From positions 33,880-97,879 of the forward strand of contig DAICYC010000001.1 of NCBI GenBank assembly GCA_027311865.1: a DNA stretch of 64,000 nt. Reading direction: 5' to 3'. Position numbers and translations under genes: made by a program. The stretch comes from Candidatus Saccharimonadota bacterium. Its GTDB lineage: Bacteria > Patescibacteriota > Saccharimonadia > Saccharimonadales > Saccharimonadaceae. The notes under the pieces were generated by a model. That model was not told where the DNA came from, searched no databases, and saw only the letters and a program-made list of their open reading frames with translations. Positions 1-64,000 of this stretch are shown here, in pieces (position 1 is the stretch's first letter; every line of letters starts with the position of its first letter).

Positions 1-863
1 ATAAATATCCCGATACTTTCAACGACACCTACGTCAATATGGTGCGAGCCGGCGAGGCGGCTGGTATTTTAGATGACATCCTGAAACGTCTGGCTCACCA
101 ACAGGAAAAAAGCGCCGCTATGCGAAAACGCATCAAGAGCGCCATGACTTATCCAATTGTTCTGGTTGTCATTACGGTCTTAGCCTTCTTTGGCCTGATG
201 CTGTTCGTCATTCCGCAAATTGGTAAGATTTTAGTCGACCTCGGTGGGCCGGACGCTCAACTACCCCTCATCACTCGGATTATGCTTGGCATCAGCGACT
301 TTATTACCGGCTACTGGTACATCATTTTACCGGTTATGTTCGGTGCCGTTTATTTGCTCTATCGATTCGTCAGAACTCCCCGCGGCAAACGTATTTTCGA
401 CACTATCCTGCTAAAGCTACCCGGCATCAAAACCGTCACCACTAAAATCGCTGTCGCTCGTTTCGCCCGTACCTTCTCGGCCCTGATGAGCGCCGGTGTC
501 GCTGTATTGGAAGCACTGGTTGTGACTTCACGAGCTGTCGGCAACACCCTTTACGAAGACTCCATCAAGCAAGCCGCTTTCGAAGTCAAAAACGGAAAAC
601 CCCTCTCCGAAGCTATCGAACGCGATCCGCTCTTCCCGGCAATTGTCGCCCAAATGCTGGCCGTCGGTGAAGAGACTGGTCAAACCGACACTGTTCTAGT
701 CAAAGTCGCCGAATTCTACGAGGAGGAAGTCGACCTGGCTATCGAAGGCGTCAGCTCAATCATTGAACCAGTTATGATCGTCATCATGGGTAGTATGGTT
801 GGACTGATTGCCGCCAGTGTCATGACGCCAATCGCCTCTCTGTCACAAAACATTAAGGGCTAA
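1..863 (+). CDS. pilC: Type IV pilus platform protein PilC (GspF/T2SS-F family), 5' end cut by the window edge
   Basis: The ORF is open from the window start. It has polytopic GspF-type repeat sequence (AMTYPIVLVVITVLAFFGLMLFVIP, EPVMIVIMGSMVGLI) and is followed by pilM/N/O. Confidence 0.85.
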   Translation, partial: KYPDTFNDTYVNMVRAGEAAGILDDILKRLAHQQEKSAAMRKRIKSAMTYPIVLVVITVLAFFGLMLFVIPQIGKILVDLGGPDAQLPLITRIMLGISDFITGYWYIILPVMFGAVYLLYRFVRTPRGKRIFDTILLKLPGIKTVTTKIAVARFARTFSALMSAGVAVLEALVVTSRAVGNTLYEDSIKQAAFEVKNGKPLSEAIERDPLFPAIVAQMLAVGEETGQTDTVLVKVAEFYEEEVDLAIEGVSSIIEPVMIVIMGSMVGLIAASVMTPIASLSQNIKG

Positions 864-911
864 CCTCGCATCACATTAATGCTCATGCTATACTGATTCT
901 TAGTATTATTC

Positions 912-1979
912 GTGGGCATCATGACAAAACTATTTCATAAAGACAAGCCACTTTTCGGACTCGACATCACCCATAGTGGAATAAGGGCTATGGCGATAGA
1001 TTCAAAGCGCCTAACCGTCGCCGGTTATGGGTCAATTGACCTCGAACCCGTCCGAGTTAAAGAGGCTTTGGAAGTCGCCGGCAAGTCGTACCTGACAGAC
1101 AATATCAAGCTGTTGATGTCCGAAAAAATCATTGGAACTATCCACTCTAAACAGGTCGCTATTGCTGCACCCACCGCTCGAAGTTTTTCTCGAACTTTTA
1201 TTCTGCCAACTAGCGTCGAAAAACGACTCAAAGAGGCTGTCGAACTCGAAGCCGAACAGTACATTCCAATTCCGATCGACAATCTATACATCGATTATCA
1301 GATTATCGAACGACACAAGAAAGAAATCATGGTTCTTATCAGCGCCATTCCAAAGGTCGTCATCGACAACCTAATCACCAGCGTTCGCAATGCTGGTCTC
1401 GAACCAGTACTAGTCGAGCCCGGCATATCGTCAGTCGGTCGAATTCTGACCGCCACCGAACGTGGTAACTTGCCATCGGTAGTTGTCGACATTGGCCCAG
1501 CTAATACCGACATCGCCATTCTCGACCAGGGAACAGTTCGTGTCACCGGCGGTCTGCCAGTCGGTGGAAATACTTTCACCCTCGATATCGCCAAAAAGCT
1601 TCACGTCTCCCTCGAAAACGCCCATCAGCTCAAGGTTCTAAGTGGACTCAATGCTGGGCCGCGGCAACAGAAATTGACTTCAGCCCTCGAACCGAGCCTC
1701 GAGAGAATACTTTCCGAAGTCAAAAAAGTGATGCGCTACTACAACGAGCGAGTAAATAGCGAAAGAAAGCTTGAACAGTTACTGATCGTCGGCAGTGGTA
1801 GCAATCTCCCTGGAATTGGTGAGTACTTTACTAACGGCCTATTCATTGCCGCTCGTGTTGCTAGCCCTTGGCAAAAACTAGATTTTGCTCATATTCAGGA
1901 GCCGCCGAAACAGTTCAAGCCTCGGTATATTACAGTCGCCGGTGTAGCCAGCATTAACCCGGGAGCAATCTGGAAATGA
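912..1979 (+). CDS. pilM: Type IV pilus assembly protein PilM (actin-like ATPase fold)
   Basis: 355 aa. The N-terminus LFGLDITHSGIRAMAI is typical of PilM. Its stop overlaps the pilN start. An alternative ATG lies at 921. Confidence 0.8.
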   Translation: MGIMTKLFHKDKPLFGLDITHSGIRAMAIDSKRLTVAGYGSIDLEPVRVKEALEVAGKSYLTDNIKLLMSEKIIGTIHSKQVAIAAPTARSFSRTFILPTSVEKRLKEAVELEAEQYIPIPIDNLYIDYQIIERHKKEIMVLISAIPKVVIDNLITSVRNAGLEPVLVEPGISSVGRILTATERGNLPSVVVDIGPANTDIAILDQGTVRVTGGLPVGGNTFTLDIAKKLHVSLENAHQLKVLSGLNAGPRQQKLTSALEPSLERILSEVKKVMRYYNERVNSERKLEQLLIVGSGSNLPGIGEYFTNGLFIAARVASPWQKLDFAHIQEPPKQFKPRYITVAGVASINPGAIWK

Positions 1980-2533
1980 TAAATCTATTGCCGACCGAGT
2001 ACAAGCACCAGCTTCGCGCCGCGCGGGCTAACACCTTTCTTGTCAGATATATCTTCGTACTGCTCCTAGCGGCGGCCTTTGTAGTAGTAGTTATCGCTGG
2101 AGCCTACTGGCTGTTGACTCAAACAAAAACTAGCGCCGAAAGTCTAATTGAAGTGAACAGCGACAAGGCGGCCGTCTATCAAGCGACCGAACAAGAGATC
2201 ACCAACCTTTCATCCAATCTCGTGTCCTCCAAGCAAATTCTCGATCGGCAGAACTCATACGCCAAAACACTACGAGCGATCGGGGCAACCATGCCAACTG
2301 GGGCTATTGTCGAGCGAATTGAACTCAAAGACAGCTCATTCAACGCCGGAAGTTTGACTTTAAAGATCTTCGCTCGTAATAATCAAATCGCCACTAGCGT
2401 GCGCGAGGCTTTTGCCAACTCGGCTCAATTTACCGGTGTCAATATCGATTCGATCAGCGAAACCGGTGGCGTTGACGGCTACCCGTCCTCAGCTACATTA
2501 ACCTTATCGCTTAACCGGAGTATCGGACGATGA
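1976..2533 (+). CDS. pilN: PilN-like fimbrial assembly protein
   Basis: The N-terminus MINLLPTEYK followed by a basic stretch and one TM helix is the PilN signature. It is translationally coupled on both sides (4-nt overlaps). Confidence 0.7.
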   Translation: MINLLPTEYKHQLRAARANTFLVRYIFVLLLAAAFVVVVIAGAYWLLTQTKTSAESLIEVNSDKAAVYQATEQEITNLSSNLVSSKQILDRQNSYAKTLRAIGATMPTGAIVERIELKDSSFNAGSLTLKIFARNNQIATSVREAFANSAQFTGVNIDSISETGGVDGYPSSATLTLSLNRSIGR

Positions 2534-3078
2534 AAAAGAACACTGGCTTTCAAGCTTCATCGATGCGCAAAATTCTCGTTAGCATCTTCTTTGTAGTGCT
2601 ACTCGCCTTAATTGGTGCATACTACCTAGGACTTCGCGCGGTGAAAGATTATGCTGTCGAAGTCACTCAGACTACCAAGGACGTCACCGCCAGTAGTAGC
2701 AAGGTTGAAAATCTCAAAGATCTTGAGCTCAAGCTCAACCAAACGAAGGCCAGCGTCGACAAGGCCGACCGTATGTTTGCTCCTGCCAACGGTTACCAGA
2801 CTCAAGTCGTCAACGACCTCCGGCGTTACGCCACCGCAGCTGGTATTGGCCTCCAGACGACCGATTTCGCCAACCAAGCCGGTGAGACTGAAACCCGTAG
2901 CTTCTCAATTTCGTTAGCCAATCCAGTCGACTACAGTCAACTATTGCGATTTATTGAACTAGTTGAGACGAGTCTACCAAAAATGGAAATTAGTGAATTA
3001 ACCATCGCCCGCTCGGCCAACTCAAATGCCAGTCAAGTGAATGTCGAAAAACTAACGTTAAAGGTATACGTGAAGTAA
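2530..3078 (+). CDS. PilO-like pilus assembly protein (TM helix plus coiled coil)
   Basis: Position after pilN; single N-terminal TM, a coiled-coil segment and a C-terminal globular part. Confidence 0.5.
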   Translation: MKKNTGFQASSMRKILVSIFFVVLLALIGAYYLGLRAVKDYAVEVTQTTKDVTASSSKVENLKDLELKLNQTKASVDKADRMFAPANGYQTQVVNDLRRYATAAGIGLQTTDFANQAGETETRSFSISLANPVDYSQLLRFIELVETSLPKMEISELTIARSANSNASQVNVEKLTLKVYVK

Positions 3079-3079
3079 T

Positions 3080-3367
3080 ATGGCCACCATCAATAGTACC
3101 CGAATCAGATCAAGCTTTCGAACAATAATTCGTCGTTATCACCTAACTATCTTCGTGCTGGTTGTACTTATATTACTGACCGTCGCGGTCCTGATGCTTA
3201 GTAATATACTGAATGACGCTACTTTGGCTGACGACTACACCTCACCAATTCAGGCCGGCTCAATCGATGAGACGACCCTTCAGCGAATCGACGCGCTACA
3301 CACCAGCGATGGGCCGTATCCGGCCCCGACTAGCACTGCCACCAGAAGTAACCCATTCGGAGAGTAG
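3080..3367 (+). CDS. Small single-pass membrane protein in the pil operon, function unknown
   Basis: 95 aa with one TM (LTIFVLVVLILLTVAVLML). Tightly packed between the pilO-like gene and the next gene. Confidence 0.4.
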   Translation: MATINSTRIRSSFRTIIRRYHLTIFVLVVLILLTVAVLMLSNILNDATLADDYTSPIQAGSIDETTLQRIDALHTSDGPYPAPTSTATRSNPFGE

Positions 3368-3966
3368 TGAGCTATACTAGTATTATGCTTGTGCATGGAT
3401 CTAAATTCATCCAAACACCCGTCTTGAGCCTACAGACTGGCACCAAAATTGCCGATATCGCTCGAGCGATTATTGATCCCCGCAACTTAACGATTGCCGC
3501 CTATGAAGTTGCCGGGCCGACTCTAACTCAAGCGCCCGCCTACTTGCGTCTCCAAGAAATTCGTGAGATTTCGCCGATTGGCATGATTGTCGATAGTGCC
3601 GACGAACTAGTTGGAACTGATGATGTCATTAATTTACAGAAAATAATCGATATCAATTTTAATCTGATCGGCCTCCCAGTTTTTGACGAGACCAAACGTC
3701 GACTCGGGAAGGTAATCGATTACACCATCGAAACTGATGGCTTTGTTATTCAACAGATTAGCTTGAGTCGAGGTTTTCTCCAGTCGCTGAGCGATAGCGG
3801 CCTATTGATTCATCGTTCACAAATATTAGAAGTTACCGACACCGAAATTATCGTCAAGACAACCGCCAAAAAGGCCGCCGCTCAACCAGTTCGCGAATCT
3901 CAAGTCCGCAACTACGCCAACCCTTTTCGTAGTCCATCACCTCAGCCAGAATCGATTGATGCTTAA
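3367..3966 (+). CDS. PRC-barrel-like domain protein (tentative), last gene of the pil operon
   Basis: GTG start overlaps the preceding stop by 1 nt. Two similar beta-rich halves (VLSLQTGTKIADI..., PVFDETKRRLGKVIDYTIE) resemble PRC-barrel repeats. Confidence 0.4.
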   Translation: MSYTSIMLVHGSKFIQTPVLSLQTGTKIADIARAIIDPRNLTIAAYEVAGPTLTQAPAYLRLQEIREISPIGMIVDSADELVGTDDVINLQKIIDINFNLIGLPVFDETKRRLGKVIDYTIETDGFVIQQISLSRGFLQSLSDSGLLIHRSQILEVTDTEIIVKTTAKKAAAQPVRESQVRNYANPFRSPSPQPESIDA

Positions 3967-4613
3967 CTTGTCAGATCGGTGTCAGAACGAAGTGCTTCTT
4001 TAATTACGTCGTAAGAAAACCCTTGGCGTGCCAAGTAAGCAATCAACTTGTCTTCACTGTCGTAGCGTCGAGATTTTCGAGCGATAATCTTGGTGATTTC
4101 GTCAACATCCGATCGATCGGTTTGTTGAAGTTTTTCACTAATCAAAGATGTCGAGACCCCTTTGGCCATCAGTTCCGAACGCAACAATCGTTGACTGGCG
4201 CCTTTCTTGAGACGACGGTTTTCGAGCCAGTAGTCGACAAACTTGCTGTCATCTACGTATCGTCGTTCGATTAGTTTGTCGAAAACTCTGTCGACGAGCT
4301 CCTGACTAACGCCGGGGACTAATTCACCTGTCTTGCCACGTCTCGGCATTGTTTTACGTCGTAAGTATTGCCTGACCTCAAACTGACTCCGCGGACGCGC
4401 AAAACAGTATTCCATCGCTCGGGCATATAATTTTCCGAACTGACTCTCATTCTGGAGTAGATCCAGTTCGGTGGCGCTGATTTCTTGACCAGTTTTCAAT
4501 CTCAGTTCAGCTAATTGATTCAACGACAAACTGAATTTATACGATCCGTCGACGCGAATGTTAACTCGATTCTTGTCGCGAGCCTGAACCGAGATTGAGC
4601 TGATTTTCATCAA
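3963..4613 (-). CDS. recX: RecX regulatory protein
   Basis: Lies immediately downstream of recA (3-nt gap). 216 aa, helical-repeat protein with RecX-like basic repeats. Confidence 0.75.
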   Translation of the reverse strand: MMKISSISVQARDKNRVNIRVDGSYKFSLSLNQLAELRLKTGQEISATELDLLQNESQFGKLYARAMEYCFARPRSQFEVRQYLRRKTMPRRGKTGELVPGVSQELVDRVFDKLIERRYVDDSKFVDYWLENRRLKKGASQRLLRSELMAKGVSTSLISEKLQQTDRSDVDEITKIIARKSRRYDSEDKLIAYLARQGFSYDVIKEALRSDTDLTS

Positions 4614-4616
4614 GAG

Positions 4617-5690
4617 CTATTTCTTGGTTTCGTCGGCGGTCTCTTTGACTGGCGGCTGATCGACGACGGCTACCTTTGATCGAACTTTTTTGTCGATTTC
4701 GGCTAAGATTTCTGGGTGATCGGCCAGGTATTGCTTGCTAGCTTCACGGCCTTGGCCGATTTTAGCATCATTATAGTCAAACCAGGCTCCGCTCTTGCCA
4801 ACAACTCCGTGCTGGACAGCCAAATCAAGCACGTCACCAGTCTTTGAGATACCCTCGTTGTACATGATATCGAATTCAGCAGTCCGGAAAGGCGGAGCGA
4901 TTTTGTTCTTCACGACCTTAACTTTAGTTCGGTTGCCGATGATTTCCTCACCTGATTTAATCTGACCAGTACGGCGAATATCGAGTCGCACCGAAGCGTA
5001 GAACTTCAAAGCATTTCCACCGGTGGTAGTCTCTGGATTACCGAACATAACACCGATCTTCATACGGATTTGGTTAATAAAGACAACAATCGTATGACTC
5101 TTGTTGATAATACCAGTCAATTTTCGAAGCGCTTGGCTCATCAGACGCGCTTGTAGTCCCATGTGGCTATCGCCCATCTCGCCTTCGATCTCAGCTTGAG
5201 GCACAAGGGCCGCGACCGAGTCCACCACCACCATATCGACAGCGTTCGAGCGAACCAGTGTTTCAACAATCTCGAGTGCCTGTTCACCGTTGTCGGGCTG
5301 AGCAACCAACAGGTTGTCGGTATCAACGCCCAGCTTGCGGGCATACGCCGGATCAAGAGCGTGCTCTGCGTCAACAAAGGCAGCTGTACCACCTTGTTTT
5401 TGCATTTCGGCGATAGCGTGAAGTGTCAGTGTGGTCTTTCCCGATGATTCTGGACCGTAGATCTCTACAATACGACCCTTTGGATAACCGCCACCGAGAG
5501 CTAAGTCGAGACTCAATGCTCCACTACTAATCAATTCGACGTCGACAGTCTTAGTGTCACCGAGGCGTCGAATCGCACCATCGCCAAACTGTTTATTGAT
5601 TTGCTCTTGAGCTAAACCAAGAGCCTTGAGCTTACCCTCGTTGGCCACAGGCGCTGCCGCGACGGACTTTTCTGATTTCTTTGCTGCCAT
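4617..5690 (-). CDS. recA: Recombinase RecA
   Basis: Walker [11 protein letters not shown], plus [14 protein letters not shown] and other invariant RecA blocks. Confidence 0.97.
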
Positions 5691-5815
5691 TACACTCCCT
5701 CTCTTTAATCACTTCTTATTATACGTTGAGGATTATTAATTTGCCATAAACTTGACCGGCTTTCGAATAAACTGTCGACCAAAATTCGACTGTCGCACCG
5801 TGTTATAATCGACTT

Positions 5816-6211
5816 ATGAAACATACATCGCACGGCTTTACTGTAATTGAACTAGTAGTTGTCATCGCCTTTCTAGCAATCGCCAGTGTTATATTCTTTG
5901 CTCAAAAAAATAACCTGGAAATCGGCCAACGTGACGAAACCAGAAAAACGGCCATCAACGCCATGTATTACAGTCTCGAAGAAGTTTATTTCGCTCAGAA
6001 TAAACATTACCCTCGTACACTGAATGAAGATGCTCTACCCTCTGTTGATCCAGCCTTATTCAAAGACACCAATGGCGTAATGATTGGTGACAGTGCCAGC
6101 GAGTATCGTTATGAACCGGTGGATTGCGACGGCGATAAATGTCTCGGCTATACACTTCGAGCCGACCTGGAAAACGAAGCCGACTTTATCAAGCAAAATC
6201 GACGCGATTAA
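5816..6211 (+). CDS. Type IV pilin / pseudopilin with prepilin N-terminal methylation motif
   Basis: N-terminus MKHTSHG/FTVIELVVVIAFLAI (the G-F-T-x-I-E cleavage/methylation motif). Confidence 0.8.
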   Translation: MKHTSHGFTVIELVVVIAFLAIASVIFFAQKNNLEIGQRDETRKTAINAMYYSLEEVYFAQNKHYPRTLNEDALPSVDPALFKDTNGVMIGDSASEYRYEPVDCDGDKCLGYTLRADLENEADFIKQNRRD

Positions 6212-7020
6212 TCGTCATTGACTGGTCGACCCAGCTTAAAAGATTCGACCGCATTGTTTAATATCGCAATATGCTCTTTTGGATTGGCGACGAAACTGAA
6301 TCGGTAAGTCGTTTCGTCCCCTTCAGTACTGAGGCGAATTGATCCGTAGTTAAACAGATGCTGGACAATATTTTCTTGTAGAAAACTGGCGTCCTCGATA
6401 TTGCCCAGACTGACCGTTTGCTCATGACGAGAGAACAGACTAGTTTGAATTTCCTGGATGACACTCTCGTTGGTTAGGAAGAAGCGGTTGTTAGTATAGA
6501 CATACCAAGCGGCAAACATTCCCGCAGCAACCAGCAGGCTCAACAATAGAATCGGAATCGACATTACAACTGGGCTGGCAATCGCACCAGTCAAGCCGAT
6601 ACTTTCCGCTAGTAAGTCATAAGTAATTAAAATTGATATCAACAAGGCGATAATTAATGTGCCAGCTCCCAGAGGGATAATTAGCCCAATCGGATGTCGT
6701 TTAACGGCACTTATTACATATTCACCATCAGTCAAGTTAAGATCAGGAAATTCCTTGACCGACTCATCGTGCCGAGCTTTGACTTCGGCGCTCATTTCTT
6801 GCCTAATTGGCTCAAGCGGTCTAACAGCATGAACAATTTGAGGCGCGAATGCTGGCTGAACCTGAGGCTGTACTGGCTGTTGAGTCTCAATCGGCGGATG
6901 AGCATATAGTGGTCTACCTTCCGGGTCATAAGCGACTGGTCGTGGTGGAACGGGCTGCTGCTGAAACTGGGGCTGATCCTGAGGCGATGTACCCTGATGT
7001 GAAACCGGTTGGTTGGTCAT
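6208..7020 (-). CDS. Membrane protein with a Pro/Gln-rich N-terminus and a bacterial PH (YdbS/YdbT-like) domain
   Basis: Low-complexity PQ-rich N-terminus, two TM helices and a C-terminal region resembling the bPH_2 family. Confidence 0.5.
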   Translation of the reverse strand: MTNQPVSHQGTSPQDQPQFQQQPVPPRPVAYDPEGRPLYAHPPIETQQPVQPQVQPAFAPQIVHAVRPLEPIRQEMSAEVKARHDESVKEFPDLNLTDGEYVISAVKRHPIGLIIPLGAGTLIIALLISILITYDLLAESIGLTGAIASPVVMSIPILLLSLLVAAGMFAAWYVYTNNRFFLTNESVIQEIQTSLFSRHEQTVSLGNIEDASFLQENIVQHLFNYGSIRLSTEGDETTYRFSFVANPKEHIAILNNAVESFKLGRPVNDD

Positions 7021-7033
7021 ACTATTATTATAC

Positions 7034-8038
7034 CTAATTTTCAGACGATAGGTGTCGACGAGCCTTGATTGTTATTCGACGACCGCGCGGAGTTCGTTCT
7101 ATAAAGCCAATCTGCATCAGGTACGGCTCATAGAAATCTTCAATTGTCGTAGCTTCATCTCCTGTCAAGGCGGCCAAAGTTGTTAGACCGACTGGATTAT
7201 CGCCGTAGTGTTCGACCATTCGTCGCAACAGATTACGATCACCAGCATCCAATCCGATCTCATCAATTTCGAGCATTGACAAAGCCGACTGAGCCGTTGG
7301 GACGTCAATGATTCCGTCACCGTTCACATCGGCGTAATCGCGAACGCGCTTGAGTAAGCGGTTGGCGATTCGCGGCGTCAAACGAGCTCGCGTCGACAGC
7401 ATCGAAGCTGCTTCTGGGTGAATTTGACTACCTAGTATATCGGCGGCCCGATGAATAATTTGTCCGATTTCGGCCGGCTGGTAAAATTCGAGTCGGTAAA
7501 TATGACCGAATCGATCACGTAGCGGTGCTGCCAAAGCTCCGGTACGAGTCGTCGCGCCAATAACTGTAAACTTTGGTAAATCTAGTCGGACACTACGGGC
7601 GGCCGGACCCTTGCCTATCACAATGTCCAACTTGTAGTCCTCCATGGCCGAATACAACACCTCTTCGACCGATCGGCTCAAACGGTGTATCTCATCGATA
7701 AACAAAATATCACCATCCTGTAAATTGGTCAGAATGCTGGCCAGATCGCCGGCTTTCTCAATAGCTGGACCAGCGGTGATGCGGATGTTAGCATTCATTT
7801 CGTTGGCGATGACAATAGCCATAGTTGTTTTGCCGAGACCAGGTGGACCATAGAGCAAAATGTGGTCGAGCACCTCATTACGCTTCTTGGCGGCATCAAT
7901 CGCTAATTTCAAATTAGTCTTTAAACGATCTTGGCCAACGTATTCTTGAAAAGTTTTTGGCCGCAGCGTGACTTCAATTAACTGTTCTTGAGTGTCGTCT
8001 TCGTCAGCCGATGTATCAACTAGTCGTTCGATGGCCAT
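7034..8038 (-). CDS. ruvB: Holliday junction helicase RuvB
   Basis: [12 protein letters not shown], Walker [10 protein letters not shown], Walker B FIDEIHRL. Confidence 0.95.
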
Positions 8039-8619
8039 TAGCTCCGACCTCCCCGCAAGGCTTCGCGAACGCGCTCAGCAGTCGGCAATTCCGCTGAGAC
8101 CGATGCGAGAGCGCTCATCGCGTCGCTGAGATTGTAACCTAAGGCCATCAATGCCTCGACGGCCTCATCTTTCGTATCGATTGTCGGTTCGTTCGATTGA
8201 ACCGTCGGTACGCGTGTGGCAAGGCCGACCTTGTCAGATAGATCAACACCGACACGATCGGCTGTCTTCTTGCCAACTCCGCTAGCCTTGGCAATAAAAA
8301 CACTATCACTTAGAGCAATTGCATTGCGAACCGTCTCGGCATCACCGAGACTCAAAATAGCCAAAGCTGCTTTTGGACCAACTCCTTGAACGCTAATTAA
8401 CATTTCGAATAATTTCTTGGCCGTCAGTGACGAAAAGCCGAACAGCTCTTGCGACTGTTCACGAATATGATGATAAGTAAAAAACTTAACTTTTTCGTCC
8501 AGCATCGACGAGTCGTAATCGTTGGCAGCTACTTGAATTTCATAACCAATGCCATGAACATCGACGATAATCGATTGACCAAACTTTTCAGCTACAACCC
8601 CAGAGACGTGCGCGATCAT
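8038..8619 (-). CDS. ruvA: Holliday junction DNA-binding protein RuvA
   Basis: MIAHVSGVV...[10 protein letters not shown] is the canonical RuvA N-terminus. I chose the ATG at 8619 because the longer ORF (to 8679) would overlap ruvC. Confidence 0.85.
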
Positions 8620-8647
8620 ATCATCTATTATGACACAGCTTTGACAT

Positions 8648-9154
8648 CTAGTCAGGATGTTTGGACGATCGGTCATCAACTCGAGACATCAAGTAGTGCG
8701 TAATCGCTGCCGCCAAGGCATCAGCACAGTCATCAGGCTTGGGTACCGATTTCAAACCAAGCTGAAGTCTAACCATTTCTTGAACCTGCGTTTTGTCAGC
8801 CTTACCATAACCAGTTAACGTTTGTTTTATCTGCATCGGATTGTATTCGTATATCGGTAGCTTTGCCTGGCGAGCCGCCAAGAGAGCCACCCCACGAGCT
8901 TCAGCAACCGACATCGCCGTAGTTATATTACGACTAAAAAAGAGTTTCTCTACTGATACGACATCCGGCTTTGAGTCGCGAATGATGGTTGTCAGGCTGT
9001 CGTAAATATCCTCCAACCTCTCGGCATGATTAGTATAGGCTGGTGTTGTCACCACACCAGCATCAATCAGTCGATAGCTCGAATTGTCGACATCGACTAC
9101 ACCAAATCCGAGAATGCCCGTTCCGGGATCAATACCTAGTATTCTCATTCTCAC
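8648..9154 (-). CDS. ruvC: Holliday junction resolvase RuvC
   Basis: MRILGIDPGTGILGFGVV N-terminus, with acidic catalytic residues conserved. Confidence 0.9.
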   Translation of the reverse strand: MRMRILGIDPGTGILGFGVVDVDNSSYRLIDAGVVTTPAYTNHAERLEDIYDSLTTIIRDSKPDVVSVEKLFFSRNITTAMSVAEARGVALLAARQAKLPIYEYNPMQIKQTLTGYGKADKTQVQEMVRLQLGLKSVPKPDDCADALAAAITHYLMSRVDDRSSKHPD

Positions 9155-9173
9155 TAGTATACACTCCCACCGA

Positions 9174-10691
9174 TTACGAACGAGGCCGACTCACTCGATT
9201 CCATAGGCGTCCGCTAATCTTAGCTAATGACGACCTAAACTCCCAGGCGCCATACCCGATTAGGGCGAGTGCGGTACCGACTACCGCGACAATAACGTAC
9301 CATTGATTAGGTTGATGAACGATCGCCGTTTGACCTGGTCGACTATCAGCCTTTGACATCACCGCCACCTTACGACACCGACCAGTCTCGGGATTTCTCG
9401 CCTGTCCAGCGGGGCAATCTTTTGGTGCATCAACCACCGGGATTTTTCGACACCGACCAGTCTCGGGGCTGCGATAGTAGCCATCCTTACAGGCTGCCGG
9501 GGTCGCATTTATGGCACTGATAATCTTGCGGCAACGATTAGTCTCTGGGTGACGATATTGACCATCGAGACAGGGTTTAGGCGCTGGATCTGTCTCGATA
9601 ACCAGATTGGATAGGGTCAATAGTTTAAACACGTTAGCTTGACCAGGTGACGGTTGCGAACTGTAGGACCATTCACCAAGCTCGTTTACCTGCCAGGCAA
9701 ATCCATCTGATGGATCGTGATAACCTTCGGTTGTCGCTACAATATTGCCATCACCATCAATTAGCCGAACACTGGCTGACGTATTAGGCAAACTGAAAGA
9801 CAGTACTGAATTTCCAATCACGAGCCAGTCATTCGCCAAGATATTCATATCTTCCGGCAGCATATGTCGCTTTATCGTAGTGCCGACAATTTCGAGACTG
9901 TAACCTTCTAACGAGGCGATTTGTTCGGAACGGTTGTAGATTTCAATAAATTCTTGTCCAGCATCACTACCCAGAGCATTTGGTAATAATTCGCTAATTA
10001 TCAGGTCTACCGGCGTCGATTCGGGCTCTGATTCGATTGGAATATCTTCATCTATCGAGCACTCTATTTCATCGATACAATCAACGGTCGGCCTGGGCTC
10101 AACTTGATTAATTGGCCAGACCACATCCAGAGCAAAAGACCACTCTCCCATCAAACCCGATTGATCGTAGTAACAACCGGCGTCGGTTTCGACACAGGCC
10201 TCTCGATAAGCCACACCCCGAGACGACCAGTTGACGAACCACTGATAACTATCAATTACTTGACCAGAATCATCAACAAGCTGAAGATTATCCGACGAAC
10301 CCACTAAACTACCGCTCGACTGACTAATCGGCGAAAATATTAATGCCAAATCTGCATCGGGATATCGACTAGCAAAACTCTCCGACGCGACAATCGCATC
10401 ACCGAAGGGCGGCAGCCAGTATTCAAAATCTGACGAATTATCGAAGCAAGCAATGTCAATCAAATTCTTGTTTCTGAAGCACCATCCAGTGATATTCAGC
10501 GGTTCATGACTATTGTTGTGAAGTACGATTAATTCTTCTGTCGCCATCCCTGTCGGCCCGGCCTGAACGTGAGTCATTACGGCTCGGGGTGGCGCCGACT
10601 CAATGACCGACTCTGGCTGCTCAGTCACTAAACTGAAAGCGCTGGACGCCACTACTAAGTTAATAAGTAATCCAATCAAAAATCCCACCAT
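9174..10691 (-). CDS. Membrane-anchored surface protein with two lamin-tail (LTD)-like domains and three Cys-x2-G-x2-R-x-PET-x-RCRK repeats
   Basis: N-terminal signal/TM. Two LTD-like blocks (ELIVLHNNSHEPLNITGW; EFIEIYNRSEQIASLEGY). Three tandem 2-Cys repeats and a C-terminal TM helix with a basic tail. Confidence 0.6.
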   Translation of the reverse strand: MVGFLIGLLINLVVASSAFSLVTEQPESVIESAPPRAVMTHVQAGPTGMATEELIVLHNNSHEPLNITGWCFRNKNLIDIACFDNSSDFEYWLPPFGDAIVASESFASRYPDADLALIFSPISQSSGSLVGSSDNLQLVDDSGQVIDSYQWFVNWSSRGVAYREACVETDAGCYYDQSGLMGEWSFALDVVWPINQVEPRPTVDCIDEIECSIDEDIPIESEPESTPVDLIISELLPNALGSDAGQEFIEIYNRSEQIASLEGYSLEIVGTTIKRHMLPEDMNILANDWLVIGNSVLSFSLPNTSASVRLIDGDGNIVATTEGYHDPSDGFAWQVNELGEWSYSSQPSPGQANVFKLLTLSNLVIETDPAPKPCLDGQYRHPETNRCRKIISAINATPAACKDGYYRSPETGRCRKIPVVDAPKDCPAGQARNPETGRCRKVAVMSKADSRPGQTAIVHQPNQWYVIVAVVGTALALIGYGAWEFRSSLAKISGRLWNRVSRPRS

Positions 10692-10725
10692 AACCTAATG
10701 ATAATGATGGGATTTTAAATGAGGG

Positions 10726-11442
10726 TTAAACTTCTTGGATATCGGCGTTGGTGTGAACGTTAGTGACGTCATCGAGATCGTCGAGAGCCTCAAGTAGGCG
10801 AATCACCTTATTGGCTTGCTCCGCATCATCAACTACAACTGGCATGGTTGGGACATATTGTAGCTCAGCCCCGGACACCTCCAGCCCTGAATCCACAATC
10901 GATTGGCGAACCTTGGCTAGATCCTTTTGATCGGTATAAACAACCGTCTCGGCGCCTTCTTCCACAGCGTCTTCAGCCCCAGCCTCCAAGACCCCTAGCA
11001 AGACCTCTTCACCGGTTGCTGGAACAGTTATAACGCCCTTTCGTTGAAACTGGAACATGACACTGCCAGCATCAGCAATCCGGCCACCATTTTTCGTCAA
11101 TACCGTCCTCACCTCCGGGAAAGTTCGATTCTTGTTGTCGGTCGCCGTTTCAATAATAATGCCAACACCAGCCGGACCGATACCTTCGTATGTAATCTCC
11201 TCTAGTACGGCGGCATTTTTGTCGCTAACTCGATCAATCGCTCGCTGAATATTAGTCATCGGCATATTAGCTTGCTTGGCCTTTTCGATGGCCATCGCCA
11301 AAGCTGAGTTCATCGTTGGGTCGGCACCGCTGCGAGCGGCAATCGCAATCTGGTTGCCCAGTTTTGTAAATACGGCGCCCCGCTTGGCATCCTTGGCGCC
11401 TTTTTCGCGCTTAATCGTCGACCACTTACTGTGTCCTGACAT
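10726..11442 (-). CDS. yebC: YebC/PmpR family transcriptional regulator
   Basis: MSGHSKWSTIKREKGAKDAKRG N-terminus is diagnostic. Confidence 0.9.
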   Translation of the reverse strand: MSGHSKWSTIKREKGAKDAKRGAVFTKLGNQIAIAARSGADPTMNSALAMAIEKAKQANMPMTNIQRAIDRVSDKNAAVLEEITYEGIGPAGVGIIIETATDNKNRTFPEVRTVLTKNGGRIADAGSVMFQFQRKGVITVPATGEEVLLGVLEAGAEDAVEEGAETVVYTDQKDLAKVRQSIVDSGLEVSGAELQYVPTMPVVVDDAEQANKVIRLLEALDDLDDVTNVHTNADIQEV

Positions 11443-11516
11443 AAATCTCTCCAGTCACTTAGGTTTTATTCCAATTGTCTCTATTATATCAAAGCCCGAC
11501 AGAGGTACCAATTCAG

Positions 11517-12752
11517 CTAAAAATACCGCGTGCCGCCAAAGGGAATCTTCGGCGTTAAATAGCCATTCGTCGGCAAGGTATGTGCCGAATGAACTGTTCG
11601 TTCGCCGTATCGCTGATTAACTAGGTCTATCGCCCGCGTGACGCTCCTCTCCCGCGCCAACTTATCCTGAAAAATACTCAACTGGTTATCCACCACCGGC
11701 TCAAGTTCATAACAATGAACACCGATCACCCGGATGCCACTGCCGGGAGCTCGCCTGATAATGTCCTTCGCCAGTGCGTAGATTGTTTGATTAGACTGAA
11801 AGGGGACGGAGCTCATAGTCGAACTGTGCCAATAGCCATAATCTTCACTTTTAACAAAAACATAAACTCCTCGGGCCATGCGTTGCTGACCTCTGAGCCG
11901 ACCACCAACTGATTCGCATAGATTATGGAGTCGTTGCTCAATCTGCTCTTGGGTCAAGCCTCTGTGCTCCAAAACATACTGACGACCCACTCGCTTCATA
12001 TCGTAATCAACGTCGTCAACCTCCCACCCCCGCAAACGCCTGTACCACCACTCGCCAACGACACTCTTGAAAACCATCTTCTGCAAGACTTCTGGTTTGG
12101 CAGCGATAAATTCAAGCGGCGTGTAAATACCGACACTGTTGAGTCGACGTTGATTACGCTTGGCAATGCCCGTCAGATCGGTCAGTTTCAATTGATTCAT
12201 AACCAGCTCTAAATTATCAGCTGTAATGACGTCCAAGCCGTCCGGCTTGTTTAATCCGGCCGCTGTTTTTGCCAGAAACCGATTGGTCGCGATTCCGACA
12301 TTACACCGCATCCAGACGCCAATCTCATCGCGTAAACGCTGTTTTATCTCCTGCCCAATTTCAACCAAATCACGCTCCAGCATTGCTGCTGTTGCGTAGT
12401 TAAAATCGATGACTCCTTCATCAATACTCTTCATCGTTACGTGAGCTGAGTAATCGCGCATAATATCGAGCAACTTGTGGTAAACGTACTTATATTTAGC
12501 TGGGTCACTTTCGACGGCAATCAAATCCGGGCAGACAGCCTTGGCTTCTCGATAGCGCATACCAACTTTTATGCCATACGCCTTAGCCTCATAGCTGGCC
12601 GTAATAATCGACGTGAACTCCGTACGTCGATTGAGCACAGCTACCGGACGGCCTCGCAAGCGCGGTCGGGCTTGCTGTTCAACAGTCGCAAAACAACTAT
12701 TCAAATCGATATGCATAATCAAAGGCCGTGCGCGATTCAAGTTATCAATCAT
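11517..12752 (-). CDS. Y-family translesion DNA polymerase (UmuC/PolY-like)
   Basis: IMHIDLNSCFATVEQ...RPVAVL N-terminal catalytic block and an IDE motif. 411 aa. Confidence 0.85.
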   Translation of the reverse strand: MIDNLNRARPLIMHIDLNSCFATVEQQARPRLRGRPVAVLNRRTEFTSIITASYEAKAYGIKVGMRYREAKAVCPDLIAVESDPAKYKYVYHKLLDIMRDYSAHVTMKSIDEGVIDFNYATAAMLERDLVEIGQEIKQRLRDEIGVWMRCNVGIATNRFLAKTAAGLNKPDGLDVITADNLELVMNQLKLTDLTGIAKRNQRRLNSVGIYTPLEFIAAKPEVLQKMVFKSVVGEWWYRRLRGWEVDDVDYDMKRVGRQYVLEHRGLTQEQIEQRLHNLCESVGGRLRGQQRMARGVYVFVKSEDYGYWHSSTMSSVPFQSNQTIYALAKDIIRRAPGSGIRVIGVHCYELEPVVDNQLSIFQDKLARERSVTRAIDLVNQRYGERTVHSAHTLPTNGYLTPKIPFGGTRYF

Positions 12753-13014
12753 AGTGATCAGCCTCCAAGGTCAACATCCACGTCAGCCTTTCACTGTCGA
12801 ACTCCAACCGATAATCAGCGCCGCCGTCAGTTACGTCGAAAACGTGAATTGTTCTTCGACCTTTGACGACCGGGTGCTTGAGACCTAGTTCAGCTACTTC
12901 AACTACTCGACCACTGGGACGTTTGAAACGTAATGGTCGACAGGGGTGATGACCGCTACCGAAAACAGTCACCACCTCCACCCGCTCATTCAAGAAAATT
13001 TCGTCATTCATCAC
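12745..13014 (-). CDS. 89-aa protein of unknown function, translationally coupled upstream of the Y-family polymerase
   Basis: Overlaps the polymerase start by 8 nt, so it sits where umuD or yolD would be. No Ser-Lys peptidase motif seen. Confidence 0.5.
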   Translation of the reverse strand: MMNDEIFLNERVEVVTVFGSGHHPCRPLRFKRPSGRVVEVAELGLKHPVVKGRRTIHVFDVTDGGADYRLEFDSERLTWMLTLEADHYD

Positions 13015-13040
13015 CCAAGATTCCTCTATTAATTATCTAG

Positions 13041-13052
13041 AGAAACGTTTCT
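13041..13052. promoter_or_regulatory. Perfect 12-bp palindrome AGAAACGTTTCT upstream of the polymerase operon (candidate operator)
   Basis: Read directly from the sequence. Lies about 27 nt upstream of the 13014 start, next to a GATAAT-like -10 on the minus strand. Confidence 0.3.
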
Positions 13053-13232
13053 GATTGTGATGCCCGTTCGATTCGTCCGTTCCTAACGATCGTCCGAAGA
13101 CATAGAATGACCTAGCACGAGGGACGCTTTACCGAGCCGGCCAGTGTGTGTCGTGTGGTTAATCCTATTATAACTCTGATTTAACGATGTCGACAAATCC
13201 TTATATAATAGTAAGGACAGGAGGTCAAAGCT

Positions 13233-13580
13233 ATGCAAGATAATATCCGTCAATTGATCAAACAAATTGAGGCCGACGAGGTTAACATCAAGTCGCTCGA
13301 GAGCCAAACCGAAATCGAGCGTGTTCGCATGCAAGATGCCTATAATGCCGGTGACGAAGCTAGGGGTAAATTCTCCGAAACACAAGTTCATAAAAACGAG
13401 TTGCGGATTAATGAACTTCAGAGTGAATTATCTAATCTTCAGAACCTAAAAGCCGACGCCGAAGCCCGCCTCGCCAGCCTCGAACAAGAACGAACCAATC
13501 TAGTTACCGAACACGAACAACGGCTAGTCCAACTTGATACCGAAATATCCCGTCTCAAAGGTGGTATGACCGCCCTCTAA
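13233..13580 (+). CDS. Small coiled-coil protein, unknown function
   Basis: TATAAT box and AGGAGG SD upstream. 115 aa of heptad-rich sequence. Confidence 0.55.
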   Translation: MQDNIRQLIKQIEADEVNIKSLESQTEIERVRMQDAYNAGDEARGKFSETQVHKNELRINELQSELSNLQNLKADAEARLASLEQERTNLVTEHEQRLVQLDTEISRLKGGMTAL

Positions 13581-13628
13581 GAGCTAGTCAAATCTCCCCG
13601 TCTCTGCTAGAATCTACTCTGTACCTAT

Positions 13629-13705
13629 GGCAGCGTAGCTCAGTTGGTTAGAGCGTAGGACTCATAAGCCTAAGGTCACTGGTTCAATCCCAGTCGCTGC
13701 TACCA
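13629..13705 (+). tRNA. tRNA with CAU anticodon, elongator tRNA-Met-like
   Basis: Cloverleaf folds by hand: GGCAGCG acceptor, GTAGCTCAGTTGGTTAGAGC D-arm, CTCATAA anticodon loop, GGTTCAATCC T-arm, encoded CCA. Resembles E. coli metT. Confidence 0.9.
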
Positions 13706-13756
13706 AAGAAAGCGCCCCACATCACCGTGGGGCTTTTTCTATTTATGAAATATCAC

Positions 13757-15334
13757 CTATTCATCCATCGATGAATCATCGATTGAAATATCATAGCAAG
13801 GTCCGTCAACCGACCGAGTGGTCGTTTGGGCGCCATTCAATTGATAGGTCGGCATCAATACACTATTAATATCGACCTCCGCCACGGCGCCGGCAGCACA
13901 AGCCTCGGCGGTGGTGACTGCTAGAGATTTAATATTTCCCAAGGCAACACTAGCCTTGTCGGATACCGTCACGTCTACAGTCGACAAAGCCGCCGCATCG
14001 GCGATTAGTCGCGCCGAATCCCCCAAGGTTGCCACAAAGTTTTCAATACGCGACTCATCGACCGAAACAGTCGCTGAGTTGTCGGCTTTTACCCGAAAGG
14101 AATTCTGATCATCCACCAGGTACGAAATGTAACCGTTGTTAATAGAAATCTCGTCCAATGCCGGCCCATGAACAGTTACACCGGCACTGAGACCTTGAAT
14201 AATTTCCTCGTCATCAGCAATGACAATCTTGGCCGCATCCCCCGTGACAGTAACCGAGGCTTTAGCAGAATCTCGATGTATTCGTTGCTTGATTGTGGCG
14301 GCCAACGGATCAACAATATACGTCACGCTAGCAAACTCTGGCGCCTCAACCTGAAGTTTCTTGATCTTGTTAAAGTCAGTCGGCAGACGATCAACGTGAT
14401 TTACCATATTTAGCTGAGCCGCTTCAATCTCTAACCTATCTTGCCAACGAAGGCCAGTTATGGCGGCTCCAAACGAGATCAAGCCAAGCAAAGTTATCAC
14501 CACGGCACTAATCCAGATTCGCTTGTTAAATTTTTGCGAAAAAGCTGCATAGGCCACAACCAGTGACAGGGCGACCAGTAGCGCGCCGCTAATGTACATC
14601 AAAGTCAGGGGAGTGCGGTAAGCCTCAACATTAGCCACGTCCTGACCGATGACCAATTGAGCCGTCACAATCAATATTGCGGCGGTTGCACCAATCGCCA
14701 CTATCGACGCCCCTATGCCGACAACGATTGTCACAATGCGCTTCACTAAAGCGCTGCGGCGTTCCAAATCAATCGATGAGTCAGCTTCGTTAATTTGTCG
14801 AATCGAGTCAATCGTCACTGGCCGTCCAGCTAACTGTAGCTTCTCGGCGGCAGTTCTGGCGGGCGGGATTATCAACCAGGCGACAGCGTAAAACAGAGCC
14901 GCAAAACCAACTGAAGCAAACAGCAGTACTATAAAAATTAATCTTAGCCATAGAACATCAACTCGAAGATAGCTGGCCATGCCACTCAGGACGCCACCAA
15001 ACATCGCTCCATTCGGGTTGCGGTAGAGTCGGCGCACACCTGCGCTAGCCAACAATTCATCACCAATCTCGGCCGACCCCTCATCGGTCAGAAATTCTTT
15101 CGGCTCACCCAACTGTTCACGAATCGCCTCGACATCGGCTTCTGATATCACAGCCTCCTGTTTGACGCCACGTTCCGACAATAATTCGGTTATTCGGATT
15201 TCAATATCCTGAAGCAGTTCGGTATCGGCTGTATAAGCCTCTAACGCCTCGATATACTTTTCAAGCTGTCGCTTGGCTGAAAGCTCCACACTGTAGGGGA
15301 CCTTGGCGATATGAATTCTTGTTATGTCTTTCAT
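13757..15334 (-). CDS. PspC domain-containing membrane protein
   Basis: PspC motif region (LYRNPNGAMFGGVLSGMASYLRVDVLWLRLIFIV), several TM helices and a long C-terminal extracellular part. Adjacent to padR. Confidence 0.8.
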   Translation of the reverse strand: MKDITRIHIAKVPYSVELSAKRQLEKYIEALEAYTADTELLQDIEIRITELLSERGVKQEAVISEADVEAIREQLGEPKEFLTDEGSAEIGDELLASAGVRRLYRNPNGAMFGGVLSGMASYLRVDVLWLRLIFIVLLFASVGFAALFYAVAWLIIPPARTAAEKLQLAGRPVTIDSIRQINEADSSIDLERRSALVKRIVTIVVGIGASIVAIGATAAILIVTAQLVIGQDVANVEAYRTPLTLMYISGALLVALSLVVAYAAFSQKFNKRIWISAVVITLLGLISFGAAITGLRWQDRLEIEAAQLNMVNHVDRLPTDFNKIKKLQVEAPEFASVTYIVDPLAATIKQRIHRDSAKASVTVTGDAAKIVIADDEEIIQGLSAGVTVHGPALDEISINNGYISYLVDDQNSFRVKADNSATVSVDESRIENFVATLGDSARLIADAAALSTVDVTVSDKASVALGNIKSLAVTTAEACAAGAVAEVDINSVLMPTYQLNGAQTTTRSVDGPCYDISIDDSSMDE

Positions 15335-15343
15335 AATTCTCCT

Positions 15344-15688
15344 TTATAACTTCTCTAAGGTTGATTGTAGGGCGGCGATCTTGGCGCTCATTAGTTCAGC
15401 AACCTCAGCGCCATGGGCGGTGGTGCGATAGTACTTGCGAGGCGGTCCGTTTTCGCTTTCTTGCCATTCGTGGGTCAGGAGGCCATCTTTTTGTAGCCGC
15501 GATAACAGCGGGTATATTGTGCCTTCAACAACAACCAGTTCAGCCGCCTGAAGCTGACGGATAATGTCGCTGGTGTATTTGGCTTGTTTATCACAGACCC
15601 TGAGCACGCAGTAGGCGAGAAAGCCTTTCTTTAACTGCACAGCCAATTGCTCGGCATAAGCTTCGCTAGATAATCCTTTTTCAGTCAT
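15344..15688 (-). CDS. PadR family transcriptional regulator
   Basis: Winged-helix PadR block (GFLAYCVLRVC...YTSDIIRQL...GTIYPLLSRLQKDGLL). Confidence 0.85.
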   Translation of the reverse strand: MTEKGLSSEAYAEQLAVQLKKGFLAYCVLRVCDKQAKYTSDIIRQLQAAELVVVEGTIYPLLSRLQKDGLLTHEWQESENGPPRKYYRTTAHGAEVAELMSAKIAALQSTLEKL

Positions 15689-15692
15689 GGTT

Positions 15693-15707
15693 CTATGTTA
15701 TACATAG
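15693..15707. promoter_or_regulatory. Inverted repeat CTATGT-tat-ACATAG overlapping the padR -10 (candidate PadR operator)
   Basis: Seen in sequence. It contains ATGT/ACAT half-sites and overlaps the TAACAT -10 that lies 6 nt from the padR ATG. Confidence 0.35.
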
Positions 15708-15788
15708 TACTAGACAAAGTCAACAACCGATTTCCTGTCAAATAAAAAACCACCTACTCGGAGATGGTTTTTCATTCAAGTCTATTTC

Positions 15789-15932
15789 TTATAACGATAC
15801 GCGACTGAGCAAGGCTTCACGTTTCTCAATAAACGATTTTAATTCCTCGTCGCTACGTTCTCGATTCCACGAATCAAGCTCTAATAAATCGCTTAGTGTA
15901 ACTTGTTCGATTTGGCTGTTTGAGGTTTCCAT
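15789..15932 (-). CDS. Possible 47-aa acidic small protein (METSNSQIEQVTLSDLLELDSWNRERSDEELKSFIEKREALLSRVSL)
   Basis: ATG-to-TAA ORF translated by hand; it is below the ORF-track cut-off. A hairpin at about 15744-15773 lies downstream. No homology recognised. Confidence 0.3.
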   Translation of the reverse strand: METSNSQIEQVTLSDLLELDSWNRERSDEELKSFIEKREALLSRVSL

Positions 15933-16042
15933 GACTTTTTAATGTGCCTTTTTTGTTTTTTATTGTTTGATATTCTTATTTAAGCACAAACGTCATAAAA
16001 AGTCAATAGCATCCCACAGTTTTATAGAATCCGCCTCCAGTA

Positions 16043-16082
16043 TTGACACTACATTGACATTAATCTGATAATATGTTAATAT
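16043..16082 (+). promoter_or_regulatory. Tandem sigma70-type promoters upstream of the GT2 gene
   Basis: TTGACA (16043) and TTGACA (16054), with GATAAT at 16067 (18-nt spacer from the first) and TAATAT at 16077 (17-nt spacer from the second). Confidence 0.45.
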
Positions 16083-16157
16083 ACCGAAGCTTGAATTAAT
16101 TTGGATTTAATTCGATTTTCAACGCACCTTAAGTTGTTAGAGAGAAAGGACTCCGCG

Positions 16158-17252
16158 GTGAGCCTGTCGGTAGTGGCACTGATTCCTGCCTACAAAGAGG
16201 AGGAGACAATCGGGGCTACTATTGAAGCCCTGCTGAACCAAGATCGTGTTCCGGACGCTATCGTGGTCATCCCCAACGGGTGCCCCGATCGGACGCCCGA
16301 AATCGTTCGCGATTACGTTAGTCGCGATTCGCGAATCGTTTCCTACGAGCTTCCCAAGCTCGAGCACAAGAAACCGCAGGCACTGAACCTAGCCTGGAAC
16401 AAGTTCGATTACGTCCGCGAGGCTGATATTGTCATCTGTCTCGATGGCGATACCGTATTACCCGCCAATGCCATTGGTGACTGGGAGCGAGAGTTCCAAG
16501 TCACCGCCAAGCTCGGCGGCTCCAGCTCAAAGTTCACGATGCTCGGTGGAGACTTTTTAACGAGACTCCAACGATCGGAATTTGCCAAATGGACCGATAC
16601 CGCCCTACGCCGTGGCTACACCACGGTTCTGGCTGGTACCGGCTGCGCCATCAGTGGTCAAGCCCTACGGGAAGTAGTGGCAACAACCAATCGGTTCGGC
16701 CCCTGGTCCTACGATTCACAAGTCGAGGATTTCGAACTGACCTACCAAATCCGCAAGCTAGGTTATTCCTGTCGGGTATCACCGACAGTGAGGGCCTACA
16801 CCGACTCCATGAAGGAACTCAACTCCCTCTGGAATCAGCGCATGAAGTGGCAGGTTGGTACCGTCGAAGATCTACTATCAATCGGTGTCAATCGCTTGAC
16901 ATTGGTTGATTGGTATCAACAAGCCGTCGGCCTCCTCATGGCCTTCGTCCGGATCCTCTGGGTTGTCCTCATCGTTCTACAGATCTCGATCGGAATTTTC
17001 CACTTCAGCATGCTGTGGTGGTTGATCATTCCGATAGTTTTTGCTGTAGGCGAAGGACTGATGACCTTCCGGATTCCCCATCGTGATCGATGGGACGTTG
17101 TGTACGGGTTTGCAATTTTTCCTCAAGAAATCTTCGCAACACTCCGTTCGGGATGGTTCTTGGCAGCCTGGGCATCAGTCCTGCTGTCAAAGATTACCGG
17201 CCGTCGTAAAGACCGCTGGAGTCTGCAGTATGCCGCCGAGGCTAAAGTCTAG
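16158..17252 (+). CDS. Family 2 glycosyltransferase with a C-terminal membrane domain (processive synthase-like)
   Basis: VALIPAYKEEETIGATIEALLNQ, a DGD motif and a QRMKWQ (Q-x-x-RW-like) motif, plus TM helices at the C-terminus. GTG start at 16158 follows AAAGGA; the ORF is open from 16101. Confidence 0.75.
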   Translation: MSLSVVALIPAYKEEETIGATIEALLNQDRVPDAIVVIPNGCPDRTPEIVRDYVSRDSRIVSYELPKLEHKKPQALNLAWNKFDYVREADIVICLDGDTVLPANAIGDWEREFQVTAKLGGSSSKFTMLGGDFLTRLQRSEFAKWTDTALRRGYTTVLAGTGCAISGQALREVVATTNRFGPWSYDSQVEDFELTYQIRKLGYSCRVSPTVRAYTDSMKELNSLWNQRMKWQVGTVEDLLSIGVNRLTLVDWYQQAVGLLMAFVRILWVVLIVLQISIGIFHFSMLWWLIIPIVFAVGEGLMTFRIPHRDRWDVVYGFAIFPQEIFATLRSGWFLAAWASVLLSKITGRRKDRWSLQYAAEAKV

Positions 17253-17280
17253 TTTCGGCTCTGTAAAGAAGGAGAAAGTC

Positions 17281-17448
17281 ATGTATGGTGCCTCAGTTGG
17301 TACAGGCGTTTCGGGCGCCGGACTGATGATGTTCGGGATCACCATCGGATCACAATTCCTGATTGCATTCGCAATCGTTGTGCTCGCGATGATGCTGTGG
17401 ATCCTGGCGCGCAACGTCACCCGGCGAGCCGACCATCAGCGGCCCTAA
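17281..17448 (+). CDS. 55-aa hydrophobic mini-protein between the GT2 gene and the sortase gene
   Basis: GGAGAAAG SD 5 nt before the ATG. Gly-rich N-terminus, long hydrophobic core and a basic tail RRADHQRP. A strong terminator follows. Confidence 0.45.
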   Translation: MYGASVGTGVSGAGLMMFGITIGSQFLIAFAIVVLAMMLWILARNVTRRADHQRP

Positions 17449-17463
17449 GCCGTCGTCATGATG

Positions 17464-17501
17464 CCCCCGTGTTAATGCCGTAAGGCCCCTTAACACGGGG
17501 G
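17464..17501 (+). terminator. Stem-loop, candidate transcription terminator
   Basis: CCCCCGTGTTAA ... TTAACACGGGGG, a 12-bp perfect stem. Confidence 0.7.
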
Positions 17502-17637
17502 CTCACCCCTCTCTAACAACTTATTCAATCTATAAAGACGACAACTGTCGTCTATTTATTTTTCTTAAATATATGTTATAATTACCACACGACTACTGTC
17601 GAGCTCTTTAATCTCACGACCAACCGAAAGGCAAGTG

Positions 17638-18333
17638 ATGAAAAACTCTTTTCGAACAGGCATTGTCGCCGTTTCGGCGCTCCTCGTGGCCGCGCTGTGG
17701 ACCACACTCCTACAGCCAGAGCCAGACCTTGCTGGTGACAATCGCGCCAACACCGTGACCACACCACCTGTAGTGGCACCATCGTCGACCCTGAGCCCCG
17801 ATGTTATTCTGCGGCCAAGTGACGAACCGGTCACAATCAGCACTCGAGAGTCTCCCGAACAATCAATCGTCGCCAGCGAAATCACCCGTCTACGAATCCC
17901 ATCAACCGGTATCAACGTAGGGTCATCGGGCGAAACTTGGCCGCGTCAATCAAATCGCTGCCAAGCATCGAAAGAATGTATCGACCCACCAAATCTGAAT
18001 GAAATTGCCTGGTACGGTGCGTATGCCCTGCCGCAACTCCCCTCGCCAAGTTCCGTAATCCTATACGGACACAGCAACCGATTCAGCGCCGTCGAACAGG
18101 CTTTCAACCAGCTACCAGACACAAAAGTTGGCGACAAGGTCATCATCGAGACTCAGACTGGTGTATTCACGTACAGAGTTCACACCAACACTCTAGTCGG
18201 ATACGACATCATCGCCGAGTCCGAACAAGTCTACTGGCCTGTTCCCGATCAGCTTGTTTTGATAACTTGCAATTATCAAGCCGACGCCGCCACGGTTGTA
18301 ATCGCTCATCTCGAGTCAGCTTCATCAGCTTGA
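17638..18333 (+). CDS. Sortase family transpeptidase
   Basis: N-terminal TM, LRIPSTGINV, an ILYGH (His) block and LITC (the catalytic TLxTC-type Cys). Confidence 0.7.
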   Translation: MKNSFRTGIVAVSALLVAALWTTLLQPEPDLAGDNRANTVTTPPVVAPSSTLSPDVILRPSDEPVTISTRESPEQSIVASEITRLRIPSTGINVGSSGETWPRQSNRCQASKECIDPPNLNEIAWYGAYALPQLPSPSSVILYGHSNRFSAVEQAFNQLPDTKVGDKVIIETQTGVFTYRVHTNTLVGYDIIAESEQVYWPVPDQLVLITCNYQADAATVVIAHLESASSA

Positions 18334-18360
18334 GATTGACGGTCGTGATTAAATTGAGCT

Positions 18361-18384
18361 AAGGCGCACCAAACGGTGCGCCTT
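18361..18384 (+). terminator. Intrinsic terminator hairpin
   Basis: AAGGCGCACC-aaac-GGTGCGCCTT followed by T-rich sequence. Confidence 0.6.
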
Positions 18385-18461
18385 TCAATTTGGTAACATC
18401 TTTGACGTCATCCTTATGCTTATGGTATAAAAAGGTAGAGGAAATCTGAAAATAAACAATT

Positions 18462-19175
18462 ATGGACATCATCAGCTCGCTCGCTATTATCAGCTTCGCG
18501 GCACTCATCCACGCTAGTTTTCAATTGAGCGTTAGTGTACTAACTCTCATATCTGGACACGCTCTCGGATCGCAAAAATCTCACCGACGACTAGTCGCTT
18601 TGACAGCCAGCTTCGTTTTTGGGGCGGTGTTGATGAGCCTTCTACTGCTATCAACCATTGCCCTAGTCGCTAATCAGTTCACAGATGGTTCGATTGGTAA
18701 TTATCTTTGGATTGCTGCTTGTAGCCTGCTTATAGGTGTCGGCTTCGCAGTTATGTTTCTCTACTATCGCAACGAAGACGGCACGGGCCTATGGATACCT
18801 GAATCATTCGCCGACTACTTGATGCGTCGCACCAAAGCCACCAAGAGCACTACCGAAACCTTTGCCCTCGGTCAAACTAGCGTTATCAGCGAAATCTTAT
18901 TCATCAGCGCACCTCTTTTGGTCAGCGCCCTGACATTGGTTCAGCTTCCGGCCGGCTGGCAACTAATCGGTATTGCTGTTTATGCTGTCATTTCAGCGCT
19001 GCCGTTAATCCTTATTTGGATTTTGGTCAACAGCGGTCATCGTCTCAGCGCCATTCAAAAATGGCGTGAAAGTAACAAGCACTTCATTCAGCTAGCTTCC
19101 GGCAGCGGCTTAATTATTCTAGCTGTATTTGTCTATACTTGGATGGTTTTATCGAGCGGAGTTAATCTGAGCTAA
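18462..19175 (+). CDS. Polytopic integral membrane protein, family not recognised
   Basis: 237 aa with about six hydrophobic helices. Confidence 0.55.
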   Translation: MDIISSLAIISFAALIHASFQLSVSVLTLISGHALGSQKSHRRLVALTASFVFGAVLMSLLLLSTIALVANQFTDGSIGNYLWIAACSLLIGVGFAVMFLYYRNEDGTGLWIPESFADYLMRRTKATKSTTETFALGQTSVISEILFISAPLLVSALTLVQLPAGWQLIGIAVYAVISALPLILIWILVNSGHRLSAIQKWRESNKHFIQLASGSGLIILAVFVYTWMVLSSGVNLS

Positions 19176-19468
19176 TGAATGACTTGGGTGGGCCAACAAT
19201 CATTATCAAGCAGCGGCACCACAAAGGTGCGGAACAATTTGATCAAGCCAAACTGCACAAGAGTCTGGTCGCGGCCTGCCTGGAAGCCGGCAGTCCAAAC
19301 GGACATGCCGACCAATTAGCTCGACGAGTTGTGGATTCAGTCATCTTGTGGCTCAAAGATCATCCCGAAGTCACTAGTCAGGACGTTCGTCGAGCGGCCG
19401 CTCGGTATTTGCGAATCTATCATCCTGACGCAGCTTATCTTTATGAACATCACCGTAAAATTCTTTAA
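19175..19468 (+). CDS. Stand-alone ATP-cone-like domain protein (tentative)
   Basis: 97 aa with IIIKQRHHKGAEQFDQAKLHKSL...VTSQDVRRAAARYL, resembling the ATP-cone pattern (V-K-R-x-G-x-x-E-x-F-x-x-x-K-I). Confidence 0.5.
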   Translation: MNDLGGPTIIIKQRHHKGAEQFDQAKLHKSLVAACLEAGSPNGHADQLARRVVDSVILWLKDHPEVTSQDVRRAAARYLRIYHPDAAYLYEHHRKIL

Positions 19469-19485
19469 TAGGAGATCTCGTTACT

Positions 19486-20862
19486 ATGGCCACTAAACAC
19501 ACTTTTGACTACGACCTGATTGTAATTGGCAGCGGCGCTGGTGGCAGTGCAGCCGCCACAATTGCAGCACGTGACGGTAAACGAGTGGCCATCGTTGAAA
19601 ATGACACCTTCGGTGGCGAATCACCCAATTGGAGCGATGTACCGACCAAAGCCTTGATTCATGTCGCTCGACTCTACGACGAAGCCCGTCACGCCAGTCG
19701 ATTTGGACTTCGGACCTCAACTCTCGGCTACAATTACCCGTCTATTCGAGCCTGGAAAGAACAAGCCGTCAAGCGAACCGGGGCCGCCAACAATCGCCGC
19801 TACTATGAAAACAATGGCATCAGTGCCTTTCACGGCACCGCTCGCTTCATCAGTCCGCACGAAATCACCGTCAATCGACGCCATTTGTCAGCTAGCAACT
19901 TCCTTATCGCCACCGGCTCCAGTTGGATGGTTCCAAAAATCCAAGGCTTGACGGAAATTGACTATTTCACGCCGCGGACCATTCTCGAAGCGATTCGACC
20001 GCCAAAGAGTCTGGCTGTTATTGGCGCTGGTTCACACGGCGTTGAGATTGCCAACCTCATGGCGACTTTTGGAACTAAAGTCCACCTGATTGATAAAGCC
20101 AGCCGCATTTTACCAAACTTCGATAAAGAGGTCGGTGAATTAATCGAAAAGAATCTGACTGACCGTAAAGGCGTATCCGTCTTGACCCATAGCCGAGTAT
20201 TGTCGGTAAGCAAAGAAGGTATCAGCAAGCGAGTCCTGATCGATCGCGGCGGCAGCGAACGTTCCATCAAAGTCGACGAAATATTAATTGCCACCGGCCG
20301 CCGTGCCAATGTCGACCTTGGCCTCGAGAATGCTTCCGTCGCCTATACAGCTGATGGCATTAAGGTGTCCGACACCCTTCAAACTAGCAATCGTCACATC
20401 TATGCAGCCGGCGATGTCATCGGTCGTGTCAAAACGACCCATACCGCACTGCTCGAGAGTCGGGTAGTCGCCCATAATGTCTTTAACCGCACCAAGGTCA
20501 CGCCCGATTACACCGCGACACCTAATATTGTTTTCGCTTATCCGGAAATCGCCCATGTTGGCTGGAGTGAGGATGACTGTCGACGTCGTGATTTAAATAT
20601 TAACAAAACCATCGCTCCGCTGTCGATTATTGCTCGGAGCAACACGGCTGACTACCGTGACGGCTTTGTCAAACTCATCACCGATAAAAAAGGCATCATC
20701 ATTGGCGGCACTGTTGTCTCTCCGCACGCCGGTGAGATGATTCACGAAATCGGGCTGGCGATTAAACACGGCCTGTCCGCTAAAGATTTAGCTGATACTC
20801 CGCACGCCTTCTTGTCGTGGTCTGAAGCTGTCCGTGTCGCCGCCTCCCGACTCAGCGCTTAG
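19486..20862 (+). CDS. Class I pyridine nucleotide-disulfide oxidoreductase homologue (dihydrolipoyl dehydrogenase-like) lacking the redox-active CxxxxC
   Basis: FAD motif VIGSGAGGSAAA and NAD motif VIGAGSHGVEIA. The C-terminal dimerisation region keeps His and Glu. The GGTCLNVGCIPSK block reads GGESPNWSDVPTK. Confidence 0.8.
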   Translation: MATKHTFDYDLIVIGSGAGGSAAATIAARDGKRVAIVENDTFGGESPNWSDVPTKALIHVARLYDEARHASRFGLRTSTLGYNYPSIRAWKEQAVKRTGAANNRRYYENNGISAFHGTARFISPHEITVNRRHLSASNFLIATGSSWMVPKIQGLTEIDYFTPRTILEAIRPPKSLAVIGAGSHGVEIANLMATFGTKVHLIDKASRILPNFDKEVGELIEKNLTDRKGVSVLTHSRVLSVSKEGISKRVLIDRGGSERSIKVDEILIATGRRANVDLGLENASVAYTADGIKVSDTLQTSNRHIYAAGDVIGRVKTTHTALLESRVVAHNVFNRTKVTPDYTATPNIVFAYPEIAHVGWSEDDCRRRDLNINKTIAPLSIIARSNTADYRDGFVKLITDKKGIIIGGTVVSPHAGEMIHEIGLAIKHGLSAKDLADTPHAFLSWSEAVRVAASRLSA

Positions 20863-20906
20863 GGTCTTGTCACCCCTCTTCCAATCTGATATGATAGGGA
20901 ACGTAT

Positions 20907-20984
20907 CGCGGGGTGGAGCAGCCCGGTCAGCTCGTGTGGCTCATAACCACAAGGTCGTAGGTTCAAATCCTACCCCCGCAACCA
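20907..20984 (+). tRNA. Initiator tRNA-fMet (CAU)
   Basis: CGCGGGGTGGAGCAGCC...CTCATAA...GGTTCAAATCC...CCCCGCAACCA. A C1-A72 mismatch and near identity to the E. coli metZ architecture. Confidence 0.92.
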
Positions 20985-21143
20985 AGTAAGCAGTCGATCC
21001 CTGAGATCGGCTTTTTACTTGCACTCTTCCATTTCTGCCGAATTTGTGCTATAATTAATCTATTGTCTAATGATCTTGGGTGCTGTAAATGCATGAACTC
21101 GATATCATGCACAATCAGTAACTACAATTAATCAAGGAATTAT

Positions 21144-22355
21144 ATGCCTTATACTTATCGATCTGGTCGACCAGGTGCTTCACGCCGTCCGACCAAAAAT
21201 CGTCGTGCCCCACAAAACTCACGTAAACGGGGTTACATCGACCCGGCTCGCTTTATCGCGGCCGCCAAAAACACCGCAACTTCAGTTGCTTACGAACCGA
21301 AACATCAATTCAGCGATTTTGATGTCAATCCTTTGATTGCTGCCAATTTACAGGCCAAAGGCTACACCACACCATCACCAATTCAGGATCAAGCCATCCC
21401 TCACGGACTGGCCGGCCGGGACGTTCTCGGACTAGCTAGTACCGGCACCGGCAAAACTGCCGCTTTCGCCGTGCCTGTCTTGAATAAAATGATGGCCGAC
21501 CCTGATAGTTCAGCCATAATCATCGCGCCAACCCGCGAACTAGCTGAGCAGATTGAAGCTGAGTTTCGCAGTATCGGCAAAGGTAGCCGCCTCATGGGTG
21601 CTCTCTTAATCGGTGGTAGCTCAATGCGTACCCAGCTACTTGATCTCAAAGCCGGTGCTCGTATCATCATTGGTACACCAGGTCGAATCAAAGACCACCT
21701 CGAACGAGGCACCTTGAAACTCGACAACTTCTCAATTGCGGTTCTCGACGAGGTTGATCGCATGCTTGACATGGGTTTTATCGGTGACATTCGCCATATT
21801 CTTAGCCACATGCCAAACGATCGCCAATCATTCTTCTTTTCGGCAACCATCACACCAGCCATTCGAACACTCATCGACGGCTTTACCGACGATCCTGTTA
21901 CCGTAAAGATCGAATCATCACGAGCCTCGGAAAATGTCCACCAGGACGTTATTCGCTACAACGACCGGTCGGACAAGTTCGCCAAACTCAAAGAAGTCCT
22001 GGCGCACGAATCAGTTAGCAAAGCCATCATTTTCGATGAAACTCAACGTGGCGTCGAACGCCTCTACAAGTCGCTCGAAGAACACGGCTTCGCCGTTGAT
22101 TCAATGCATGGCGGCAAATCACAAGGTCAGCGCCAACGAGCCTTGCGTAAATTCAAGCAATCAGAAGTTAACTTCTTGGTCGCTACCGATGTAGCGGCTC
22201 GTGGTATCGACGTTGCCGACATCACGCACGTCATTAACTACTCGACACCCGAAGTCTACGACGACTATATTCACCGCATCGGTCGAGCTGGTCGAGCTGG
22301 CAAAACCGGCTACTCGTTCACCTTCGTTGAATCCCGCGGCACCGCTCACTTTTAG
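21144..22355 (+). CDS. DEAD-box ATP-dependent RNA helicase (motif II reads DEVD)
   Basis: Q motif, AxTGTGKT, PTRELA, DEVD, SAT and HRIGRAGRAG motifs. Confidence 0.9.
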   Translation: MPYTYRSGRPGASRRPTKNRRAPQNSRKRGYIDPARFIAAAKNTATSVAYEPKHQFSDFDVNPLIAANLQAKGYTTPSPIQDQAIPHGLAGRDVLGLASTGTGKTAAFAVPVLNKMMADPDSSAIIIAPTRELAEQIEAEFRSIGKGSRLMGALLIGGSSMRTQLLDLKAGARIIIGTPGRIKDHLERGTLKLDNFSIAVLDEVDRMLDMGFIGDIRHILSHMPNDRQSFFFSATITPAIRTLIDGFTDDPVTVKIESSRASENVHQDVIRYNDRSDKFAKLKEVLAHESVSKAIIFDETQRGVERLYKSLEEHGFAVDSMHGGKSQGQRQRALRKFKQSEVNFLVATDVAARGIDVADITHVINYSTPEVYDDYIHRIGRAGRAGKTGYSFTFVESRGTAHF

Positions 22356-22768
22356 TGAGCGTGTTCAGCGGCGTCAGCTTCTTCCTTGGTGACATGAACC
22401 GTACCATGATCGTGCTCGGGCGGACTATAAATTGAATAAACCTTGAGTGGTTCTTCGCCGCTGTTGACGAGGTTATGCCACGTGCCGGCCGGTACTAACA
22501 CAACGTCATCATCCGATGCCGTCCACTCTTCGAGTTCATCACGTGACGGTCCCATATAAACTGTTGCCTGGCCGGCCTCAATCCGCAGAAACTGGTCATG
22601 ATCATCGTGAACCTCGAGTCCAATATCATGCCCTGGCAAGATGCTCATCACCGTCAACTGCATATACTGACCGGTCCACAAAGTTGTCCGGTAGTTTGGG
22701 TTGTTAATAGTGGCACCCTCAATATTAAAGACACTTGGCGCTGGCCCCTTATCGATACTATCGTTCAT
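22352..22768 (-). CDS. Cupin domain protein
   Basis: His-rich cupin motifs (GLEVHDDHDQFLRIEAG ... VPAGTWHN). Confidence 0.75.
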   Translation of the reverse strand: MNDSIDKGPAPSVFNIEGATINNPNYRTTLWTGQYMQLTVMSILPGHDIGLEVHDDHDQFLRIEAGQATVYMGPSRDELEEWTASDDDVVLVPAGTWHNLVNSGEEPLKVYSIYSPPEHDHGTVHVTKEEADAAEHAH

Positions 22769-22779
22769 AGATTCTCCTT

Positions 22780-23100
22780 TTACGATCCTAACCGATTGAC
22801 TAGTAACACTACTAATACTACCGCTATCACATTAAGAATAAATGAAATTACCACTAACCGCCTCGTCCAACCACCAGACTGTCGGTACGCGACATAGCCC
22901 GCCACCAATGAGGCCAGCGTCGTAACGGGAGCCACAAAGATTAACATCAAGAACAAGCCAATCGATTGAATCAGATAGTCGCCAAAATCATATTGCGGCG
23001 TATCAACACTGAACTTAACTGTCAACAACAACGTTGTAATAATTATCAAAGAGGGGAGGGCCAAACATAGACTAGCCCACGCTAAACGGTATTTGGTCAT
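22780..23100 (-). CDS. Small polytopic membrane protein
   Basis: Start set at the ATG (MTKYRLAW) so that it does not overlap the upstream ftsB-like gene. Three hydrophobic helices. Confidence 0.5.
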   Translation of the reverse strand: MTKYRLAWASLCLALPSLIIITTLLLTVKFSVDTPQYDFGDYLIQSIGLFLMLIFVAPVTTLASLVAGYVAYRQSGGWTRRLVVISFILNVIAVVLVVLLVNRLGS

Positions 23101-23102
23101 AC

Positions 23103-23549
23103 CTAACTCGCCTCTTCGGAGGTTATGCGGCGGTGGTGACCGCCAAACAAAAAGTTGACCCATTGCTCAAAGTTGCTTGGCTCAACGACACCCGACAAAC
23201 CGCTCCGCGTCTGAGAATCTTCATCTGCCGACGAGGGCGGCAAAATTAACACATGCTCACCAGGCTGGACCAGACCGAGCGCCTCCCGGGCCTTCAACTC
23301 CTGGTATTCGGCTGTCTGGTAATAGCGTCGCTCAAGCGACAGATTATCACGCTGTAGCGTCGCCAGCTCCAGCTGACGCTGTTTCAAATCAATCTCCCGC
23401 TGACGGGCGTAATTGGCCTGCATCGTCTCCAGAGAGCCCCAAATAAAGCTCAAGGCTATGAATAGACCAATCAGCAGCACTAAGTTCTGTGAATTCCAGA
23501 AACGATGCTTGAAATGGCGCAGTTGAGTTGAGATATCTTTATATTTCAT
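23103..23549 (-). CDS. Septum formation initiator (FtsB/DivIC family)
   Basis: One TM followed by a leucine-zipper-like coiled coil and the motif EYQELKAREALGLVQPGE. Confidence 0.65.
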   Translation of the reverse strand: MKYKDISTQLRHFKHRFWNSQNLVLLIGLFIALSFIWGSLETMQANYARQREIDLKQRQLELATLQRDNLSLERRYYQTAEYQELKAREALGLVQPGEHVLILPPSSADEDSQTRSGLSGVVEPSNFEQWVNFLFGGHHRRITSEEAS

Positions 23550-23642
23550 AATGGCTACCTAGCCGCTTAAGCTAATTATAGCGCAGACCGAGGTGAAAGA
23601 CGAGCTTCTCCCCTCCTCGGTCGTGGTATAATGTCTAAGCAC

Positions 23643-23718
23643 GGGGCTGTAGCTCATCGGTTAGAGCAGGCGGCTCATAACCACTTGGTAGATGGTTCGA
23701 TTCCATCCAGCCCCACCA
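23643..23718 (+). tRNA. tRNA with CAU anticodon (Met, or Ile2 after lysidine modification)
   Basis: GGGGCTG acceptor pairs with CAGCCCC, CTCATAA loop, GGTTCGATTCC T-arm, encoded CCA. A TGGTATAAT extended -10 lies upstream. Confidence 0.88.
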
Positions 23719-23770
23719 ATAAAAAATAACCCGACGAATGCGGGTTGTTTTTTATTTAGTCGACCGGTCG

Positions 23771-24277
23771 CTAGAAATTGTATTTGCCTTTTTTTCGTTT
23801 CTCAATGCCTTTTTGACGATAAGCTTCCAGATAGGCAATTTCCTTGTCTTTCTCAGATTCGGACAGATTATTGTCGGCCAGTATCTTCTCTCTTTGCGCT
23901 TGATAGAGTTCCAGGCGAGCCTTTTCGGCGCCAGTGCGATTAATCTGATCGTACTCGCGTCGATTCAGCACAGCAATCTTAGGTTCCGGCGAAACAATCC
24001 CATCGGCCGCTAAACACGCCTCGGCCATCCGGTAGCTGATTCCACGTTTGTCGGCATACTCCTCTAGCTTGGTATTAAAAGCGTCGAGCTCACGTTCGAG
24101 CTTTGCGCGCTCTTCCTCAGCTGACTGATTGTCGACGAGACTCGAGTTTGGCGAGACGGGGGTTGAGTTGTCGTAGACATCTTCAGTGGCTTGATCCGCC
24201 TCAAACAGCGGCTCTTGATAAGATTCCCTAATAGCGTTGTCGTTTTGGCTCCGATTGTCGCTTGGAAATTGTTCCAT
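23771..24277 (-). CDS. Acidic protein with a C-terminal coiled coil, unknown function
   Basis: Start placed at MEQFPS (24277), because a consensus promoter lies inside the longer ORF. Confidence 0.5.
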   Translation of the reverse strand: MEQFPSDNRSQNDNAIRESYQEPLFEADQATEDVYDNSTPVSPNSSLVDNQSAEEERAKLERELDAFNTKLEEYADKRGISYRMAEACLAADGIVSPEPKIAVLNRREYDQINRTGAEKARLELYQAQREKILADNNLSESEKDKEIAYLEAYRQKGIEKRKKGKYNF

Positions 24278-24284
24278 AGTGCGG

Positions 24285-24313
24285 ACTATAGCATAATTAC
24301 TTTGAAATGTCAA
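24285..24313 (-). promoter_or_regulatory. Sigma70-type promoter TTGACA-17-TATAGT, 7 nt upstream of the ATG (leaderless arrangement)
   Basis: Minus strand reads TTGACA tttcaaagtaattatgc TATAGT ccgcact ATG. Confidence 0.5.
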
Positions 24314-24423
24314 TAATCTCATCTGTTAATTACTAACAAAAAATCACCCCCCATTTGGGAGGGTGACTTTTGGCACCTGTTTGTTTAGCTCTAGTATATG
24401 TCCAAAGAGCTTAACGTTCAAGC

Positions 24424-24630
24424 TTATTTTTTCTTAGATACGGTCAAGAAGCCGTTACGTGGATTTTCCTTAACAACGCGGTCGGCTGGAAGGTCGACTG
24501 GTGTTCCCTTGGCGTTCTTTTCAACTTTCGCGAAAAAGTAGATAGTCTGTGGTTTGCCACCACGAAGAGTAACTTCGGTGCTGTGCAGGTAGTATGTAAC
24601 GCCCTTAGAGTTTGTGTGACTGTAAGCCAT
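24424..24630 (-). CDS. Conserved small basic protein (68 aa), unknown function
   Basis: AGGAGG SD upstream and a terminator hairpin downstream (about 24338-24370). MAYSHTNSKGVTYYLHS... resembles a widespread small-protein family. Confidence 0.6.
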   Translation of the reverse strand: MAYSHTNSKGVTYYLHSTEVTLRGGKPQTIYFFAKVEKNAKGTPVDLPADRVVKENPRNGFLTVSKKK

Positions 24631-24701
24631 GGTAAATCTTATACCTCCTATTAGTGCTGTACGGTGTTAGCGTACTACTAGAGGTGTACCCCTGTCAACA
24701 C

Positions 24702-25334
24702 TTAAACCTGCTTATAGTGTCGTTTCAGCAGTAATCGCAGAACGGCTAGGCTAATTAAGCGCCCAACTATCAGTAGTGCGACCAGGGCGGCGACTAGCAC
24801 CGACCAACCGGCAAAATCCGGCGACCAGGTTGGATCGACGTAGCTGTGGATATAGGCTTCTTGGCGTGGTTTGTCGTTACCATCGGTTGGTTCGGTTGCC
24901 GCTGGATATTTAGCTAACTCCGCTGTTGTACACTGTAAATACGCCGATGAATAGCTGCTAAATTGCGGGGCGCAGACCTGCTGGGCCTTGAGATAGATAT
25001 TGCCGTTTGGATTGCTATCACCATACTGCTGCGACTGCCATTGCTGCAGGGCTCGATTATAACTGGCTTCAAGATAAACTCCCCGGCCAAGGTCGGTATT
25101 CATATGCCGCGACACATAACGTTGTAAGTCATACAACCTATTTACTAATGCCTCCTCGTCACCAGCCTCATCAGCCGCAATGACCGCCGCACGACGCTCA
25201 ATCATGCCGATATTATTGATTCTGAGAAATGTCGCCGCCACAAACGAAACCAACAACAACACAATCACCAGCTGCCAAGTCTTGACCTGCTGGAGACTCT
25301 TTATTCGCGCCGAGATTGGATTTGTGTTCGCCAC
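24702..25334 (-). CDS. Bitopic membrane protein with an extracytoplasmic domain, unknown function
   Basis: TM helices near both termini and Cys-containing central domain. Confidence 0.5.
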   Translation of the reverse strand: MANTNPISARIKSLQQVKTWQLVIVLLLVSFVAATFLRINNIGMIERRAAVIAADEAGDEEALVNRLYDLQRYVSRHMNTDLGRGVYLEASYNRALQQWQSQQYGDSNPNGNIYLKAQQVCAPQFSSYSSAYLQCTTAELAKYPAATEPTDGNDKPRQEAYIHSYVDPTWSPDFAGWSVLVAALVALLIVGRLISLAVLRLLLKRHYKQV

Positions 25335-25381
25335 GATGCGTCGCTCTGCCCCACCTTACTGATTATGCTTATTGTAACATG

Positions 25382-26605
25382 TCAGCGACGATAAATCGGG
25401 AAGCGAGCCGTCAAAATCAGGAGCGCGACAGCCGAAGCAATCATAAACAAGCCATAGAAGCCCGAAACGCCTTCACCTACGACTAACATAATAATCATCA
25501 AAGCCAACGCGGCGGCACCGGCGCCGATGTTAGCGACGGCCTCAACCACACCGATATATAACGTTCGTCGACCAGATAAATCGGCGTTATCAAATACGCC
25601 GCGGTGATGAGCCAAAATGTAACCAGTCTTGGCTAGCTCATTAACCGCGTTAAAGCCAGCCGTCGTAAACGGACTCCATATCATCAAGCGAGCCAGATGG
25701 CTGACCGAATTGGCAACGGCACTGATATGCATCAGCTCACGGCCCTTACGGCGATCAATCAGTTTACCGTAAATATACGACGAAATCAGCGCGGCTAGGA
25801 AAATGACCGACATCAAGATACCGTTAACAAAATAAACTTCATTGTCGCCATTAGCGACGCCGATAATGAATATTGCCGTAAACAACGACCACGCCGTTCC
25901 GGAAACAAACACATCAAAGCCAAAAGCGAACTGGCTCCAGCCCATACTGCGAACGAGGTGCCAAGGAAAACCCTTAAAGGTCAGGCGCTGCCGCGGTTTG
26001 ACCACCTCAGCGGTCCGTAACAGTGGAATCGCCGACAACAGAAACAGTGCGGCGGTCACGATTAAGACTAGTTGTGGCCCAACCCACAGGGCCAAGGCAC
26101 CACCAGCCAGTGGACTCAAACCGGCGGCGATTTTCTCAATCATGTGCATATAGGCCAATTCCTTACCGGCGTGCTGATCGCTCTTGACCTTTGAAAAGTC
26201 GACATTGTAAGCAATACCATATAGAATCGCCGACAAACTCTGAAATATCAGCACAGCCCCTAGCATTGGCTGACCATATTCGGGAACCAGAGCAAAAGCC
26301 ACCATTGACGGGATGAACAAGATATTGGAAATCAGAATCGAATGCTTCGGTCCAATCCAAGCCGACAAGATACTGGCTGGTATTGCCATAGCAATCTTTA
26401 TAAAATAGAAACCAGCCCAAAAGCCCGCAATGAATGCCACACTGTAGCCCTCTTGGTATAGATAGATTGAGATAAAGCTGGCCGCGATATTGAGAGCGAC
26501 CATTCGGAGCAATCGCGACATGTAGAGGTCGCCGATCTCACCAAAGGTAGCATAACGCCAAAAATGGCGGCGCATAAATAAAAGTCTCAGAGCGTTTCGA
26601 AGCAT
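25382..26605 (-). CDS. MFS-type transporter
   Basis: 407 aa with about 12 TM helices in a 6+6 arrangement. Confidence 0.65.
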   Translation of the reverse strand: MLRNALRLLFMRRHFWRYATFGEIGDLYMSRLLRMVALNIAASFISIYLYQEGYSVAFIAGFWAGFYFIKIAMAIPASILSAWIGPKHSILISNILFIPSMVAFALVPEYGQPMLGAVLIFQSLSAILYGIAYNVDFSKVKSDQHAGKELAYMHMIEKIAAGLSPLAGGALALWVGPQLVLIVTAALFLLSAIPLLRTAEVVKPRQRLTFKGFPWHLVRSMGWSQFAFGFDVFVSGTAWSLFTAIFIIGVANGDNEVYFVNGILMSVIFLAALISSYIYGKLIDRRKGRELMHISAVANSVSHLARLMIWSPFTTAGFNAVNELAKTGYILAHHRGVFDNADLSGRRTLYIGVVEAVANIGAGAAALALMIIMLVVGEGVSGFYGLFMIASAVALLILTARFPIYRR

Positions 26606-26685
26606 ATGTTTGTGTTGGAACCTTTAATTCCATTACACCACGGATCAGTCTCTTGAGCAAGCTTGGCCGGTGTTATACTGATTGT

Positions 26686-27951
26686 ATGAACATCTTCTTT
26701 TCTGGGATTGGCGGCGTCGGTATCGGTCCACTCGCCGAAATCGCGCACGACATGGGCCATCAAGTCGCCGGCTCCGACATGTACGATAGCTTAACGACGG
26801 CCGAGCTTCGACGGGTCGGTATCGACGTTCATATCGGCCAAGATGGCTCTTTTCTCGAGGATTCCCACAATCACACCAACATCGACTGGTACGTCTATAC
26901 CGCAGCCCTACCGGCCGATCACCCGGAATTGACCAAGGCCCGTCAGCTAGGTATCCACACCGCTAAACGCGATGAACTTCTAGCTCATCTGATTAAAGAA
27001 AAAGACCTCAAACTAATTGCCATATCGGGCACCCATGGCAAAACAACCACGACCGGCATGGCCGTCTGGACACTCCAGCAGCTCGGCGTTCCGGTCAGCT
27101 ATTCGGTCGGATCAACTCTCTCTTTCGGACCGAGCGGGCATTACGATACCGATAGTGAATATTTCGTCTATGAATGTGATGAATTCGATCGCAATTTTCT
27201 CCACTTTCAGCCACACTTGTCGCTGCTAACGGCCGTTGACTACGATCATCCCGACACCTACCCGACCGAAGAGTCTTATATCGAAGCGTTTCAAACTTTT
27301 ATCAATCAATCGGCTGATACTATTTTATGGCGACGTGATGCCGATTATCTGTCAGTTGACGATCATTCCGGTATCCAAATCCTGGACGAGAGCTACACGT
27401 ATAATTTTGACTTGCCTGGTGACCACAATCGACGCAACGCCACCTTGGTTCTCGAAGCCTGTCGCCAGCTCGGCCTAGCCAGTGATAATCGAATCATCGA
27501 TTCACTCAACAATTTTCCTGGCACCGACCGTCGGTTTCAAAAACTGGCCGACAACCTCTTCAGTGACTACGGACATCACCCAAAAGAAATCGTCGCCACC
27601 CTACAGCTGGCCCGTGAAGTCGCCAACAAGATTGCGCTAGTCTATCAACCTCATCAAAATATCCGCCAACACGAACTACTCGGTCAGTACAAGGATGAGT
27701 TTAACCAAGCCGATGTCGTCTATTGGCTACCAACCTATCTTTCCCGCGAAAATCCTGATCTTGAGATTCTATCACCCGAACAGCTAATCGCGAGTATTCC
27801 TCAGCGTGATCATATTAAAATTGCTGACCTCGATAATGACTTGTGGGCCGAGATTCAGAAATTGCGCCAACGAGATTATCTAGTCTTGTGTATGGGCGCC
27901 GGGACTATCGACGGCTGGGTTCGACAAAAATTAGCCGAGCCTACTGCGTAA
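26686..27951 (+). CDS. murC: UDP-N-acetylmuramate--L-alanine ligase (Mur ligase family)
   Basis: IFFSGIGGVGIGPLAEIA N-terminal Rossmann block and ISGTHGKTTTTGM P-loop. Start at the ATG 6 nt after TGTTATACT. Confidence 0.75.
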   Translation: MNIFFSGIGGVGIGPLAEIAHDMGHQVAGSDMYDSLTTAELRRVGIDVHIGQDGSFLEDSHNHTNIDWYVYTAALPADHPELTKARQLGIHTAKRDELLAHLIKEKDLKLIAISGTHGKTTTTGMAVWTLQQLGVPVSYSVGSTLSFGPSGHYDTDSEYFVYECDEFDRNFLHFQPHLSLLTAVDYDHPDTYPTEESYIEAFQTFINQSADTILWRRDADYLSVDDHSGIQILDESYTYNFDLPGDHNRRNATLVLEACRQLGLASDNRIIDSLNNFPGTDRRFQKLADNLFSDYGHHPKEIVATLQLAREVANKIALVYQPHQNIRQHELLGQYKDEFNQADVVYWLPTYLSRENPDLEILSPEQLIASIPQRDHIKIADLDNDLWAEIQKLRQRDYLVLCMGAGTIDGWVRQKLAEPTA

Positions 27952-28348
27952 CAGCTGGTTCAGATACTGTAAATTCTAGGACTTCTGGATGTAATGGGTC
28001 GCCGCTAAAGGCATCAACGGCCTTGGCCTTGGCAGCTTGTTCGTCATAAAGCTCAATAAAGGAGTCGACAACCTCCAGATTCATCGTACCGCTGGAGCTA
28101 AAGCTCTCTATCGAGTCTCGTCTAACAACTTGGTTGCTGACCGACTGGTAACCAGGTCGACTCAGATCAAGCTGAACTGAGCCGCTAGTGGAATATATGA
28201 CCATGCTAACAATGACCAAGATTAAAGAGATGAAAATAGCTCCGCTAATTAGTAAGAAAAAGCGGTGTTTAACCCAAAACGAACCTTGGCGACGGACTTG
28301 ATCCATCGTCACGGCAAGCGCCGTACTATGCGAGAAATCAACGGCCAT
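27941..28348 (-). CDS. Single-pass membrane protein, unknown
   Basis: 135 aa with one TM. Overlaps the neighbouring genes by a few nt (operon packing). Confidence 0.45.
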   Translation of the reverse strand: MAVDFSHSTALAVTMDQVRRQGSFWVKHRFFLLISGAIFISLILVIVSMVIYSTSGSVQLDLSRPGYQSVSNQVVRRDSIESFSSSGTMNLEVVDSFIELYDEQAAKAKAVDAFSGDPLHPEVLEFTVSEPAVTQ

Positions 28349-28898
28349 CAGACCCCTCCTCCAATTTGTTCAGTAGCTGCTTAATTTGAACAACTTCTCC
28401 CCGATAATCATCAATGTGAGCGTGCAGCATTTTAATATCGTCGCGAACCAAACCTCGCTTGTCTCGTGCCAACATAACCGACTGATGAAATTCATCTGGT
28501 TTGGTCGTGCAATCGATTTTGATGGCCTCATCTAATTGTCTCGCGTAAGCATCGTAATGCGTCCGGAAGTAACCAAGGCGAGTATCATAACTATTTGACA
28601 TTGCCAGCAAGCCGCTCGTATCAAAGTCATTGCTCGAGGCTCGATAATTGAATCGTTCCATCAGCTTCCCACTAATCGATTCATAAATTTGACCGCGATT
28701 GACACGCAACAAAGCATCACTGGCGCGAAGTTGATTGAGCGAGGTCTTGATCGAATAACAATTACTCACCACTTTTGAGTGCTGCTCAGGTGTTAACTCA
28801 GGCGTTAATCGATCGAGGGCACCAGCTTGCGACACGGTCAAAATTAGCGTCAAACTGACGGCCATCGCTACCAATACCAGTCGCGAAAACTTATTCAT
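28338..28898 (-). CDS. Secreted protein, unknown
   Basis: N-terminal signal peptide (LVLVAMAVSLTLILTVSQAGA); helical remainder. Confidence 0.5.
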   Translation of the reverse strand: MNKFSRLVLVAMAVSLTLILTVSQAGALDRLTPELTPEQHSKVVSNCYSIKTSLNQLRASDALLRVNRGQIYESISGKLMERFNYRASSNDFDTSGLLAMSNSYDTRLGYFRTHYDAYARQLDEAIKIDCTTKPDEFHQSVMLARDKRGLVRDDIKMLHAHIDDYRGEVVQIKQLLNKLEEGSDGR

Positions 28899-28936
28899 TA
28901 GATACTATTATACTCTAATTATCAAAGTCTCATGGC

Positions 28937-29464
28937 CTAGAAAACCTGATTGGCTTCCAATAAGCTGCGAAACTCTTGTAGTTGTGGCAGTAGTTGCGAG
29001 GCGTCGCCGCCGACATACAAATTGAACATATAACTCGTTGCCATCAATAAAACTAATCCCACGAGAACCGCCAGCAAAATACTACCCAAAGTTACCCCCA
29101 GAATGACCCGACGGCTGAACTTCTGATAACGTTCAGTCTGAATCAATGGCCGACCTTCCTTATCAAGCGTCTCGCCTTTCATAATTGAAGCCAAGTCGAG
29201 TAATGACCAAAGCCCGAGGCCTCCAACCGTAATCAACTTTAGAAAGCCAGTGCCATATTTTCCCAAATAAAAGCGGTCGACCCCAAAAGCTCCCCACAGA
29301 AAACTCAAAAAGAACGCCGCCAGATAATGTCGACCCGGCGCCGGAACACCCTCGATTGCCGGCTGAGGTGCCGGTTCGACACCCGGCTGCACCGGAGCAG
29401 CTGGTTGATTGACTTGTGGTTCGGGTTGATAATTTGGTACTGGGGTGTTTGTTTGATTGTCCAT
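28937..29464 (-). CDS. TM2 domain-containing protein with a Pro-rich N-terminus
   Basis: FLSFLWGAFGVDRFYLGKYGTGFLKLIT is the TM2 signature. Confidence 0.75.
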   Translation of the reverse strand: MDNQTNTPVPNYQPEPQVNQPAAPVQPGVEPAPQPAIEGVPAPGRHYLAAFFLSFLWGAFGVDRFYLGKYGTGFLKLITVGGLGLWSLLDLASIMKGETLDKEGRPLIQTERYQKFSRRVILGVTLGSILLAVLVGLVLLMATSYMFNLYVGGDASQLLPQLQEFRSLLEANQVF

Positions 29465-29471
29465 ATAGTCC

Positions 29472-30794
29472 TTACGGTGTTAATCGATTGATGTCGCGCG
29501 GAAACAAAGTTGCCTCTTTAACATTCGACAAGCCAACAATCTTCTGCGTCAGCCTCTCTAGACCCATGCCGAAGCCACCGTGCGTTGGCAAGCCGTACTT
29601 AAAGGCCTGCAGGTAATAGCGGAAACCGTCAGCCTCCGGGTCGCCGCCGGCAATTGTTTTCAGCTGTTCAACCAGTTGATCGTAGCGGTTTTCGCGCATA
29701 CTAATCGTCGCAATTTCAACACCACGGAAAATCAAGTCCGCCCGCTCGGCAAATTCTGGCTTATCAGTCGATTTACGATGATAAAATTTCATTTCACTAG
29801 CTGGCCAATCCACCACAAAGACCGCTTCGCTGCCATATTTTTCCAAAGTATACTCACTTATCCAGCGTTCCTCATCCGGTCGCAAGTCTTTTTCGCCGCG
29901 CGTGTCATCAGTGTTAGCCTGACTGTACAATTCGTGTACTTCCTCTAGGGACAGTTGTGGAATTGCGCCTGACAGCACGATTGGTTTGGCTTTTAATAAC
30001 TCCAATTCGGTTCGTCGAGTTTGCCAAATCGCATCCGCTACTGAATGCATAAAGCCATCAACCATTTCTAGTAGCCCCTGAAAGTCCGTGAAACCCATCT
30101 CGGCATCGATATGCATAAACTCGGTCATATGACGGGTTGTTGCTGACGGTTCAGCACGATAAGTTGGATTGATCTCGAAAGCTCGCTCAAACGCTCCAAC
30201 CATAATTTGCTTGTAGAATTGAGCGCTTTGCGCCAGAGTTGCTTCTTTGCCGAAATAGTCGAGCGTAAAGACTTCAGCGCCACCTTCTGTAGCCGCTGGC
30301 AGAAGTTTCGGTGAGTTAAATTCCGTGAAATCGTTGGCGAAGAAATACTGACGAGCGGCTTCTTTGACTCCAGCTTGGACGCGAAAAATGGCTGTTTCCT
30401 GAATATTTCTCAGGCTGATTACTCGATGCTCAAAAAGGGTGTCAAGGTTCTCCGATTTGTGATCAATCGGTTTGTCGATTTCAATCGGTGATTCATCCGT
30501 TACTGGTACCATCACCTCGATTGTCACGTCATGAAGCTCAGCACCGCCCGGTGCACGCTCGTCCGCTACTACCGACCCCGACAATTGCAGAACCGTGCCT
30601 ATCTGGAGACCGCGTAGTTTCTCAATTTCGTCTTTGTTATCAACTTTGGCCTGCGACAAGCCGCTTCGATCGCGAATCGTTAAGAAGTTTAGGCCACCCA
30701 GTAAACGTTTTTTGTGTAACCAGCCCTGGACAGTTATGACTGTGCCGACATGACTAGAAATATCTCGATTTAGTATTCGTTCCATTCTTGACAC
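29472..30794 (-). CDS. aspS: Aspartyl-tRNA synthetase, archaeal/eukaryal type (class IIb)
   Basis: 440 aa. OB-fold N-terminus (VQGWLHKKRLLGGLNFLTIRD), class II motifs and C-terminal GGFGMGLERL...FPRDINRLTP. Confidence 0.88.
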   Translation of the reverse strand: MSRMERILNRDISSHVGTVITVQGWLHKKRLLGGLNFLTIRDRSGLSQAKVDNKDEIEKLRGLQIGTVLQLSGSVVADERAPGGAELHDVTIEVMVPVTDESPIEIDKPIDHKSENLDTLFEHRVISLRNIQETAIFRVQAGVKEAARQYFFANDFTEFNSPKLLPAATEGGAEVFTLDYFGKEATLAQSAQFYKQIMVGAFERAFEINPTYRAEPSATTRHMTEFMHIDAEMGFTDFQGLLEMVDGFMHSVADAIWQTRRTELELLKAKPIVLSGAIPQLSLEEVHELYSQANTDDTRGEKDLRPDEERWISEYTLEKYGSEAVFVVDWPASEMKFYHRKSTDKPEFAERADLIFRGVEIATISMRENRYDQLVEQLKTIAGGDPEADGFRYYLQAFKYGLPTHGGFGMGLERLTQKIVGLSNVKEATLFPRDINRLTP

Positions 30795-30818
30795 TATAGC
30801 ACTCCTACCTCCGATAGA

Positions 30819-31838
30819 CTAGAGGTCAATCTGGTGAGCTGGCCGATTGTTATCACGACTTCGACTCGCGGCAACTGCCTTGGAGTCAGTATGAATATCG
30901 TCTTCGTCAACAATCTTCCGGCCAATTAGCGTTTCGATAACATCCTCCAGACTAAGCAAGCCAACCGTTTCACGATTTTCATTAATCACCACAAAAAGGT
31001 GGTGTCTAGTTCTGAGAAAAGCTGCCAAGGCGTGACTGAGTGTGTCATCTTCGTGAATATAATAAACCGTCGACTCCATCGCCTGCTCGACGCTAAGTGA
31101 CTGCTTGTCCGATAAAGTAAGTAACGACCTGAGGTGTAGCATACCAACGATATGGTCGATATCTCCATCAATAACCGGCAGCCGACTATGTCCGAGACTG
31201 TGAAGCTCATTTAATACTAACGGACCAAGAAACTCATCTTTGGCGATTGAGTCAATTGCCGCACGTGGTGTCATAATTTCGTGAACCAATTTATCTTTGA
31301 AATTCAAGCCATGCGTCAAAAACTTCCGCTCGGTGCTATCAAGGATTGTGCCAGATTGGTTAATCAAGTGAACCAATTCTTCGCGCGAATCAAATCGTCG
31401 ATAGATGTCGCTGTCGATAACCGACTCGACCTGGAGGGTTTTTAAAAGCGGTCGCAGCTGTTTGATGATTTTAATCAGTTGCGGTTGACTAGCTTGATAT
31501 AAGCGGTTGGCCAGTTGTTTGAATAATGCGGCGCGACTAATAGACCCAAATGATAGAGCAACCAGAACGGCATAGGTCACCCCACCCGGCCAGTCAAACA
31601 CACTGACCGCCAACAGGCTAACACCAACCAGCAGCAAAACTGTCACCAGCCACAACAGTGTCGACAGCTCACTCAGGTGGGCTTCTTTTTCGAGAACTAA
31701 ACTCGCCCGATTATCAGACTGGCGGGCTCGGCGATGAAGCTCGAATTGACTAATCTCACTGGGCCGAAGTTTGATTGACGCCACCACCACCAACATCAAA
31801 GTTAACAAGCCAAGCAGGACTGTTAGAAAAATTACCAT
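30819..31838 (-). CDS. Membrane protein with a CBS-domain pair (CNNM/CorC-like, lacking the CorC_HlyC end)
   Basis: N-terminal TM helices followed by a tandem CBS pattern (EIMTPRAAIDSI ... VGLLSLEDVIETLIG). Confidence 0.7.
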   Translation of the reverse strand: MVIFLTVLLGLLTLMLVVVASIKLRPSEISQFELHRRARQSDNRASLVLEKEAHLSELSTLLWLVTVLLLVGVSLLAVSVFDWPGGVTYAVLVALSFGSISRAALFKQLANRLYQASQPQLIKIIKQLRPLLKTLQVESVIDSDIYRRFDSREELVHLINQSGTILDSTERKFLTHGLNFKDKLVHEIMTPRAAIDSIAKDEFLGPLVLNELHSLGHSRLPVIDGDIDHIVGMLHLRSLLTLSDKQSLSVEQAMESTVYYIHEDDTLSHALAAFLRTRHHLFVVINENRETVGLLSLEDVIETLIGRKIVDEDDIHTDSKAVAASRSRDNNRPAHQIDL

Positions 31839-31920
31839 AGTGCTATTGTACGCTATCGAATAAAATCACTTAAGCACTATCTGATATACTTATACTTAAC
31901 AATATTATGTGGAGGATTTC

Positions 31921-32607
31921 ATGACTAAAACCCGTTGGATAATTTTCACTGCTATAACTATTCTGTTATTCGGTGCCCTAATCATTTATTCACGAGACAA
32001 CCGAACAACCATTGACGTTTCTAGCGTCGACCCCAACTCGATTGTTGACGCAAGCGAACAGAATGGTAACATTGGCGATCGTGTATACAATGACACCAAA
32101 AGTGACCTCGTCTTCATCGAATACGCCGACTATCAATGTCCCGGCTGTGCCAGCGCCCAACCTGGCGTCGAGCAGCTGATGGAAAAGTATGGCGACAAGA
32201 TCGCCATCGTCTTTCGACACTTTCCGATTATTTCAGCTCACCCGAACGCCCTAGCAGCCGCGGCCGCCGCTGAGGCTGCCGGTGCTCAAGGTAAATTCTG
32301 GCAAATGAACGCCACACTATTTGAAAATCAAAGTCAATGGCAGGCCAATAATATTGCCGAACGAACCGATACTTTCAAGGGCTATGCTGAAGCAATTGGT
32401 CTCGATATCAATAAGTTCGTTAACGACCTGTCGAGCGCCGATATCAGCCAGAAAATAAACTTCGACATGGCACTAGCGCGCAAGAAAGGTGTTAACGCTA
32501 CACCAACCTTCTACTTCGACGGTGAAAAATTGAGTGATGAAGCGACTAAAGGCATCCTACAGGGTGATCTGTCGGCCGTTAGCGAGCTCATTGACTCAAA
32601 ATTGTAA
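31921..32607 (+). CDS. DsbA-family thiol:disulfide oxidoreductase
   Basis: GGAGGA SD precedes the ATG at 31921. TM anchor, and a CPGC active site in YADYQCPGCASA. Confidence 0.75.
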   Translation: MTKTRWIIFTAITILLFGALIIYSRDNRTTIDVSSVDPNSIVDASEQNGNIGDRVYNDTKSDLVFIEYADYQCPGCASAQPGVEQLMEKYGDKIAIVFRHFPIISAHPNALAAAAAAEAAGAQGKFWQMNATLFENQSQWQANNIAERTDTFKGYAEAIGLDINKFVNDLSSADISQKINFDMALARKKGVNATPTFYFDGEKLSDEATKGILQGDLSAVSELIDSKL

Positions 32608-32625
32608 AATCCGTCTCTAAATTTA

Positions 32626-32659
32626 AAAACACCCCGGTGCCTTGGGGTGTTTTGTTTTT
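32626..32659 (+). terminator. Intrinsic terminator
   Basis: ACACCCC-ggtgcctt-GGGGTGT followed by TTTTGTTTTT. Confidence 0.7.
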
Positions 32660-33001
32660 GCGGGTTGAAGCTCACGGGTTGTTTAGTGAGCGATGAAAGT
32701 TCGCCAATCGGCGGGCACCACATCCACTGCTATCTTTTTGCGTCGTGACGACACAAATTCGACGGCTATAGGCATGTGATTTGTTACTCCTTGTACTATG
32801 TACAGCCCCACACACTCCGACCTTTATTATTAGTTTTGGCGTGAGGCGCAATATTGATATTATCAAAATCTACCCCGCGCGTCAAGAATACGCCCAACAT
32901 GAGCGTTATTACCCCTAATAATATGTCATAGCTATCGTCAGCACAAGCTTTTTCAGAAAAAAGATGTTGTTTGTTATACTGAATAGCAAGATGGGCCAAA
33001 A

Positions 33002-33826
33002 ATGAACACGAAATTATTAACCTTGCTCAAACTATCACTATCGATCACTGCCGCAACAATATTGCTGGCCCAGTTTGTAGCGGCAACACCGATTGTCTCC
33101 CAGAGCTATGCCACGGAAACAAAGTTACCGGTCGGCTCAATTGCCAGCCTAAAGGACGATGCTAGCAGCACCATAATCGCGGCTTCAATTCAATCAACCG
33201 AAACCATCATAGGAGTTGTAATTGATGCCGGGAGCGCCTATCTATCGCTGACACGTGGCCCAGATAGCGAGGCCCAAGTCGCCACCAATGGTATCGTCCA
33301 GGTTTTAGTATCAGACATTAACGGCGATATTAGCCGCGGTGACCACATTACCGCCTCACCAATCAAAGGTATCGGCATGAAAGCTACTGACAATATTCGT
33401 GTCGTTGGCATTGCCCAAGCCGGCCTCGACAACAACACCGGTAAAGTGGAAAAATACACTGACGCCGATGGCGCCGAAAAAGAAACCCTAATCGGTCACA
33501 TCCCCGTATTGGTCAACGTATCATACTTCTTCAAGCAACCTGAACGAACTATCGTACCTTCGGCACTACAGAATATCGCCAACGCGCTAGCTGGACGTCG
33601 AGTTGAGCCCCTGCCAATAATAATCGCGATGGCTATCTTTATTATCATGTTGATTGTAGTGGCCAGTATCGCCTACTCGATGATTAAAAGCAGTATCATT
33701 TCGGTCGGCCGTAATCCGCTGTCTCAATCAGCCATCTATCGAGGTTTGATTCAGATGTCAGCCTTGGTCATCAGTATTCTAGGTGTTGGCCTGGTGGTTA
33801 TCTACTTAATCCTAACGAGGCTTTAA
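33002..33826 (+). CDS. Secreted domain fused to a C-terminal two-helix hairpin that resembles an ATP synthase c subunit (no carboxylate)
   Basis: Signal peptide, about 190 aa of soluble domain, then ...IAYSMIKSSIISVGRNPLSQSAIYRGLIQMSALVISILGVGLVVIYLIL. Lies directly upstream of the b-delta-alpha-gamma-beta genes. Confidence 0.55.
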   Translation: MNTKLLTLLKLSLSITAATILLAQFVAATPIVSQSYATETKLPVGSIASLKDDASSTIIAASIQSTETIIGVVIDAGSAYLSLTRGPDSEAQVATNGIVQVLVSDINGDISRGDHITASPIKGIGMKATDNIRVVGIAQAGLDNNTGKVEKYTDADGAEKETLIGHIPVLVNVSYFFKQPERTIVPSALQNIANALAGRRVEPLPIIIAMAIFIIMLIVVASIAYSMIKSSIISVGRNPLSQSAIYRGLIQMSALVISILGVGLVVIYLILTRL

Positions 33827-33828
33827 TC

Positions 33829-34458
33829 ATGGAAACCTTTATGATTATCTTTTTGTTAATTAACGCCTTAATCGCCGGCGTGGCGGCCACGATTGCGCTC
33901 CAACACTCAGCAGCGCACCGACACGAAAAAAAGCAACGCACACAACAGTCCGTACCAATGCCGCGCATGCCAGCCGAAACCAGGGCTCACCTACTACTTC
34001 AGGCTGAAGAGAAATTTGAAGATCAAATTGAAGACTCCACTGCTCAACTTCAAAAAGACATCAACGACACTATCGACCGACTGGACAGTCGCGTCTCGAA
34101 GCTCGGTGACGAAATTATCGAAGCCGAGATGAAACGCTACCGCGAGAGCCTGGAGACCATCAAACTTCAAACCGAGAAGATGTTAATTGAAGCTCAGTCG
34201 GCCGTCTCAACCCACCAAGCCCAACTCGACGAACAATTTGCCAAGGCTCAGCAAGAAATGGTTGATAAACTGCGAGCTGACATCGAGTCCGAGAAAGAAC
34301 GCACCATGGCTGATATCGACACCAAGATGAATGATGCCGTTATCTCATTCCTGCTTGAAACGATGCAGCATAATGTTGATCTCGGTGCTCAAACTGACTA
34401 CATTCTATCTGTCTTGGAGGCCAATAAGGCAGATATTATCGGCGAGGTCAAAAAATGA
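33829..34458 (+). CDS. ATP synthase b-subunit-like protein (one TM plus a long coiled coil)
   Basis: Architecture and position upstream of the delta-like gene. Overlaps the next gene by 4 nt. Confidence 0.5.
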   Translation: METFMIIFLLINALIAGVAATIALQHSAAHRHEKKQRTQQSVPMPRMPAETRAHLLLQAEEKFEDQIEDSTAQLQKDINDTIDRLDSRVSKLGDEIIEAEMKRYRESLETIKLQTEKMLIEAQSAVSTHQAQLDEQFAKAQQEMVDKLRADIESEKERTMADIDTKMNDAVISFLLETMQHNVDLGAQTDYILSVLEANKADIIGEVKK

Positions 34459-34946
34459 GCCTAGTTATTCCGCCGACCATAATTTCACCCCAGGATTTGC
34501 TTTCAGTCATCGAGGAGTTGAAAAATTATTCAAGATATTCAGTTCACGAAGCCATTAAACAACGCGTAACTGTCCGTAAAAGTCGACCAGCTAACAACGT
34601 CGAACTATCAGATGAAGCGCGCGATTTGTTGCGTCAAGCCTCAGACGGAAAAACAATATCTCGTCGAGCTGTCGACAACCTGATTCGTGAACTTGATGCT
34701 GTTATCAAGAACTCGCAAACGGTCACTTTTACCCTCGCTGCGCCAGCTACGACTGATGTCAAGCGAAAGTTAGCCGACTGGTGCCGACATAATATTGGAC
34801 CATCAACGCTGATCGCCTTTAAATTCAACTCCACCTTGCTCGGGGGTTTTGTAGTTCGTTATGGCAGCCATGTTCATGATTGGTCGTTCCGACGCCAAAT
34901 CTTAAACCGATCGAATGACTTTATGGAGACTCTACGTCGTGTTTGA
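34455..34946 (+). CDS. atpH: ATP synthase delta (OSCP)-like subunit
   Basis: C-terminal pattern FKFNSTLLGGFVVRYGSHVHDWSFRRQI matches the OSCP consensus (D-x-x-L-I-G-G-x-x-V-x-x-G-x-x-x-x-D-x-S). Confidence 0.6.
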   Translation: MSLVIPPTIISPQDLLSVIEELKNYSRYSVHEAIKQRVTVRKSRPANNVELSDEARDLLRQASDGKTISRRAVDNLIRELDAVIKNSQTVTFTLAAPATTDVKRKLADWCRHNIGPSTLIAFKFNSTLLGGFVVRYGSHVHDWSFRRQILNRSNDFMETLRRV

Positions 34947-36413
34947 GAACGCACGTTTTCAAAAACTGGTTGAAGCCGACAACCTAACTGGCGAAGTCGT
35001 TGCCGTCAATGGATTTTTAGTTCAAGTCCGTGGCCTCGAGGGGGTTAGACTCGGTGCTCAAGTCCTGTTCGAGGACGGTCAACGTGGCTTGGTTCGAGAA
35101 GCCTACGGCGATCGAGTCATCTTGTTTAACGTCGATTCCGAAAATATGAGTCCTGGAAAATTAGTGGTCGTTGAAAATGATGTCTTGACGGTACCAGTCG
35201 GCGAATCGCTCGTTGGTCGAGTCATCACCCCAATGGGTGATCCACTCGACGACAAAGGTCCAATCAAAACCACCGAAACGTCCGGCATTTTCAATCCAGC
35301 ACCAGGCATCATGGCTCGAAGCATGCTCAACGAACAACTAGCTAGCGGCGTGGCCGCCGTCGATATGTTTTTTCCGATCGTTCTCGGCCAACGTATCGCG
35401 GTGCTCGGAGACAGCAAGTCTGGTAAAAGTACCCTGCTTAGTCAGCTCAGCGCCAATCAGCAAGATACCGATCGAATTGTAGTTTACGTACTTATCGGCA
35501 AACGAAAGGTCGACGTTGAGCAATTATTAACAGGGCTAGAAAAATCAGGCGCCATGAAGAGCACAATCGTCGTACTAGCCGATGTGTTCGACTCATTGAC
35601 ACTTTCCTACTTGGCACCTTACGCCGCTTGCGCCATGGCCGAAAACCTATGGTATGCCGGTCGCGACGTCGTCATTATTTATGACGACTTAACCAGTCAC
35701 GCCGAAGCCTATCGTCAACTATCACTCCTTCAGGAAGTCGACCCGGGTCGCGATTCATTTCCAGGCGACATGTTCTACGCCCATTCGAGTCTACTGGAGC
35801 GTGCCGGCAAGCTTCTCAGTAACGGCAAAACTTTAACATCACTGCCAGTCGTCCTAACTCCCGGCGACGACATTACCGCCTACTTATCAACCAGTATCAT
35901 GTCAATCACCGATGGACAGATTGTTCTTGACCTAGGTGTCTTTCGTCAAGGCGTTCGACCAGCCGTTAACGCCGGATTGTCGGTATCCCGAGTTGGTGGT
36001 CAAGCCCAAACCACTCGACAAAAGCGATTATCAAGCAGTCTCGTCAAGTCACTCGCTCGCTACAAACAGGCTGAAGAATTCTCCCACTTTGGCTCGAGTC
36101 TATCGGAAGAATCGCGGGTAGACTTGCTCACCGGTAAACAAATTTACGAAGCTCTTCAGCAACCACCAGAAGATTTGTTTAGTTTGACGGAGCAACAATT
36201 AATCCTCGAGACAGTTATGCTAGGGGCCGGCAAGTATACGATCGATATTCCCGGCCTAAAGACAGCCAGCCGAGAGGCCGCCAAACAAGTGAAAAAAGAA
36301 GAAGACATGGACAAGATTGTCGAGTTCTTACTCAAGAAATTTGGTCAAGAAATCAAAGCCGAAGTCAAAGAAGTTAAGGTTGACGATCAACCACCAACCG
36401 AGGCGGAAACAGC

Positions 36414-36417
<4 letters not shown>
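34915..36417 (+). CDS. atpA: F1 ATPase alpha-subunit homologue (divergent)
   Basis: P-loop GDSKSGKST, IIYDDLTSHAEAYRQLSLL, FPGDMFYAHSSLLERAGK and SITDGQIVL...GLSVSRVGG blocks. The true start may be the GTG at 34939, which overlaps the delta stop. Confidence 0.85.
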
Positions 36418-38185
<1,768 letters not shown>

Positions 38186-38223
38186 ACTTTTTACTCGTTA
38201 TTAACAGTTTAGCATAAGTAAAA

Positions 38224-38793
38224 TTAGTCAGCAATTACAGCACTGGATTGTCTAGTTTGTTCAAATCGATGACAAAGAACGATAACCAATGTCATCCATA
38301 ATCCAGCGCTCGCCCAACCAGCAACAATGTCTGAAGGATAGTGAACGCCGAGATACATTCGTGACAGACCGATCAGTAACACGTATAGCGACCCTATAAC
38401 TAACAACAGGTTACGATGTCGCCGCCATCGGCTTCGTGACACGAGATAGACACTTAAAATAAAAATTGTCATCGAGGCGGTCGCATGTCCACTTGGAAAA
38501 GAGTAGCTAGTTTCAGTGACTAAGTGTGCCCATAGATCAGGCCGGGTCCGCGAGAAAAATAACTTCAACAGAACATTAAGAATCATCACACCGCCCAGGC
38601 TGAACCCGAATAGAATCAAACCTCGCCAATACTTACGATGTAACAGCCAGATGACAATAACTGAACTGAGCGAACTCAACAACGTTACACCGGCCAATTC
38701 GGTAACTGCTAGAAAGAAGTAGTCCAGATACGAATGACTTATTTGGCGAATAGCCAGTAGTACAGTCTCGTCAAAGGAACGAATGACTTCCAT
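38224..38793 (-). CDS. PAP2 family phosphatase (undecaprenyl-diphosphatase-like)
   Basis: KLFFSRTRP, SFPSGHA and SRMYLGVHYPSD motifs. Confidence 0.8.
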   Translation of the reverse strand: MEVIRSFDETVLLAIRQISHSYLDYFFLAVTELAGVTLLSSLSSVIVIWLLHRKYWRGLILFGFSLGGVMILNVLLKLFFSRTRPDLWAHLVTETSYSFPSGHATASMTIFILSVYLVSRSRWRRHRNLLLVIGSLYVLLIGLSRMYLGVHYPSDIVAGWASAGLWMTLVIVLCHRFEQTRQSSAVIAD

Positions 38794-38799
38794 GAACGG

Positions 38800-41193
38800 C
38801 TAGGCGCGGCCTCGACCCGGACGAACCACAGACGTATCGTCCTCGATCGGTGCCGGTGGGTCGGTAGTCTCCGATGCATTGGTTTCGTCGGGCTCGTCGG
38901 CGACTTCACAGCCGCGATTGTCGACCTCCGCTCCATCGGTCGTACCCGGACAACGGTCTTTATCGTCACTAACCCCGTCGCCATCGGTGTCAATCGGCTC
39001 ATCCTTGACTTCACAGCCATCACTATCGACTTCGACACCCGGCTTGGTATCTGGGCATTTGTCTTTGTCGTTGGTTACACCATCTTTGTCACTATCCTCG
39101 GGTGGTTTTGGCACGTCACACGTCCCTTCCGGGATAGCATCGCGCTTGAAGTATTCTTGGTAGGTGCCGTCAGTGCCACCACCGACTGCCCGTAGACCAT
39201 TCGACCGACAAACAAGTAGTCTCACCACTCCATCAGGGGCGACAAATTTTTCGGCCGCTTTCATCGACAAGGCTTTCGAAATGGTTGCTCGCCAGATAGG
39301 CCCAGCCATGACTGATCCACCGTTTAGCATCGGTTCGTTATCGTTATTACCGACCCAGACTCCAACCGCAATCGTTGGACTATAGCCGATCGTCCAAGCA
39401 TCACGTGCCTCATCAGTCGTACCAGTTTTAACCGCCACGTCGAAACCTGGCGTATTCAAAGTCGAACCGAAGACTGGTGCTCGAGCGGACTCGTCATTTA
39501 GAATATCTGAGATCATAAAACTAGCCTCTTCGCCCATCACTCGCTTAGAATCATCAGCTTTGTGTTCAAATACTTTTTTGTCGTACTTGTTGGTAATTGC
39601 TAGAATCGTCACCGTATCAGCCTGTAAGCCCTTATTAGCTAGAGCCGAATAGGCATGTGTCATATCGATCAGACTAGCCTCAGCCGAACCGAGAGCAAGC
39701 GACAAGCCATAGTCCTTATCTTTTTCGACAGTCGTCAAACCTAATCGCCGCAAAGCATCGACCGACTCATCAACTCCGAGTCGTTTCATAACTTCAACTG
39801 ACGGGATATTTAAGGATTGCGATATTGCATTACGGACACTAATATCACCCCGGAATTGTCGATCGGCGTTGAGTGGACGGTAACCACCAAAGTCGGTGGG
39901 CTGGTCGGCTATTACTGTCGACGGAGTTATAACACCAGTATGAAGCGCTTCGGCGTAATAAAGCGGCTTGACACTAGAACCGGGCTGACGAGGAGTCGTG
40001 ACCATATTAACGGTTCCGAAATCTTTATTTTGATAGTCAACGCTCCCGACAAAAGCCGTCACGTAGCCGGTCTTTGGATCAATGGCCACAACCGAGGCGT
40101 TGGAGCCGCCGTTAGCCTCGAGGACCGGTCGATGAGAAGCAACCGCATCATTAGCCACTTGCTGCAAGTCCATATCGAGAGTTGTCTTGACACGATAACC
40201 AGATCGCGTGACCTGTTCTTCGCCATATTTCTCGTAGAGTTCGCCCATAATCATTTCGGCGAAGTGCGGTGCCTTGCCTTTAGCCGCATCATCACCATCA
40301 GCGTAAGCCAGTTCTTGCGCCTTGGCAGCTTCAGCTTCAGCCTCGCTAATCACGCCATTATCAACCATTCGGTCGAGAACCGTCGCCTGTCGCTCTTTGG
40401 CATATTCCATGTTGCCGCTGATTGGTGAATAGGCGCTTGGAGCTGGCAGTACACCAATCAACATCGCGCTCTCAGCCAGGCTCAAGTCAGCGGCTGATTT
40501 ATTAAAATATGTTTCCGCCGCCGACTCGATACCGAAGGCGCCTTCACCGTAGTAAACAGAGTTCAAATACAAGTCGAGAATTTCGCCCTTGCTATATTGT
40601 CTCTCGATGGCAACAGCGATGGCTAATTCCTGGTATTTTCGCAACACCGTCCGATCGTTATAGAGAACTGTGTTCTTGGCTAACTGCTGAGTTAAGGTTG
40701 ATCCACCATAGGCCGTAAAGTCGCCACTTGATACGTTGGCTAGCATGGCACCAGCAATACTCACCAAAGAAAAGCCGCTATGCTCATAAAAATTCTTATC
40801 TTCGGCTGAGATTAAGGCTTTTTCAGTGTAGTCAGAAATTTGATCGAGCGACAATCGCTCCCCTCGGTCAGCCGTACCAAAACTGTAAAACACTTCGCCG
40901 TCACGATCTTCTAGAACCACGCCGGTATTATTGTAATTTAGCAATTGATTGGGATCAGAAATGGTATTAGCGAAATAAGCATAAGTCGCTACTGGAACGA
41001 TAATCAGAAAAGCAGCTATCGGCGCTCCAATCAGGGCGACTTGTTGCTTACGATTAAGTGACTTGAACCACGACCAACGCTTGACAAAGAAGGTTTTGAC
41101 CGGTCCAGCTGTCGATTTTGATTTTGAGACAGATGTCTTGCCCGTTCGGAACGATGACTGTTTTCGACGAGGCGAAATATATTTTTTATCCAT
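38800..41193 (-). CDS. Class A penicillin-binding protein (transglycosylase/transpeptidase) with a C-terminal thrombospondin type-3-like repeat extension
   Basis: GT51 motifs (EDKNFYEHSGF, GGSTLTQQLAKN), SxxK (GSSVKP) and KTGT. C-terminal DSDKDGVTNDKDKCP and DTDGDGVSDDKDRCP repeats. Confidence 0.92.
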   Translation of the reverse strand: MDKKYISPRRKQSSFRTGKTSVSKSKSTAGPVKTFFVKRWSWFKSLNRKQQVALIGAPIAAFLIIVPVATYAYFANTISDPNQLLNYNNTGVVLEDRDGEVFYSFGTADRGERLSLDQISDYTEKALISAEDKNFYEHSGFSLVSIAGAMLANVSSGDFTAYGGSTLTQQLAKNTVLYNDRTVLRKYQELAIAVAIERQYSKGEILDLYLNSVYYGEGAFGIESAAETYFNKSAADLSLAESAMLIGVLPAPSAYSPISGNMEYAKERQATVLDRMVDNGVISEAEAEAAKAQELAYADGDDAAKGKAPHFAEMIMGELYEKYGEEQVTRSGYRVKTTLDMDLQQVANDAVASHRPVLEANGGSNASVVAIDPKTGYVTAFVGSVDYQNKDFGTVNMVTTPRQPGSSVKPLYYAEALHTGVITPSTVIADQPTDFGGYRPLNADRQFRGDISVRNAISQSLNIPSVEVMKRLGVDESVDALRRLGLTTVEKDKDYGLSLALGSAEASLIDMTHAYSALANKGLQADTVTILAITNKYDKKVFEHKADDSKRVMGEEASFMISDILNDESARAPVFGSTLNTPGFDVAVKTGTTDEARDAWTIGYSPTIAVGVWVGNNDNEPMLNGGSVMAGPIWRATISKALSMKAAEKFVAPDGVVRLLVCRSNGLRAVGGGTDGTYQEYFKRDAIPEGTCDVPKPPEDSDKDGVTNDKDKCPDTKPGVEVDSDGCEVKDEPIDTDGDGVSDDKDRCPGTTDGAEVDNRGCEVADEPDETNASETTDPPAPIEDDTSVVRPGRGRA

Positions 41194-41224
41194 AATTATG
41201 TATAGCTATTATAGCAAAGTGTGA

Positions 41225-42364
41225 TTAGCTTCTCTTAACGTCAACACCGACGGCTTCACGAACTGAATTATAACCATCCCGTTTCAGTAGAGCCGCCAAC
41301 TCGTGATTAATCGTACCCACGACTTGCGGGCCCTGAAATATCACACCTGTAATCATCTGAATTAGGCTGGCGCCGAGTTTTATCTTGCGATAAGCGTCTT
41401 CAGCCGAAAATACCCCGCCCACGCCAATAATGACGAACCGGTCGCCATATTCACGATAAATCTGCTCAATCATTCGATCACTCAGCTGTTGAACCGGCTT
41501 GCCGCTCAAGCCACCCCTGATGTCATCTGTTAAGCCATCCCTTACGTCGACTGTATCACGAGTCTTGGCCAGGTTACATGCAACAACTCCGCTAACCTGA
41601 TGCTCGGCTAGCACTTTCATCAGATTAGATAATTTAATCGGATCCAAATAGCTTGGTAACTTAACGAATAACGGCATCTTTAGTTGCAGTTCGTCGATTC
41701 GTTCGAGTAATCTGTCTAACGGTTCAGGATTAACAAAAGGTTCTCCACCACAAGTGTTGGGACAGGAAATGTTGAGAGTTAGGGCCGATGGCTGCTCGAG
41801 ATCAGCTAAGCGCTTTATCGCCCGCAAGCAGTCTTCGATCATCGTCGCCTCATCAGCAACCTCGGGAACGTTAGAATGAGCCACCGATACGAACAGCGGA
41901 AAATCGACCAAAGTGTCATCTTTGTAATTATCGATTCTGCTAGCAATTCGCTCGACGCCTTGATTTGCCAAGCCAGCATGAACGACTAGTGATTTTGTAT
42001 GCGGCAATCGGAAAAACCATGGTCGTGGATTGCCAGCTGCTTCACGATTAGTTACCGTTCCGCCTTCCATAAAGCCAAAACCGACGGCCTTCATCATCGG
42101 CACTAGTTCGACATTCTTGTCGAAACCAGCCGATAAGCCAATCGGATTGCGAAATTTCAGACCGGCCACTTCGACGCGCAATCGATCTTCATAGTGCGCG
42201 ATCAGACGCGGCAACAGCCATCGCACCAAGCTGAATCTCTGTAAAAACACCGCCAGAGCGACGAGTCCATGGTGAACTTCATCAGGTTGAAAACGAAACA
42301 AAATCGGCTTGGCGATGTGACGGTAGATTTTCGTCAACAACCAGCGTAATGCCACCTTGATCAT
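41225..42364 (-). CDS. pyrD: Dihydroorotate dehydrogenase, class-2-like architecture
   Basis: N-terminal amphipathic extension, GLSAGFDKN, GFMEGGTVT, NISCPNT and GVGGVFSAEDA blocks. Confidence 0.88.
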   Translation of the reverse strand: MIKVALRWLLTKIYRHIAKPILFRFQPDEVHHGLVALAVFLQRFSLVRWLLPRLIAHYEDRLRVEVAGLKFRNPIGLSAGFDKNVELVPMMKAVGFGFMEGGTVTNREAAGNPRPWFFRLPHTKSLVVHAGLANQGVERIASRIDNYKDDTLVDFPLFVSVAHSNVPEVADEATMIEDCLRAIKRLADLEQPSALTLNISCPNTCGGEPFVNPEPLDRLLERIDELQLKMPLFVKLPSYLDPIKLSNLMKVLAEHQVSGVVACNLAKTRDTVDVRDGLTDDIRGGLSGKPVQQLSDRMIEQIYREYGDRFVIIGVGGVFSAEDAYRKIKLGASLIQMITGVIFQGPQVVGTINHELAALLKRDGYNSVREAVGVDVKRS

Positions 42365-42975
42365 CCGATCAAACTACTCCAATACTCCCAAAAAATGACT
42401 ACTAGGCCGAGAATCAAAATTGTGTACCACATAATTAAGGCGAATGACGCCCAAGAGTCCAAGCCAGCCACGAATTTTTCAAATCTAGCCGGCCAAGTCT
42501 TGCCCAAATCATCATCTCGATTTGACTGGGCAGCTAATCGAACCACGCCAAAGTAAATCAACGGAACCGTCACCCAAATAACTGAGCACCACGGGCAAAT
42601 TGTACCGAGCTTGAACAAACTGATTAGATACAAGTAAACCGTAAACGCCACGCCGCCAAATGCGGCCCCCAGTATCATCGCCCAGGCCTTCCAAGACATA
42701 ACCGAACCAATGCTTAGCAACACTGCCACGGCCAATAAACCGGTAAATGCCACTATCCCCCACATACTATTCGGGATACCGGCGATTATCGACGCCTCCT
42801 CCGAATTCATTGCTGACGAACATGTAATAATTGGGTTAATGCTACAAGCTGGCTGGTAATTCGCATCTTTTGCCACTTGAATTGTCTCAAAAGTTAGCGC
42901 AAATGAAGCAACTAGCCCGAGCACGGCCGAAACAATCAATAACCCTGTTAAAAACCTTTTCGAATTCATAATCAT
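42361..42975 (-). CDS. Vitamin K epoxide reductase (VKOR) family protein
   Basis: Loop cysteine pair (ACSINPIITCSS) and a CPWC motif in a TM helix. 4-5 TM helices. Its stop overlaps the pyrD start by 4 nt. Confidence 0.7.
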   Translation of the reverse strand: MIMNSKRFLTGLLIVSAVLGLVASFALTFETIQVAKDANYQPACSINPIITCSSAMNSEEASIIAGIPNSMWGIVAFTGLLAVAVLLSIGSVMSWKAWAMILGAAFGGVAFTVYLYLISLFKLGTICPWCSVIWVTVPLIYFGVVRLAAQSNRDDDLGKTWPARFEKFVAGLDSWASFALIMWYTILILGLVVIFWEYWSSLIG

Positions 42976-43008
42976 AGAGTTATTTTACTCTACTCCGAAG
43001 ATTATGTC

Positions 43009-43024
43009 TGTAATCCGGGTCACA
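43009..43024. promoter_or_regulatory. CRP/FNR-type palindrome TGTAA-N6-TCACA overlapping the promoter of the Crp/Fnr gene
   Basis: Seen in sequence. TACAAT -10 at 43031-43036, with the ATG 7 nt further on. Confidence 0.45.
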
Positions 43025-43043
43025 AAGCGGTACAATAGAAAAC

Positions 43044-43664
43044 ATGCAGACAACTTCAGATATCATTCAACAACTATTTTCCAATCAGCCCGCCAAGTCA
43101 GTCACTAAAGGCGAGGTTGTGATTGAGCCAGCTGATGAGCTAGCTGACATCACCTACCTGGAGAGCGGTCGAGTCATTCAGTATCGTGCCGACAGTCGAG
43201 GCAACAAGAGTATCGTTAATGTTTATCGTCCCGGCAGCTTTTTCCCGATGGGTTCAGCCCTGAATCATACACCGAATCGTTTTTATTTCGCTGCTAGCCA
43301 AGACAGTGTCGTACGAACAGCACCCCGCGAAGAGATCGTCTCGGCGTTGATAGCCGAGCCGGCCATTGCTATGGACCTACTAGCTCGAGTTTACCGCGGC
43401 ATCGACGGTCTATTAGGTCGGATGAGTTTGCTTCTGAGTGGTACCGCCCGAGAACGAGTCATGTACGAACTTATGACCATGGCCGACCGCTTTGGTGAAG
43501 TAGCCGATGAAGGCATTATGATATCGGTTACCGAAGATGAACTTGGCCAACATACTGGCTTGACCAGAGAAACCGTCAGTCGATCACTATCAGAACTAGC
43601 TCGCAAAGACATTCTCTCCCGCAGCGGCAAGGGAAAAATTCTTCTCTATCGCCGTACGCAATAA
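43044..43664 (+). CDS. Crp/Fnr family transcriptional regulator
   Basis: N-terminal cNMP-binding-like beta-roll and a C-terminal HTH (TEDELGQHTGLTRETVSRSLSELARKDIL). Confidence 0.8.
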   Translation: MQTTSDIIQQLFSNQPAKSVTKGEVVIEPADELADITYLESGRVIQYRADSRGNKSIVNVYRPGSFFPMGSALNHTPNRFYFAASQDSVVRTAPREEIVSALIAEPAIAMDLLARVYRGIDGLLGRMSLLLSGTARERVMYELMTMADRFGEVADEGIMISVTEDELGQHTGLTRETVSRSLSELARKDILSRSGKGKILLYRRTQ

Positions 43665-43665
43665 A

Positions 43666-43911
43666 ATGGCCTTCAATCATTACGCCAAAATCAAATCTAT
43701 CCTCGCCGACCGAACCGACCGGTGGTACATCCGCCGTATCAACGAGCCAACAACCGCCACTAATTTTGCTGGCGAAAAGCGACATTTCGACCACTACTAC
43801 CGCATCTATGGCGAAGACAATCAGGCAATCGCTTATTGTAAATTTCAGCAGATTGAAAGATTAGCGAGAACTTTGAAAGTATCAGTTGAAGATCTACCTT
43901 TGGTCGACTAA
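43666..43911 (+). CDS. 81-aa protein, unknown function, 1 nt downstream of the crp-like gene
   Basis: The ATG directly follows the crp stop. No motif recognised. Confidence 0.45.
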   Translation: MAFNHYAKIKSILADRTDRWYIRRINEPTTATNFAGEKRHFDHYYRIYGEDNQAIAYCKFQQIERLARTLKVSVEDLPLVD

Positions 43912-43922
43912 AGTCGCCGCGT

Positions 43923-44810
43923 CTACCAGCCGCCGCTCGCGCCACCGCCGCCGAAACCACCGCCGCCGAAACCACCGAAACCACCCGAACCACCACTTCG
44001 CCCGCCGAAACCGGTTCCACCGGCCCACCAGCTCGGCTTATCACCTTTTTGACGATGCTCCAGGTAGTTCTTCGATATAGCCCGATCAAACAAGGCCCCC
44101 AGCAGCGCCAAGCCTGCTCCGAGTCCGATCATCGCCCAAACATTGCCAGTAAATAAACCGCCGACAAAGCCGCCAATTCCACCAATGACTCCACCGAGCC
44201 ACCAGCTTTTTGAGCGGGCCATAATTGACGATAACCAAATTAGTCCCGCTAGACCAAAGAAGGCCAAATTGCCGATCGCGTCTATCGGAACGTCGAGTGA
44301 TTCAGCAGCCACATATTCGCCATTAATACTGGCGATAATCGAATCCAGCGCCGCCGATAGACCTTCATAGTAATCTTCATCTCGAAAATGTGGCGTCAAT
44401 TCATTGCGCAGGATTCGACCGGCTGTGGCATCCGTCAAAGCCCCCTCGAGTCCATAGCCAACTTCAATGCGCGAACGACGATCCTCCATGGCAACTAGTA
44501 GCAAGACACCGTTATTGTTTTCACCAGTACCGATGCCCCACTGTCGAGCTACCGCCAGTCCGTAATCTTCGACGGACCAGCCGTCCAATGAATCAATCAT
44601 TAAGATAGCTATTTGATTACCCGAAACCTCCCGTTCACGGGCAATTTTATCAGCCAGCGACTGCTTCTGTTCGGTCGACAAAGTATTGGTCAGGTCAACC
44701 ACCGGAATGTCGGCTGGAGCTGGCGGTATCGCCTGCGCGAAAGCACCGTTAGTCAGACCGAACCAAGCAAGCGCGATCGCCAAAACTACGAAGCTTGACC
44801 AATATTTCAT
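43923..44810 (-). CDS. TPM domain protein (YgcG-like) with a Gly-rich C-terminal tail
   Basis: Signal peptide, TPM block (GNQIAILMIDSL...NNGVLLLVAMEDRRSRIEVGYGLEG), TM helices and a GGFGGGG tail. Confidence 0.8.
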   Translation of the reverse strand: MKYWSSFVVLAIALAWFGLTNGAFAQAIPPAPADIPVVDLTNTLSTEQKQSLADKIAREREVSGNQIAILMIDSLDGWSVEDYGLAVARQWGIGTGENNNGVLLLVAMEDRRSRIEVGYGLEGALTDATAGRILRNELTPHFRDEDYYEGLSAALDSIIASINGEYVAAESLDVPIDAIGNLAFFGLAGLIWLSSIMARSKSWWLGGVIGGIGGFVGGLFTGNVWAMIGLGAGLALLGALFDRAISKNYLEHRQKGDKPSWWAGGTGFGGRSGGSGGFGGFGGGGFGGGGASGGW

Positions 44811-44818
44811 ACTAGAGT

Positions 44819-45412
44819 CTATTCAAAGTCAACAGTCGGTGCTTCGTCGGACCCCTCGGCGGCTTCGAAGTAAGGGAACTGATCAAAACCGAATAGTCCA
44901 GCTAAAATATTAGTCGGAAAAGTTTGAACTCGGCTATTGAAAGATGATGCGACTTCATTAAAGTCCCGCCGAGCCACATTAATTCGATTCTCAGTACCTT
45001 CAAGCTGAACCTGGAGATCGCGGAAATTTTCAGTAGCCGTAAGTTGAGGGTAACTCTCGGCTACCGCCAATAGACGACCCAAAGCTTGACTCAATTCACC
45101 TTGAGATTCTTGGTAAGCCGCAATTTGCTCAGGTGAGGCCGTATCTGGATCAATCGTGACGCTAGTCGCACGTGATCGCGCTTCGACTACCTCGGTGAGA
45201 GTTTCTTGTTCAAAATCAGCCGCTCCCTTAACAGTACTGACCAGATTTGGAATCAAATCGGCTCGACGCTGATATTGACTATCGAGATTCGACAGACTTT
45301 TACGAACCGATTCGCGTTGACCAATCAGGCCGTTGTAGCTACCAATCAGCACACCTCCGAGTAATAAAACGGCTCCGATAATTACGGCCGGTATCAACCA
45401 CTTTCGATTCAT
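44819..45412 (-). CDS. lemA: LemA family protein
   Basis: N-terminal TM and QYQRRADLIPNLVSTVKG...E block. Classic LemA-TPM gene pair. Confidence 0.88.
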   Translation of the reverse strand: MNRKWLIPAVIIGAVLLLGGVLIGSYNGLIGQRESVRKSLSNLDSQYQRRADLIPNLVSTVKGAADFEQETLTEVVEARSRATSVTIDPDTASPEQIAAYQESQGELSQALGRLLAVAESYPQLTATENFRDLQVQLEGTENRINVARRDFNEVASSFNSRVQTFPTNILAGLFGFDQFPYFEAAEGSDEAPTVDFE

Positions 45413-45484
45413 AAAGTCTTCTCCTCCTCACGACTGATAATGCGTGTTAATACCAGTATATATCCGCCTTCAATCAGGTGCAAT

Positions 45485-45519
45485 TAAAAAAGAAAACCCC
45501 TAGCCTTTCGACTAGGGGG
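45485..45519 (-). terminator. Intrinsic terminator of the J-domain operon
   Basis: Minus strand reads CCCCTAG-tcgaaagg-CTAGGGG followed by TTTTCTTTTTT. Confidence 0.65.
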
Positions 45520-45526
45520 ATCCTAA

Positions 45527-46375
45527 TTATTCCATATCGGCAACTCCGAGGAGCTGCTCAGTCAGAGCGACCTTTCCATTGGCGTAGAGAACTACACCAG
45601 TGGCGGACGAGGGTATCTGACCATCGGCCTGCAGGTACTGGAGATACCAAGCATCGGTCGGTTTCGACCAATTGAGTGAGGCTTGGCGCACATCAGCTTC
45701 GAGCTCAAAAACAGCTCGATGTGAAGCAACGCTAGACTCTACTCGATGATCGATGAAACCGACAATCGTAGCTTCGTATCGGGATGAGCGACCGTCGATC
45801 GGAACATAACGTTCGCGGCCGTCACCATCTAGGTACATCTCATGCCAGCGTCGATTGCGGTACAACACTTGCGTGTCGCCGAACTCGGGCACCGACGTTT
45901 CTGGAATCAACGGCGTCACTAAAATCTCGCTCCTCGATGGAGTCAAAACATTAATAATCACCCGTTGAGACTCGAGGGCAGCAATCAACGAAACCGGTGT
46001 GCTAACACCAAGCGATCGAAACTGATCACCATGTTCGAGGGTGCTAGCCAGGCCGTCAATAGCTTGGCGATCGCGCTCTTGAAGAGATTTCATCAGCTGA
46101 CGCTGACTCATATCAATCAAGTCGCCGCGACCAACCAGCTCTTCGACGAAAATGGCCACCACATCGGGATCTCGAATCTGGTCCATGGCGTCGCTTATCT
46201 TCCCCATAAGCGCGACATCGCCCGTCTCGAGGTTATCCGGATGGAACCATCTCGCAAGCTGCCGATACTGGATTTCAGCCGAACGTTGAATCAGACTGTA
46301 ATCGTCTTCAGCGGCCGCCTTAACCAGAAGTGGCTGGGGAACCCCAAGCGTCAACAGCGGATTTTCGGGATTCAA
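45527..46375 (-). CDS. J-domain-like (HPD motif) protein with an unknown C-terminal domain
   Basis: N-terminus LLTLGVP...IQRSAEIQYRQLARWFHPDN...MGKISDAMDQIRDPD follows the J-domain helix II-HPD-helix III pattern. The remaining ~200 aa are unrecognised. Confidence 0.6.
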   Translation of the reverse strand: MNPENPLLTLGVPQPLLVKAAAEDDYSLIQRSAEIQYRQLARWFHPDNLETGDVALMGKISDAMDQIRDPDVVAIFVEELVGRGDLIDMSQRQLMKSLQERDRQAIDGLASTLEHGDQFRSLGVSTPVSLIAALESQRVIINVLTPSRSEILVTPLIPETSVPEFGDTQVLYRNRRWHEMYLDGDGRERYVPIDGRSSRYEATIVGFIDHRVESSVASHRAVFELEADVRQASLNWSKPTDAWYLQYLQADGQIPSSATGVVLYANGKVALTEQLLGVADME

Positions 46376-46386
46376 GCTGCCTCCTC

Positions 46387-46995
46387 TCAGGCGGCGTAGT
46401 GGTAAATGTCTTCGCCACCGACGACAGCATCGAAAGCTTCGCCAGTCAGGTCAGCACATTCATCCAAGCCACCGGCCCGGACAACGTAAAAACCCAAACT
46501 AGACAGACCGTCGACATTGATGTCGATTGACTTGAGTTGAGTAATCAACTCAACCAGGTTCACGAAGCGCTCGGCACTTCGCAAATCCCTCGAGACTGAA
46601 CCATCGCGACCATCGCGCTCACCAAACTCATACAAATAGTCAATGGCGAGATAGATGTCTTCGATGGCATGCCCGTTGTCAAGCAGTTCGCGAATCGTCA
46701 TGTCGACGCTCTGGCCGTGGTAGACCATCATGTCGACAATCAGACCAACCCGCGGTTCGGTGTTGAGGGCTGGGTCAGCCTCCACGATACGAGCCAACCG
46801 AATCTGATCGCGGCGGTCGAGTCGTTGAGCCCCGATGTAGGGCTCGAGGTCGAGCAGTACATGCAGGAGAGCACCTCCCACTTTTTCAACGATAGCTGGA
46901 AGATTGGTCATCAAACCAGTCCTTTCATGGGATGTTGTATGGAGTAATTTTTCAAGGATCGATGCTGCCGGAGCTTTGCTCTGACGGCGGGGCAT
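46387..46995 (-). CDS. Unknown protein, first gene of the J-domain operon
   Basis: 202 aa, acidic. The ATG at 46995 lies 7 nt after a TTGACA-17-TAAAGT promoter. An alternative SD-preceded ATG lies at 46911. Confidence 0.5.
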   Translation of the reverse strand: MPRRQSKAPAASILEKLLHTTSHERTGLMTNLPAIVEKVGGALLHVLLDLEPYIGAQRLDRRDQIRLARIVEADPALNTEPRVGLIVDMMVYHGQSVDMTIRELLDNGHAIEDIYLAIDYLYEFGERDGRDGSVSRDLRSAERFVNLVELITQLKSIDINVDGLSSLGFYVVRAGGLDECADLTGEAFDAVVGGEDIYHYAA

Positions 46996-47109
46996 CTAGA
47001 CAACTTTACTATTTTCAAAGTGTTATGTCAATAAGATTGCTGTTGACTTTGGTGGACAATGGTTATAAAATAGCGTCGTCCGGTCATACTACAAGAGTTA
47101 GGAATAATC

Positions 47110-47415
47110 ATGACCAGTGGTACATTCGTACAGTTCGATGAAGTCGTCGACAACTATCATCAGTCTCGCCGACTGCTCCACCGGGAGTTCCCGCCGCTCA
47201 AGGGCATCCTGGCCGAGGATGAGGACGACTTCGCCGAGTTGGCAGCGTCAATTCTCGGTGCCAAGGCCTGCTGCGGAGGCGAACTCTCCGTGAACGTGTC
47301 GGAGGAGTGCTTCGACACCTGGAAGGCCGTCGAACCGAAAGTGCAGCAGCACTTCCGTCACCTGCGCGATGAAAAGGGTCGATCAGCCAGCCTGAACGTC
47401 ATCCTTCCGTCGTAG
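47110..47415 (+). CDS. 101-aa acidic protein, unknown; stand-alone cassette
   Basis: TTGACT-17-TAAAAT promoter upstream, a GC3-rich ORF and a composite hairpin terminator downstream. Confidence 0.5.
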   Translation: MTSGTFVQFDEVVDNYHQSRRLLHREFPPLKGILAEDEDDFAELAASILGAKACCGGELSVNVSEECFDTWKAVEPKVQQHFRHLRDEKGRSASLNVILPS

Positions 47416-47425
47416 TACCCGGACA

Positions 47426-47495
47426 AAGCCACCCACTCAGTCAATCGTTGATTTCAATGTTGAAATCCGACCGACTGCCGTGAGTGGCTTTTTCC
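47426..47495 (+). terminator. Composite nested hairpin terminator
   Basis: Outer stem GCCAC(C)CACTCA / TGAGTGGC followed by TTTTT. Inner stem GATTTCAA-tg-TTGAAATC. Confidence 0.5.
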
Positions 47496-47550
47496 TTTAA
47501 CAATCTCAAAATGAAGAATCCCGCCACAACACAGTGGCGGGATGCTTCGT

Positions 47551-48225
47551 TCAGAGAGCGTGAGAGAAAGGACGGAGCAACATCTCGAGATGACGCTGTC
47601 GTTCGGCATACAGCGTCGCCAGCTTGTTAGTTACTTCCTCGTGCTCTTCCCAGAGACGATCGTATTCGCCCTGAGCTGCCAGGTAGATTGACCACAAAGC
47701 CGACTGCTGCCATTCAGCGCGAGCCTCGATCGACTCGAGGCGTTGAACTTGATTCTCGACGCGACGGATCTCGCTACGCAGCTCGCGCATGTCGGCCTTG
47801 ATTGCTGACACACCCTTCTGACATTCAATCGATCGCCGGCTGAACTGACGCTTGCGCGCTTGATGCGATCGAACCGAATGCTGACGCCCATCAGCCCGTG
47901 CTCGTTCCCGCTTGGCCGCTTCAGCATCTGCCCGGCGCTTCATTCGATCACGAAGATCTTCGAGATGGCCCAGCTCACCGGACCAGATCAGGAAATCGTG
48001 ATCGAAATGGACTCTCAGTTCTTCGAGCGACATTCGACCAACCGACAGCTTGCGACTGGCGTCGCGACGACGTTGACGAGCTTGGCAGAAATTTTGCCAG
48101 CTCTCGCCCCTCGCCGCCAAGGCTACCAGCTTGCGCTTGGCAATGTCTTGCTGTCGAGCAATCAACTCAACAATTTGGTCATCGATACTCACGACTCTCA
48201 CCCCTTTATGAAAGAACGAAGCCAC
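47551..48225 (-). CDS. Arg/Glu-rich coiled-coil protein, unknown
   Basis: 224 aa with long heptad-like segments. A hairpin (47519-47542) lies downstream. The competing plus-strand ORFs look like GC-rich artefacts. Confidence 0.5.
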   Translation of the reverse strand: MASFFHKGVRVVSIDDQIVELIARQQDIAKRKLVALAARGESWQNFCQARQRRRDASRKLSVGRMSLEELRVHFDHDFLIWSGELGHLEDLRDRMKRRADAEAAKRERARADGRQHSVRSHQARKRQFSRRSIECQKGVSAIKADMRELRSEIRRVENQVQRLESIEARAEWQQSALWSIYLAAQGEYDRLWEEHEEVTNKLATLYAERQRHLEMLLRPFSHAL

Positions 48226-48256
48226 GCCGGTTGACGTGTTAGGACTTGTTATACCA

Positions 48257-48790
48257 CTATACGACTACGGCTGCAACACAGCTGATAGTCACGACAGCCC
48301 CCATAATCATATTGAGCCACAAGAAACGACGCCAGCCACGATTAGCTCGATCGGAATTCTCATCGTTCAATAATCGATACGGCCAAACATTAACCACATA
48401 TAATAATCCCGCCAAAGCTACTGGCCAAGCCCTCGGCCCGATCAACGATACCGTTATGCTAGCGAGCAAATAAGCCACTAATGCCAATCTAACTGTAAAG
48501 CGAGCACCGAGCTGCGTGGCGATGGAGTTAATTTCAGCCTCGCGGTCAGGCTTGATATCCTGGACCGCTCCGAAAGCATGACTAGCCATCCCCCACAGGA
48601 AAAAGGCGATTGCCGCCAACCAAGCCGCTTGATTCACGCCAGTCCAGGTGAGCGCATACACTAGCGGCCCGACGAAGTGTAGGCTTGACGTAATCGAATC
48701 GACAATTGGGATCTCTTTGAAGCGCAGACCCTTGAGACTATAGGCTAGTGCGAAAAATTTGCCACTTAATGAAACAAGATGCCGTGGCAA
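48257..48790 (-). pseudogene. UbiA-family prenyltransferase, N-terminally truncated remnant
   Basis: Only the C-terminal ~175 aa are present, including the second Asp-rich motif (AVQDIKPDREAEINSIATQLG). The first NDxxDxxxD motif and the first helices are missing, and the upstream frame is not hydrophobic. Confidence 0.55.
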
Positions 48791-48998
48791 TCGAACACGC
48801 CGATAGTTATCAGCGGCTGGTTTCTGATACGTAAACCCGGCTCTAATTGACTTTATGTCTAAAAAGTGATATGATAAGTAAGCACCTTAATTCTCAAATG
48901 GAGAGCTGCCGATTGACGTGATTCGTCGGTGGACAGCTCTTCATTTACTCAGCGACTACAAATGCTCACACTATATTCCCTTGAAAGGAGGTGAGCTT

Positions 48999-49241
48999 AT
49001 GAGATTACAGCCTTTTGTTGACGAAGTTGGCCGCGTCTGGCTACATCATCACGATGAACCGCACACCAAAGCGGTCAACGGAATATACGAGGGACGTGAC
49101 CGCAAGGTCATCGTCAACAGCAATCTCATCAAGCGGTCCGGCGACAAAAACATCTCCGTTCGCGCGACGACAGTCGAAGCGGCCGAAAGGCTTTTTGCCG
49201 ACGTCGCAGCTGGCCGTTTGAATCACAAGCTGAGTAAATAA
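48999..49241 (+). CDS. 80-aa protein, unknown; stand-alone cassette
   Basis: GAAAGGAGG SD 7 nt upstream of the ATG (MRLQPFVDEV...). A strong terminator follows. Confidence 0.45.
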   Translation: MRLQPFVDEVGRVWLHHHDEPHTKAVNGIYEGRDRKVIVNSNLIKRSGDKNISVRATTVEAAERLFADVAAGRLNHKLSK

Positions 49242-49247
49242 GAGCAC

Positions 49248-49280
49248 GGGCGCCATCCCATGATGGCGCCCATTTTCTTT
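49248..49280 (+). terminator. Intrinsic terminator
   Basis: GGGCGCCATC-ccat-GATGGCGCCC followed by ATTTTCTTT. Confidence 0.65.
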
Positions 49281-49369
49281 GACGCACTGTCGATTCAATA
49301 CTATTGACTTTTTGAGTAAATATAGTATTTTAGTGACAGACCTTAACAATCAACTGAAGGGTAACGAGG

Positions 49370-49780
49370 ATGTTGTCTGCCATACGTCTATTCGATTCGG
49401 CACGAACCGCTGCCGCCCTGATCACTACGTTCATGCGCGGCACGAGCGACGACGAGCTATCCGACTGCCACATCGTTCGAACCTGCGTCGACCATCAGGC
49501 GACCGACTGGGACACCGAGACGCTCGACAAGCTCGGCGCCTTCGAAGCTGAGCTCAGCTCGATCATCACTGATCGGCTAATCAGTCGGACTCACCGACCC
49601 GGCGAAGCCATCACCATCAAGATGTCGGACGAGCTGCTCAGAACGGTTGGTCGACGTCACGGCTTGGACATATTCCAGCTGGATTACCTGCCCGAAGACG
49701 TCGAAGTACGCGTCACGCGCACCAGAGTAACTGCTCGCTTCGGTGGCTATCGCCACCGACTCGTCCCCCTTCTCCCCTAG
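49370..49780 (+). CDS. 136-aa protein, unknown; paralogue of the next gene
   Basis: SD GGGTAACGAGG. The C-terminal half aligns by eye with the product of 49894..50334. Confidence 0.5.
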   Translation: MLSAIRLFDSARTAAALITTFMRGTSDDELSDCHIVRTCVDHQATDWDTETLDKLGAFEAELSSIITDRLISRTHRPGEAITIKMSDELLRTVGRRHGLDIFQLDYLPEDVEVRVTRTRVTARFGGYRHRLVPLLP

Positions 49781-49893
49781 GTCGTGCCCCGCACGATGCC
49801 TGACCGTAAAGTCTCGCATCGCAGCGGGGCTTTACAATTTAAAGAATATATCTTATAATAAACAGGCCTTAAAAATTCGTTGAGAGGAAAGAC

Positions 49894-50334
49894 ATGGCAC
49901 CTGCCACCAAAATCCAGCGTCGTCGCGGCATGGAGATCGCCCCAAAGATTGAGGCCGAAACTGCCGCTCGCTGGTGGGTCGATCAGCTTCGGCTGGCCGA
50001 GTGGGATCTCCGTCAGGCCATCAAGTACAAGAACATCCTGTCGACGGCAGAAAACCATCGCCAGCTGGACTGCTTGACCAGCAAGAAGTTGGAGGATTAC
50101 GAAGTCGAGCTCAGTCGAGCCATCGACTACCACACCCAGGGCCGCAGCTACTTCATGACCATCAAGGTCACCGATCGGCCAGACCTGATTCTGCGCCGCG
50201 CCGCCGAAGAGGTCGGCATACTGCACGCCCTCGAACTGCTTCCGCGGTTCACCACCATGTCGATTCAACCGCGCGACATCCGTGTCGCGAAGGGTTCGAC
50301 CGCCGGCTTCCAACCGATTCCCCTCAACCGATAA
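49894..50334 (+). CDS. 146-aa protein, unknown; paralogue of the preceding gene
   Basis: TTTACA-17-TATAAT promoter and GAGAGGAAAG SD. Chosen over the antisense 178-aa ORF because of these signals and the paralogy. Confidence 0.5.
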   Translation: MAPATKIQRRRGMEIAPKIEAETAARWWVDQLRLAEWDLRQAIKYKNILSTAENHRQLDCLTSKKLEDYEVELSRAIDYHTQGRSYFMTIKVTDRPDLILRRAAEEVGILHALELLPRFTTMSIQPRDIRVAKGSTAGFQPIPLNR

Positions 50335-50414
50335 CGAGGCTACGGCCCCGCCTTTTTTAGTGTTGAGTTATAGAGCTCCGCTGAAACGGCGGGGCTTTAT
50401 AATTGCAGTCGACT

Positions 50415-50903
50415 CTACCAAGTCCAACCGCTATTAGTTTCCCACCAATAGTAGCTATAACCACCTGCGCTAGCCGTTGCTACACCAGTCTGTGGACAAA
50501 TTGTCGCGTTGGCGCTCGGCCAGTTAAGAATTTCGCCGGTTCCGTTATTGCCGACATAGAAACCGCGACCCGACTTGCTCAGACCAGCGACCGCATAATT
50601 TTCGTTATTTCGACAATATAAATACGAATACCGGCTATCATCTGGATAGGCCTTTTTAGTGGCCGCCAAAATCGGCTGCAGGACTACCGAACTATTGGAC
50701 GGATGGAGGCCGTACTCAGTTTCGTACTCGAGTATTTTATTATAAGTATTCCGCAAATCCGCCTGAACGGTCGCATCGTTAGTTCGATTTTGAACACCGT
50801 TATACGCCACAATGATTACCGTCGCTAATATCGCCACCACTATAATAACGACGATTAGCTCGACAACCGTAAATCCCTGACGATACACCGCCCCTTTTTT
50901 CAT
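50415..50903 (-). CDS. Type IV pilin-like protein (prepilin methylation motif), Trp-rich C-terminus
   Basis: MKKGAVYRQG/FTVVELIVVIIVVAIL. The C-terminus is ...YYWWETNSGWTW. Confidence 0.8.
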   Translation of the reverse strand: MKKGAVYRQGFTVVELIVVIIVVAILATVIIVAYNGVQNRTNDATVQADLRNTYNKILEYETEYGLHPSNSSVVLQPILAATKKAYPDDSRYSYLYCRNNENYAVAGLSKSGRGFYVGNNGTGEILNWPSANATICPQTGVATASAGGYSYYWWETNSGWTW

Positions 50904-50957
50904 AGCCTCATTTAAGCATAGGCTTTCGAAATTCGTCAAACGAAAGCCAATTTAAAG

Positions 50958-50980
50958 CCCCCGTGTTTAAAACACGGGGG
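50958..50980 (-). terminator. Hairpin downstream of the 51013 gene
   Basis: CCCCCGTGTTT-a-AAACACGGGGG, an 11-bp stem. The U-tract is weak. Confidence 0.5.
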
Positions 50981-51012
50981 CGGGAGCGACCGAAATCGCC
51001 CTTGGTTGCCGA

Positions 51013-51828
51013 CTAGGACAACACGCGCACCGTCGGTGACGACACGTTCGGGAACGCGCCGTCGATCTCGTCGATCGAGAAATCGAGTTGACCTTCGCTG
51101 TAGCTCAGGTACGGCACCCTAGCAACGCCATCGACCTCAAAACGAAGGCCCGACATTTGAAGCGAAAAGCCCCGGCCGTAGTCCAGCCACTGTCGCGGCC
51201 ACTTCGGCGCCATCACGATGCCCATCAGCAACTCAGCCCAAGCCAACTGCTTGCCATCACGGCGAGCGGCGGCAACAGCCTCATCAGCTGACAAGCCTTC
51301 GTAGTCGAAGGGGGAAATCGCCACCCAGCGGATACCGGGCTCGATCGATCCAATCGTCAGTGCCGGCGCGGACATCTGTCGATTGCCGAACGGGCGACCA
51401 TCGAACATGGCTTTGAGCATCGGGGCGAGCTGGCGCTTGCAGTCGAGGTCGTCTTCCTGTTCAATGACATACCACAACTCCGCCATGGTGCGGACCAGCC
51501 CGCTCTTGTCGCCGAGTCCCGGTAGGTAGATCATCGGCACTACCAACTCGTCGTCTGAGTAGGTATCGGGGTTGGGCAGCGGCTGAGTCGAGTCGAGTCG
51601 CCAGCACTGCCGACGACACAACACCGTCAACAACTGACGCATGTGCATCGGAGTCGGCCGCCAGTCATCGGACCGGTGCCGGCACTTTTCAATGAGGTAC
51701 TTGCCCTCGGCGACCTTCGAAACGCCCTCGTAGGCTTCATCGAAGGAAACTGTCTTGAGGTGAACATTCCGCTTGACGCTCTCGAGCGCCGATCCGAGCA
51801 TGTTAGCCTCGGCCTGACTAGTCATCAT
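51013..51828 (-). CDS. About 271-aa protein, unknown function
   Basis: GC3-rich ORF. SD GAAAGG precedes the ATGATG at 51828/51825; the ORF is open to 51891. Confidence 0.5.
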   Translation of the reverse strand: MMTSQAEANMLGSALESVKRNVHLKTVSFDEAYEGVSKVAEGKYLIEKCRHRSDDWRPTPMHMRQLLTVLCRRQCWRLDSTQPLPNPDTYSDDELVVPMIYLPGLGDKSGLVRTMAELWYVIEQEDDLDCKRQLAPMLKAMFDGRPFGNRQMSAPALTIGSIEPGIRWVAISPFDYEGLSADEAVAAARRDGKQLAWAELLMGIVMAPKWPRQWLDYGRGFSLQMSGLRFEVDGVARVPYLSYSEGQLDFSIDEIDGAFPNVSSPTVRVLS

Positions 51829-51931
51829 TGACCTTTCGTTGGTTGGGGCACAAATGTGCTGTTTCAAGGTGCTAAGCATATTAGAACACACTGAGCGTTA
51901 TTTTTCAATCATTGAAAGTCTAATTAATCGA

Positions 51932-53077
51932 TTACGATTTCTTGCGCGCGTGCGGCCGGGTCGTTCGGTGAATTGATTTCGGATCAATCAGGTCGTCAAT
52001 TTCATCGCTAACCTCGCGACCGATTGTGAAAACATAGGCCACGTCAGCTTGGATGATAATAAACTTGGTCGCCGTCGGACCAGCCGGTGCTGAAACAATT
52101 GGTGACTGGGTCTCCTCGGACAGATTTAGCAAATCGTCAAACGTCACCACCGGAACAACCGTCCTCGAAGACAGATTGGCTGGCTGGCTGGCTCGGATAA
52201 TAATACCGTCGTGGTAGCGATAAATCTTATCAAGTTCCCGCTGATAGGAATTACGGACTGGCCGCCTCTGGAGGCCATGGTAAACCAACCAAGACCCTCC
52301 GGCTGCCAACCCGATTAGAATAATCAAAGCCATCCGCTTATCGAGAAGTGACGATTCCGTCGCTGCTTCGTCAAGCAGTGTTTGTTCGGCCAATTTATCG
52401 TACTTGAGTACCGGCTGATAGATTTGTTGATCGAGCGGCACGGTCATCGTCGACACCTTGCTGTCGCGAAGCTTGTGGCCATCGATATCACCTGTAACCT
52501 GCGAAGTGAACGTCACCACCACCTCGCCACCGGTCGGCAAAGCCAAAGCCGTGCGGAATTCTTCAACCAACTGACGATACTCGGGCAGCGGAATTTCAAC
52601 AACTGGCTGGGCGGTAAGCTGCTTGGTGTTGGACCAGGCTTTGCTTTCATTAATTAACTGAAATTGCTTCGTCCAAACATTCGAACTCGACTCTTCACCA
52701 CTCTTCAGTGAATATTTCGATCGAACCGTTGCCGTCACATTATAACTATGCTGTAAATCAGCCGGCTGTTCGGCTTCAAAATTATAAGTGAAAACTGCTC
52801 GAATTGACTCAGTCAGGTCGGTGACATAGGCCGTATTGTCCGGACCGGGTTTCGCACCAAAAAAGCTGCTGTCACTATAGTTAACGTCAAACCGATGATT
52901 TTGTTTGATTTTATAAGCATAATCTTCGGCCGCCACCGCCCGTGATCCACCCCACCACAAAAAGACCGCCAACACTGCCACTAGTATCAACAGAGCCACA
53001 CCGACCCCTATCGCCCAAGTTCGTCGATAGGTCGAGCTGGCCATCGACGAAGTTTCGATAGTCGATCGGTTCATCAT
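51932..53077 (-). CDS. Two-TM membrane protein with a large extracytoplasmic domain (DUF5305-like), last gene of the SipW cluster
   Basis: TM near residue 25 and near residue 250. Its start overlaps the SipW stop by 4 nt. The architecture resembles SipW-associated proteins of Gram-positives, as far as I recall. Confidence 0.6.
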   Translation of the reverse strand: MMNRSTIETSSMASSTYRRTWAIGVGVALLILVAVLAVFLWWGGSRAVAAEDYAYKIKQNHRFDVNYSDSSFFGAKPGPDNTAYVTDLTESIRAVFTYNFEAEQPADLQHSYNVTATVRSKYSLKSGEESSSNVWTKQFQLINESKAWSNTKQLTAQPVVEIPLPEYRQLVEEFRTALALPTGGEVVVTFTSQVTGDIDGHKLRDSKVSTMTVPLDQQIYQPVLKYDKLAEQTLLDEAATESSLLDKRMALIILIGLAAGGSWLVYHGLQRRPVRNSYQRELDKIYRYHDGIIIRASQPANLSSRTVVPVVTFDDLLNLSEETQSPIVSAPAGPTATKFIIIQADVAYVFTIGREVSDEIDDLIDPKSIHRTTRPHARKKS

Positions 53078-53721
53078 CGAGCTAATTCCCTTATCCAGAC
53101 GGTTGGATAACCCACCCAGGGAATGGAAGCCCGGACGACGCCCAACAGATCAGCCTCTGATACAGGTTTATCAACTGTCGAATTGTTATCGCCCTGAGTG
53201 ATAAACACGCGCCGCCCACTTCCTGCCGAATCCTCGTTGATTTCGATAACCCGGTGCGTAATGCTTATGTTGTCTTTTCTATATTGTATGATATCACCCT
53301 CTCTTATGTCTACCGGTGGCACACCGTGTTCGACAACAACCATTGAACCGCGTGAATAGGTTGGCTGCATACTATTAGACATAATTGTCATCGGCTGATA
53401 ATGAAGCAAGCCTGAGCTGAACAAAATCAGACCGAGCAGGGCTGTCGTCATGGTCCAGTCGCTAATTCGACTGATTATGTGACGCCGCCGTGGGACAACT
53501 TCGCGTCGTCGATGCTGGTTGTCGATTGTTATGTAAACCATCAATGCCAGCAGCAGCCATGAAATACCGAGTAGGTACCAATCATATCGTGGGATAATTG
53601 GCGGTAAAATCGTGATAGCAACCATGCCGAGCCGCAACACCAACTGAGATGGCAGGCCTGACGTAACAGCTAAATAAGTCAGCACCAAACTCATCGTCAA
53701 ACCGGGCACAAAATCCGACAC
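53074..53721 (-). CDS. sipW: Signal peptidase I, SipW/archaeal type (S26B)
   Basis: SNSMQPTY (Ser box), ITHRV (His box) and TQGDNN box. The true start may be internal (e.g. MVYITI...), since the N-terminal 47 codons overlap the upstream ORF. Confidence 0.8.
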   Translation of the reverse strand: MSDFVPGLTMSLVLTYLAVTSGLPSQLVLRLGMVAITILPPIIPRYDWYLLGISWLLLALMVYITIDNQHRRREVVPRRRHIISRISDWTMTTALLGLILFSSGLLHYQPMTIMSNSMQPTYSRGSMVVVEHGVPPVDIREGDIIQYRKDNISITHRVIEINEDSAGSGRRVFITQGDNNSTVDKPVSEADLLGVVRASIPWVGYPTVWIRELAR

Positions 53722-54280
53722 AAATAAGTGAATAAAAGTCTTCGAGCGACGTAACCGTCATTAAACCAAACAAATTGACCGCTGGCAGGGCAAAAATCAA
53801 CGCCACTAATAACCCAAACCAAACGGCATTGCGCCGTCCAGCCAACATAATCACGCCGTGGCGAATGTATTCCATACTGAACGCAATCAACCCAAACGCT
53901 AATAAATTATAGATAATAGCTACTACATCTCCCGACAGCGTATTGCGCATGTACGTCAACAGCAAGCCAGAGATGAAATACAAAACGAACCAAATCACCA
54001 ATACCGAACCAACGATCGTCGCCAACTCGAAGCGTCGACGGATTCGATCAACTCGCCCCTTTAGCAGAAAGCGCGTGCCAAGCGCGATAACCGAGAACAT
54101 GACTGGCTGAATCAGATATGTCAGATACTGTGGGTCAACCGCTGGTATTGATCGGAGTATCAGACTCAAGATTGACGCTAAGAGCACCGAAGCCGTTAGT
54201 GTCCAGGCTGGCCAGCCGATCGAGACAAGTCGCTGACGGATCATCAATACTGCCCTCTGGTAGTGTACGACGGCTGCCAC
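53582..54280 (-). CDS. Polytopic membrane protein, unknown; both boundaries uncertain
   Basis: 5-6 hydrophobic helices. Overlaps the upstream ORF by 146 nt and the sipW ORF by 140 nt. Confidence 0.4.
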   Translation of the reverse strand: MAAVVHYQRAVLMIRQRLVSIGWPAWTLTASVLLASILSLILRSIPAVDPQYLTYLIQPVMFSVIALGTRFLLKGRVDRIRRRFELATIVGSVLVIWFVLYFISGLLLTYMRNTLSGDVVAIIYNLLAFGLIAFSMEYIRHGVIMLAGRRNAVWFGLLVALIFALPAVNLFGLMTVTSLEDFYSLICVGFCARFDDEFGADLFSCYVRPAISVGVAARHGCYHDFTANYPTI

Positions 54281-55052
54281 TGGTTGTTAGTGGATGCAGA
54301 GTAGCCGTGAACTGATAACTGCTTGAATCAGGAAAAGTCGCCAGCCTCGACACCATAAGTGTATTGCCCTCGACGACATAGGTCACATCAGGCGGAAAGG
54401 ATACAACTCCCTCGTTAACCGACCAACCTATACTCAGCTCCCAGAATGACAGGCTAGCCCCAGTATCATTTGAAACAGTAAAAGTAACTGGCCAAACCCA
54501 ATTTCTGCCCGACTTTGATCGAGCACCCATTGAGTGTGTTGTTGATAGACCAGGTATGGTAGTCAGGGGATTATTTTGAATGCCCGAGATCGATATGTGA
54601 TCAAAAAGTGGACGATCGGTCGACGAGTTTCTTATCGTCATATTGTAAACATAAGAATTACCCGGTTGAATAAAACGATTTATGGCGTTGTTTCTAATAT
54701 ATAACTGCGACAGCTGTTGATCGTACGTACACAACAGAGACGGATCACAAGCGATACCATTAAAATTCACACCGTATAATTCAATTTCGATCGATTCGAC
54801 AGGCACCGGACCATTATTGACAATCGTCAGAGCGATTGGGAAGTCCGTGAAAATAGAAACTTGAACTGGCTCACCAATCTCATATGTCATCGTCATACCA
54901 TGCTGGATATTGTAGCCAGGCTTAACGGTGCGAGTTACTATATTCAAGCTCTGGGTTTGGGCAGCATAAACCGCTCCTACAATCAGAAGCGGTAAAGCTA
55001 ATAAAACTATTTTATGTACCCAGCGTGGACGGCGATAATGACGTCGAGCCAT
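54135..55052 (-). CDS. Secreted beta-rich protein, candidate SipW substrate
   Basis: The N-terminal signal anchor ends in GAVYAAQTQSLNI, similar to the signal of the upstream gene. Confidence 0.5.
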   Translation of the reverse strand: MARRHYRRPRWVHKIVLLALPLLIVGAVYAAQTQSLNIVTRTVKPGYNIQHGMTMTYEIGEPVQVSIFTDFPIALTIVNNGPVPVESIEIELYGVNFNGIACDPSLLCTYDQQLSQLYIRNNAINRFIQPGNSYVYNMTIRNSSTDRPLFDHISISGIQNNPLTTIPGLSTTHSMGARSKSGRNWVWPVTFTVSNDTGASLSFWELSIGWSVNEGVVSFPPDVTYVVEGNTLMVSRLATFPDSSSYQFTATLHPLTTSGSRRTLPEGSIDDPSATCLDRLASLDTNGFGALSVNLESDTPINTSG

Positions 55053-55076
55053 GGCTTGCCCACCCGCTCTCGAGGA

Positions 55077-55583
55077 CTAAGGGGTGTCCTGAATGTAGTT
55101 AAGCGAAATTGTGGCTGTCTTGGTCTCACCCGGGTTAACTGGTCCCGAACCGGCGTCCCACGTTACTGTTACGGTAGCCGTGTTGGTTCCGGTTGTGGCT
55201 GGTAGAGTTGTGACACCTTCGGTGACGCCACTCAGGCTGTACGTAATATAGGCTGGTGCGGCCGCGTTAGCTTCTGTTACGCCAGTGATGGTGTCGAGGA
55301 CTGCATCAATCGTACCGGTGTTTGCGACGGCGATTTCGTAAGTGGCAGTTGCACCTGGGTACGCCAAGTTGACGTCAAACGTAGCGGAAGTATCAGTATA
55401 AGTCGGTGCCGTAGCATCGGTTGCGCCCGACGCCGATGTTTGAGTAATACCAGTGATAGCCACGTCCCAACTACCGTTCGTAGTACCAGTACCAGTGATG
55501 GTTAACAATTGCGACAAGGCGGCGTAAGCGACTGAGGCAATCACCGCTACGACCAGTGCTGCGATTAAAATTTTGTTTCTCAT
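55077..55583 (-). CDS. Small secreted Thr/Ala-rich beta protein, candidate SipW-processed fibre or surface subunit (TasA/camelysin-like role, not sequence-verified)
   Basis: Signal peptide MRNKILIAALVVAVIASVAYAALSQLLTI. First gene of the cluster. Confidence 0.55.
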   Translation of the reverse strand: MRNKILIAALVVAVIASVAYAALSQLLTITGTGTTNGSWDVAITGITQTSASGATDATAPTYTDTSATFDVNLAYPGATATYEIAVANTGTIDAVLDTITGVTEANAAAPAYITYSLSGVTEGVTTLPATTGTNTATVTVTWDAGSGPVNPGETKTATISLNYIQDTP

Positions 55584-55669
55584 GAGATTTTATTCCTTTT
55601 ACCCTTGGTGTAAATATGTTCGAATGATACACTAATTTATTCATTAGCGCAATTGACTACCTCTATGGC

Positions 55670-55685
55670 TGTGAGCTATCTCACA
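55670..55685. promoter_or_regulatory. Perfect CRP-type palindrome TGTGA-gctatc-TCACA in the divergent intergenic region
   Basis: Seen in sequence. Centred about 60 nt upstream of the TSS predicted from the minus-strand TTGCGC-17-TATCAT promoter (55652..55624). Confidence 0.5.
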
Positions 55686-55785
55686 ATCTGAAAAAGAACT
55701 GTGTTATTACAGTAGTATAACCTTTTGGATAACTGACAAATAGGTTATGTTATAACACTTATCCCAACCAGAGGAAGGAGTTGAG

Positions 55786-56499
55786 ATGAACGATTACGAT
55801 GTGCGACCTGCACTCGAGAACATGTTCAATCAGGTGATTGAGTTCCTGCCACAGCTTCTGGCAGCAATTGCCATACTTGTCATTGGTTATTTAATATCAG
55901 CCGGTATCGCCCGACTAATTCGGCGCGGCCTAAAGAAAGTTCGCTTCGATCGAGCGCTACACAGCTCTCCGGCCGGAGGCGTTATCTCGCACCTAGTCGA
56001 GAGCCCAACCCAGTTTGCCGGTAAGCTGTCGTTCTGGCTAATCTTCTTTGCTTTCATATCGATGGCCGTAGCAGTCCTCGATATTGAGCTATTAAACGAG
56101 CTGTTGGCAGCCGTTTACGCCTACGTTCCTAATATAATCGCGGCGATTGTTATCTTCCTGATAGCAAGTGCTGTTGCGACAGCTGTCCCACGGATGGTTC
56201 AGCGAGCCATGGGCCGAACCGCCATGGCCAAGACCGTCTCGACGGCCGTACCAATAATTATCATGAGCTTAGCTGGCTTTATGATTCTCAACCAGCTTGG
56301 TGTCGCTCGTGATATCGTCAATATCTTATTCACAGCTATCGTCGGTGCCACCGCCTTGGGTATGGCCCTGGCCTTTGGTCTCGGTGGTCGCGATGCGGCA
56401 AAGCGAGCTCTCGACCAAGCCGTCGATTCAGCCCGCGCTAACTCCGGCAAGCTCAGTCCTGACATCCGCACGCCAAAGCGCTCCAAGACCGACTTATAG
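55786..56499 (+). CDS. Conserved TM-helix repeat protein (mechanosensitive-channel N-terminal-like)
   Basis: GGAAGGAG SD. Repeated TM modules of the type LPQLLAAIAILVIGYLISAGIARLIRRGL. Confidence 0.55.
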   Translation: MNDYDVRPALENMFNQVIEFLPQLLAAIAILVIGYLISAGIARLIRRGLKKVRFDRALHSSPAGGVISHLVESPTQFAGKLSFWLIFFAFISMAVAVLDIELLNELLAAVYAYVPNIIAAIVIFLIASAVATAVPRMVQRAMGRTAMAKTVSTAVPIIIMSLAGFMILNQLGVARDIVNILFTAIVGATALGMALAFGLGGRDAAKRALDQAVDSARANSGKLSPDIRTPKRSKTDL

Positions 56500-56560
56500 A
56501 TAAACCGGTCAAATAAAAATACCACCTTCGAAGCAGAGGTGGTATTTGTTTGTCTTCTAG

Positions 56561-57325
56561 CTACGGCTGAAGTGTGCCAGCAAATACCTGCCAGGCAAGC
56601 AGTGACTTGGCGACCAGACTCAAAATAATATAAACGAACTCACCGTACAGATAATCTTTCCACGGACCAACTTTCTTGTACTGTAGCATCATGTTGATAG
56701 CGAAACAGTTAAAGAATACGAAGATAGACACAAAGATCCAGTAAACGAAGTCGGGTGCCTTGCTACCTTGATCGGCCCCGAGCCACATATAGAACGCTAT
56801 CGCCACCCACGGGAGGATTCCAGCGATACAACCGACCCAGTAACTTAGCCAGTTGGTGCGTCGAGTTGTCTGATTGTGAACCTCCATAACTAGACCCATC
56901 AGGTTCATAATGGCCGTCAAGCCAAAAATCATCACCAAGCTCATCAAATCATAGATGCCGACTAGTAGTGAAATCGCCACCATCATAACGCTTGCCGAAA
57001 CTGAATATTCGATCCAACGAGCCCGGTTGATACCGTCCTTCAAACCAGCTTCATAACGTTTACGATAGTAAGTCGCCACACTGAAATGGGCGATTGACGA
57101 CAACAAGAAGAAACCGGTCACCAAGAGCGGCAACGAAACTTCAAACAGCGTGGTCGTAGCTGGTTCCAGCGACTGCGTCTGAGTGTTAAACTTCAGAAAA
57201 TTCCCGATAACCGGGAATAACGATTCTTTACTGAGAATCAAGATAGCGACGGCTTGCGCTAAATGTAAAAATCCAGCGATGATATTGTAGCGGTGAAGCT
57301 TGTTAACCGTAAGTTTTTTAGTCAT
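56561..57325 (-). CDS. Heliorhodopsin
   Basis: Seven TM helices. RWIEYSVSASVMM, GCIAGILPW and LSLVAKSLLAWQVFAGTL (candidate Schiff-base Lys) match the HeR-48C12 sequence as I remember it. Confidence 0.85.
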   Translation of the reverse strand: MTKKLTVNKLHRYNIIAGFLHLAQAVAILILSKESLFPVIGNFLKFNTQTQSLEPATTTLFEVSLPLLVTGFFLLSSIAHFSVATYYRKRYEAGLKDGINRARWIEYSVSASVMMVAISLLVGIYDLMSLVMIFGLTAIMNLMGLVMEVHNQTTRRTNWLSYWVGCIAGILPWVAIAFYMWLGADQGSKAPDFVYWIFVSIFVFFNCFAINMMLQYKKVGPWKDYLYGEFVYIILSLVAKSLLAWQVFAGTLQP

Positions 57326-57364
57326 AGTGTCATCATAACGCACGATGACAGCTTCGACCAGTCG

Positions 57365-58339
57365 CTAAATATCCCAACTCCTGCCAGCAATACCGAAATG
57401 GCCATCGCGAGCAGTGGACTGGTAGACTGGCCGTTCAAGGTCTAGGTAGTCGATAATACCCCGCGGCGACAAATCATAACCTTCAATATTGATATCCCGA
57501 CCATCGACGACGGCGACTGCCTGAACGGGCTGATCATAGCCAATTGCATAAGCCAGCGTCACCACTACCTCCTCGGCATCGAATCGTCGTAGATAATCAA
57601 TCGCGATTCGGCGGGCCATATAGGCGGCTGATCGATCGACCTTGCTTGGGTCTTTGCCGCTAAAAGCGCCCCCGCCGACCGCCACGGCCGGCCCATAATT
57701 ATCAATCGCCAGCTTCCGACCGGTCAAACCAGCGTCAGCTTCAAAGCCGCCAATTGACCAGTCGCCGGCTGGATTGATGTGAAGTGTCGGCGCCTTAGTA
57801 CAACGACCGAGCGAGATTTGATTTCTCAACCAGTCGTGGACAGCGGCTGTTAAGTCGTCCGTCGAAGCATTTTGAAAACTAGCTACCACTGAGTGAATTA
57901 GTCCGTCACTGGTCGTAATTTGAGTTTTGCCGTCGAACGGCCAACGCTGATACAAAAACCGGTTCAAATCGCGAGCCAAAACTATTTCGAGCGGCAGCAG
58001 TTCCGTCGTTTCCGAGCAGGCATAGCCAACCATTATTCCCTGATCGCCAGCGCCGCCCTGATCAACGCCTCGAGCAATTTCGGCACTTTGATGAGCTAAC
58101 CGAACGACGACTTCAACCGGACCAGCGATTTGCTTAACAATGGCACTGACGTCAACTTCGGTCTTAGCGCTAATCTCACCGGTTACAAAAACGGCTCCGT
58201 GGCCACCGGCGACATCGACCGCCACCCGCGCTGTCGGATCTTCGGATAAGTAGGCGTCCAAGATGGCATCCGATATTTGATCGCACAGCTTATCCGGGTG
58301 CTTCGGTGAAACGTATTCGGCGGTTTTAAATTTTGTCAT
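57365..58339 (-). CDS. metK: S-adenosylmethionine synthetase (compact form)
   Basis: HPDKLCDQISDAILDA, GAGDQGIMVGYA and GGGAFSGKDPSKVDRSAAYMAR. Start at the ATG after AAGGAG; the longer ORF runs through the riboswitch. Confidence 0.92.
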   Translation of the reverse strand: MTKFKTAEYVSPKHPDKLCDQISDAILDAYLSEDPTARVAVDVAGGHGAVFVTGEISAKTEVDVSAIVKQIAGPVEVVVRLAHQSAEIARGVDQGGAGDQGIMVGYACSETTELLPLEIVLARDLNRFLYQRWPFDGKTQITTSDGLIHSVVASFQNASTDDLTAAVHDWLRNQISLGRCTKAPTLHINPAGDWSIGGFEADAGLTGRKLAIDNYGPAVAVGGGAFSGKDPSKVDRSAAYMARRIAIDYLRRFDAEEVVVTLAYAIGYDQPVQAVAVVDGRDINIEGYDLSPRGIIDYLDLERPVYQSTARDGHFGIAGRSWDI

Positions 58340-58497
58340 AAAAAATACTCCTTGTCGTATCTTTCCGCCCGATAGAAAAGATAAAGGAGTTAAAAATCTT
58401 ATCTTTCCCATATGGGCTAGAAGTGGCACCGTAGTGAAAAACACTGGTTGCCGGCAGGTCGTCGAGCTAGTTCTCTCGCTGCACTCTGGATACGCTT
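58340..58497 (-). promoter_or_regulatory. SAM-I (S-box) riboswitch with a terminator / SD-sequestering expression platform
   Basis: Minus strand reads TATCCAGAGTGCAGCGAGAGAACTAGCTCGACGACCTGCCGGCAACCAGTGTTTTTCACTACGGTGCCACTTCTAGCCCATATGGGAAAGATAAG. This is followed by the hairpin ACTCCTT...AAGGAGT plus TTTTTT, ending at the ATG. Confidence 0.8.
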
Positions 58498-58548
58498 ATT
58501 AATTAATGTACATTTAATAGTTTAACATTTCCGGTATATACTGACGAT

Positions 58549-59037
58549 ATGAAATTACCGCAGAAAGAATATCTTCAGAGTGCTATGTTTGGCTTTAACG
58601 ATGCCCTAGTATCAACTACCGGTGTTATCGTCGGCGTCAGCGCTGGTACTGGTAACAAAGAAGTCGTACTGTTGGCTGGTGCAGTGACGATTCTCGTCGA
58701 GGCCCTCTCGATGGGCTCAGGTCAATATCTTAGCTCCAAGTCAGCCCATCAACTCGACCGATCGGACGCCAGTCGGATTCCGTTGATAAGTGGCTTAATC
58801 ATGTTCGGCTCTTATTTCTTAGCCGGACTAGTTCCTTTACTGGCAATTATTTTCACACCAGTCGAACATGGCCGGAGTGTCGCCATCATAGCAGCACTCG
58901 CCTGCCTGCTCGTCTTAGGTTACGTCAAAGGAAAAATTGTCCAAGTTTCACCGCTGCGCAGCGCCGTGGAGGTCCTTGTCATCGGTGGCGCCGCCACGAT
59001 TATTGGTATCGTCGTTGGACAAATCTTCGCGATTTAA
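58549..59037 (+). CDS. VIT1/CCC1 family metal (Fe/Mn) transporter, membrane domain only
   Basis: GFNDALVSTTGVIVGVSAG ... LSMGSGQYLSSKS blocks and C-terminal TM helices. Confidence 0.7.
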   Translation: MKLPQKEYLQSAMFGFNDALVSTTGVIVGVSAGTGNKEVVLLAGAVTILVEALSMGSGQYLSSKSAHQLDRSDASRIPLISGLIMFGSYFLAGLVPLLAIIFTPVEHGRSVAIIAALACLLVLGYVKGKIVQVSPLRSAVEVLVIGGAATIIGIVVGQIFAI

Positions 59038-59534
59038 CTAGTCCACGACCAGCCGGTCGACCAAAGTCCTGTCGAACCGCTATACCCCTGCATCACAGCC
59101 GTTGTCGCATCATTCACCCACGTTTTGCCAATTGTCGTACAGGTTGCCGCCCCGCTAATACCAACCCCTTCAATCAGTCCGGTTGAGGTTTGGATATAAC
59201 CCTTACCTGATTTTGATCGCAGACCGAGAGCATAAGTCTGATTGGCTTTGTCGACACAGTAATAGACATTGTTCTGCTTGAGATCGTAGGCTTTTTTAGA
59301 AAACTTGAACTTCGGCATTTCGGCATTGTTCTCTGGATAGCGACCTAGGTCGACTTTTGCCATCTCGAGTGCTCGAGCGGCATTTGTCGCATCAGCCGCC
59401 ACAGCTGAATCATTCGACTTGGCGGTCACCCGGCTATAGGTGACGGCCGTCACTGCTGTAAGTATGGCGATTATGATAATTACAATTATTAATTCAACTA
59501 TCGTGAAACCGTTTGTAGCTTGTTTGTTTGTCAT
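59034..59534 (-). CDS. Type IV pilin-like protein, Trp-rich C-terminus
   Basis: MTNKQATNG/FTIVELIIVIIIIAIL. The C-terminus is ...GLWSTGWSWTS. Confidence 0.8.
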   Translation of the reverse strand: MTNKQATNGFTIVELIIVIIIIAILTAVTAVTYSRVTAKSNDSAVAADATNAARALEMAKVDLGRYPENNAEMPKFKFSKKAYDLKQNNVYYCVDKANQTYALGLRSKSGKGYIQTSTGLIEGVGISGAATCTTIGKTWVNDATTAVMQGYSGSTGLWSTGWSWTS

Positions 59535-59621
59535 CGAACCCCACGGCTGAAGTTAGTATTTACGTCTTGGCTACATTGTAGCATAAGCTGATTGACGACC
59601 ATCAGGAGTCTATGACTCGGT

Positions 59622-59928
59622 CTACAAACCAGGCACGTTGACTAGTGCTGGAACATATATCTCAGTCCCTGCGCCTGATGTTCCTTGATTTAGTTGACCG
59701 TAACTGTTCTTACCCCAGCAGTAAACCTGCTTGTCAGCCAAAGCGCAAGCGTGTTGGTGACCAACACCTATCGAAGTGATTATTTTGCCGTAAAGCTGCC
59801 CTTCGACGAGCGTAGTCACCAACTCCAAGCTGAATGATAGAATTGTAGCCCCAACAATAAACCTGACCGTTAGACACAACACAGGCATGATCTCTGCCAA
59901 CTCCTACCACACAGGAAATATCGGACAC
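59622..59928 (-). pseudogene. Frameshifted fragment encoding two RCC1-like beta-propeller repeats
   Basis: One frame reads GRDHACVVSNGQVYCWGYNSIIQLGVGDY. The pilin frame reads TTLVEGQLYGKIITSIGVGHQHACALADKQVYCWGKNSYGQLNQG. Only two blades are present, split over two frames. Confidence 0.55.
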
Positions 59929-60302
59929 CGACCTTCGGTTATCACATTCTGATCACTATCGATAAAGTAACTTGCTCCACTCGCAGCCGATTGAGCCGTC
60001 ACACAAAACTTACTACCTTCCGTGTTATAACTCAAAATTACGCCGTCGCCAGGCTTGAAACCAGTGATTGAATCGAGAGAGGCTGGATAAGCCCCCTTCT
60101 GAGCAAATTCAGCATCGGCCAGCTCAGCCGCCGTCGACAAGTCCTTCTTTAGCTTCGCCACCACAGCTCGTTCCGAAATCGAATTAGCACCTACAAAAAT
60201 GAGAGCAGCCAAGATACCGAGGATCACGATAACCGCCAATAGCTCCACGACCGTAAAGCCAGTCAATCGACGGCCTTCGGGTTGGTATGCGGCATATTTC
60301 AT
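59904..60302 (-). CDS. Type IV pilin-like protein
   Basis: MKYAAYQPEGRRLTG/FTVVELLAVIVILGIL. Confidence 0.8.
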   Translation of the reverse strand: MKYAAYQPEGRRLTGFTVVELLAVIVILGILAALIFVGANSISERAVVAKLKKDLSTAAELADAEFAQKGAYPASLDSITGFKPGDGVILSYNTEGSKFCVTAQSAASGASYFIDSDQNVITEGRCPIFPVW

Positions 60303-60435
60303 GATTAATTACCCCAGCGAATTTAGCTTATGCTTAGATTGTAGCACGAAAGTCAATGAAATATGATCAGGTGGGACCTCAACTCATGAATTCATTCAGC
60401 AACCGTCACACGACTATTATATCAACCCCTCCATC

Positions 60436-60464
60436 TTGATAAAAATCACTACTTGTGTTATAAT
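60436..60464 (+). promoter_or_regulatory. Sigma70-type promoter TTGATA-17-TATAAT (cassette 1)
   Basis: Read directly: TTGATA aaaatcactacttgtgt TATAAT. Confidence 0.6.
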
Positions 60465-60512
60465 AGTACTAGTACACAAACGTGTATCTCGTTATTTAAG
60501 AAAGTGGTGAAC

Positions 60513-60791
60513 ATGCTGGACACGGACTTCCTCCGTCAGTCAGCCGACTACGTCGACGCTGAGCGCAAGCTCTACGCCGCCCGGCTCCAGTACGACAAGG
60601 CCAGCACGAACTATCGATCGCTCTCCCTGAGCTGCGATTACTGTAGCGACAGAGAAGCCGAACGGCTCAATGAACGAGCTGAAGCCGCCCGCCACGAGTT
60701 TGCCGAGGCCCGCAAGGTCCTCGAAGCTGCTCGGGACAACCTCGAAGCAGTCCGGGAGCGTCTGCTCCAAACCGCCAATCACGCCAACTAG
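60513..60791 (+). CDS. 92-aa helical protein, unknown (cassette 1, gene A)
   Basis: GGTGA SD. Ala/Arg/Glu-rich heptad sequence and GC3-rich codons. Confidence 0.55.
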   Translation: MLDTDFLRQSADYVDAERKLYAARLQYDKASTNYRSLSLSCDYCSDREAERLNERAEAARHEFAEARKVLEAARDNLEAVRERLLQTANHAN

Positions 60792-60801
60792 GAAGGTCCA
60801 G

Positions 60802-61233
60802 ATGTCGAAAATCGATATCGCCGTTCTGCGCAAAGAGCGCACCGACGCACTCAGCGAACGGAATCGGATTCATGATTCACGCGAGGAAGCTCGCCAGGAT
60901 GTCGACCGGCTGCGTCGTCTGTGTCTCGACACCGACAACGACCATCACCGGGCACTCAACGACTGCATGAGGATCGAGGAGATCATCTACGAGATCGACG
61001 ATCCGGCGATGGAAACCGAGGCCGCCATGGCAGCCCATGACGAACTGGAAGCAGCTCAAGTGCGACTGTCTCGAATCGAGGAGCGATCCGACAACTACGT
61101 CCAGGCGCTTCGCGAAGCCGAGTCGATCGTCAGTCAGCTGGACAAAGAGTCCAGCCAGGCCTCGCGTCGTTTCGGCGACGCCGATCAGCGGGTTCGACAG
61201 GCCCGGCGCAGGCAGCGTCACCATCACAACTAA
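60802..61233 (+). CDS. 143-aa helical protein, unknown (cassette 1, gene B)
   Basis: GGAAGG SD 5 nt before the ATG, which lies 10 nt after the gene A stop. Confidence 0.55.
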   Translation: MSKIDIAVLRKERTDALSERNRIHDSREEARQDVDRLRRLCLDTDNDHHRALNDCMRIEEIIYEIDDPAMETEAAMAAHDELEAAQVRLSRIEERSDNYVQALREAESIVSQLDKESSQASRRFGDADQRVRQARRRQRHHHN

Positions 61234-61240
61234 ATAACGA

Positions 61241-61271
61241 AACCCACCGTCTCAACCACGGTGGGTTTTTC
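61241..61271 (+). terminator. Intrinsic terminator (cassette 1)
   Basis: CCCACCGT-ctcaacc-ACGGTGGG followed by TTTTT. Confidence 0.75.
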
Positions 61272-61293
61272 ATTTTGCCGTAATATTTAGTGA

Positions 61294-61322
61294 TTGCTAA
61301 AATTCACTTCTGATGATATAGT
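61294..61322 (+). promoter_or_regulatory. Sigma70-type promoter TTGCTA-17-TATAGT (cassette 2)
   Basis: Read directly: TTGCTA aaattcacttctgatga TATAGT. Confidence 0.6.
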
Positions 61323-61377
61323 AACCTCACCGCCCATCCGAGTGCGGTTTCGTTCTTTGATAGGAAAAGGGGCAACG

Positions 61378-61683
61378 ATGTCCATTGGAATTCTCAGCAT
61401 CAAAGATGTTGAGAGGTACGACGATCTCGTCGAACGTGAAGATTCGGCCAAGGCCGAACTCAAGTCCGCCGAGCAGCACATGATGAATGTTCTCGATAAC
61501 CGCGCTTCAAGCCCAGCCGATCGCAGTGCGGCCATCGAGCGCCATGATCAGGCCATCGACAGCCTGAATCACATCACCGCCGAAATCGATCACTACTACA
61601 ACCGTGATGCGATGGAAGCCTGCAAGCGCAGCATCTGCAAACACAGTCTCGACGTCGACCTCGGCTTCGAGTGCTGCGACTAA
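61378..61683 (+). CDS. 101-aa helical protein, unknown (cassette 2, gene A)
   Basis: AAAGGGG SD and a heptad-rich sequence ending in ...GFECCD. Confidence 0.55.
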   Translation: MSIGILSIKDVERYDDLVEREDSAKAELKSAEQHMMNVLDNRASSPADRSAAIERHDQAIDSLNHITAEIDHYYNRDAMEACKRSICKHSLDVDLGFECCD

Positions 61684-61698
61684 CCCCGAGAGGATGAA

Positions 61699-62016
61699 GT
61701 GAACGTCAACAAACGAGATGCCATCAAGGCACTCAGTGCCAAACGCGACGACTGTCGCCGGCGCTCCAATACGACCAAGCGATTCGTCAACGAACTCGAA
61801 GTCGCCCGGTCGCGTCTCATCGTCCGGCGGGATGAACTCGATCGATTCGACCTCGTCAGCATCGAAGCAATCGATGCCGAAATTGAGGCCGTGACGGTTA
61901 AGATGAACAACCTGAAGCAGGAAGTTCGCGACTGCGCAGTCGAAGAAGCTCAACTCGAGCAGACAATGATTCGGCTGAAAATCGATGGTTTTCTGCCGCG
62001 TCTGGTTCGCGCCTGA
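61699..62016 (+). CDS. 105-aa helical protein, unknown (cassette 2, gene B)
   Basis: GTG start preceded by GAGAGGA, 15 nt after the gene A stop. Confidence 0.5.
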   Translation: MNVNKRDAIKALSAKRDDCRRRSNTTKRFVNELEVARSRLIVRRDELDRFDLVSIEAIDAEIEAVTVKMNNLKQEVRDCAVEEAQLEQTMIRLKIDGFLPRLVRA

Positions 62017-62035
62017 CCCCCAGCCCTCAGAACGA

Positions 62036-62068
62036 AAAACCCACCGTCTCATCCGCGGTGGGCTTTTC
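62036..62068 (+). terminator. Intrinsic terminator (cassette 2), near-copy of the cassette 1 terminator
   Basis: CCCACCG-tctcatccg-CGGTGGG followed by CTTTT. It shares AAACCCACCGTCTCA with the terminator at 61241. Confidence 0.75.
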
Positions 62069-62081
62069 ATTACCACTTAAC

Positions 62082-62110
62082 TTGATTATTTCGTGTATCT
62101 ATTTTATAGT
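62082..62110 (+). promoter_or_regulatory. Sigma70-type promoter TTGATT-17-TATAGT (cassette 3)
   Basis: Read directly: TTGATT atttcgtgtatctattt TATAGT. Confidence 0.6.
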
Positions 62111-62160
62111 AGCCTTACGCACAAAACCGTGCCATCGCTCTTTCACAGTGAGGTGAAATA

Positions 62161-62580
62161 ATGGAATTGCCCACCGCCGACAATCGATTGAAGGCTGAAT
62201 TCGACCGACTCCGGTCCGAGCTCGAATTGGCTGAAGTCCAACTGGAAGAGTCCAACCGACTCGTCCAGTCCAACCAGAACGAGATGCGCCAGATCCAGGC
62301 CGACCTCGACAACGCCGACCTGGCCCGCTACGAGGCCACGACGACACTGGAAAAGCTCGAGACCCAGCAGCCAGTTGATGACGACCTGGCCCTTCGCATC
62401 AGCGAATACAAGGCATTGGTTGATGAAGCCATTCGAAACATCCAGCGCCTCGAGCTGGAACGTGGCGAAGCCGAAGTCAACCTGTCACTGGCCAACCATG
62501 GCCGCATCGAAGCTCTTCACCGGGTCAGCAGGCTCCAAACCAGCCTGCGAGCCTTTGACACTTTCCAGATCTCGGTCTGA
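62161..62580 (+). CDS. 139-aa coiled-coil protein, unknown (cassette 3, gene A)
   Basis: GAGGTGA SD and a continuous heptad pattern. Confidence 0.55.
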   Translation: MELPTADNRLKAEFDRLRSELELAEVQLEESNRLVQSNQNEMRQIQADLDNADLARYEATTTLEKLETQQPVDDDLALRISEYKALVDEAIRNIQRLELERGEAEVNLSLANHGRIEALHRVSRLQTSLRAFDTFQISV

Positions 62581-62585
62581 CCGAG

Positions 62586-62861
62586 ATGAATCGAGTCGAA
62601 GGCCCTGCACCGTTGACCGCCGCGGACGCCGACGAAGCCCACCAAGCTGTTCGCCATGAGCTCAACCGAGCTCTGGCCGAACAGTGTCGAATCAGGCAAC
62701 TCCTCGCCAGCAAGCAATCGATCGATCCGGTCTCCGGGCAGAACTTGCTGACCGCCAAAGCCGCAATCAATGCCGATATCCACGACATTGAAAAGCGACT
62801 GCAGCAGGCCAGTCGTGACCGTCAACTCGCTCATCAGCGAGACGAACGTACGTCACACTGA
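62586..62861 (+). CDS. 91-aa helical protein, unknown (cassette 3, gene B)
   Basis: ATG 5 nt after the gene A stop. Confidence 0.5.
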   Translation: MNRVEGPAPLTAADADEAHQAVRHELNRALAEQCRIRQLLASKQSIDPVSGQNLLTAKAAINADIHDIEKRLQQASRDRQLAHQRDERTSH

Positions 62862-62884
62862 GCTCACCTATCCACTACGAGCGA

Positions 62885-62917
62885 AGCCCCCGCAGCTAGA
62901 TACTGCGGGGGATTTCA
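62885..62917. terminator. Bidirectional hairpin terminator between cassette 3 and arcC
   Basis: CCCCCGCAG-ctagata-CTGCGGGGG. Confidence 0.7.
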
Positions 62918-63865
62918 TTAGTCGGTAATTATCGTGCCCGCTCGCCCCCGAATCGCATCATAAGCACGGGTTGGCGTCGTGATAATAGCCCGTCGACCGT
63001 CACCCGATTTAACAAATTCAAGCGACGCTTCGATTTTCGGCAACATACTTCCAGCCGCAAACTGACCATCGGCGATATAGTTCTTGGTATCAGCAATGGT
63101 TAATCGGCCAAGTGGAATCTCTTGTGGTGTATTGTAGTTGATTGCGACTTGATCAACTGCCGTCAGAATGAGCAGGATGTCGGCATTAATCGCTTCGGCT
63201 AATTTTTCGGCCGCAAAATCTTTATCAACCACGGCTTCAGCGCCGCGCAAACTGCCGTCAGCCTCGACCACAACTGGTATTCCGCCACCCCCGGCCGCCA
63301 CAACGATGTAGCCTTCGCGAACGAGAGATGCGACAAAGTCTTTTTCAATGATATCAATTGGCCGGGGTGAAGCCACAACTCGTCGCCAGCCACGACCGGC
63401 ATCTTCTTTAACGATAAAGTTTTGACGTCCGGCAGCTGCCTGCTCGGCGGCTGCGCGAGTTTCGTAAAATTGCCCAACCGGCTTGGATGGTCGATGAAAA
63501 GCCTCATCATCAGCTCGAACCAACGACTGCGTCACAACCGTCGCTACCGATTTGGCAACGCCAGCCCGACGCAGCTCGTTGCCAATAGCCAGCTGGAGCC
63601 AGTAGCCGATCGACCCCTGGCTCATTGCAACGCAGCTATCGATAGGTAGCGTCGGCATATCAGCTGTATTAATCGCCTCTTCGCGCAGAATGATATTACC
63701 AACCTGTGGTCCATTGCCGTGCACTACGACAATTTCATGACCATCGCGAACTAGAGCGATTAATTGACGAGCGGTTTGTTCCGCCACTCGAATCTGAGCT
63801 TCAGCCGACGCTTCACCATCTTTCTGTAGCGCGTTACCGCCCAGTGCAATAACGATTCGCGCCAT
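62918..63865 (-). CDS. arcC: Carbamate kinase
   Basis: MARIVIALGGNAL ... VVVHGNGPQVG ... GGGGIPV blocks. Confidence 0.92.
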   Translation of the reverse strand: MARIVIALGGNALQKDGEASAEAQIRVAEQTARQLIALVRDGHEIVVVHGNGPQVGNIILREEAINTADMPTLPIDSCVAMSQGSIGYWLQLAIGNELRRAGVAKSVATVVTQSLVRADDEAFHRPSKPVGQFYETRAAAEQAAAGRQNFIVKEDAGRGWRRVVASPRPIDIIEKDFVASLVREGYIVVAAGGGGIPVVVEADGSLRGAEAVVDKDFAAEKLAEAINADILLILTAVDQVAINYNTPQEIPLGRLTIADTKNYIADGQFAAGSMLPKIEASLEFVKSGDGRRAIITTPTRAYDAIRGRAGTIITD

Positions 63866-63869
63866 TAAC

Positions 63870-64000
63870 TTAAGCCGCTCCTGAGAGTAAAGCCGAAACT
63901 GTCAAAACGACAATCGAGATTACCGAAACGATAACCATGAACTTCCAGGTCCGCTTGAGGTAGATGCCGTATGAAACCTTAGCCAAGGCTAGGCCACCCA
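63870..64000 (-). CDS. C-terminal end of a membrane protein (partial; possibly a transporter of the arginine deiminase operon)
   Basis: Hand translation gives ...GLALAKVSYGIYLKRTWKFMVIVSVISIVVLTVSALLSGAA-stop. The stop lies 4 nt before the arcC ATG. Confidence 0.5.
   Translation of the reverse strand, partial: GGLALAKVSYGIYLKRTWKFMVIVSVISIVVLTVSALLSGAA

What the first reader, a model, noticed from the sequence alone, without database searches (positions are those of the whole stretch)
56561..57343. Heliorhodopsin gene adjacent to metK
The 254-aa product has seven TM helices. Blocks of it match the founding heliorhodopsin 48C12 nearly residue for residue, as I remember that sequence:
- NRIAGxxHLxQ-like N-terminus (YNIIAGFLHLAQAVAIL);
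- RWIEYSVSASVMM;
- WVGCIAGILPW;
- GEFVYIILSLVAKSLLAWQVFAGTLQP, containing the retinal-binding Lys.

No carotenoid or retinal biosynthesis gene (crtEBIY, blh) is visible in this window. If the genome lacks them, the chromophore would have to be scavenged.

The function of heliorhodopsins is still unresolved. A copy in a reduced, pilus-bearing genome is a useful comparative data point.
Basis: partly seen in the sequence, partly recalled or inferred. Interest (0 to 1): 0.6.

Follow-up and report, generated by a model that had tools for sequence, protein, structure and literature searches.

The report
Canonical heliorhodopsin in a Saccharibacteria genome
The gene is a genuine, intact heliorhodopsin (a light-sensing membrane protein) in a tiny Saccharibacteria genome that cannot make its own retinal pigment; both facts are already published for this bacterial group, and the neighbouring metK gene is a lineage-specific accident rather than a conserved partner.

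Summary
Observation confirmed. Window 56561-57325 (-) encodes a 254-aa heliorhodopsin (HeR). It matches Pfam PF18761 over its full length (E 1e-98) and the NCBIfam HeR equivalog (334 bits, cut-off 100). It is 52% identical to TaHeR (TM 0.89) and 40% to 48C12. All 15 Schiff-base/H-bond-network residues are present, and K240 lies in TM7.

The host is a 0.64-Mb Saccharibacteria MAG, 92% complete. I found no blh, CCD, crtB, crtI, polyprenyl synthase or type-1 rhodopsin. None of 61 relatives has blh or CCD over cut-off, yet 32 have HeR. Retinal must therefore be scavenged, as published for Saccharibacteria type-1 rhodopsins. HeRs in Saccharimonadia are also published. This scan has noted Saccharibacteria HeRs on other DNA many times.

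The metK adjacency is real: independent metagenomes bridge it. It is not conserved. No other locus of about 170 related ones shows it; the nearest cases are 1.2 kb and 9.6 kb apart.

New but minor points:
- metK sits behind a SAM-I riboswitch, with no terminator before HeR.
- HeR keeps a -10 hexamer at the position where 58-69% of relatives carry a leaderless-type extended -10 promoter.
- Glutamine synthetase and photolyase, two proven HeR partners, were not found.

Verdict: an ordinary new member of a known kind.

The parts
56561..57325 (-). Heliorhodopsin CDS, 254 aa with stop. Key residues in 254-aa numbering: N14, H21, Q24, S76, H80, Y91, R103, E106 (counterion), Y107, S110, E148, E229, S236, K240 (Schiff-base Lys, TM7), W245.
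57326..57364 (-). 39-nt metK-HeR spacer. It has no SD-like motif and no intrinsic terminator. A -10-like hexamer TATGAT sits at 57337..57332 (-12..-7 from the ATG), the position of the leaderless-type extended -10 promoter of related HeR genes. It lacks the TG extension (CG instead). A hairpin, GUCAUCGUG/UAUGAUGAC, has no U-run.
56517..56547 (.). Hairpin terminator directly after the HeR stop, shared with the convergent + strand gene. On the - strand it is followed by UUUUUAUUU.
   Evidence: -15.3 kcal/mol.
57365..58339 (-). metK (SAM synthetase), 324 aa and compact. All three Pfam SAM-synthetase domains are present. TIGR01034 scores 261.7 bits, below the equivalog cut-off of 309.4.
58396..58496 (-). 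SAM-I (S-box) riboswitch aptamer in the metK leader.
   Evidence: RF00162, 63.3 bits against a gathering score of 44.4. It is conserved upstream of metK in 13 of 20 genus loci.
58347..58390 (-). Riboswitch expression-platform hairpin. Its 3' arm holds the metK SD (AAGGAG) and is followed by UAUUUUUU, so it could act as terminator and SD sequestrator.
   Evidence: -16.3 kcal/mol, z -3.5.

Best explanation
This is an intact, canonical heliorhodopsin of a free-standing (non-fused) type.

Shown here:
- The sequence, the predicted 7-TM fold with the family's extracellular beta-hairpin, and an N-in/C-out charge bias.
- Every residue of the 48C12 Schiff-base and proton-relay network.
- The absence of a retinal or carotenoid pathway from the genome and from relatives.

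Inferred:
- The apoprotein binds all-trans retinal taken from a host or neighbour cell, at K240, with E106 as counterion.
- On illumination it runs the slow, non-pumping HeR photocycle and passes a conformational signal through its basic cytoplasmic loops to a partner protein encoded elsewhere. Candidates present in this genome are five HisKA histidine kinases and an ABC exporter.
- The gene is most likely expressed from its own weak leaderless-type promoter in the 39-nt spacer. Read-through from the SAM-riboswitch-controlled metK is a possible second source of transcript.
- The metK adjacency is a by-product of gene loss and rearrangement in a variable region, not a functional coupling.
For: Family membership:
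- PF18761 full length, E 1.1e-98; NF038020 equivalog, 334.5 bits.
- PDB: TaHeR E 7.8e-79, 48C12 E 4.4e-56.
- AF2 model: pLDDT 85, pTM 0.82, seven helices plus a beta-hairpin at 36-64.
- Foldseek: TaHeR TM 0.89 at 52% identity. Type-1 rhodopsins reach only TM 0.53-0.66 at 8-17% identity.

Photochemistry residues:
- All 15 network residues listed for 48C12 in PMC9726877 are present.
- They are invariant or nearly so in 30 relatives.
- The SxxxK motif is S236..K240, in TM7.

Topology:
- K+R is 10 on the N-terminal side against 3 on the other side.

No chromophore pathway:
- No blh, CCD, crtB, crtI, polyprenyl synthase or type-1 rhodopsin in the genome.
- blh 0/61 and CCD 0/61 over cut-off among relatives, while HeR is in 32/61.
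- This matches PMC9296517.

metK adjacency is incidental:
- No metK within 6 kb of HeR in 80 genome loci.
- None within 1.5 kb in 11 relatives.
- One of 80 metagenome loci has metK 1.2 kb away, with two intervening genes.
- In G017 the two genes are 9.6 kb apart.
- No neighbour is conserved; the commonest is in 11 of 80 loci.

Own promoter:
- TGnTANNNT ends exactly at -7 from the ATG in 58 of 100 unique related upstream regions, and TANNNT in 69. SD-like motifs occur in only 17.
- The window has TATGAT at that same position.

Partners:
- GS and photolyase were not found.
- Five HisKA and six response-regulator genes are present.
- An ABC exporter 31% identical to the HeR-linked ABC of relatives is present.
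Against: - Retinal binding, the photocycle and any partner are untested. No RNA data exist for this organism.
- The promoter is degenerate: CG instead of TG at -15/-14, and a weak -35 (TGGTCG). The closest relative, G017, lacks the -7 arrangement. Dependence on metK read-through therefore cannot be excluded.
- There is no terminator between metK and HeR.
- The genome is 92% complete, so absences are strong but not absolute.
- The runs that hold this DNA are mine drainage, sludge and freshwater, and these habitats are not obviously all sunlit.
Confidence: 0.7

Rival explanations
1. Functional metK-HeR operon. HeR is co-transcribed with metK under the SAM-I riboswitch. By analogy with AbHeR-glutamine synthetase, HeR-photolyase and OcHeR-OmrDE, it binds MetK and modulates SAM synthetase in the light.
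For: - The two genes share a strand, with a 39-nt gap and no terminator. The only terminator follows HeR.
- The riboswitch platform looks like a transcription terminator, so it would also gate downstream genes.
- The junction is bridged in independent metagenomes X2 and X5.
- All three experimentally proven bacterial HeR partners are encoded next to HeR in an operon (PMC9529153, PMC11109279).
- metK and HeR are loosely linked in two relatives, at 1.2 kb and 9.6 kb.
Against: - Direct adjacency was found in none of about 170 other related loci.
- SAM synthetase is not among the ten recurrent HeR neighbour groups of PMC11109279.
- No paper in the library links HeR and riboswitch.
- HeR has no SD and keeps a -10 hexamer at the leaderless position. 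A hairpin abuts the AUG on any read-through RNA.
- 8 of 40 genus genomes gave no metK match, and 4 of these carry HeR (G010, G022, G027, G031).
Confidence: 0.07
2. The protein has a light-independent or chromophore-free role in this organism. Retinal is rarely available, and the protein is kept for another membrane function.
For: - Retinal auxotrophy.
- Holder runs include sludge and mine drainage.
- HeR is patchy in the genus (11/36), with decayed copies in G011, G022, G007 and G016.
- Earlier unchecked notes of this scan report lysine-less HeRs kept in other Saccharibacteria. These are a lead only.
Against: All 15 photochemistry and proton-relay residues, including K240, E106, H21 and H80, are retained here. 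They are invariant or nearly so across 30 relatives at 59-80% identity. That is not expected if light chemistry were dispensable in this clade.
Confidence: 0.13
3. A light-gated ion or proton transporter, like the viral HeR V2HeR3, rather than a sensor or regulator.
For: Viral HeRs can transport protons (cited in PMC11109279 and PMC12873467). The genome has no type-1 pump.
Against: - Bacterial HeRs tested so far lack pumping activity (PMC11109279 introduction).
- The protein is 52% identical to non-pumping TaHeR and keeps its network residues.
Confidence: 0.04
4. Mis-binned or chimeric contig: the HeR belongs to another organism, for example an actinobacterium.
For: HeRs are common in Actinobacteria, and several related loci sit in MAGs with other taxon labels.
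Against: - The 80 closest genome loci are overwhelmingly Saccharibacteria MAGs at 59-83% identity.
- GC is uniform across the window.
- Long contigs of the likely source run and independent runs cover both flanks and the junction.
- 48C12 is only 40% identical.
Confidence: 0.01

Closest known systems
TaHeR, heliorhodopsin of Thermoplasmatales archaeon SG8-52-1 (PDB 6is6, 7u55, 7clj)
   Same: - Closest solved structure: 52% identity, TM 0.87-0.90, E 7.8e-79.
- Same length class, beta-hairpin ECL1, counterion Glu, two His and SxxxK.
- Its host also lacks retinal synthesis, and it takes up retinal quickly through an opening in the apoprotein (as cited in PMC9296517).
   Different: - The source label is archaeal, whereas this protein is from a Saccharibacteria bacterium.
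- The lateral opening was not examined in my model.
HeR 48C12 (founding heliorhodopsin; PDB 6su3, 6su4, 6uh3, 9ljj)
   Same: All 15 Schiff-base/H-bond-network residues map one to one: N16, H23, Q26, S76, H80, Y92, R104, E107, Y108, S111, E149, E230, S237, K241, W246.
   Different: Only 40% identical overall, TM 0.81-0.83.
Published Saccharimonadia/CPR heliorhodopsins (Chiriac et al. 2022, PMC9166423; Bulzu et al. 2021, PMC8612252)
   Same: Same family and taxon. Eighty HeRs were reported in Saccharimonadia, with a proposed sensory role tied to oxidative-stress mitigation. Public relatives include a RAAC3_TM7_1 protein at 75% identity and an NCBI 'heliorhodopsin HeR [Candidatus Saccharibacteria bacterium]' at 73%.
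   Different: This particular protein differs by 20% or more from every other cluster listed. It sits in a unique metK context.
Saccharibacteria type-1 rhodopsins (SacR) using host-derived retinal (Jaffe et al. 2022, PMC9296517)
   Same: Same phylum and the same retinal auxotrophy (no blh), with scavenging proposed from Actinobacteria hosts.
   Different: SacRs are outward proton pumps of the type-1 family. This genome has no type-1 rhodopsin, and HeRs do not pump.
HeR-partner operons: AbHeR-glutamine synthetase (PMC9529153), HeR-photolyase, OcHeR-OmrDE ABC exporter (PMC11109279)
   Same: - HeR lies just downstream of an enzyme gene on the same strand with a short gap.
- The cytoplasmic loops are rich in Arg/Lys, the feature reported as important for partner binding.
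- Some relatives have ABC-ABC-HeR on one strand, as in the OmrDE arrangement.
   Different: - The neighbour here is metK, which is not one of the ten recurrent groups.
- The adjacency is not conserved.
- GS and photolyase were not found in this genome.

Membership tests
Heliorhodopsin (Pfam PF18761 / NCBIfam NF038020) | Full-length match to the curated family models above their cut-offs | tested here: met
   PF18761: 329.9 bits against 26.7, profile 1-242 of 242. NF038020 equivalog: 334.5 bits against 100.
Heliorhodopsin (Pfam PF18761 / NCBIfam NF038020) | Seven TM helices with the retinal Lys in TM7, in an SxxxK motif (criterion used in PMC8612252 and PMC9166423) | tested here: met
   The AF2 model has helices at 7-31, 65-84, 101-122, 127-154, 159-186, 192-217 and 225-251. 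S236-L-V-A-K240 lies in TM7. K240 aligns with K241 of 48C12.
Heliorhodopsin (Pfam PF18761 / NCBIfam NF038020) | Glu counterion in TM3 and the His/His proton-relay pair | tested here: met
   E106 aligns with E107, H21 with H23, and H80 with H80. Roles are as described in PMC9726877. E106 and H80 are invariant in 30 relatives; H21 is in 28 of 30.
Heliorhodopsin (Pfam PF18761 / NCBIfam NF038020) | Inverted topology (N-terminus cytoplasmic, C-terminus outside) | tested here: met
   Prediction only. K+R is 10 in the N-terminus and even loops against 3 on the other side. Not verified experimentally.
Heliorhodopsin (Pfam PF18761 / NCBIfam NF038020) | Fold closer to solved HeRs than to type-1 rhodopsins | tested here: met
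   HeRs score TM 0.81-0.90 at 39-52% identity. Type-1 rhodopsins score TM 0.53-0.66 at 8-17%.
Heliorhodopsin (Pfam PF18761 / NCBIfam NF038020) | Binds all-trans retinal, absorbs in the visible range, and has a slow photocycle without ion pumping | not testable with these tools
   Needs heterologous expression and spectroscopy.
HeR-partner operon (as for GS, photolyase, ABC exporter) | Same strand, short gap, no intervening terminator | tested here: met
   39-nt gap with no terminator.
HeR-partner operon (as for GS, photolyase, ABC exporter) | Recurrent adjacency of the same partner gene across HeR-bearing genomes | tested here: not met
   metK is adjacent to HeR in 0 of 11, 0 of 80 and 0 of 80 related loci. 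The nearest cases are 1.2 kb (L128) and 9.6 kb (G017).
HeR-partner operon (as for GS, photolyase, ABC exporter) | Single transcript covering both genes | not testable with these tools
   No RNA run holds this DNA. A -10 hexamer at the leaderless position argues for a separate start.
SAM-I riboswitch (Rfam RF00162) | Covariance-model match above the gathering score, upstream of a SAM-related gene, with an expression platform | tested here: met
   63.3 bits against 44.4, full model. The platform hairpin scores -16.3 kcal/mol, z -3.5, with the SD in its 3' arm and a U-run after it. The match is conserved in 13 of 20 genus metK loci.

The most novel reading that the evidence does not exclude
In this lineage a deletion has placed heliorhodopsin directly behind a SAM-riboswitch-controlled metK. 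HeR expression would then follow cellular SAM status, and HeR might bind MetK and modulate it in the light. That would be a fourth class of HeR-regulated partner, linking light to methyl-donor supply in an ultra-reduced symbiont.
Probability: 0.05. Interest if true: 0.7.

Novelty: new member of a known kind. Interest (0 to 1): 0.27.

Why it matters
Heliorhodopsin function is still only partly understood, and minimal genomes narrow the list of possible partners. Here the genome appears to lack two of the three experimentally shown partners, glutamine synthetase and photolyase. It retains histidine kinases and an ABC exporter. That makes it a reasonable background for partner hunting.

The main claims, however, are already in the literature: HeRs in Saccharibacteria and retinal scavenging. 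The metK link is not conserved. The finding therefore adds a well-characterised example rather than a new principle. The leaderless, extended -10 promoter signature shared by most Saccharibacteria HeR genes appears undescribed in the papers I searched, but it is a small regulatory detail.

Tried and rejected
- **Type-1 rhodopsin in the genome.** The only PF01036 hit (16.7 bits, C8) is the TM part of a 291-aa ORF that I read by eye as an HtpX-type protease (HEMGH motif; no family search run). I rejected it.
- **Conserved neighbour of HeR.** I clustered ORFs around 80 related loci. The commonest neighbours are a cupin (11/80), VKOR (7/80) and an ABC exporter (6/80). None is conserved.
- **Simple deletion between metK and HeR relative to G017.** The 9.6 kb between them in G017 shares no genes with the window, and most of those genes are absent from G000. 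This is a variable region, not a clean deletion.
- **VIT1 or the MscS-like neighbour conserved next to metK in the genus.** Not found.
- **Expression evidence.** No RNA holder was listed for this DNA. Only DNA contigs could be laid.
- **The look-up of encoding contigs.** The context of the closest protein clusters (P0004, P0006, P0012) could not be read that way, so I used the search for related loci on metagenome contigs instead.
- **My own crude terminator scan after metK in relatives.** It was insensitive, missing even the HeR terminator, so I drew no conclusion from it.
- **Consensus promoter scan.** It found only hexamer pairs inside metK (57727-57698, 57562-57533) or inside the HeR coding region. 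These are uninformative.
- **Literature link between heliorhodopsin and riboswitch.** Zero papers.
- **Unpublished genome.** Genus and relative counts include one unpublished genome, G029 (no HeR, metK present).

Full report
**1. The observation**

The minus-strand ORF 56561..57343 exists. From its GTG it is 260 codons. Several results favour that start:
- Relatives align from residue 1 of the 254-aa form.
- The closest relative has an open frame of exactly 254 codons.
- The public protein collection holds the 254-aa form (P0001).

**2. Identity**

The protein matches Pfam Heliorhodopsin PF18761 end to end (E 1.1e-98). It also matches the NCBIfam equivalog NF038020 (334.5 bits, cut-off 100).

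Among solved structures the best match is TaHeR (6is6, E 7.8e-79), followed by 48C12 (6su3, E 4.4e-56).

An AlphaFold2 model built on 30 relatives has pLDDT 85 and pTM 0.82. It shows seven helices, plus the beta-hairpin between TM1 and TM2 and the short cytoplasmic helix seen in HeR structures.

Foldseek results:

| Target | TM-score | Identity |
|---|---|---|
| TaHeR | 0.87-0.90 | 52% |
| 48C12 | 0.81-0.83 | about 40% |
| Type-1 rhodopsins | 0.53-0.66 | 8-17% |

I took the residue numbering from the HMMER alignment to chain 9ljj_A, whose numbering puts Glu at 107 and Lys at 241 as in 48C12. On that basis, all fifteen residues that PMC9726877 lists for the Schiff base and its H-bond network are present: N14, H21, Q24, S76, H80, Y91, R103, E106, Y107, S110, E148, E229, S236, K240 and W245. 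They are invariant or nearly so in 30 relatives at 59-80% identity.

K240 lies in TM7 (225-251) within SxxxK. Loop charges (K+R 10 against 3) fit the inverted, N-in topology.

**3. The organism**

The window is part of a 639,119-bp, 29-contig genome that is 92% complete. The 80 closest HeR loci in species-representative genomes are almost all Saccharibacteria/Saccharimonadales MAGs.

DNA nearly identical to this stretch occurs in three kinds of metagenome:
- mine drainage, which is probably the source;
- sludge;
- freshwater (only a fifth of the sampled words; the laid pieces differ by a few letters).

**4. The chromophore**

The genome gave no hit for any of the following:
- BCD/blh
- SQS_PSY
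- RPE65/CCD
- Amino_oxidase
- polyprenyl synthase
- lycopene cyclase

The only type-1 rhodopsin 'hit' is in a 291-aa ORF that looks like an HtpX protease by eye.

Across 61 relatives, blh and CCD are over cut-off in none, while HeR is present in 32 (21 of 25 genera). Retinal auxotrophy is thus lineage-wide and not an assembly gap.

This is the situation published for Saccharibacteria type-1 rhodopsins. That paper notes that TaHeR likewise takes up external retinal rapidly (PMC9296517).

**5. The metK context**

A SAM-I riboswitch (RF00162, 63.3 bits) lies at 58496-58396. metK therefore starts at 58339. The riboswitch platform is a -16.3 kcal/mol hairpin. It holds the SD in its 3' arm and is followed by a U-run.

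metK ends at 57365 and HeR starts 39 nt later. No terminator lies between them, and a clear one follows HeR.

The junction is not an assembly artefact. Contigs from two other runs bridge it: X2 at 57230-57411 with no differences, and X5 at 57263-57413.

The riboswitch-metK unit is conserved in the genus (13 of 20 loci). HeR next to it is not:
- None of 11 relatives has metK within 1.5 kb of HeR.
- None of 80 genome loci has it within 6 kb.
- Only one of 80 metagenome loci (L128) has it, 1.2 kb away. A tRNA-editing-domain gene and an opposite-strand DUF488 gene lie between.
- In the closest genome, G017, the two genes are 9.6 kb apart. The intervening genes are unrelated to anything in the window.

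No other neighbour of HeR is conserved either.

**6. How HeR is probably expressed**

I examined 100 non-identical upstream regions of related HeR genes:
- TGnTANNNT ends exactly 7 nt before the ATG in 58.
- TANNNT ends there in 69.
- Only 17 have an SD-like motif.

An extended -10 element at that distance puts the transcription start on the A of the ATG. This is a leaderless mRNA.

In this genome only 21 of 609 long ORFs show that arrangement (control offset: 3), and about half have an SD-like motif. The signature is therefore characteristic of the HeR gene rather than of the genome.

The window keeps TATGAT at -12..-7. It has CG instead of TG before it and a poor -35. It has no SD. G017 has moved its promoter 24 nt upstream.

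My reading is that the gene retains a weakened own promoter. Read-through from metK may add transcripts, but an SD-less internal AUG preceded by a hairpin would be translated poorly. This step is inference, and only 5'-end mapping can settle it.

**7. Function**

The literature read here describes bacterial HeRs as non-pumping, slow-cycling photoreceptors. They regulate partner proteins: glutamine synthetase, photolyase and the ABC exporter OmrDE (PMC9529153, PMC11109279). They may also act as sensory switches linked to histidine kinases and oxidative-stress responses (PMC8612252, PMC9166423).

In this genome:
- Glutamine synthetase and photolyase were not found.
- Five HisKA kinases and six response regulators exist, all on other contigs.
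- One ABC exporter, 31% identical to the HeR-adjacent ABC pair of some relatives, is on C24.

The most likely mechanism is a retinal-scavenging light sensor that signals through its Arg/Lys-rich cytoplasmic loops to a partner in trans. MetK is a low-probability candidate, suggested by position only.

**8. Novelty**

HeRs in Saccharimonadia have been reported (80 occurrences, PMC9166423). Retinal scavenging by Saccharibacteria is published (PMC9296517). Thousands of relatives exist: 7,750 proteins at E <= 1e-20, and the top 120 are 70-80% identical.

Earlier notes of this scan list 133 findings on Saccharibacteria HeRs in at least 125 genomes. The more unusual of these are lysine-less variants. 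The present protein is the canonical form.

I file it as a new member of a known kind, with two small additions: the unique riboswitch-metK juxtaposition and the leaderless-promoter signature of the clade.

**9. Limits**

- There are no RNA data.
- Absences rest on a 92%-complete MAG, supported by relatives.
- Counts over the genus include one unpublished genome, G029. No claim depends on it.

Noticed in passing
L015-L094 and L126-L205, 40 nt upstream of each HeR start; window 57332-57337: Most Saccharibacteria HeR genes carry an extended -10 element (consensus TTATGnTATArT) that ends exactly 7 nt before the ATG, and no SD. This implies leaderless mRNAs (58-69 of 100 unique loci). Genome-wide in G000 the arrangement is rare: 21 of 609 ORFs against 3 at a control offset.
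   Followed up: partly
window 57365-58339 (-): MetK is compact (324 aa). It scores below the TIGR01034 equivalog cut-off (261.7 against 309.4 bits), and its N-terminal Pfam domain is matched only over 3-70 of 99. Eight of 40 genus genomes gave no metK match with this query.
   Followed up: no
G011:C26:15285-15990, G022:C57:10738-11356, G007:C12:1735-1791, G016:C3:5316-5453: Relatives in the same genus hold split, stop-containing or fragmentary HeR matches. HeR is present in only 11 of 36 genus genomes. This suggests ongoing loss of the gene.
   Followed up: no
L020 (ABC, ABC, HeR on one strand); L023, L024, L068: Some Saccharibacteria relatives have a pair of ABC_membrane+ABC_tran exporter genes directly upstream of HeR on the same strand. 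This resembles the OmrDE-OcHeR operon of PMC11109279. A cupin (11/80) and a VKOR-family gene (7/80, divergent) are the other recurrent neighbours.
   Followed up: partly
L050, L058, L084, L075/L076/L090, L015 (record titles): Contigs carrying Saccharibacteria-type HeRs (62-78% identical) sit in MAGs labelled Burkholderiaceae, Dormiibacterota, Conexibacteraceae, Berkelbacteria or Parcubacteria. These are probably mis-binned or mislabelled. They could create false reports of HeR in diderms.
   Followed up: no
order-level relatives G041, G042, G044-G049, G054, G056, G060: A second class of much more divergent HeR-family matches (E 1e-28 to 1e-48) has longer open frames (263-352 aa). It occurs in other families of the order. 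These may correspond to the tailed or lysine-less variants noted earlier by this scan. I did not examine them here.
   Followed up: no
window 55786-56499 (+) and 58549-59037 (+): HeR and metK are flanked by a convergent membrane protein with two MS_channel_1st_1 repeats and by a divergent VIT1-family (iron/manganese transporter-like) gene. Neither is linked to HeR or metK in relatives.
   Followed up: partly
PDB 6is6 versus this protein: The 'Thermoplasmatales archaeon' HeR (TaHeR) is 52% identical to this Saccharibacteria HeR but only distantly related to actinobacterial 48C12. This points to inter-domain transfer or an origin of that contig worth re-checking.
   Followed up: no

Follow-up and report, generated by a model that had tools for sequence, protein, structure and literature searches.

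Three tandem promoter/two-gene/terminator cassettes encoding small, putative coiled-coil proteins in a freshwater Saccharibacteria genome

Described systems of small paired helical proteins

The WXG100 proteins (EsxA-EsxB, PF06013) are small helix-turn-helix hairpins of ∼100 aa that are encoded by adjacent, co-transcribed gene pairs, lack a signal peptide and are recognized by their WXG motif and profile. The Lap1/Lap2 proteins (LapA3/LapA4, PDB 8GMH; DUF3130/DUF3958) are also paired hairpins, ∼137-143 aa in length, and are encoded upstream of an LXG toxin gene. FliJ, YscO and CdsO, which form the stalk of type III export ATPases, each fold as one long antiparallel coiled-coil hairpin (140-160 aa). 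Type II toxin-antitoxin operons are accessory and consist of two small, adjacent and coupled genes with their own promoter; the products have recognizable toxin or antitoxin folds and a DNA-binding domain, and the families have wide, patchy distributions. At the RNA level, an upstream U-rich block of the fourU and ROSE thermometers pairs with the Shine-Dalgarno (SD) sequence via many G-U and A-U pairs.

The locus described here resembles each of these systems in some respects, but the tests did not support membership of the Esx/WXG100, Lap, FliJ/YscO or toxin-antitoxin families. It is present in a freshwater Saccharibacteria genome, within a 64-kb stretch of DNA that was analyzed as a whole (the window), and consists of three units of 770-830 bp, arranged head to tail and flanked by a pilin gene and arcC. 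In each unit, a sigma-70-type promoter is followed by a leader of 42-49 nt, a tightly coupled pair of ORFs (91-143 aa each) and, at the end, a strong intrinsic terminator. A preliminary description had proposed three promoter/two-ORF/terminator cassettes, and all structural elements were found where it had placed them. Pilin genes and an arginine deiminase (arc) operon neighbor the locus, and pseudogene-like RCC1-repeat fragments adjoin the cassettes. The reading that we favor, at a probability of roughly 0.55, is that the locus is an accessory island specific to this lineage, in which three two-gene operons are transcribed independently and encode co-regulated helical binding proteins.

The six genes and selection among strain variants

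All six genes are located on the + strand. Cassette 1 contains A1 (60513..60791, 92 aa) and B1 (60802..61233, 143 aa), cassette 2 contains A2 (61378..61683, 101 aa) and B2 (61699..62016, 105 aa, GTG start), and cassette 3 contains A3 (62161..62580, 139 aa) and B3 (62586..62861, 91 aa); the gaps within cassettes 1, 2 and 3 are 10, 15 and 5 nt. The ORF positions given earlier hold, with two starts shifted by 1 nt. B3, which is called by NCBI, is the least certain gene of the six. It has a weak SD and starts 5 nt past the stop codon of A3, and the gene calls on Logan and ENA contigs contain an antisense 105-aa ORF (62517-62834, - strand) in its place.

The preliminary description had named antisense artefacts of GC-rich DNA as an alternative to coding genes. 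Same-species strain variants (97-99% identical) displayed 30 synonymous and 21 non-synonymous differences, giving a pN/pS of 0.21 (binomial p=5e-8) versus 0.65 for the in-phase antisense frame that holds the long antisense ORFs, and the sole indel among the variants is an in-frame one of 6 nt in B1. This substitution pattern bears out + strand coding, and the six ORFs look like genuine genes, each of them unbroken in every strain fragment covering it. The pN/pS of B1 was 0.03 (10 synonymous and 1 non-synonymous differences), and that of A1 and A3 was 0.18 and 0.17, with A1, A2 and A3 together spanning 0.12-0.18; strong purifying selection acts on these four genes. Values of 1.13 and 0.63 were obtained for B2 (2 synonymous and 7 non-synonymous differences, all of the latter conservative, in a reading frame that is unbroken in the variants) and B3 (2 and 4 differences), and these two proteins may be unconstrained.

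The DNA between the genes was also compared. Each of the four variant fragments carried 0-4 intergenic substitutions, fewer than the 5-12 expected at the synonymous rate (P = 0.02 to 1e-4). In one variant (L166) leader 2 contained no substitution, the expectation for its intergenic DNA at the synonymous rate being 11.7. In another (L167) the hexamers of promoter 1 were untouched and the four upstream substitutions (60432, 60444, 60469 and 60470) all fell outside them. Conservation above that of synonymous sites indicates that promoters, leaders and terminators are functional at the DNA level.

These data bear on the view that the ORFs are functionless or decaying, that is, young de novo or foreign genes which are transcribed but have no role. 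Such genes could well be orphans of atypical composition with idealized helical sequences, and indeed A1 finds its best PDB sequence matches among de novo designed coiled coils; the near-neutral rates of B2 and B3 and the adjoining pseudogene-like fragments would fit as well. We nevertheless give this view little credence, in light of the low pN/pS values of B1 and of A1, A2 and A3, the intactness of all six ORFs in every covering fragment, and regulatory DNA that is conserved past the synonymous rate.

The GC3 of the six genes is 0.61-0.74, which is 2-4 sd over the mean of 45 long ORFs of the window (0.52 ± 0.055), in agreement with the earlier remark that their codon usage is unlike that of core genes. 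This bias is not simply linked to expression, because the GC3 of recA and atpA is only 0.50-0.51.

Predicted folds and comparison with known families

None of the six proteins contains a Trp residue or a hydrophobic stretch; Gly residues number 0-2 in each, and GRAVY values range from -0.5 to -1.1. AlphaFold2 single-sequence models of B1 (pLDDT 93.5; helices H6-65 and H73-142) and A3 (pLDDT 93.6; H6-67 and H74-138) are near-identical long antiparallel coiled-coil hairpins, in which two helices of 60-70 residues are joined by a turn of 6-7 residues. The C-terminal tail of B1 is basic and His-rich. The folds of A1, A2, B2 and B3 were judged by a crude helix scan, which gave a helix-loop-helix arrangement for A1 (loop SLSLSCDYCSD, with a CxxC inside) and B3 (loop KQSIDPVSGQN); A2 carries a Cys-rich C-terminal tail (C-x5-C-x12-CC). 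We infer that all six are small soluble cytoplasmic coiled-coil hairpins, as modelled for B1 and A3 and by extension for the other four. Arm lengths would be unequal within two pairs, 92 aa being coupled with 143 aa and 139 aa with 91 aa.

Sequence searches of Pfam, NCBIfam, PHROGs, PADLOC and the PDB gave no match for any of the six proteins. The searches with B1, A2 and A3 covered billions of proteins: an exhaustive HMMER search of 1.84 billion representatives with A2 returned A2 itself and one repeat-inflated match only, and word-index searches returned no homologue of B1 besides a 99% identical variant and same-species variants as the sole matches of A3. For A1, B2 and B3 the search space comprised phage, plasmid and viral collections plus the loci fetched in this analysis. 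The proteins can hence still be regarded as undescribed, with no curated family, PDB sequence or homologue found outside their own species.

The pairs had previously been likened to Esx/WXG100 pairs and toxin/immunity modules. This likeness was found to be structural or architectural only, the defining features open to testing being absent. If the proteins were Esx/WXG100-like or Lap-like substrates or targeting factors, they would be hairpin heterodimers exported by a non-Sec route and acting on the bacterial host of the epibiont. The encoding of hairpins in pairs is consistent with this, as is the superposition of the B1 model on LapA3/LapA4 of the TelA-LXG complex (8gmh; TM 0.81-0.84 and rmsd 2.1 Å to chain E, at a Foldseek E-value of 0.23 that unrelated hairpins equal). 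Moreover, Actinomycetota are the hosts of Saccharibacteria, which are monoderm epibionts, and use Esx-type helical effectors on their side of that interaction (PMC13622651). However, a WXG motif is absent because the six proteins contain no Trp, PF06013 gave no match even at E ≤ 1, and no match to DUF3130/DUF3958 was obtained in Pfam either. The hairpins modelled at high confidence, B1 and A3, are 139-143 aa long, unlike the ∼100 aa of WXG100 proteins, the members of 91-105 aa being assigned by the crude helix scan. Since Foldseek E-values were 0.2 and YscO, ISG75, PI3K iSH2 and others match equally well, the coiled-coil hairpin fold must be considered generic. No LXG toxin, EssC/EccC gene or other T7SS component was seen among the annotated ORFs of the partially annotated 64-kb window. 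The flanking genes are a pilin gene and arcC; each pair is followed by a terminator and then by the next cassette or arcC, rather than by an LXG toxin gene, and, unlike Lap1/Lap2, each has its own promoter and terminator. Taken together, this makes an Esx- or Lap-like role very unlikely.

FliJ/YscO was examined as a further candidate. TM values of 0.80-0.85 to YscO (4mh6) were accompanied by Foldseek E-values of 0.03-0.09, which are not significant, and A1 scored 16.6 bits against TIGR02473 (FliJ), versus a cut-off of 50.45. The context contains pilin genes and the arc operon and no flagellar or T3SS genes.

A type II toxin-antitoxin-like or toxin/immunity function, in which an acidic upstream protein neutralizes a more basic partner and three addiction modules are stacked, appears unlikely, although not every feature speaks against it. 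Each unit has two small, tightly coupled genes and its own promoter, the modules are accessory and patchily distributed, and evolution of B2 and B3 is fast. In addition, units 2 and 3 encode an acidic protein first and a basic or neutral one second (A2, pI 4.8, followed by B2, pI 9.1; A3, pI 4.65, followed by B3, pI 7.0). In unit 1, by contrast, both partners are acidic (A1 has a pI of 5.4). No toxin, antitoxin or DNA-binding domain was detected in Pfam, NCBIfam or PADLOC beyond sub-threshold coiled-coil noise, the six plain coiled coils have no plausible catalytic or membrane-active element, and no homologue was found for any of them, whereas known toxin-antitoxin families are widely, if patchily, spread.

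Regulatory elements and the relationship among the cassettes

The three near-consensus promoters were located as claimed previously: promoter 1 (60436..60464, TTGATA-17-TATAAT, 11/12 matches, extended TG), promoter 2 (61294..61322, TTGCTA-17-TATAGT) and promoter 3 (62082..62110, TTGATT-17-TATAGT), all on the + strand. Promoter-like matches are not enriched over this 5 kb (6 observed versus 3.5 expected). Their placement is non-random, however, promoters being positioned 20-25 nt past the preceding terminator and 49-56 nt ahead of the first start codon.

Leaders 1 (60471..60512), 2 (61329..61377) and 3 (62117..62160), also on the + strand, are 42-49 nt long when transcription is taken to start 7 nt past the -10 box. 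The 5′ hairpins reported in the preliminary description are present (at ∼60472-60487 in leader 1), and the leaders are slightly shorter than the 45-55 nt that it gave. A 14-nt motif, TCGYTNTTTNAnAG, is located 24-28 nt ahead of each first start codon: TCGTTATTTAAGAA at 60489-60502 in leader 1, TCGTTCTTTGATAG at 61350-61363 in leader 2 and TCGCTCTTTCACAG at 62135-62148 in leader 3. Exact copies in the 64 kb are those of leaders 2 and 3 only (0.1 expected), leader 1 carrying, at the equivalent position, a copy with one mismatch. This pyrimidine motif is predicted to pair with the SD of leader 1 (GTGGTGA) and of leader 3 (GAGGTGA), so that the SD is occluded in the predicted folds of these two leaders; leader 2 is ambiguous. 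The predicted unpaired probability of the leader 1 SD is 0.02-0.23 at 4-37 °C, and its accessibility climbs with temperature from 0.02 to 0.41. This arrangement resembles that of fourU/ROSE thermometers, from which the leaders differ, as far as predicted folds go, in having no Rfam match and in folding, as whole leaders, no better than shuffled sequences (z = -0.65, +0.26 and -1.39 for leaders 1, 2 and 3).

The terminators did fold better than shuffled sequences (0/200 shuffles equally good). Terminator 1 (61239..61277, +; z = -4.1) has a 12-bp stem and a T-run, terminator 2 is located at 62034..62071 (+; z = -5.4), and terminator 3 (62887..62919, +; z = -4.1) has a 9-bp stem with 8 GC pairs followed by a T-run. 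The narrower calls for terminators 1, 2 and 3 span 61239-61269, 62040-62062 and 62887-62911. The common core of terminators 1 and 2 noted earlier was confirmed: 61240-61274 and 62037-62071, 35 nt each and covering part of the loop, share 91% identity, and no further copy is present in the 64-kb window.

Whether the units descend from one ancestor is a separate matter. Similarity in 15 out of 15 protein pairs was no greater than composition gives (z < 1 versus shuffled controls), and blastn between cassettes found no match in coding DNA, terminators 1 and 2 being the only repeat detected. By eye and by alignment, promoters 1 and 2 are partly alike (12/17 spacer positions identical in a by-eye count, MAFFT aligning these promoters differently), and the leader motif is common to all three units. 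As no paralogy is detectable among the six proteins, the term "repeatedly amplified module" used in the preliminary description is unproven. Copy-number variation was likewise not found among the strains, and variant fragments bridging the junctions keep the same order.

It is possible, and we hold this tentatively, that one ancestral promoter/two-ORF/terminator unit was amplified and that its coding parts diverged past recognition while its regulatory parts stayed similar, either because the heptad pattern is their sole constraint or through conflict-driven selection. The shared non-coding modules point in this direction, and so do the same architecture and size of all three units, the virtually identical modelled architecture of B1 and A3, the matched length classes (92/91, 101/105 and 143/139 aa) and weak internal 21-nt (heptad) duplications in A1 and A2. 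On the other hand, no protein pair rises above shuffled controls, coding DNA is blank in blastn, the order of long and short partner is reversed between units 1 and 3, the strains show no copy-number differences, and a 91% identical terminator beside coding DNA that retains no similarity fits gene conversion or terminator re-use better than an ancient whole-unit duplication.

In the two closest relatives (arcC 79-81% identical) the cassettes are absent within 10 kb of arcC. They are also absent from ∼160 other arc loci, and 2.5 Mb of other arc neighborhoods contain no comparable small coiled-coil ORF. A wide distribution is not borne out: the ORFs are conserved within the species, and beyond it none were found. 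The preliminary description had counted a lack of ORF conservation in relatives against its own proposal, and this holds by half. This indicates that the cassettes are confined to one species-level lineage.

In the favored reading, that of an accessory island of three operons, each operon would be bounded by its sigma-70-type promoter and intrinsic terminator and would yield two small soluble cytoplasmic antiparallel coiled-coil hairpin proteins. Because the leader element is common to all, the three operons probably answer a common signal. The 5-15 nt gaps suggest that pair partners are produced together in similar amounts, and gene coupling suggests that A and B bind each other and assemble as hetero-oligomeric helical bundles, which would act by binding other macromolecules and not by catalysis. 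Pairing of the pyrimidine block with the ribosome-binding site might allow translation to be gated, temperature or a trans-acting factor being conceivable triggers. The codon composition is atypical, the relatives lack the cassettes and some members evolve fast; these three points favor an accessory role (conflict, stress response or host interaction, for example) over a housekeeping one.

A bolder reading, which we consider improbable, is that the cassettes are diversified copies of one module forming a new class of paired coiled-coil hairpins that an episymbiotic Saccharibacterium uses in conflict with its host or its phages. The proteins could then bind helical effectors or serve as decoys for them, one example being the Esx-secreted proteins with which Actinomycetota counter epibionts (PMC13622651), they would be switched on jointly via the common leader that occludes the ribosome-binding site, and a conserved regulatory shell around an unrecognizably diverged payload would be the signature of an arms race.

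If functional, the pairs would form a sequence family of helical hairpins that is new, and they would provide one of the rare concrete and testable entry points into the large part of Saccharibacteria (CPR) genomes that lacks annotation. General significance is limited unless a function is shown, since the genes are restricted to a single species-level lineage and the fold is generic. The locus also provides a clean natural case in which three insulated expression units have cis-elements in common, and it is therefore useful for work on the promoters, leaders and terminators of an uncultivated phylum. At its downstream border, terminator 3 directly adjoins the stop codon of arcC, which runs convergently.

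Constraint on the three predicted transcription units and their genes

All elements that had been described between a pilin gene and arcC were found in the sequence. They form three head-to-tail units (unit 1, 60436-61277; unit 2, 61294-62071; unit 3, 62082-62919), each consisting of a promoter, an upstream ORF (A1, A2 or A3), a downstream ORF (B1, B2 or B3) and a terminator. The three promoters match those quoted in the preliminary description, the six ORFs agree with it once two of the starts are moved by 1 nt, and the predicted folding of the three terminators is 4-5 sd better than that of shuffled sequence. Also as described, the terminators of units 1 and 2 have a core in common; it covers 35 nt with 91% identity and is absent from the rest of the window. 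Of the loci fetched, the only ones with this core were contigs of the same locus. Searches of the region 59000-64000 against Rfam gave no match, and no tandem repeats were detected by TRF.

Four independent metagenome fragments of the locus (L164/L165, L166, L167 and L168), which show 97-99% nucleotide identity, were used as strain variants. Read in the annotated frames, their differences from the window comprise 30 synonymous and 21 non-synonymous substitutions, corresponding to an overall pN/pS of 0.21 (binomial p = 5e-8 against neutrality). Values for individual genes were 0.03 for B1, 0.12 for A2, 0.17 for A3, 0.18 for A1, 0.63 for B3 and 1.13 for B2. The in-phase antisense frame, in which the long antisense ORFs reside, gave 0.65; another antisense frame gave 0.25, as is necessarily expected because its wobble positions are those of the sense frame, and it does not contain any gene-spanning ORF. 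All six ORFs were intact in every fragment covering them, and the sole indel among the variants was the exact loss of two His codons in the B1 tail. Sense and antisense ORFs could not be separated by base composition at codon positions; they are told apart by substitution patterns, Shine-Dalgarno (SD) sequences, promoters and terminators. These results show that the ORFs on the + strand are under protein-coding constraint. The sequences between the genes contained 0-4 substitutions per fragment, where the synonymous rate predicts 5-12 (P = 0.022, 0.00011, 0.0056 and 0.006 for the four fragments), which indicates that promoters, leaders (the predicted untranslated stretches from promoter to first start) and terminators are themselves under constraint. 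The region has the architecture of three insulated transcription units with conserved signals.

The weakest case for a gene is B3, which has a poor SD sequence and showed 2 synonymous versus 4 non-synonymous changes. Opposite B3 and the 3' end of A3 lies an antisense ORF of 105 aa (62517-62834, - strand) that lacks an SD sequence, and it is this ORF, rather than B3, that was called as a gene on the Logan and ENA contigs. The strain substitutions do not discriminate between the two, as either frame has 2 synonymous and 3-4 non-synonymous changes. We favour B3, because its start is located 5 nt past the A3 stop and its product is like the other five, and because the antisense ORF, besides having no SD sequence, would extend over the constrained 3' end of A3.

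The atypical codon usage noted earlier also holds: GC3 of the six ORFs is 0.61-0.74, versus 0.52 +/- 0.055 for the 45 long ORFs of the window. Expression-linked codon bias was ruled out as the source of the high GC3, since recA and atpA have values of 0.50-0.51. A 292-aa ORF at 51013-51891 (- strand) belongs to the same compositional outlier class; no other long ORF reaches its GC3 of 0.74, and Pfam assigns it no family. This gene, too, may be foreign or an orphan.

Distribution of the cluster

A word-index search of 5.8 billion proteins with B1 and A3 returned only variants of the same lineage that were at least 98% identical, and at 90% identity each of the six proteins falls in a cluster with one or two members. 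When A2 was compared by HMMER with all 1.84 billion cluster representatives, it retrieved itself and one repeat-inflated match, P0011, a 1107-aa amidase whose eight near-identical repeats we read as peptidoglycan-binding. Residues 42-94 of A2 (61501-61659) align without gaps to each of these repeats at 25-26% identity (~27 bits), and no Pfam family, PG_binding_1 included, was matched by A2 at E <= 1. The match of A2 to P0011 was set aside as probably due to chance, because the repeat scores are additive and no Pfam family was found, and it is kept as a weak lead.

We then used arcC as an anchor to fetch 160 loci from genomes and metagenomes, in which tblastn with the six proteins gave no match. 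In the two closest relatives, L084 and L085 (arcC 79-81% identical; L085 is from an 828-kb contig), synteny with the window breaks off right at the stop codon of arcC. At 10940-17000 in both, the next gene after arcC, on its strand, is a 251-aa ORF whose product we take for a membrane-anchored TPR protein; long repetitive sequence comes after it. No small ORF with a coiled-coil composition like that of the cassettes was present in the 2.5 Mb of arcC-anchored loci, and only one other small coiled-coil ORF was found in the whole 64-kb window (13233-13580). The absence of relatives beyond same-lineage variants in these searches, together with this rarity nearby, indicates that the cluster is exceptional in its surroundings and specific to a single lineage at species level. 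It is an orphan gene set in an accessory location. The ORF at 13233-13580 (+ strand, 115 aa) lies just upstream of a tRNA-Met gene; unlike the cassette genes it has a native GC3 (0.47), and its Pfam matches are all sub-threshold and to coiled coils.

Direct repeats were not found in the flanks of the island and no integrase was seen adjoining it, so that marks of a mobile element are lacking. Database searches likewise gave no support to an origin from a phage or plasmid: IMG/VR contained no match to A1, B1, B2, B3 or the terminator core, and GenBank phages and PLSDB plasmids contained none to A1, B2 or B3.

Fold of the products and kinship of the units

None of the six proteins reached any curated threshold in Pfam, PHROGs, PADLOC or NCBIfam, and the sub-threshold matches were all to coiled-coil regions of SMC, JetC, LmuB, FliJ, HlyD and similar proteins. 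Sequence searches of the PDB returned only tropomyosin, myosin and de novo designed coiled coils (E > 0.01). All six are hydrophilic and lack a hydrophobic segment, with pI values of 5.4 (A1), 5.7 (B1), 4.8 (A2), 9.1 (B2), 4.65 (A3) and 7.0 (B3). AlphaFold2, run without an alignment, predicted helices 6-67 and 74-138 separated by a turn for A3 (pLDDT 93.6), and helices 6-65 and 73-142 separated by a turn for B1 (pLDDT 93.5). Two of the six products are thus modelled as the same long antiparallel two-helix coiled-coil hairpin, with an estimated length of ~9 nm. A crude scan of helix propensity suggests a helix, a central break and a second helix for A1, A2 and B3, and is less clear for B2. Foldseek searches of PDB and BFVD with the models returned many hairpins (among them YscO, FliJ, colicin R-domains, SH3BP5, ciliary microtubule inner proteins, LapA3/LapA4, ISG75 and tape-measure segments), none at E <= 0.001; because these are unrelated and not significant, we consider the fold generic. 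A1 has a CxxC in the putative turn, A2 a Cys-rich tail and B1 a His-rich basic tail. Weak tandem 21-nt duplications, one heptad long and under the TRF threshold, are present in A1 (60719-60757, LEAARDN/LEAVRER) and A2 (61530-61571, AIERHDQ/AIDSLNH), a hint that the coiled coils grew through heptad duplication.

The preliminary description put the module forward as a candidate for repeated amplification. This is not demonstrated, and the proteins themselves offer no evidence of it: in none of the 15 pairwise local alignments did the score depart from shuffled controls by more than 1 sd, composition-corrected BLASTP among the six proteins gave nothing, and blastn revealed no similarity between the coding DNA of the units. 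Non-coding parts are related, however. In addition to the 91% identity of terminators 1 and 2, promoters 1 and 2 have spacers that agree at 12 of 17 positions (counted directly from the sequence), and a pyrimidine-rich block is located 24-28 nt before the first start codon in all three leaders (TCGTTATTTAAGAA, TCGTTCTTTGATAG and TCGCTCTTTCACAG in leaders 1, 2 and 3, respectively). Within the window, exact matches to the pattern TCGYTNTTTNANAG are confined to leaders 2 and 3 (0.1 expected); leader 1 departs from it at one position. As B1 and A3 also have one architecture in common and the six proteins form three classes matched in length, the units may be diverged copies of one ancestor, although we hold this to be rather doubtful: the order of long and short partner is reversed between units 1 and 3, and a near-identical terminator beside unrecognizable coding DNA is accounted for equally well by duplication and by an exchange of regulatory segments. 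Copy-number variation was not seen among the strain fragments, and those bridging the units (L166, units 1-2; L164, units 2-3; L167, pilin to unit 1) have the order of the window.

Leaders, possible function and genomic setting

The short hairpins reported at the 5' ends of the leaders are present, but folding of the leaders does not surpass that of shuffled sequences, and we do not count these hairpins as evidence. In the minimum-free-energy folds of leaders 1 and 3 the pyrimidine block pairs with the SD sequence; in leader 2 it does so in one of two competing folds. Between 4 and 45 C the predicted probability that the SD sequence is unpaired rises from 0.02 to 0.41 in leader 1 and from 0.13 to 0.28 in leader 3. 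This predicted opening with heat resembles that of fourU-type thermometers, from which the leaders differ in having neither an Rfam match nor a statistical excess of folding energy. We infer from these folds that leader pairing might provide translational gating and common regulation of the units.

The two products of each unit would be co-translated and assemble as hetero-oligomers, acting by binding rather than catalysis, with expression possibly gated through the leader. Their role would be an accessory one, in conflict, stress or host interaction, since GC3 is atypical, relatives lack the genes and B2 and B3 change rapidly. Operons of paired helical-hairpin proteins such as EsxA/B and Lap1/Lap2 provide the closest likeness, but the six proteins have no WXG motif and no Esx/WXG100 profile match, and neither an LXG toxin nor a T7SS or T3SS context was seen among the annotated ORFs of the window; secretion substrates of this kind, one of the comparisons drawn earlier, are very unlikely. 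The other, a toxin/immunity-like pair, is somewhat less improbable: the likeness to type II toxin-antitoxin (TA) operons is architectural, and no toxin or antitoxin domain is present in the six proteins. Since the family-defining features that were examined were lacking, the locus is assigned to none of these families. That an orphan set under coding constraint consists of functionless young genes is likewise a reading to which we give little credence. The cluster is a real and tidy orphan gene set, undescribed, with a generic fold, a very narrow distribution and a shared regulatory design that is unexpectedly regular. It is less striking than first held, because amplification is not demonstrated and breadth is lacking.

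Contig NCEI01000011.1 (assembly GCA_002280635.1) corresponds to the window at 99.97% identity, and a Logan contig from SRR5352531 also matches; no mention of the assembly accession was found in the literature. Nearby genes include pilM, recA, ruvB, those for a class A PBP and the F-type ATP synthase, and a heliorhodopsin gene (56561-57343, - strand) 3 kb from the island. From the heliorhodopsin and the literature on freshwater CPR we infer that the organism is of freshwater origin. The best relatives of arcC are from Saccharibacteria MAGs, which identifies the organism as a Saccharibacterium, and the rest of the arcA/OTCase/DcuC/arcC arginine deiminase operon lies past the window end, on the contig matching the window.

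Two nearby genes have a pilin-type N-terminal methylation motif. The pilin-like genes (59034-59534 and 59904-60302, both - strand) each have just upstream one copy of a 26-nt element (59558-59583 and 60321-60346; 73% identical), probably a common pilin promoter or leader. Between them, at 59622-59928 (- strand), two overlapping short ORFs in different frames both contain RCC1-repeat motifs (YCWG..N..GQLG). They look like what is left of an RCC1-repeat gene after a frameshift or truncation, suggesting gene decay next to the island. The only tRNA genes of the window, three for tRNA-Met within 10 kb (CAT anticodon; 13629-13705, 20907-20984 and 23643-23718), presumably represent initiator, elongator and lysidine-Ile tRNAs. 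On the contig matching the window, outside the window and on the far side of the arc operon, the product of L003 16611-17726 matches bacterial eRF1-like (baeRF) families.
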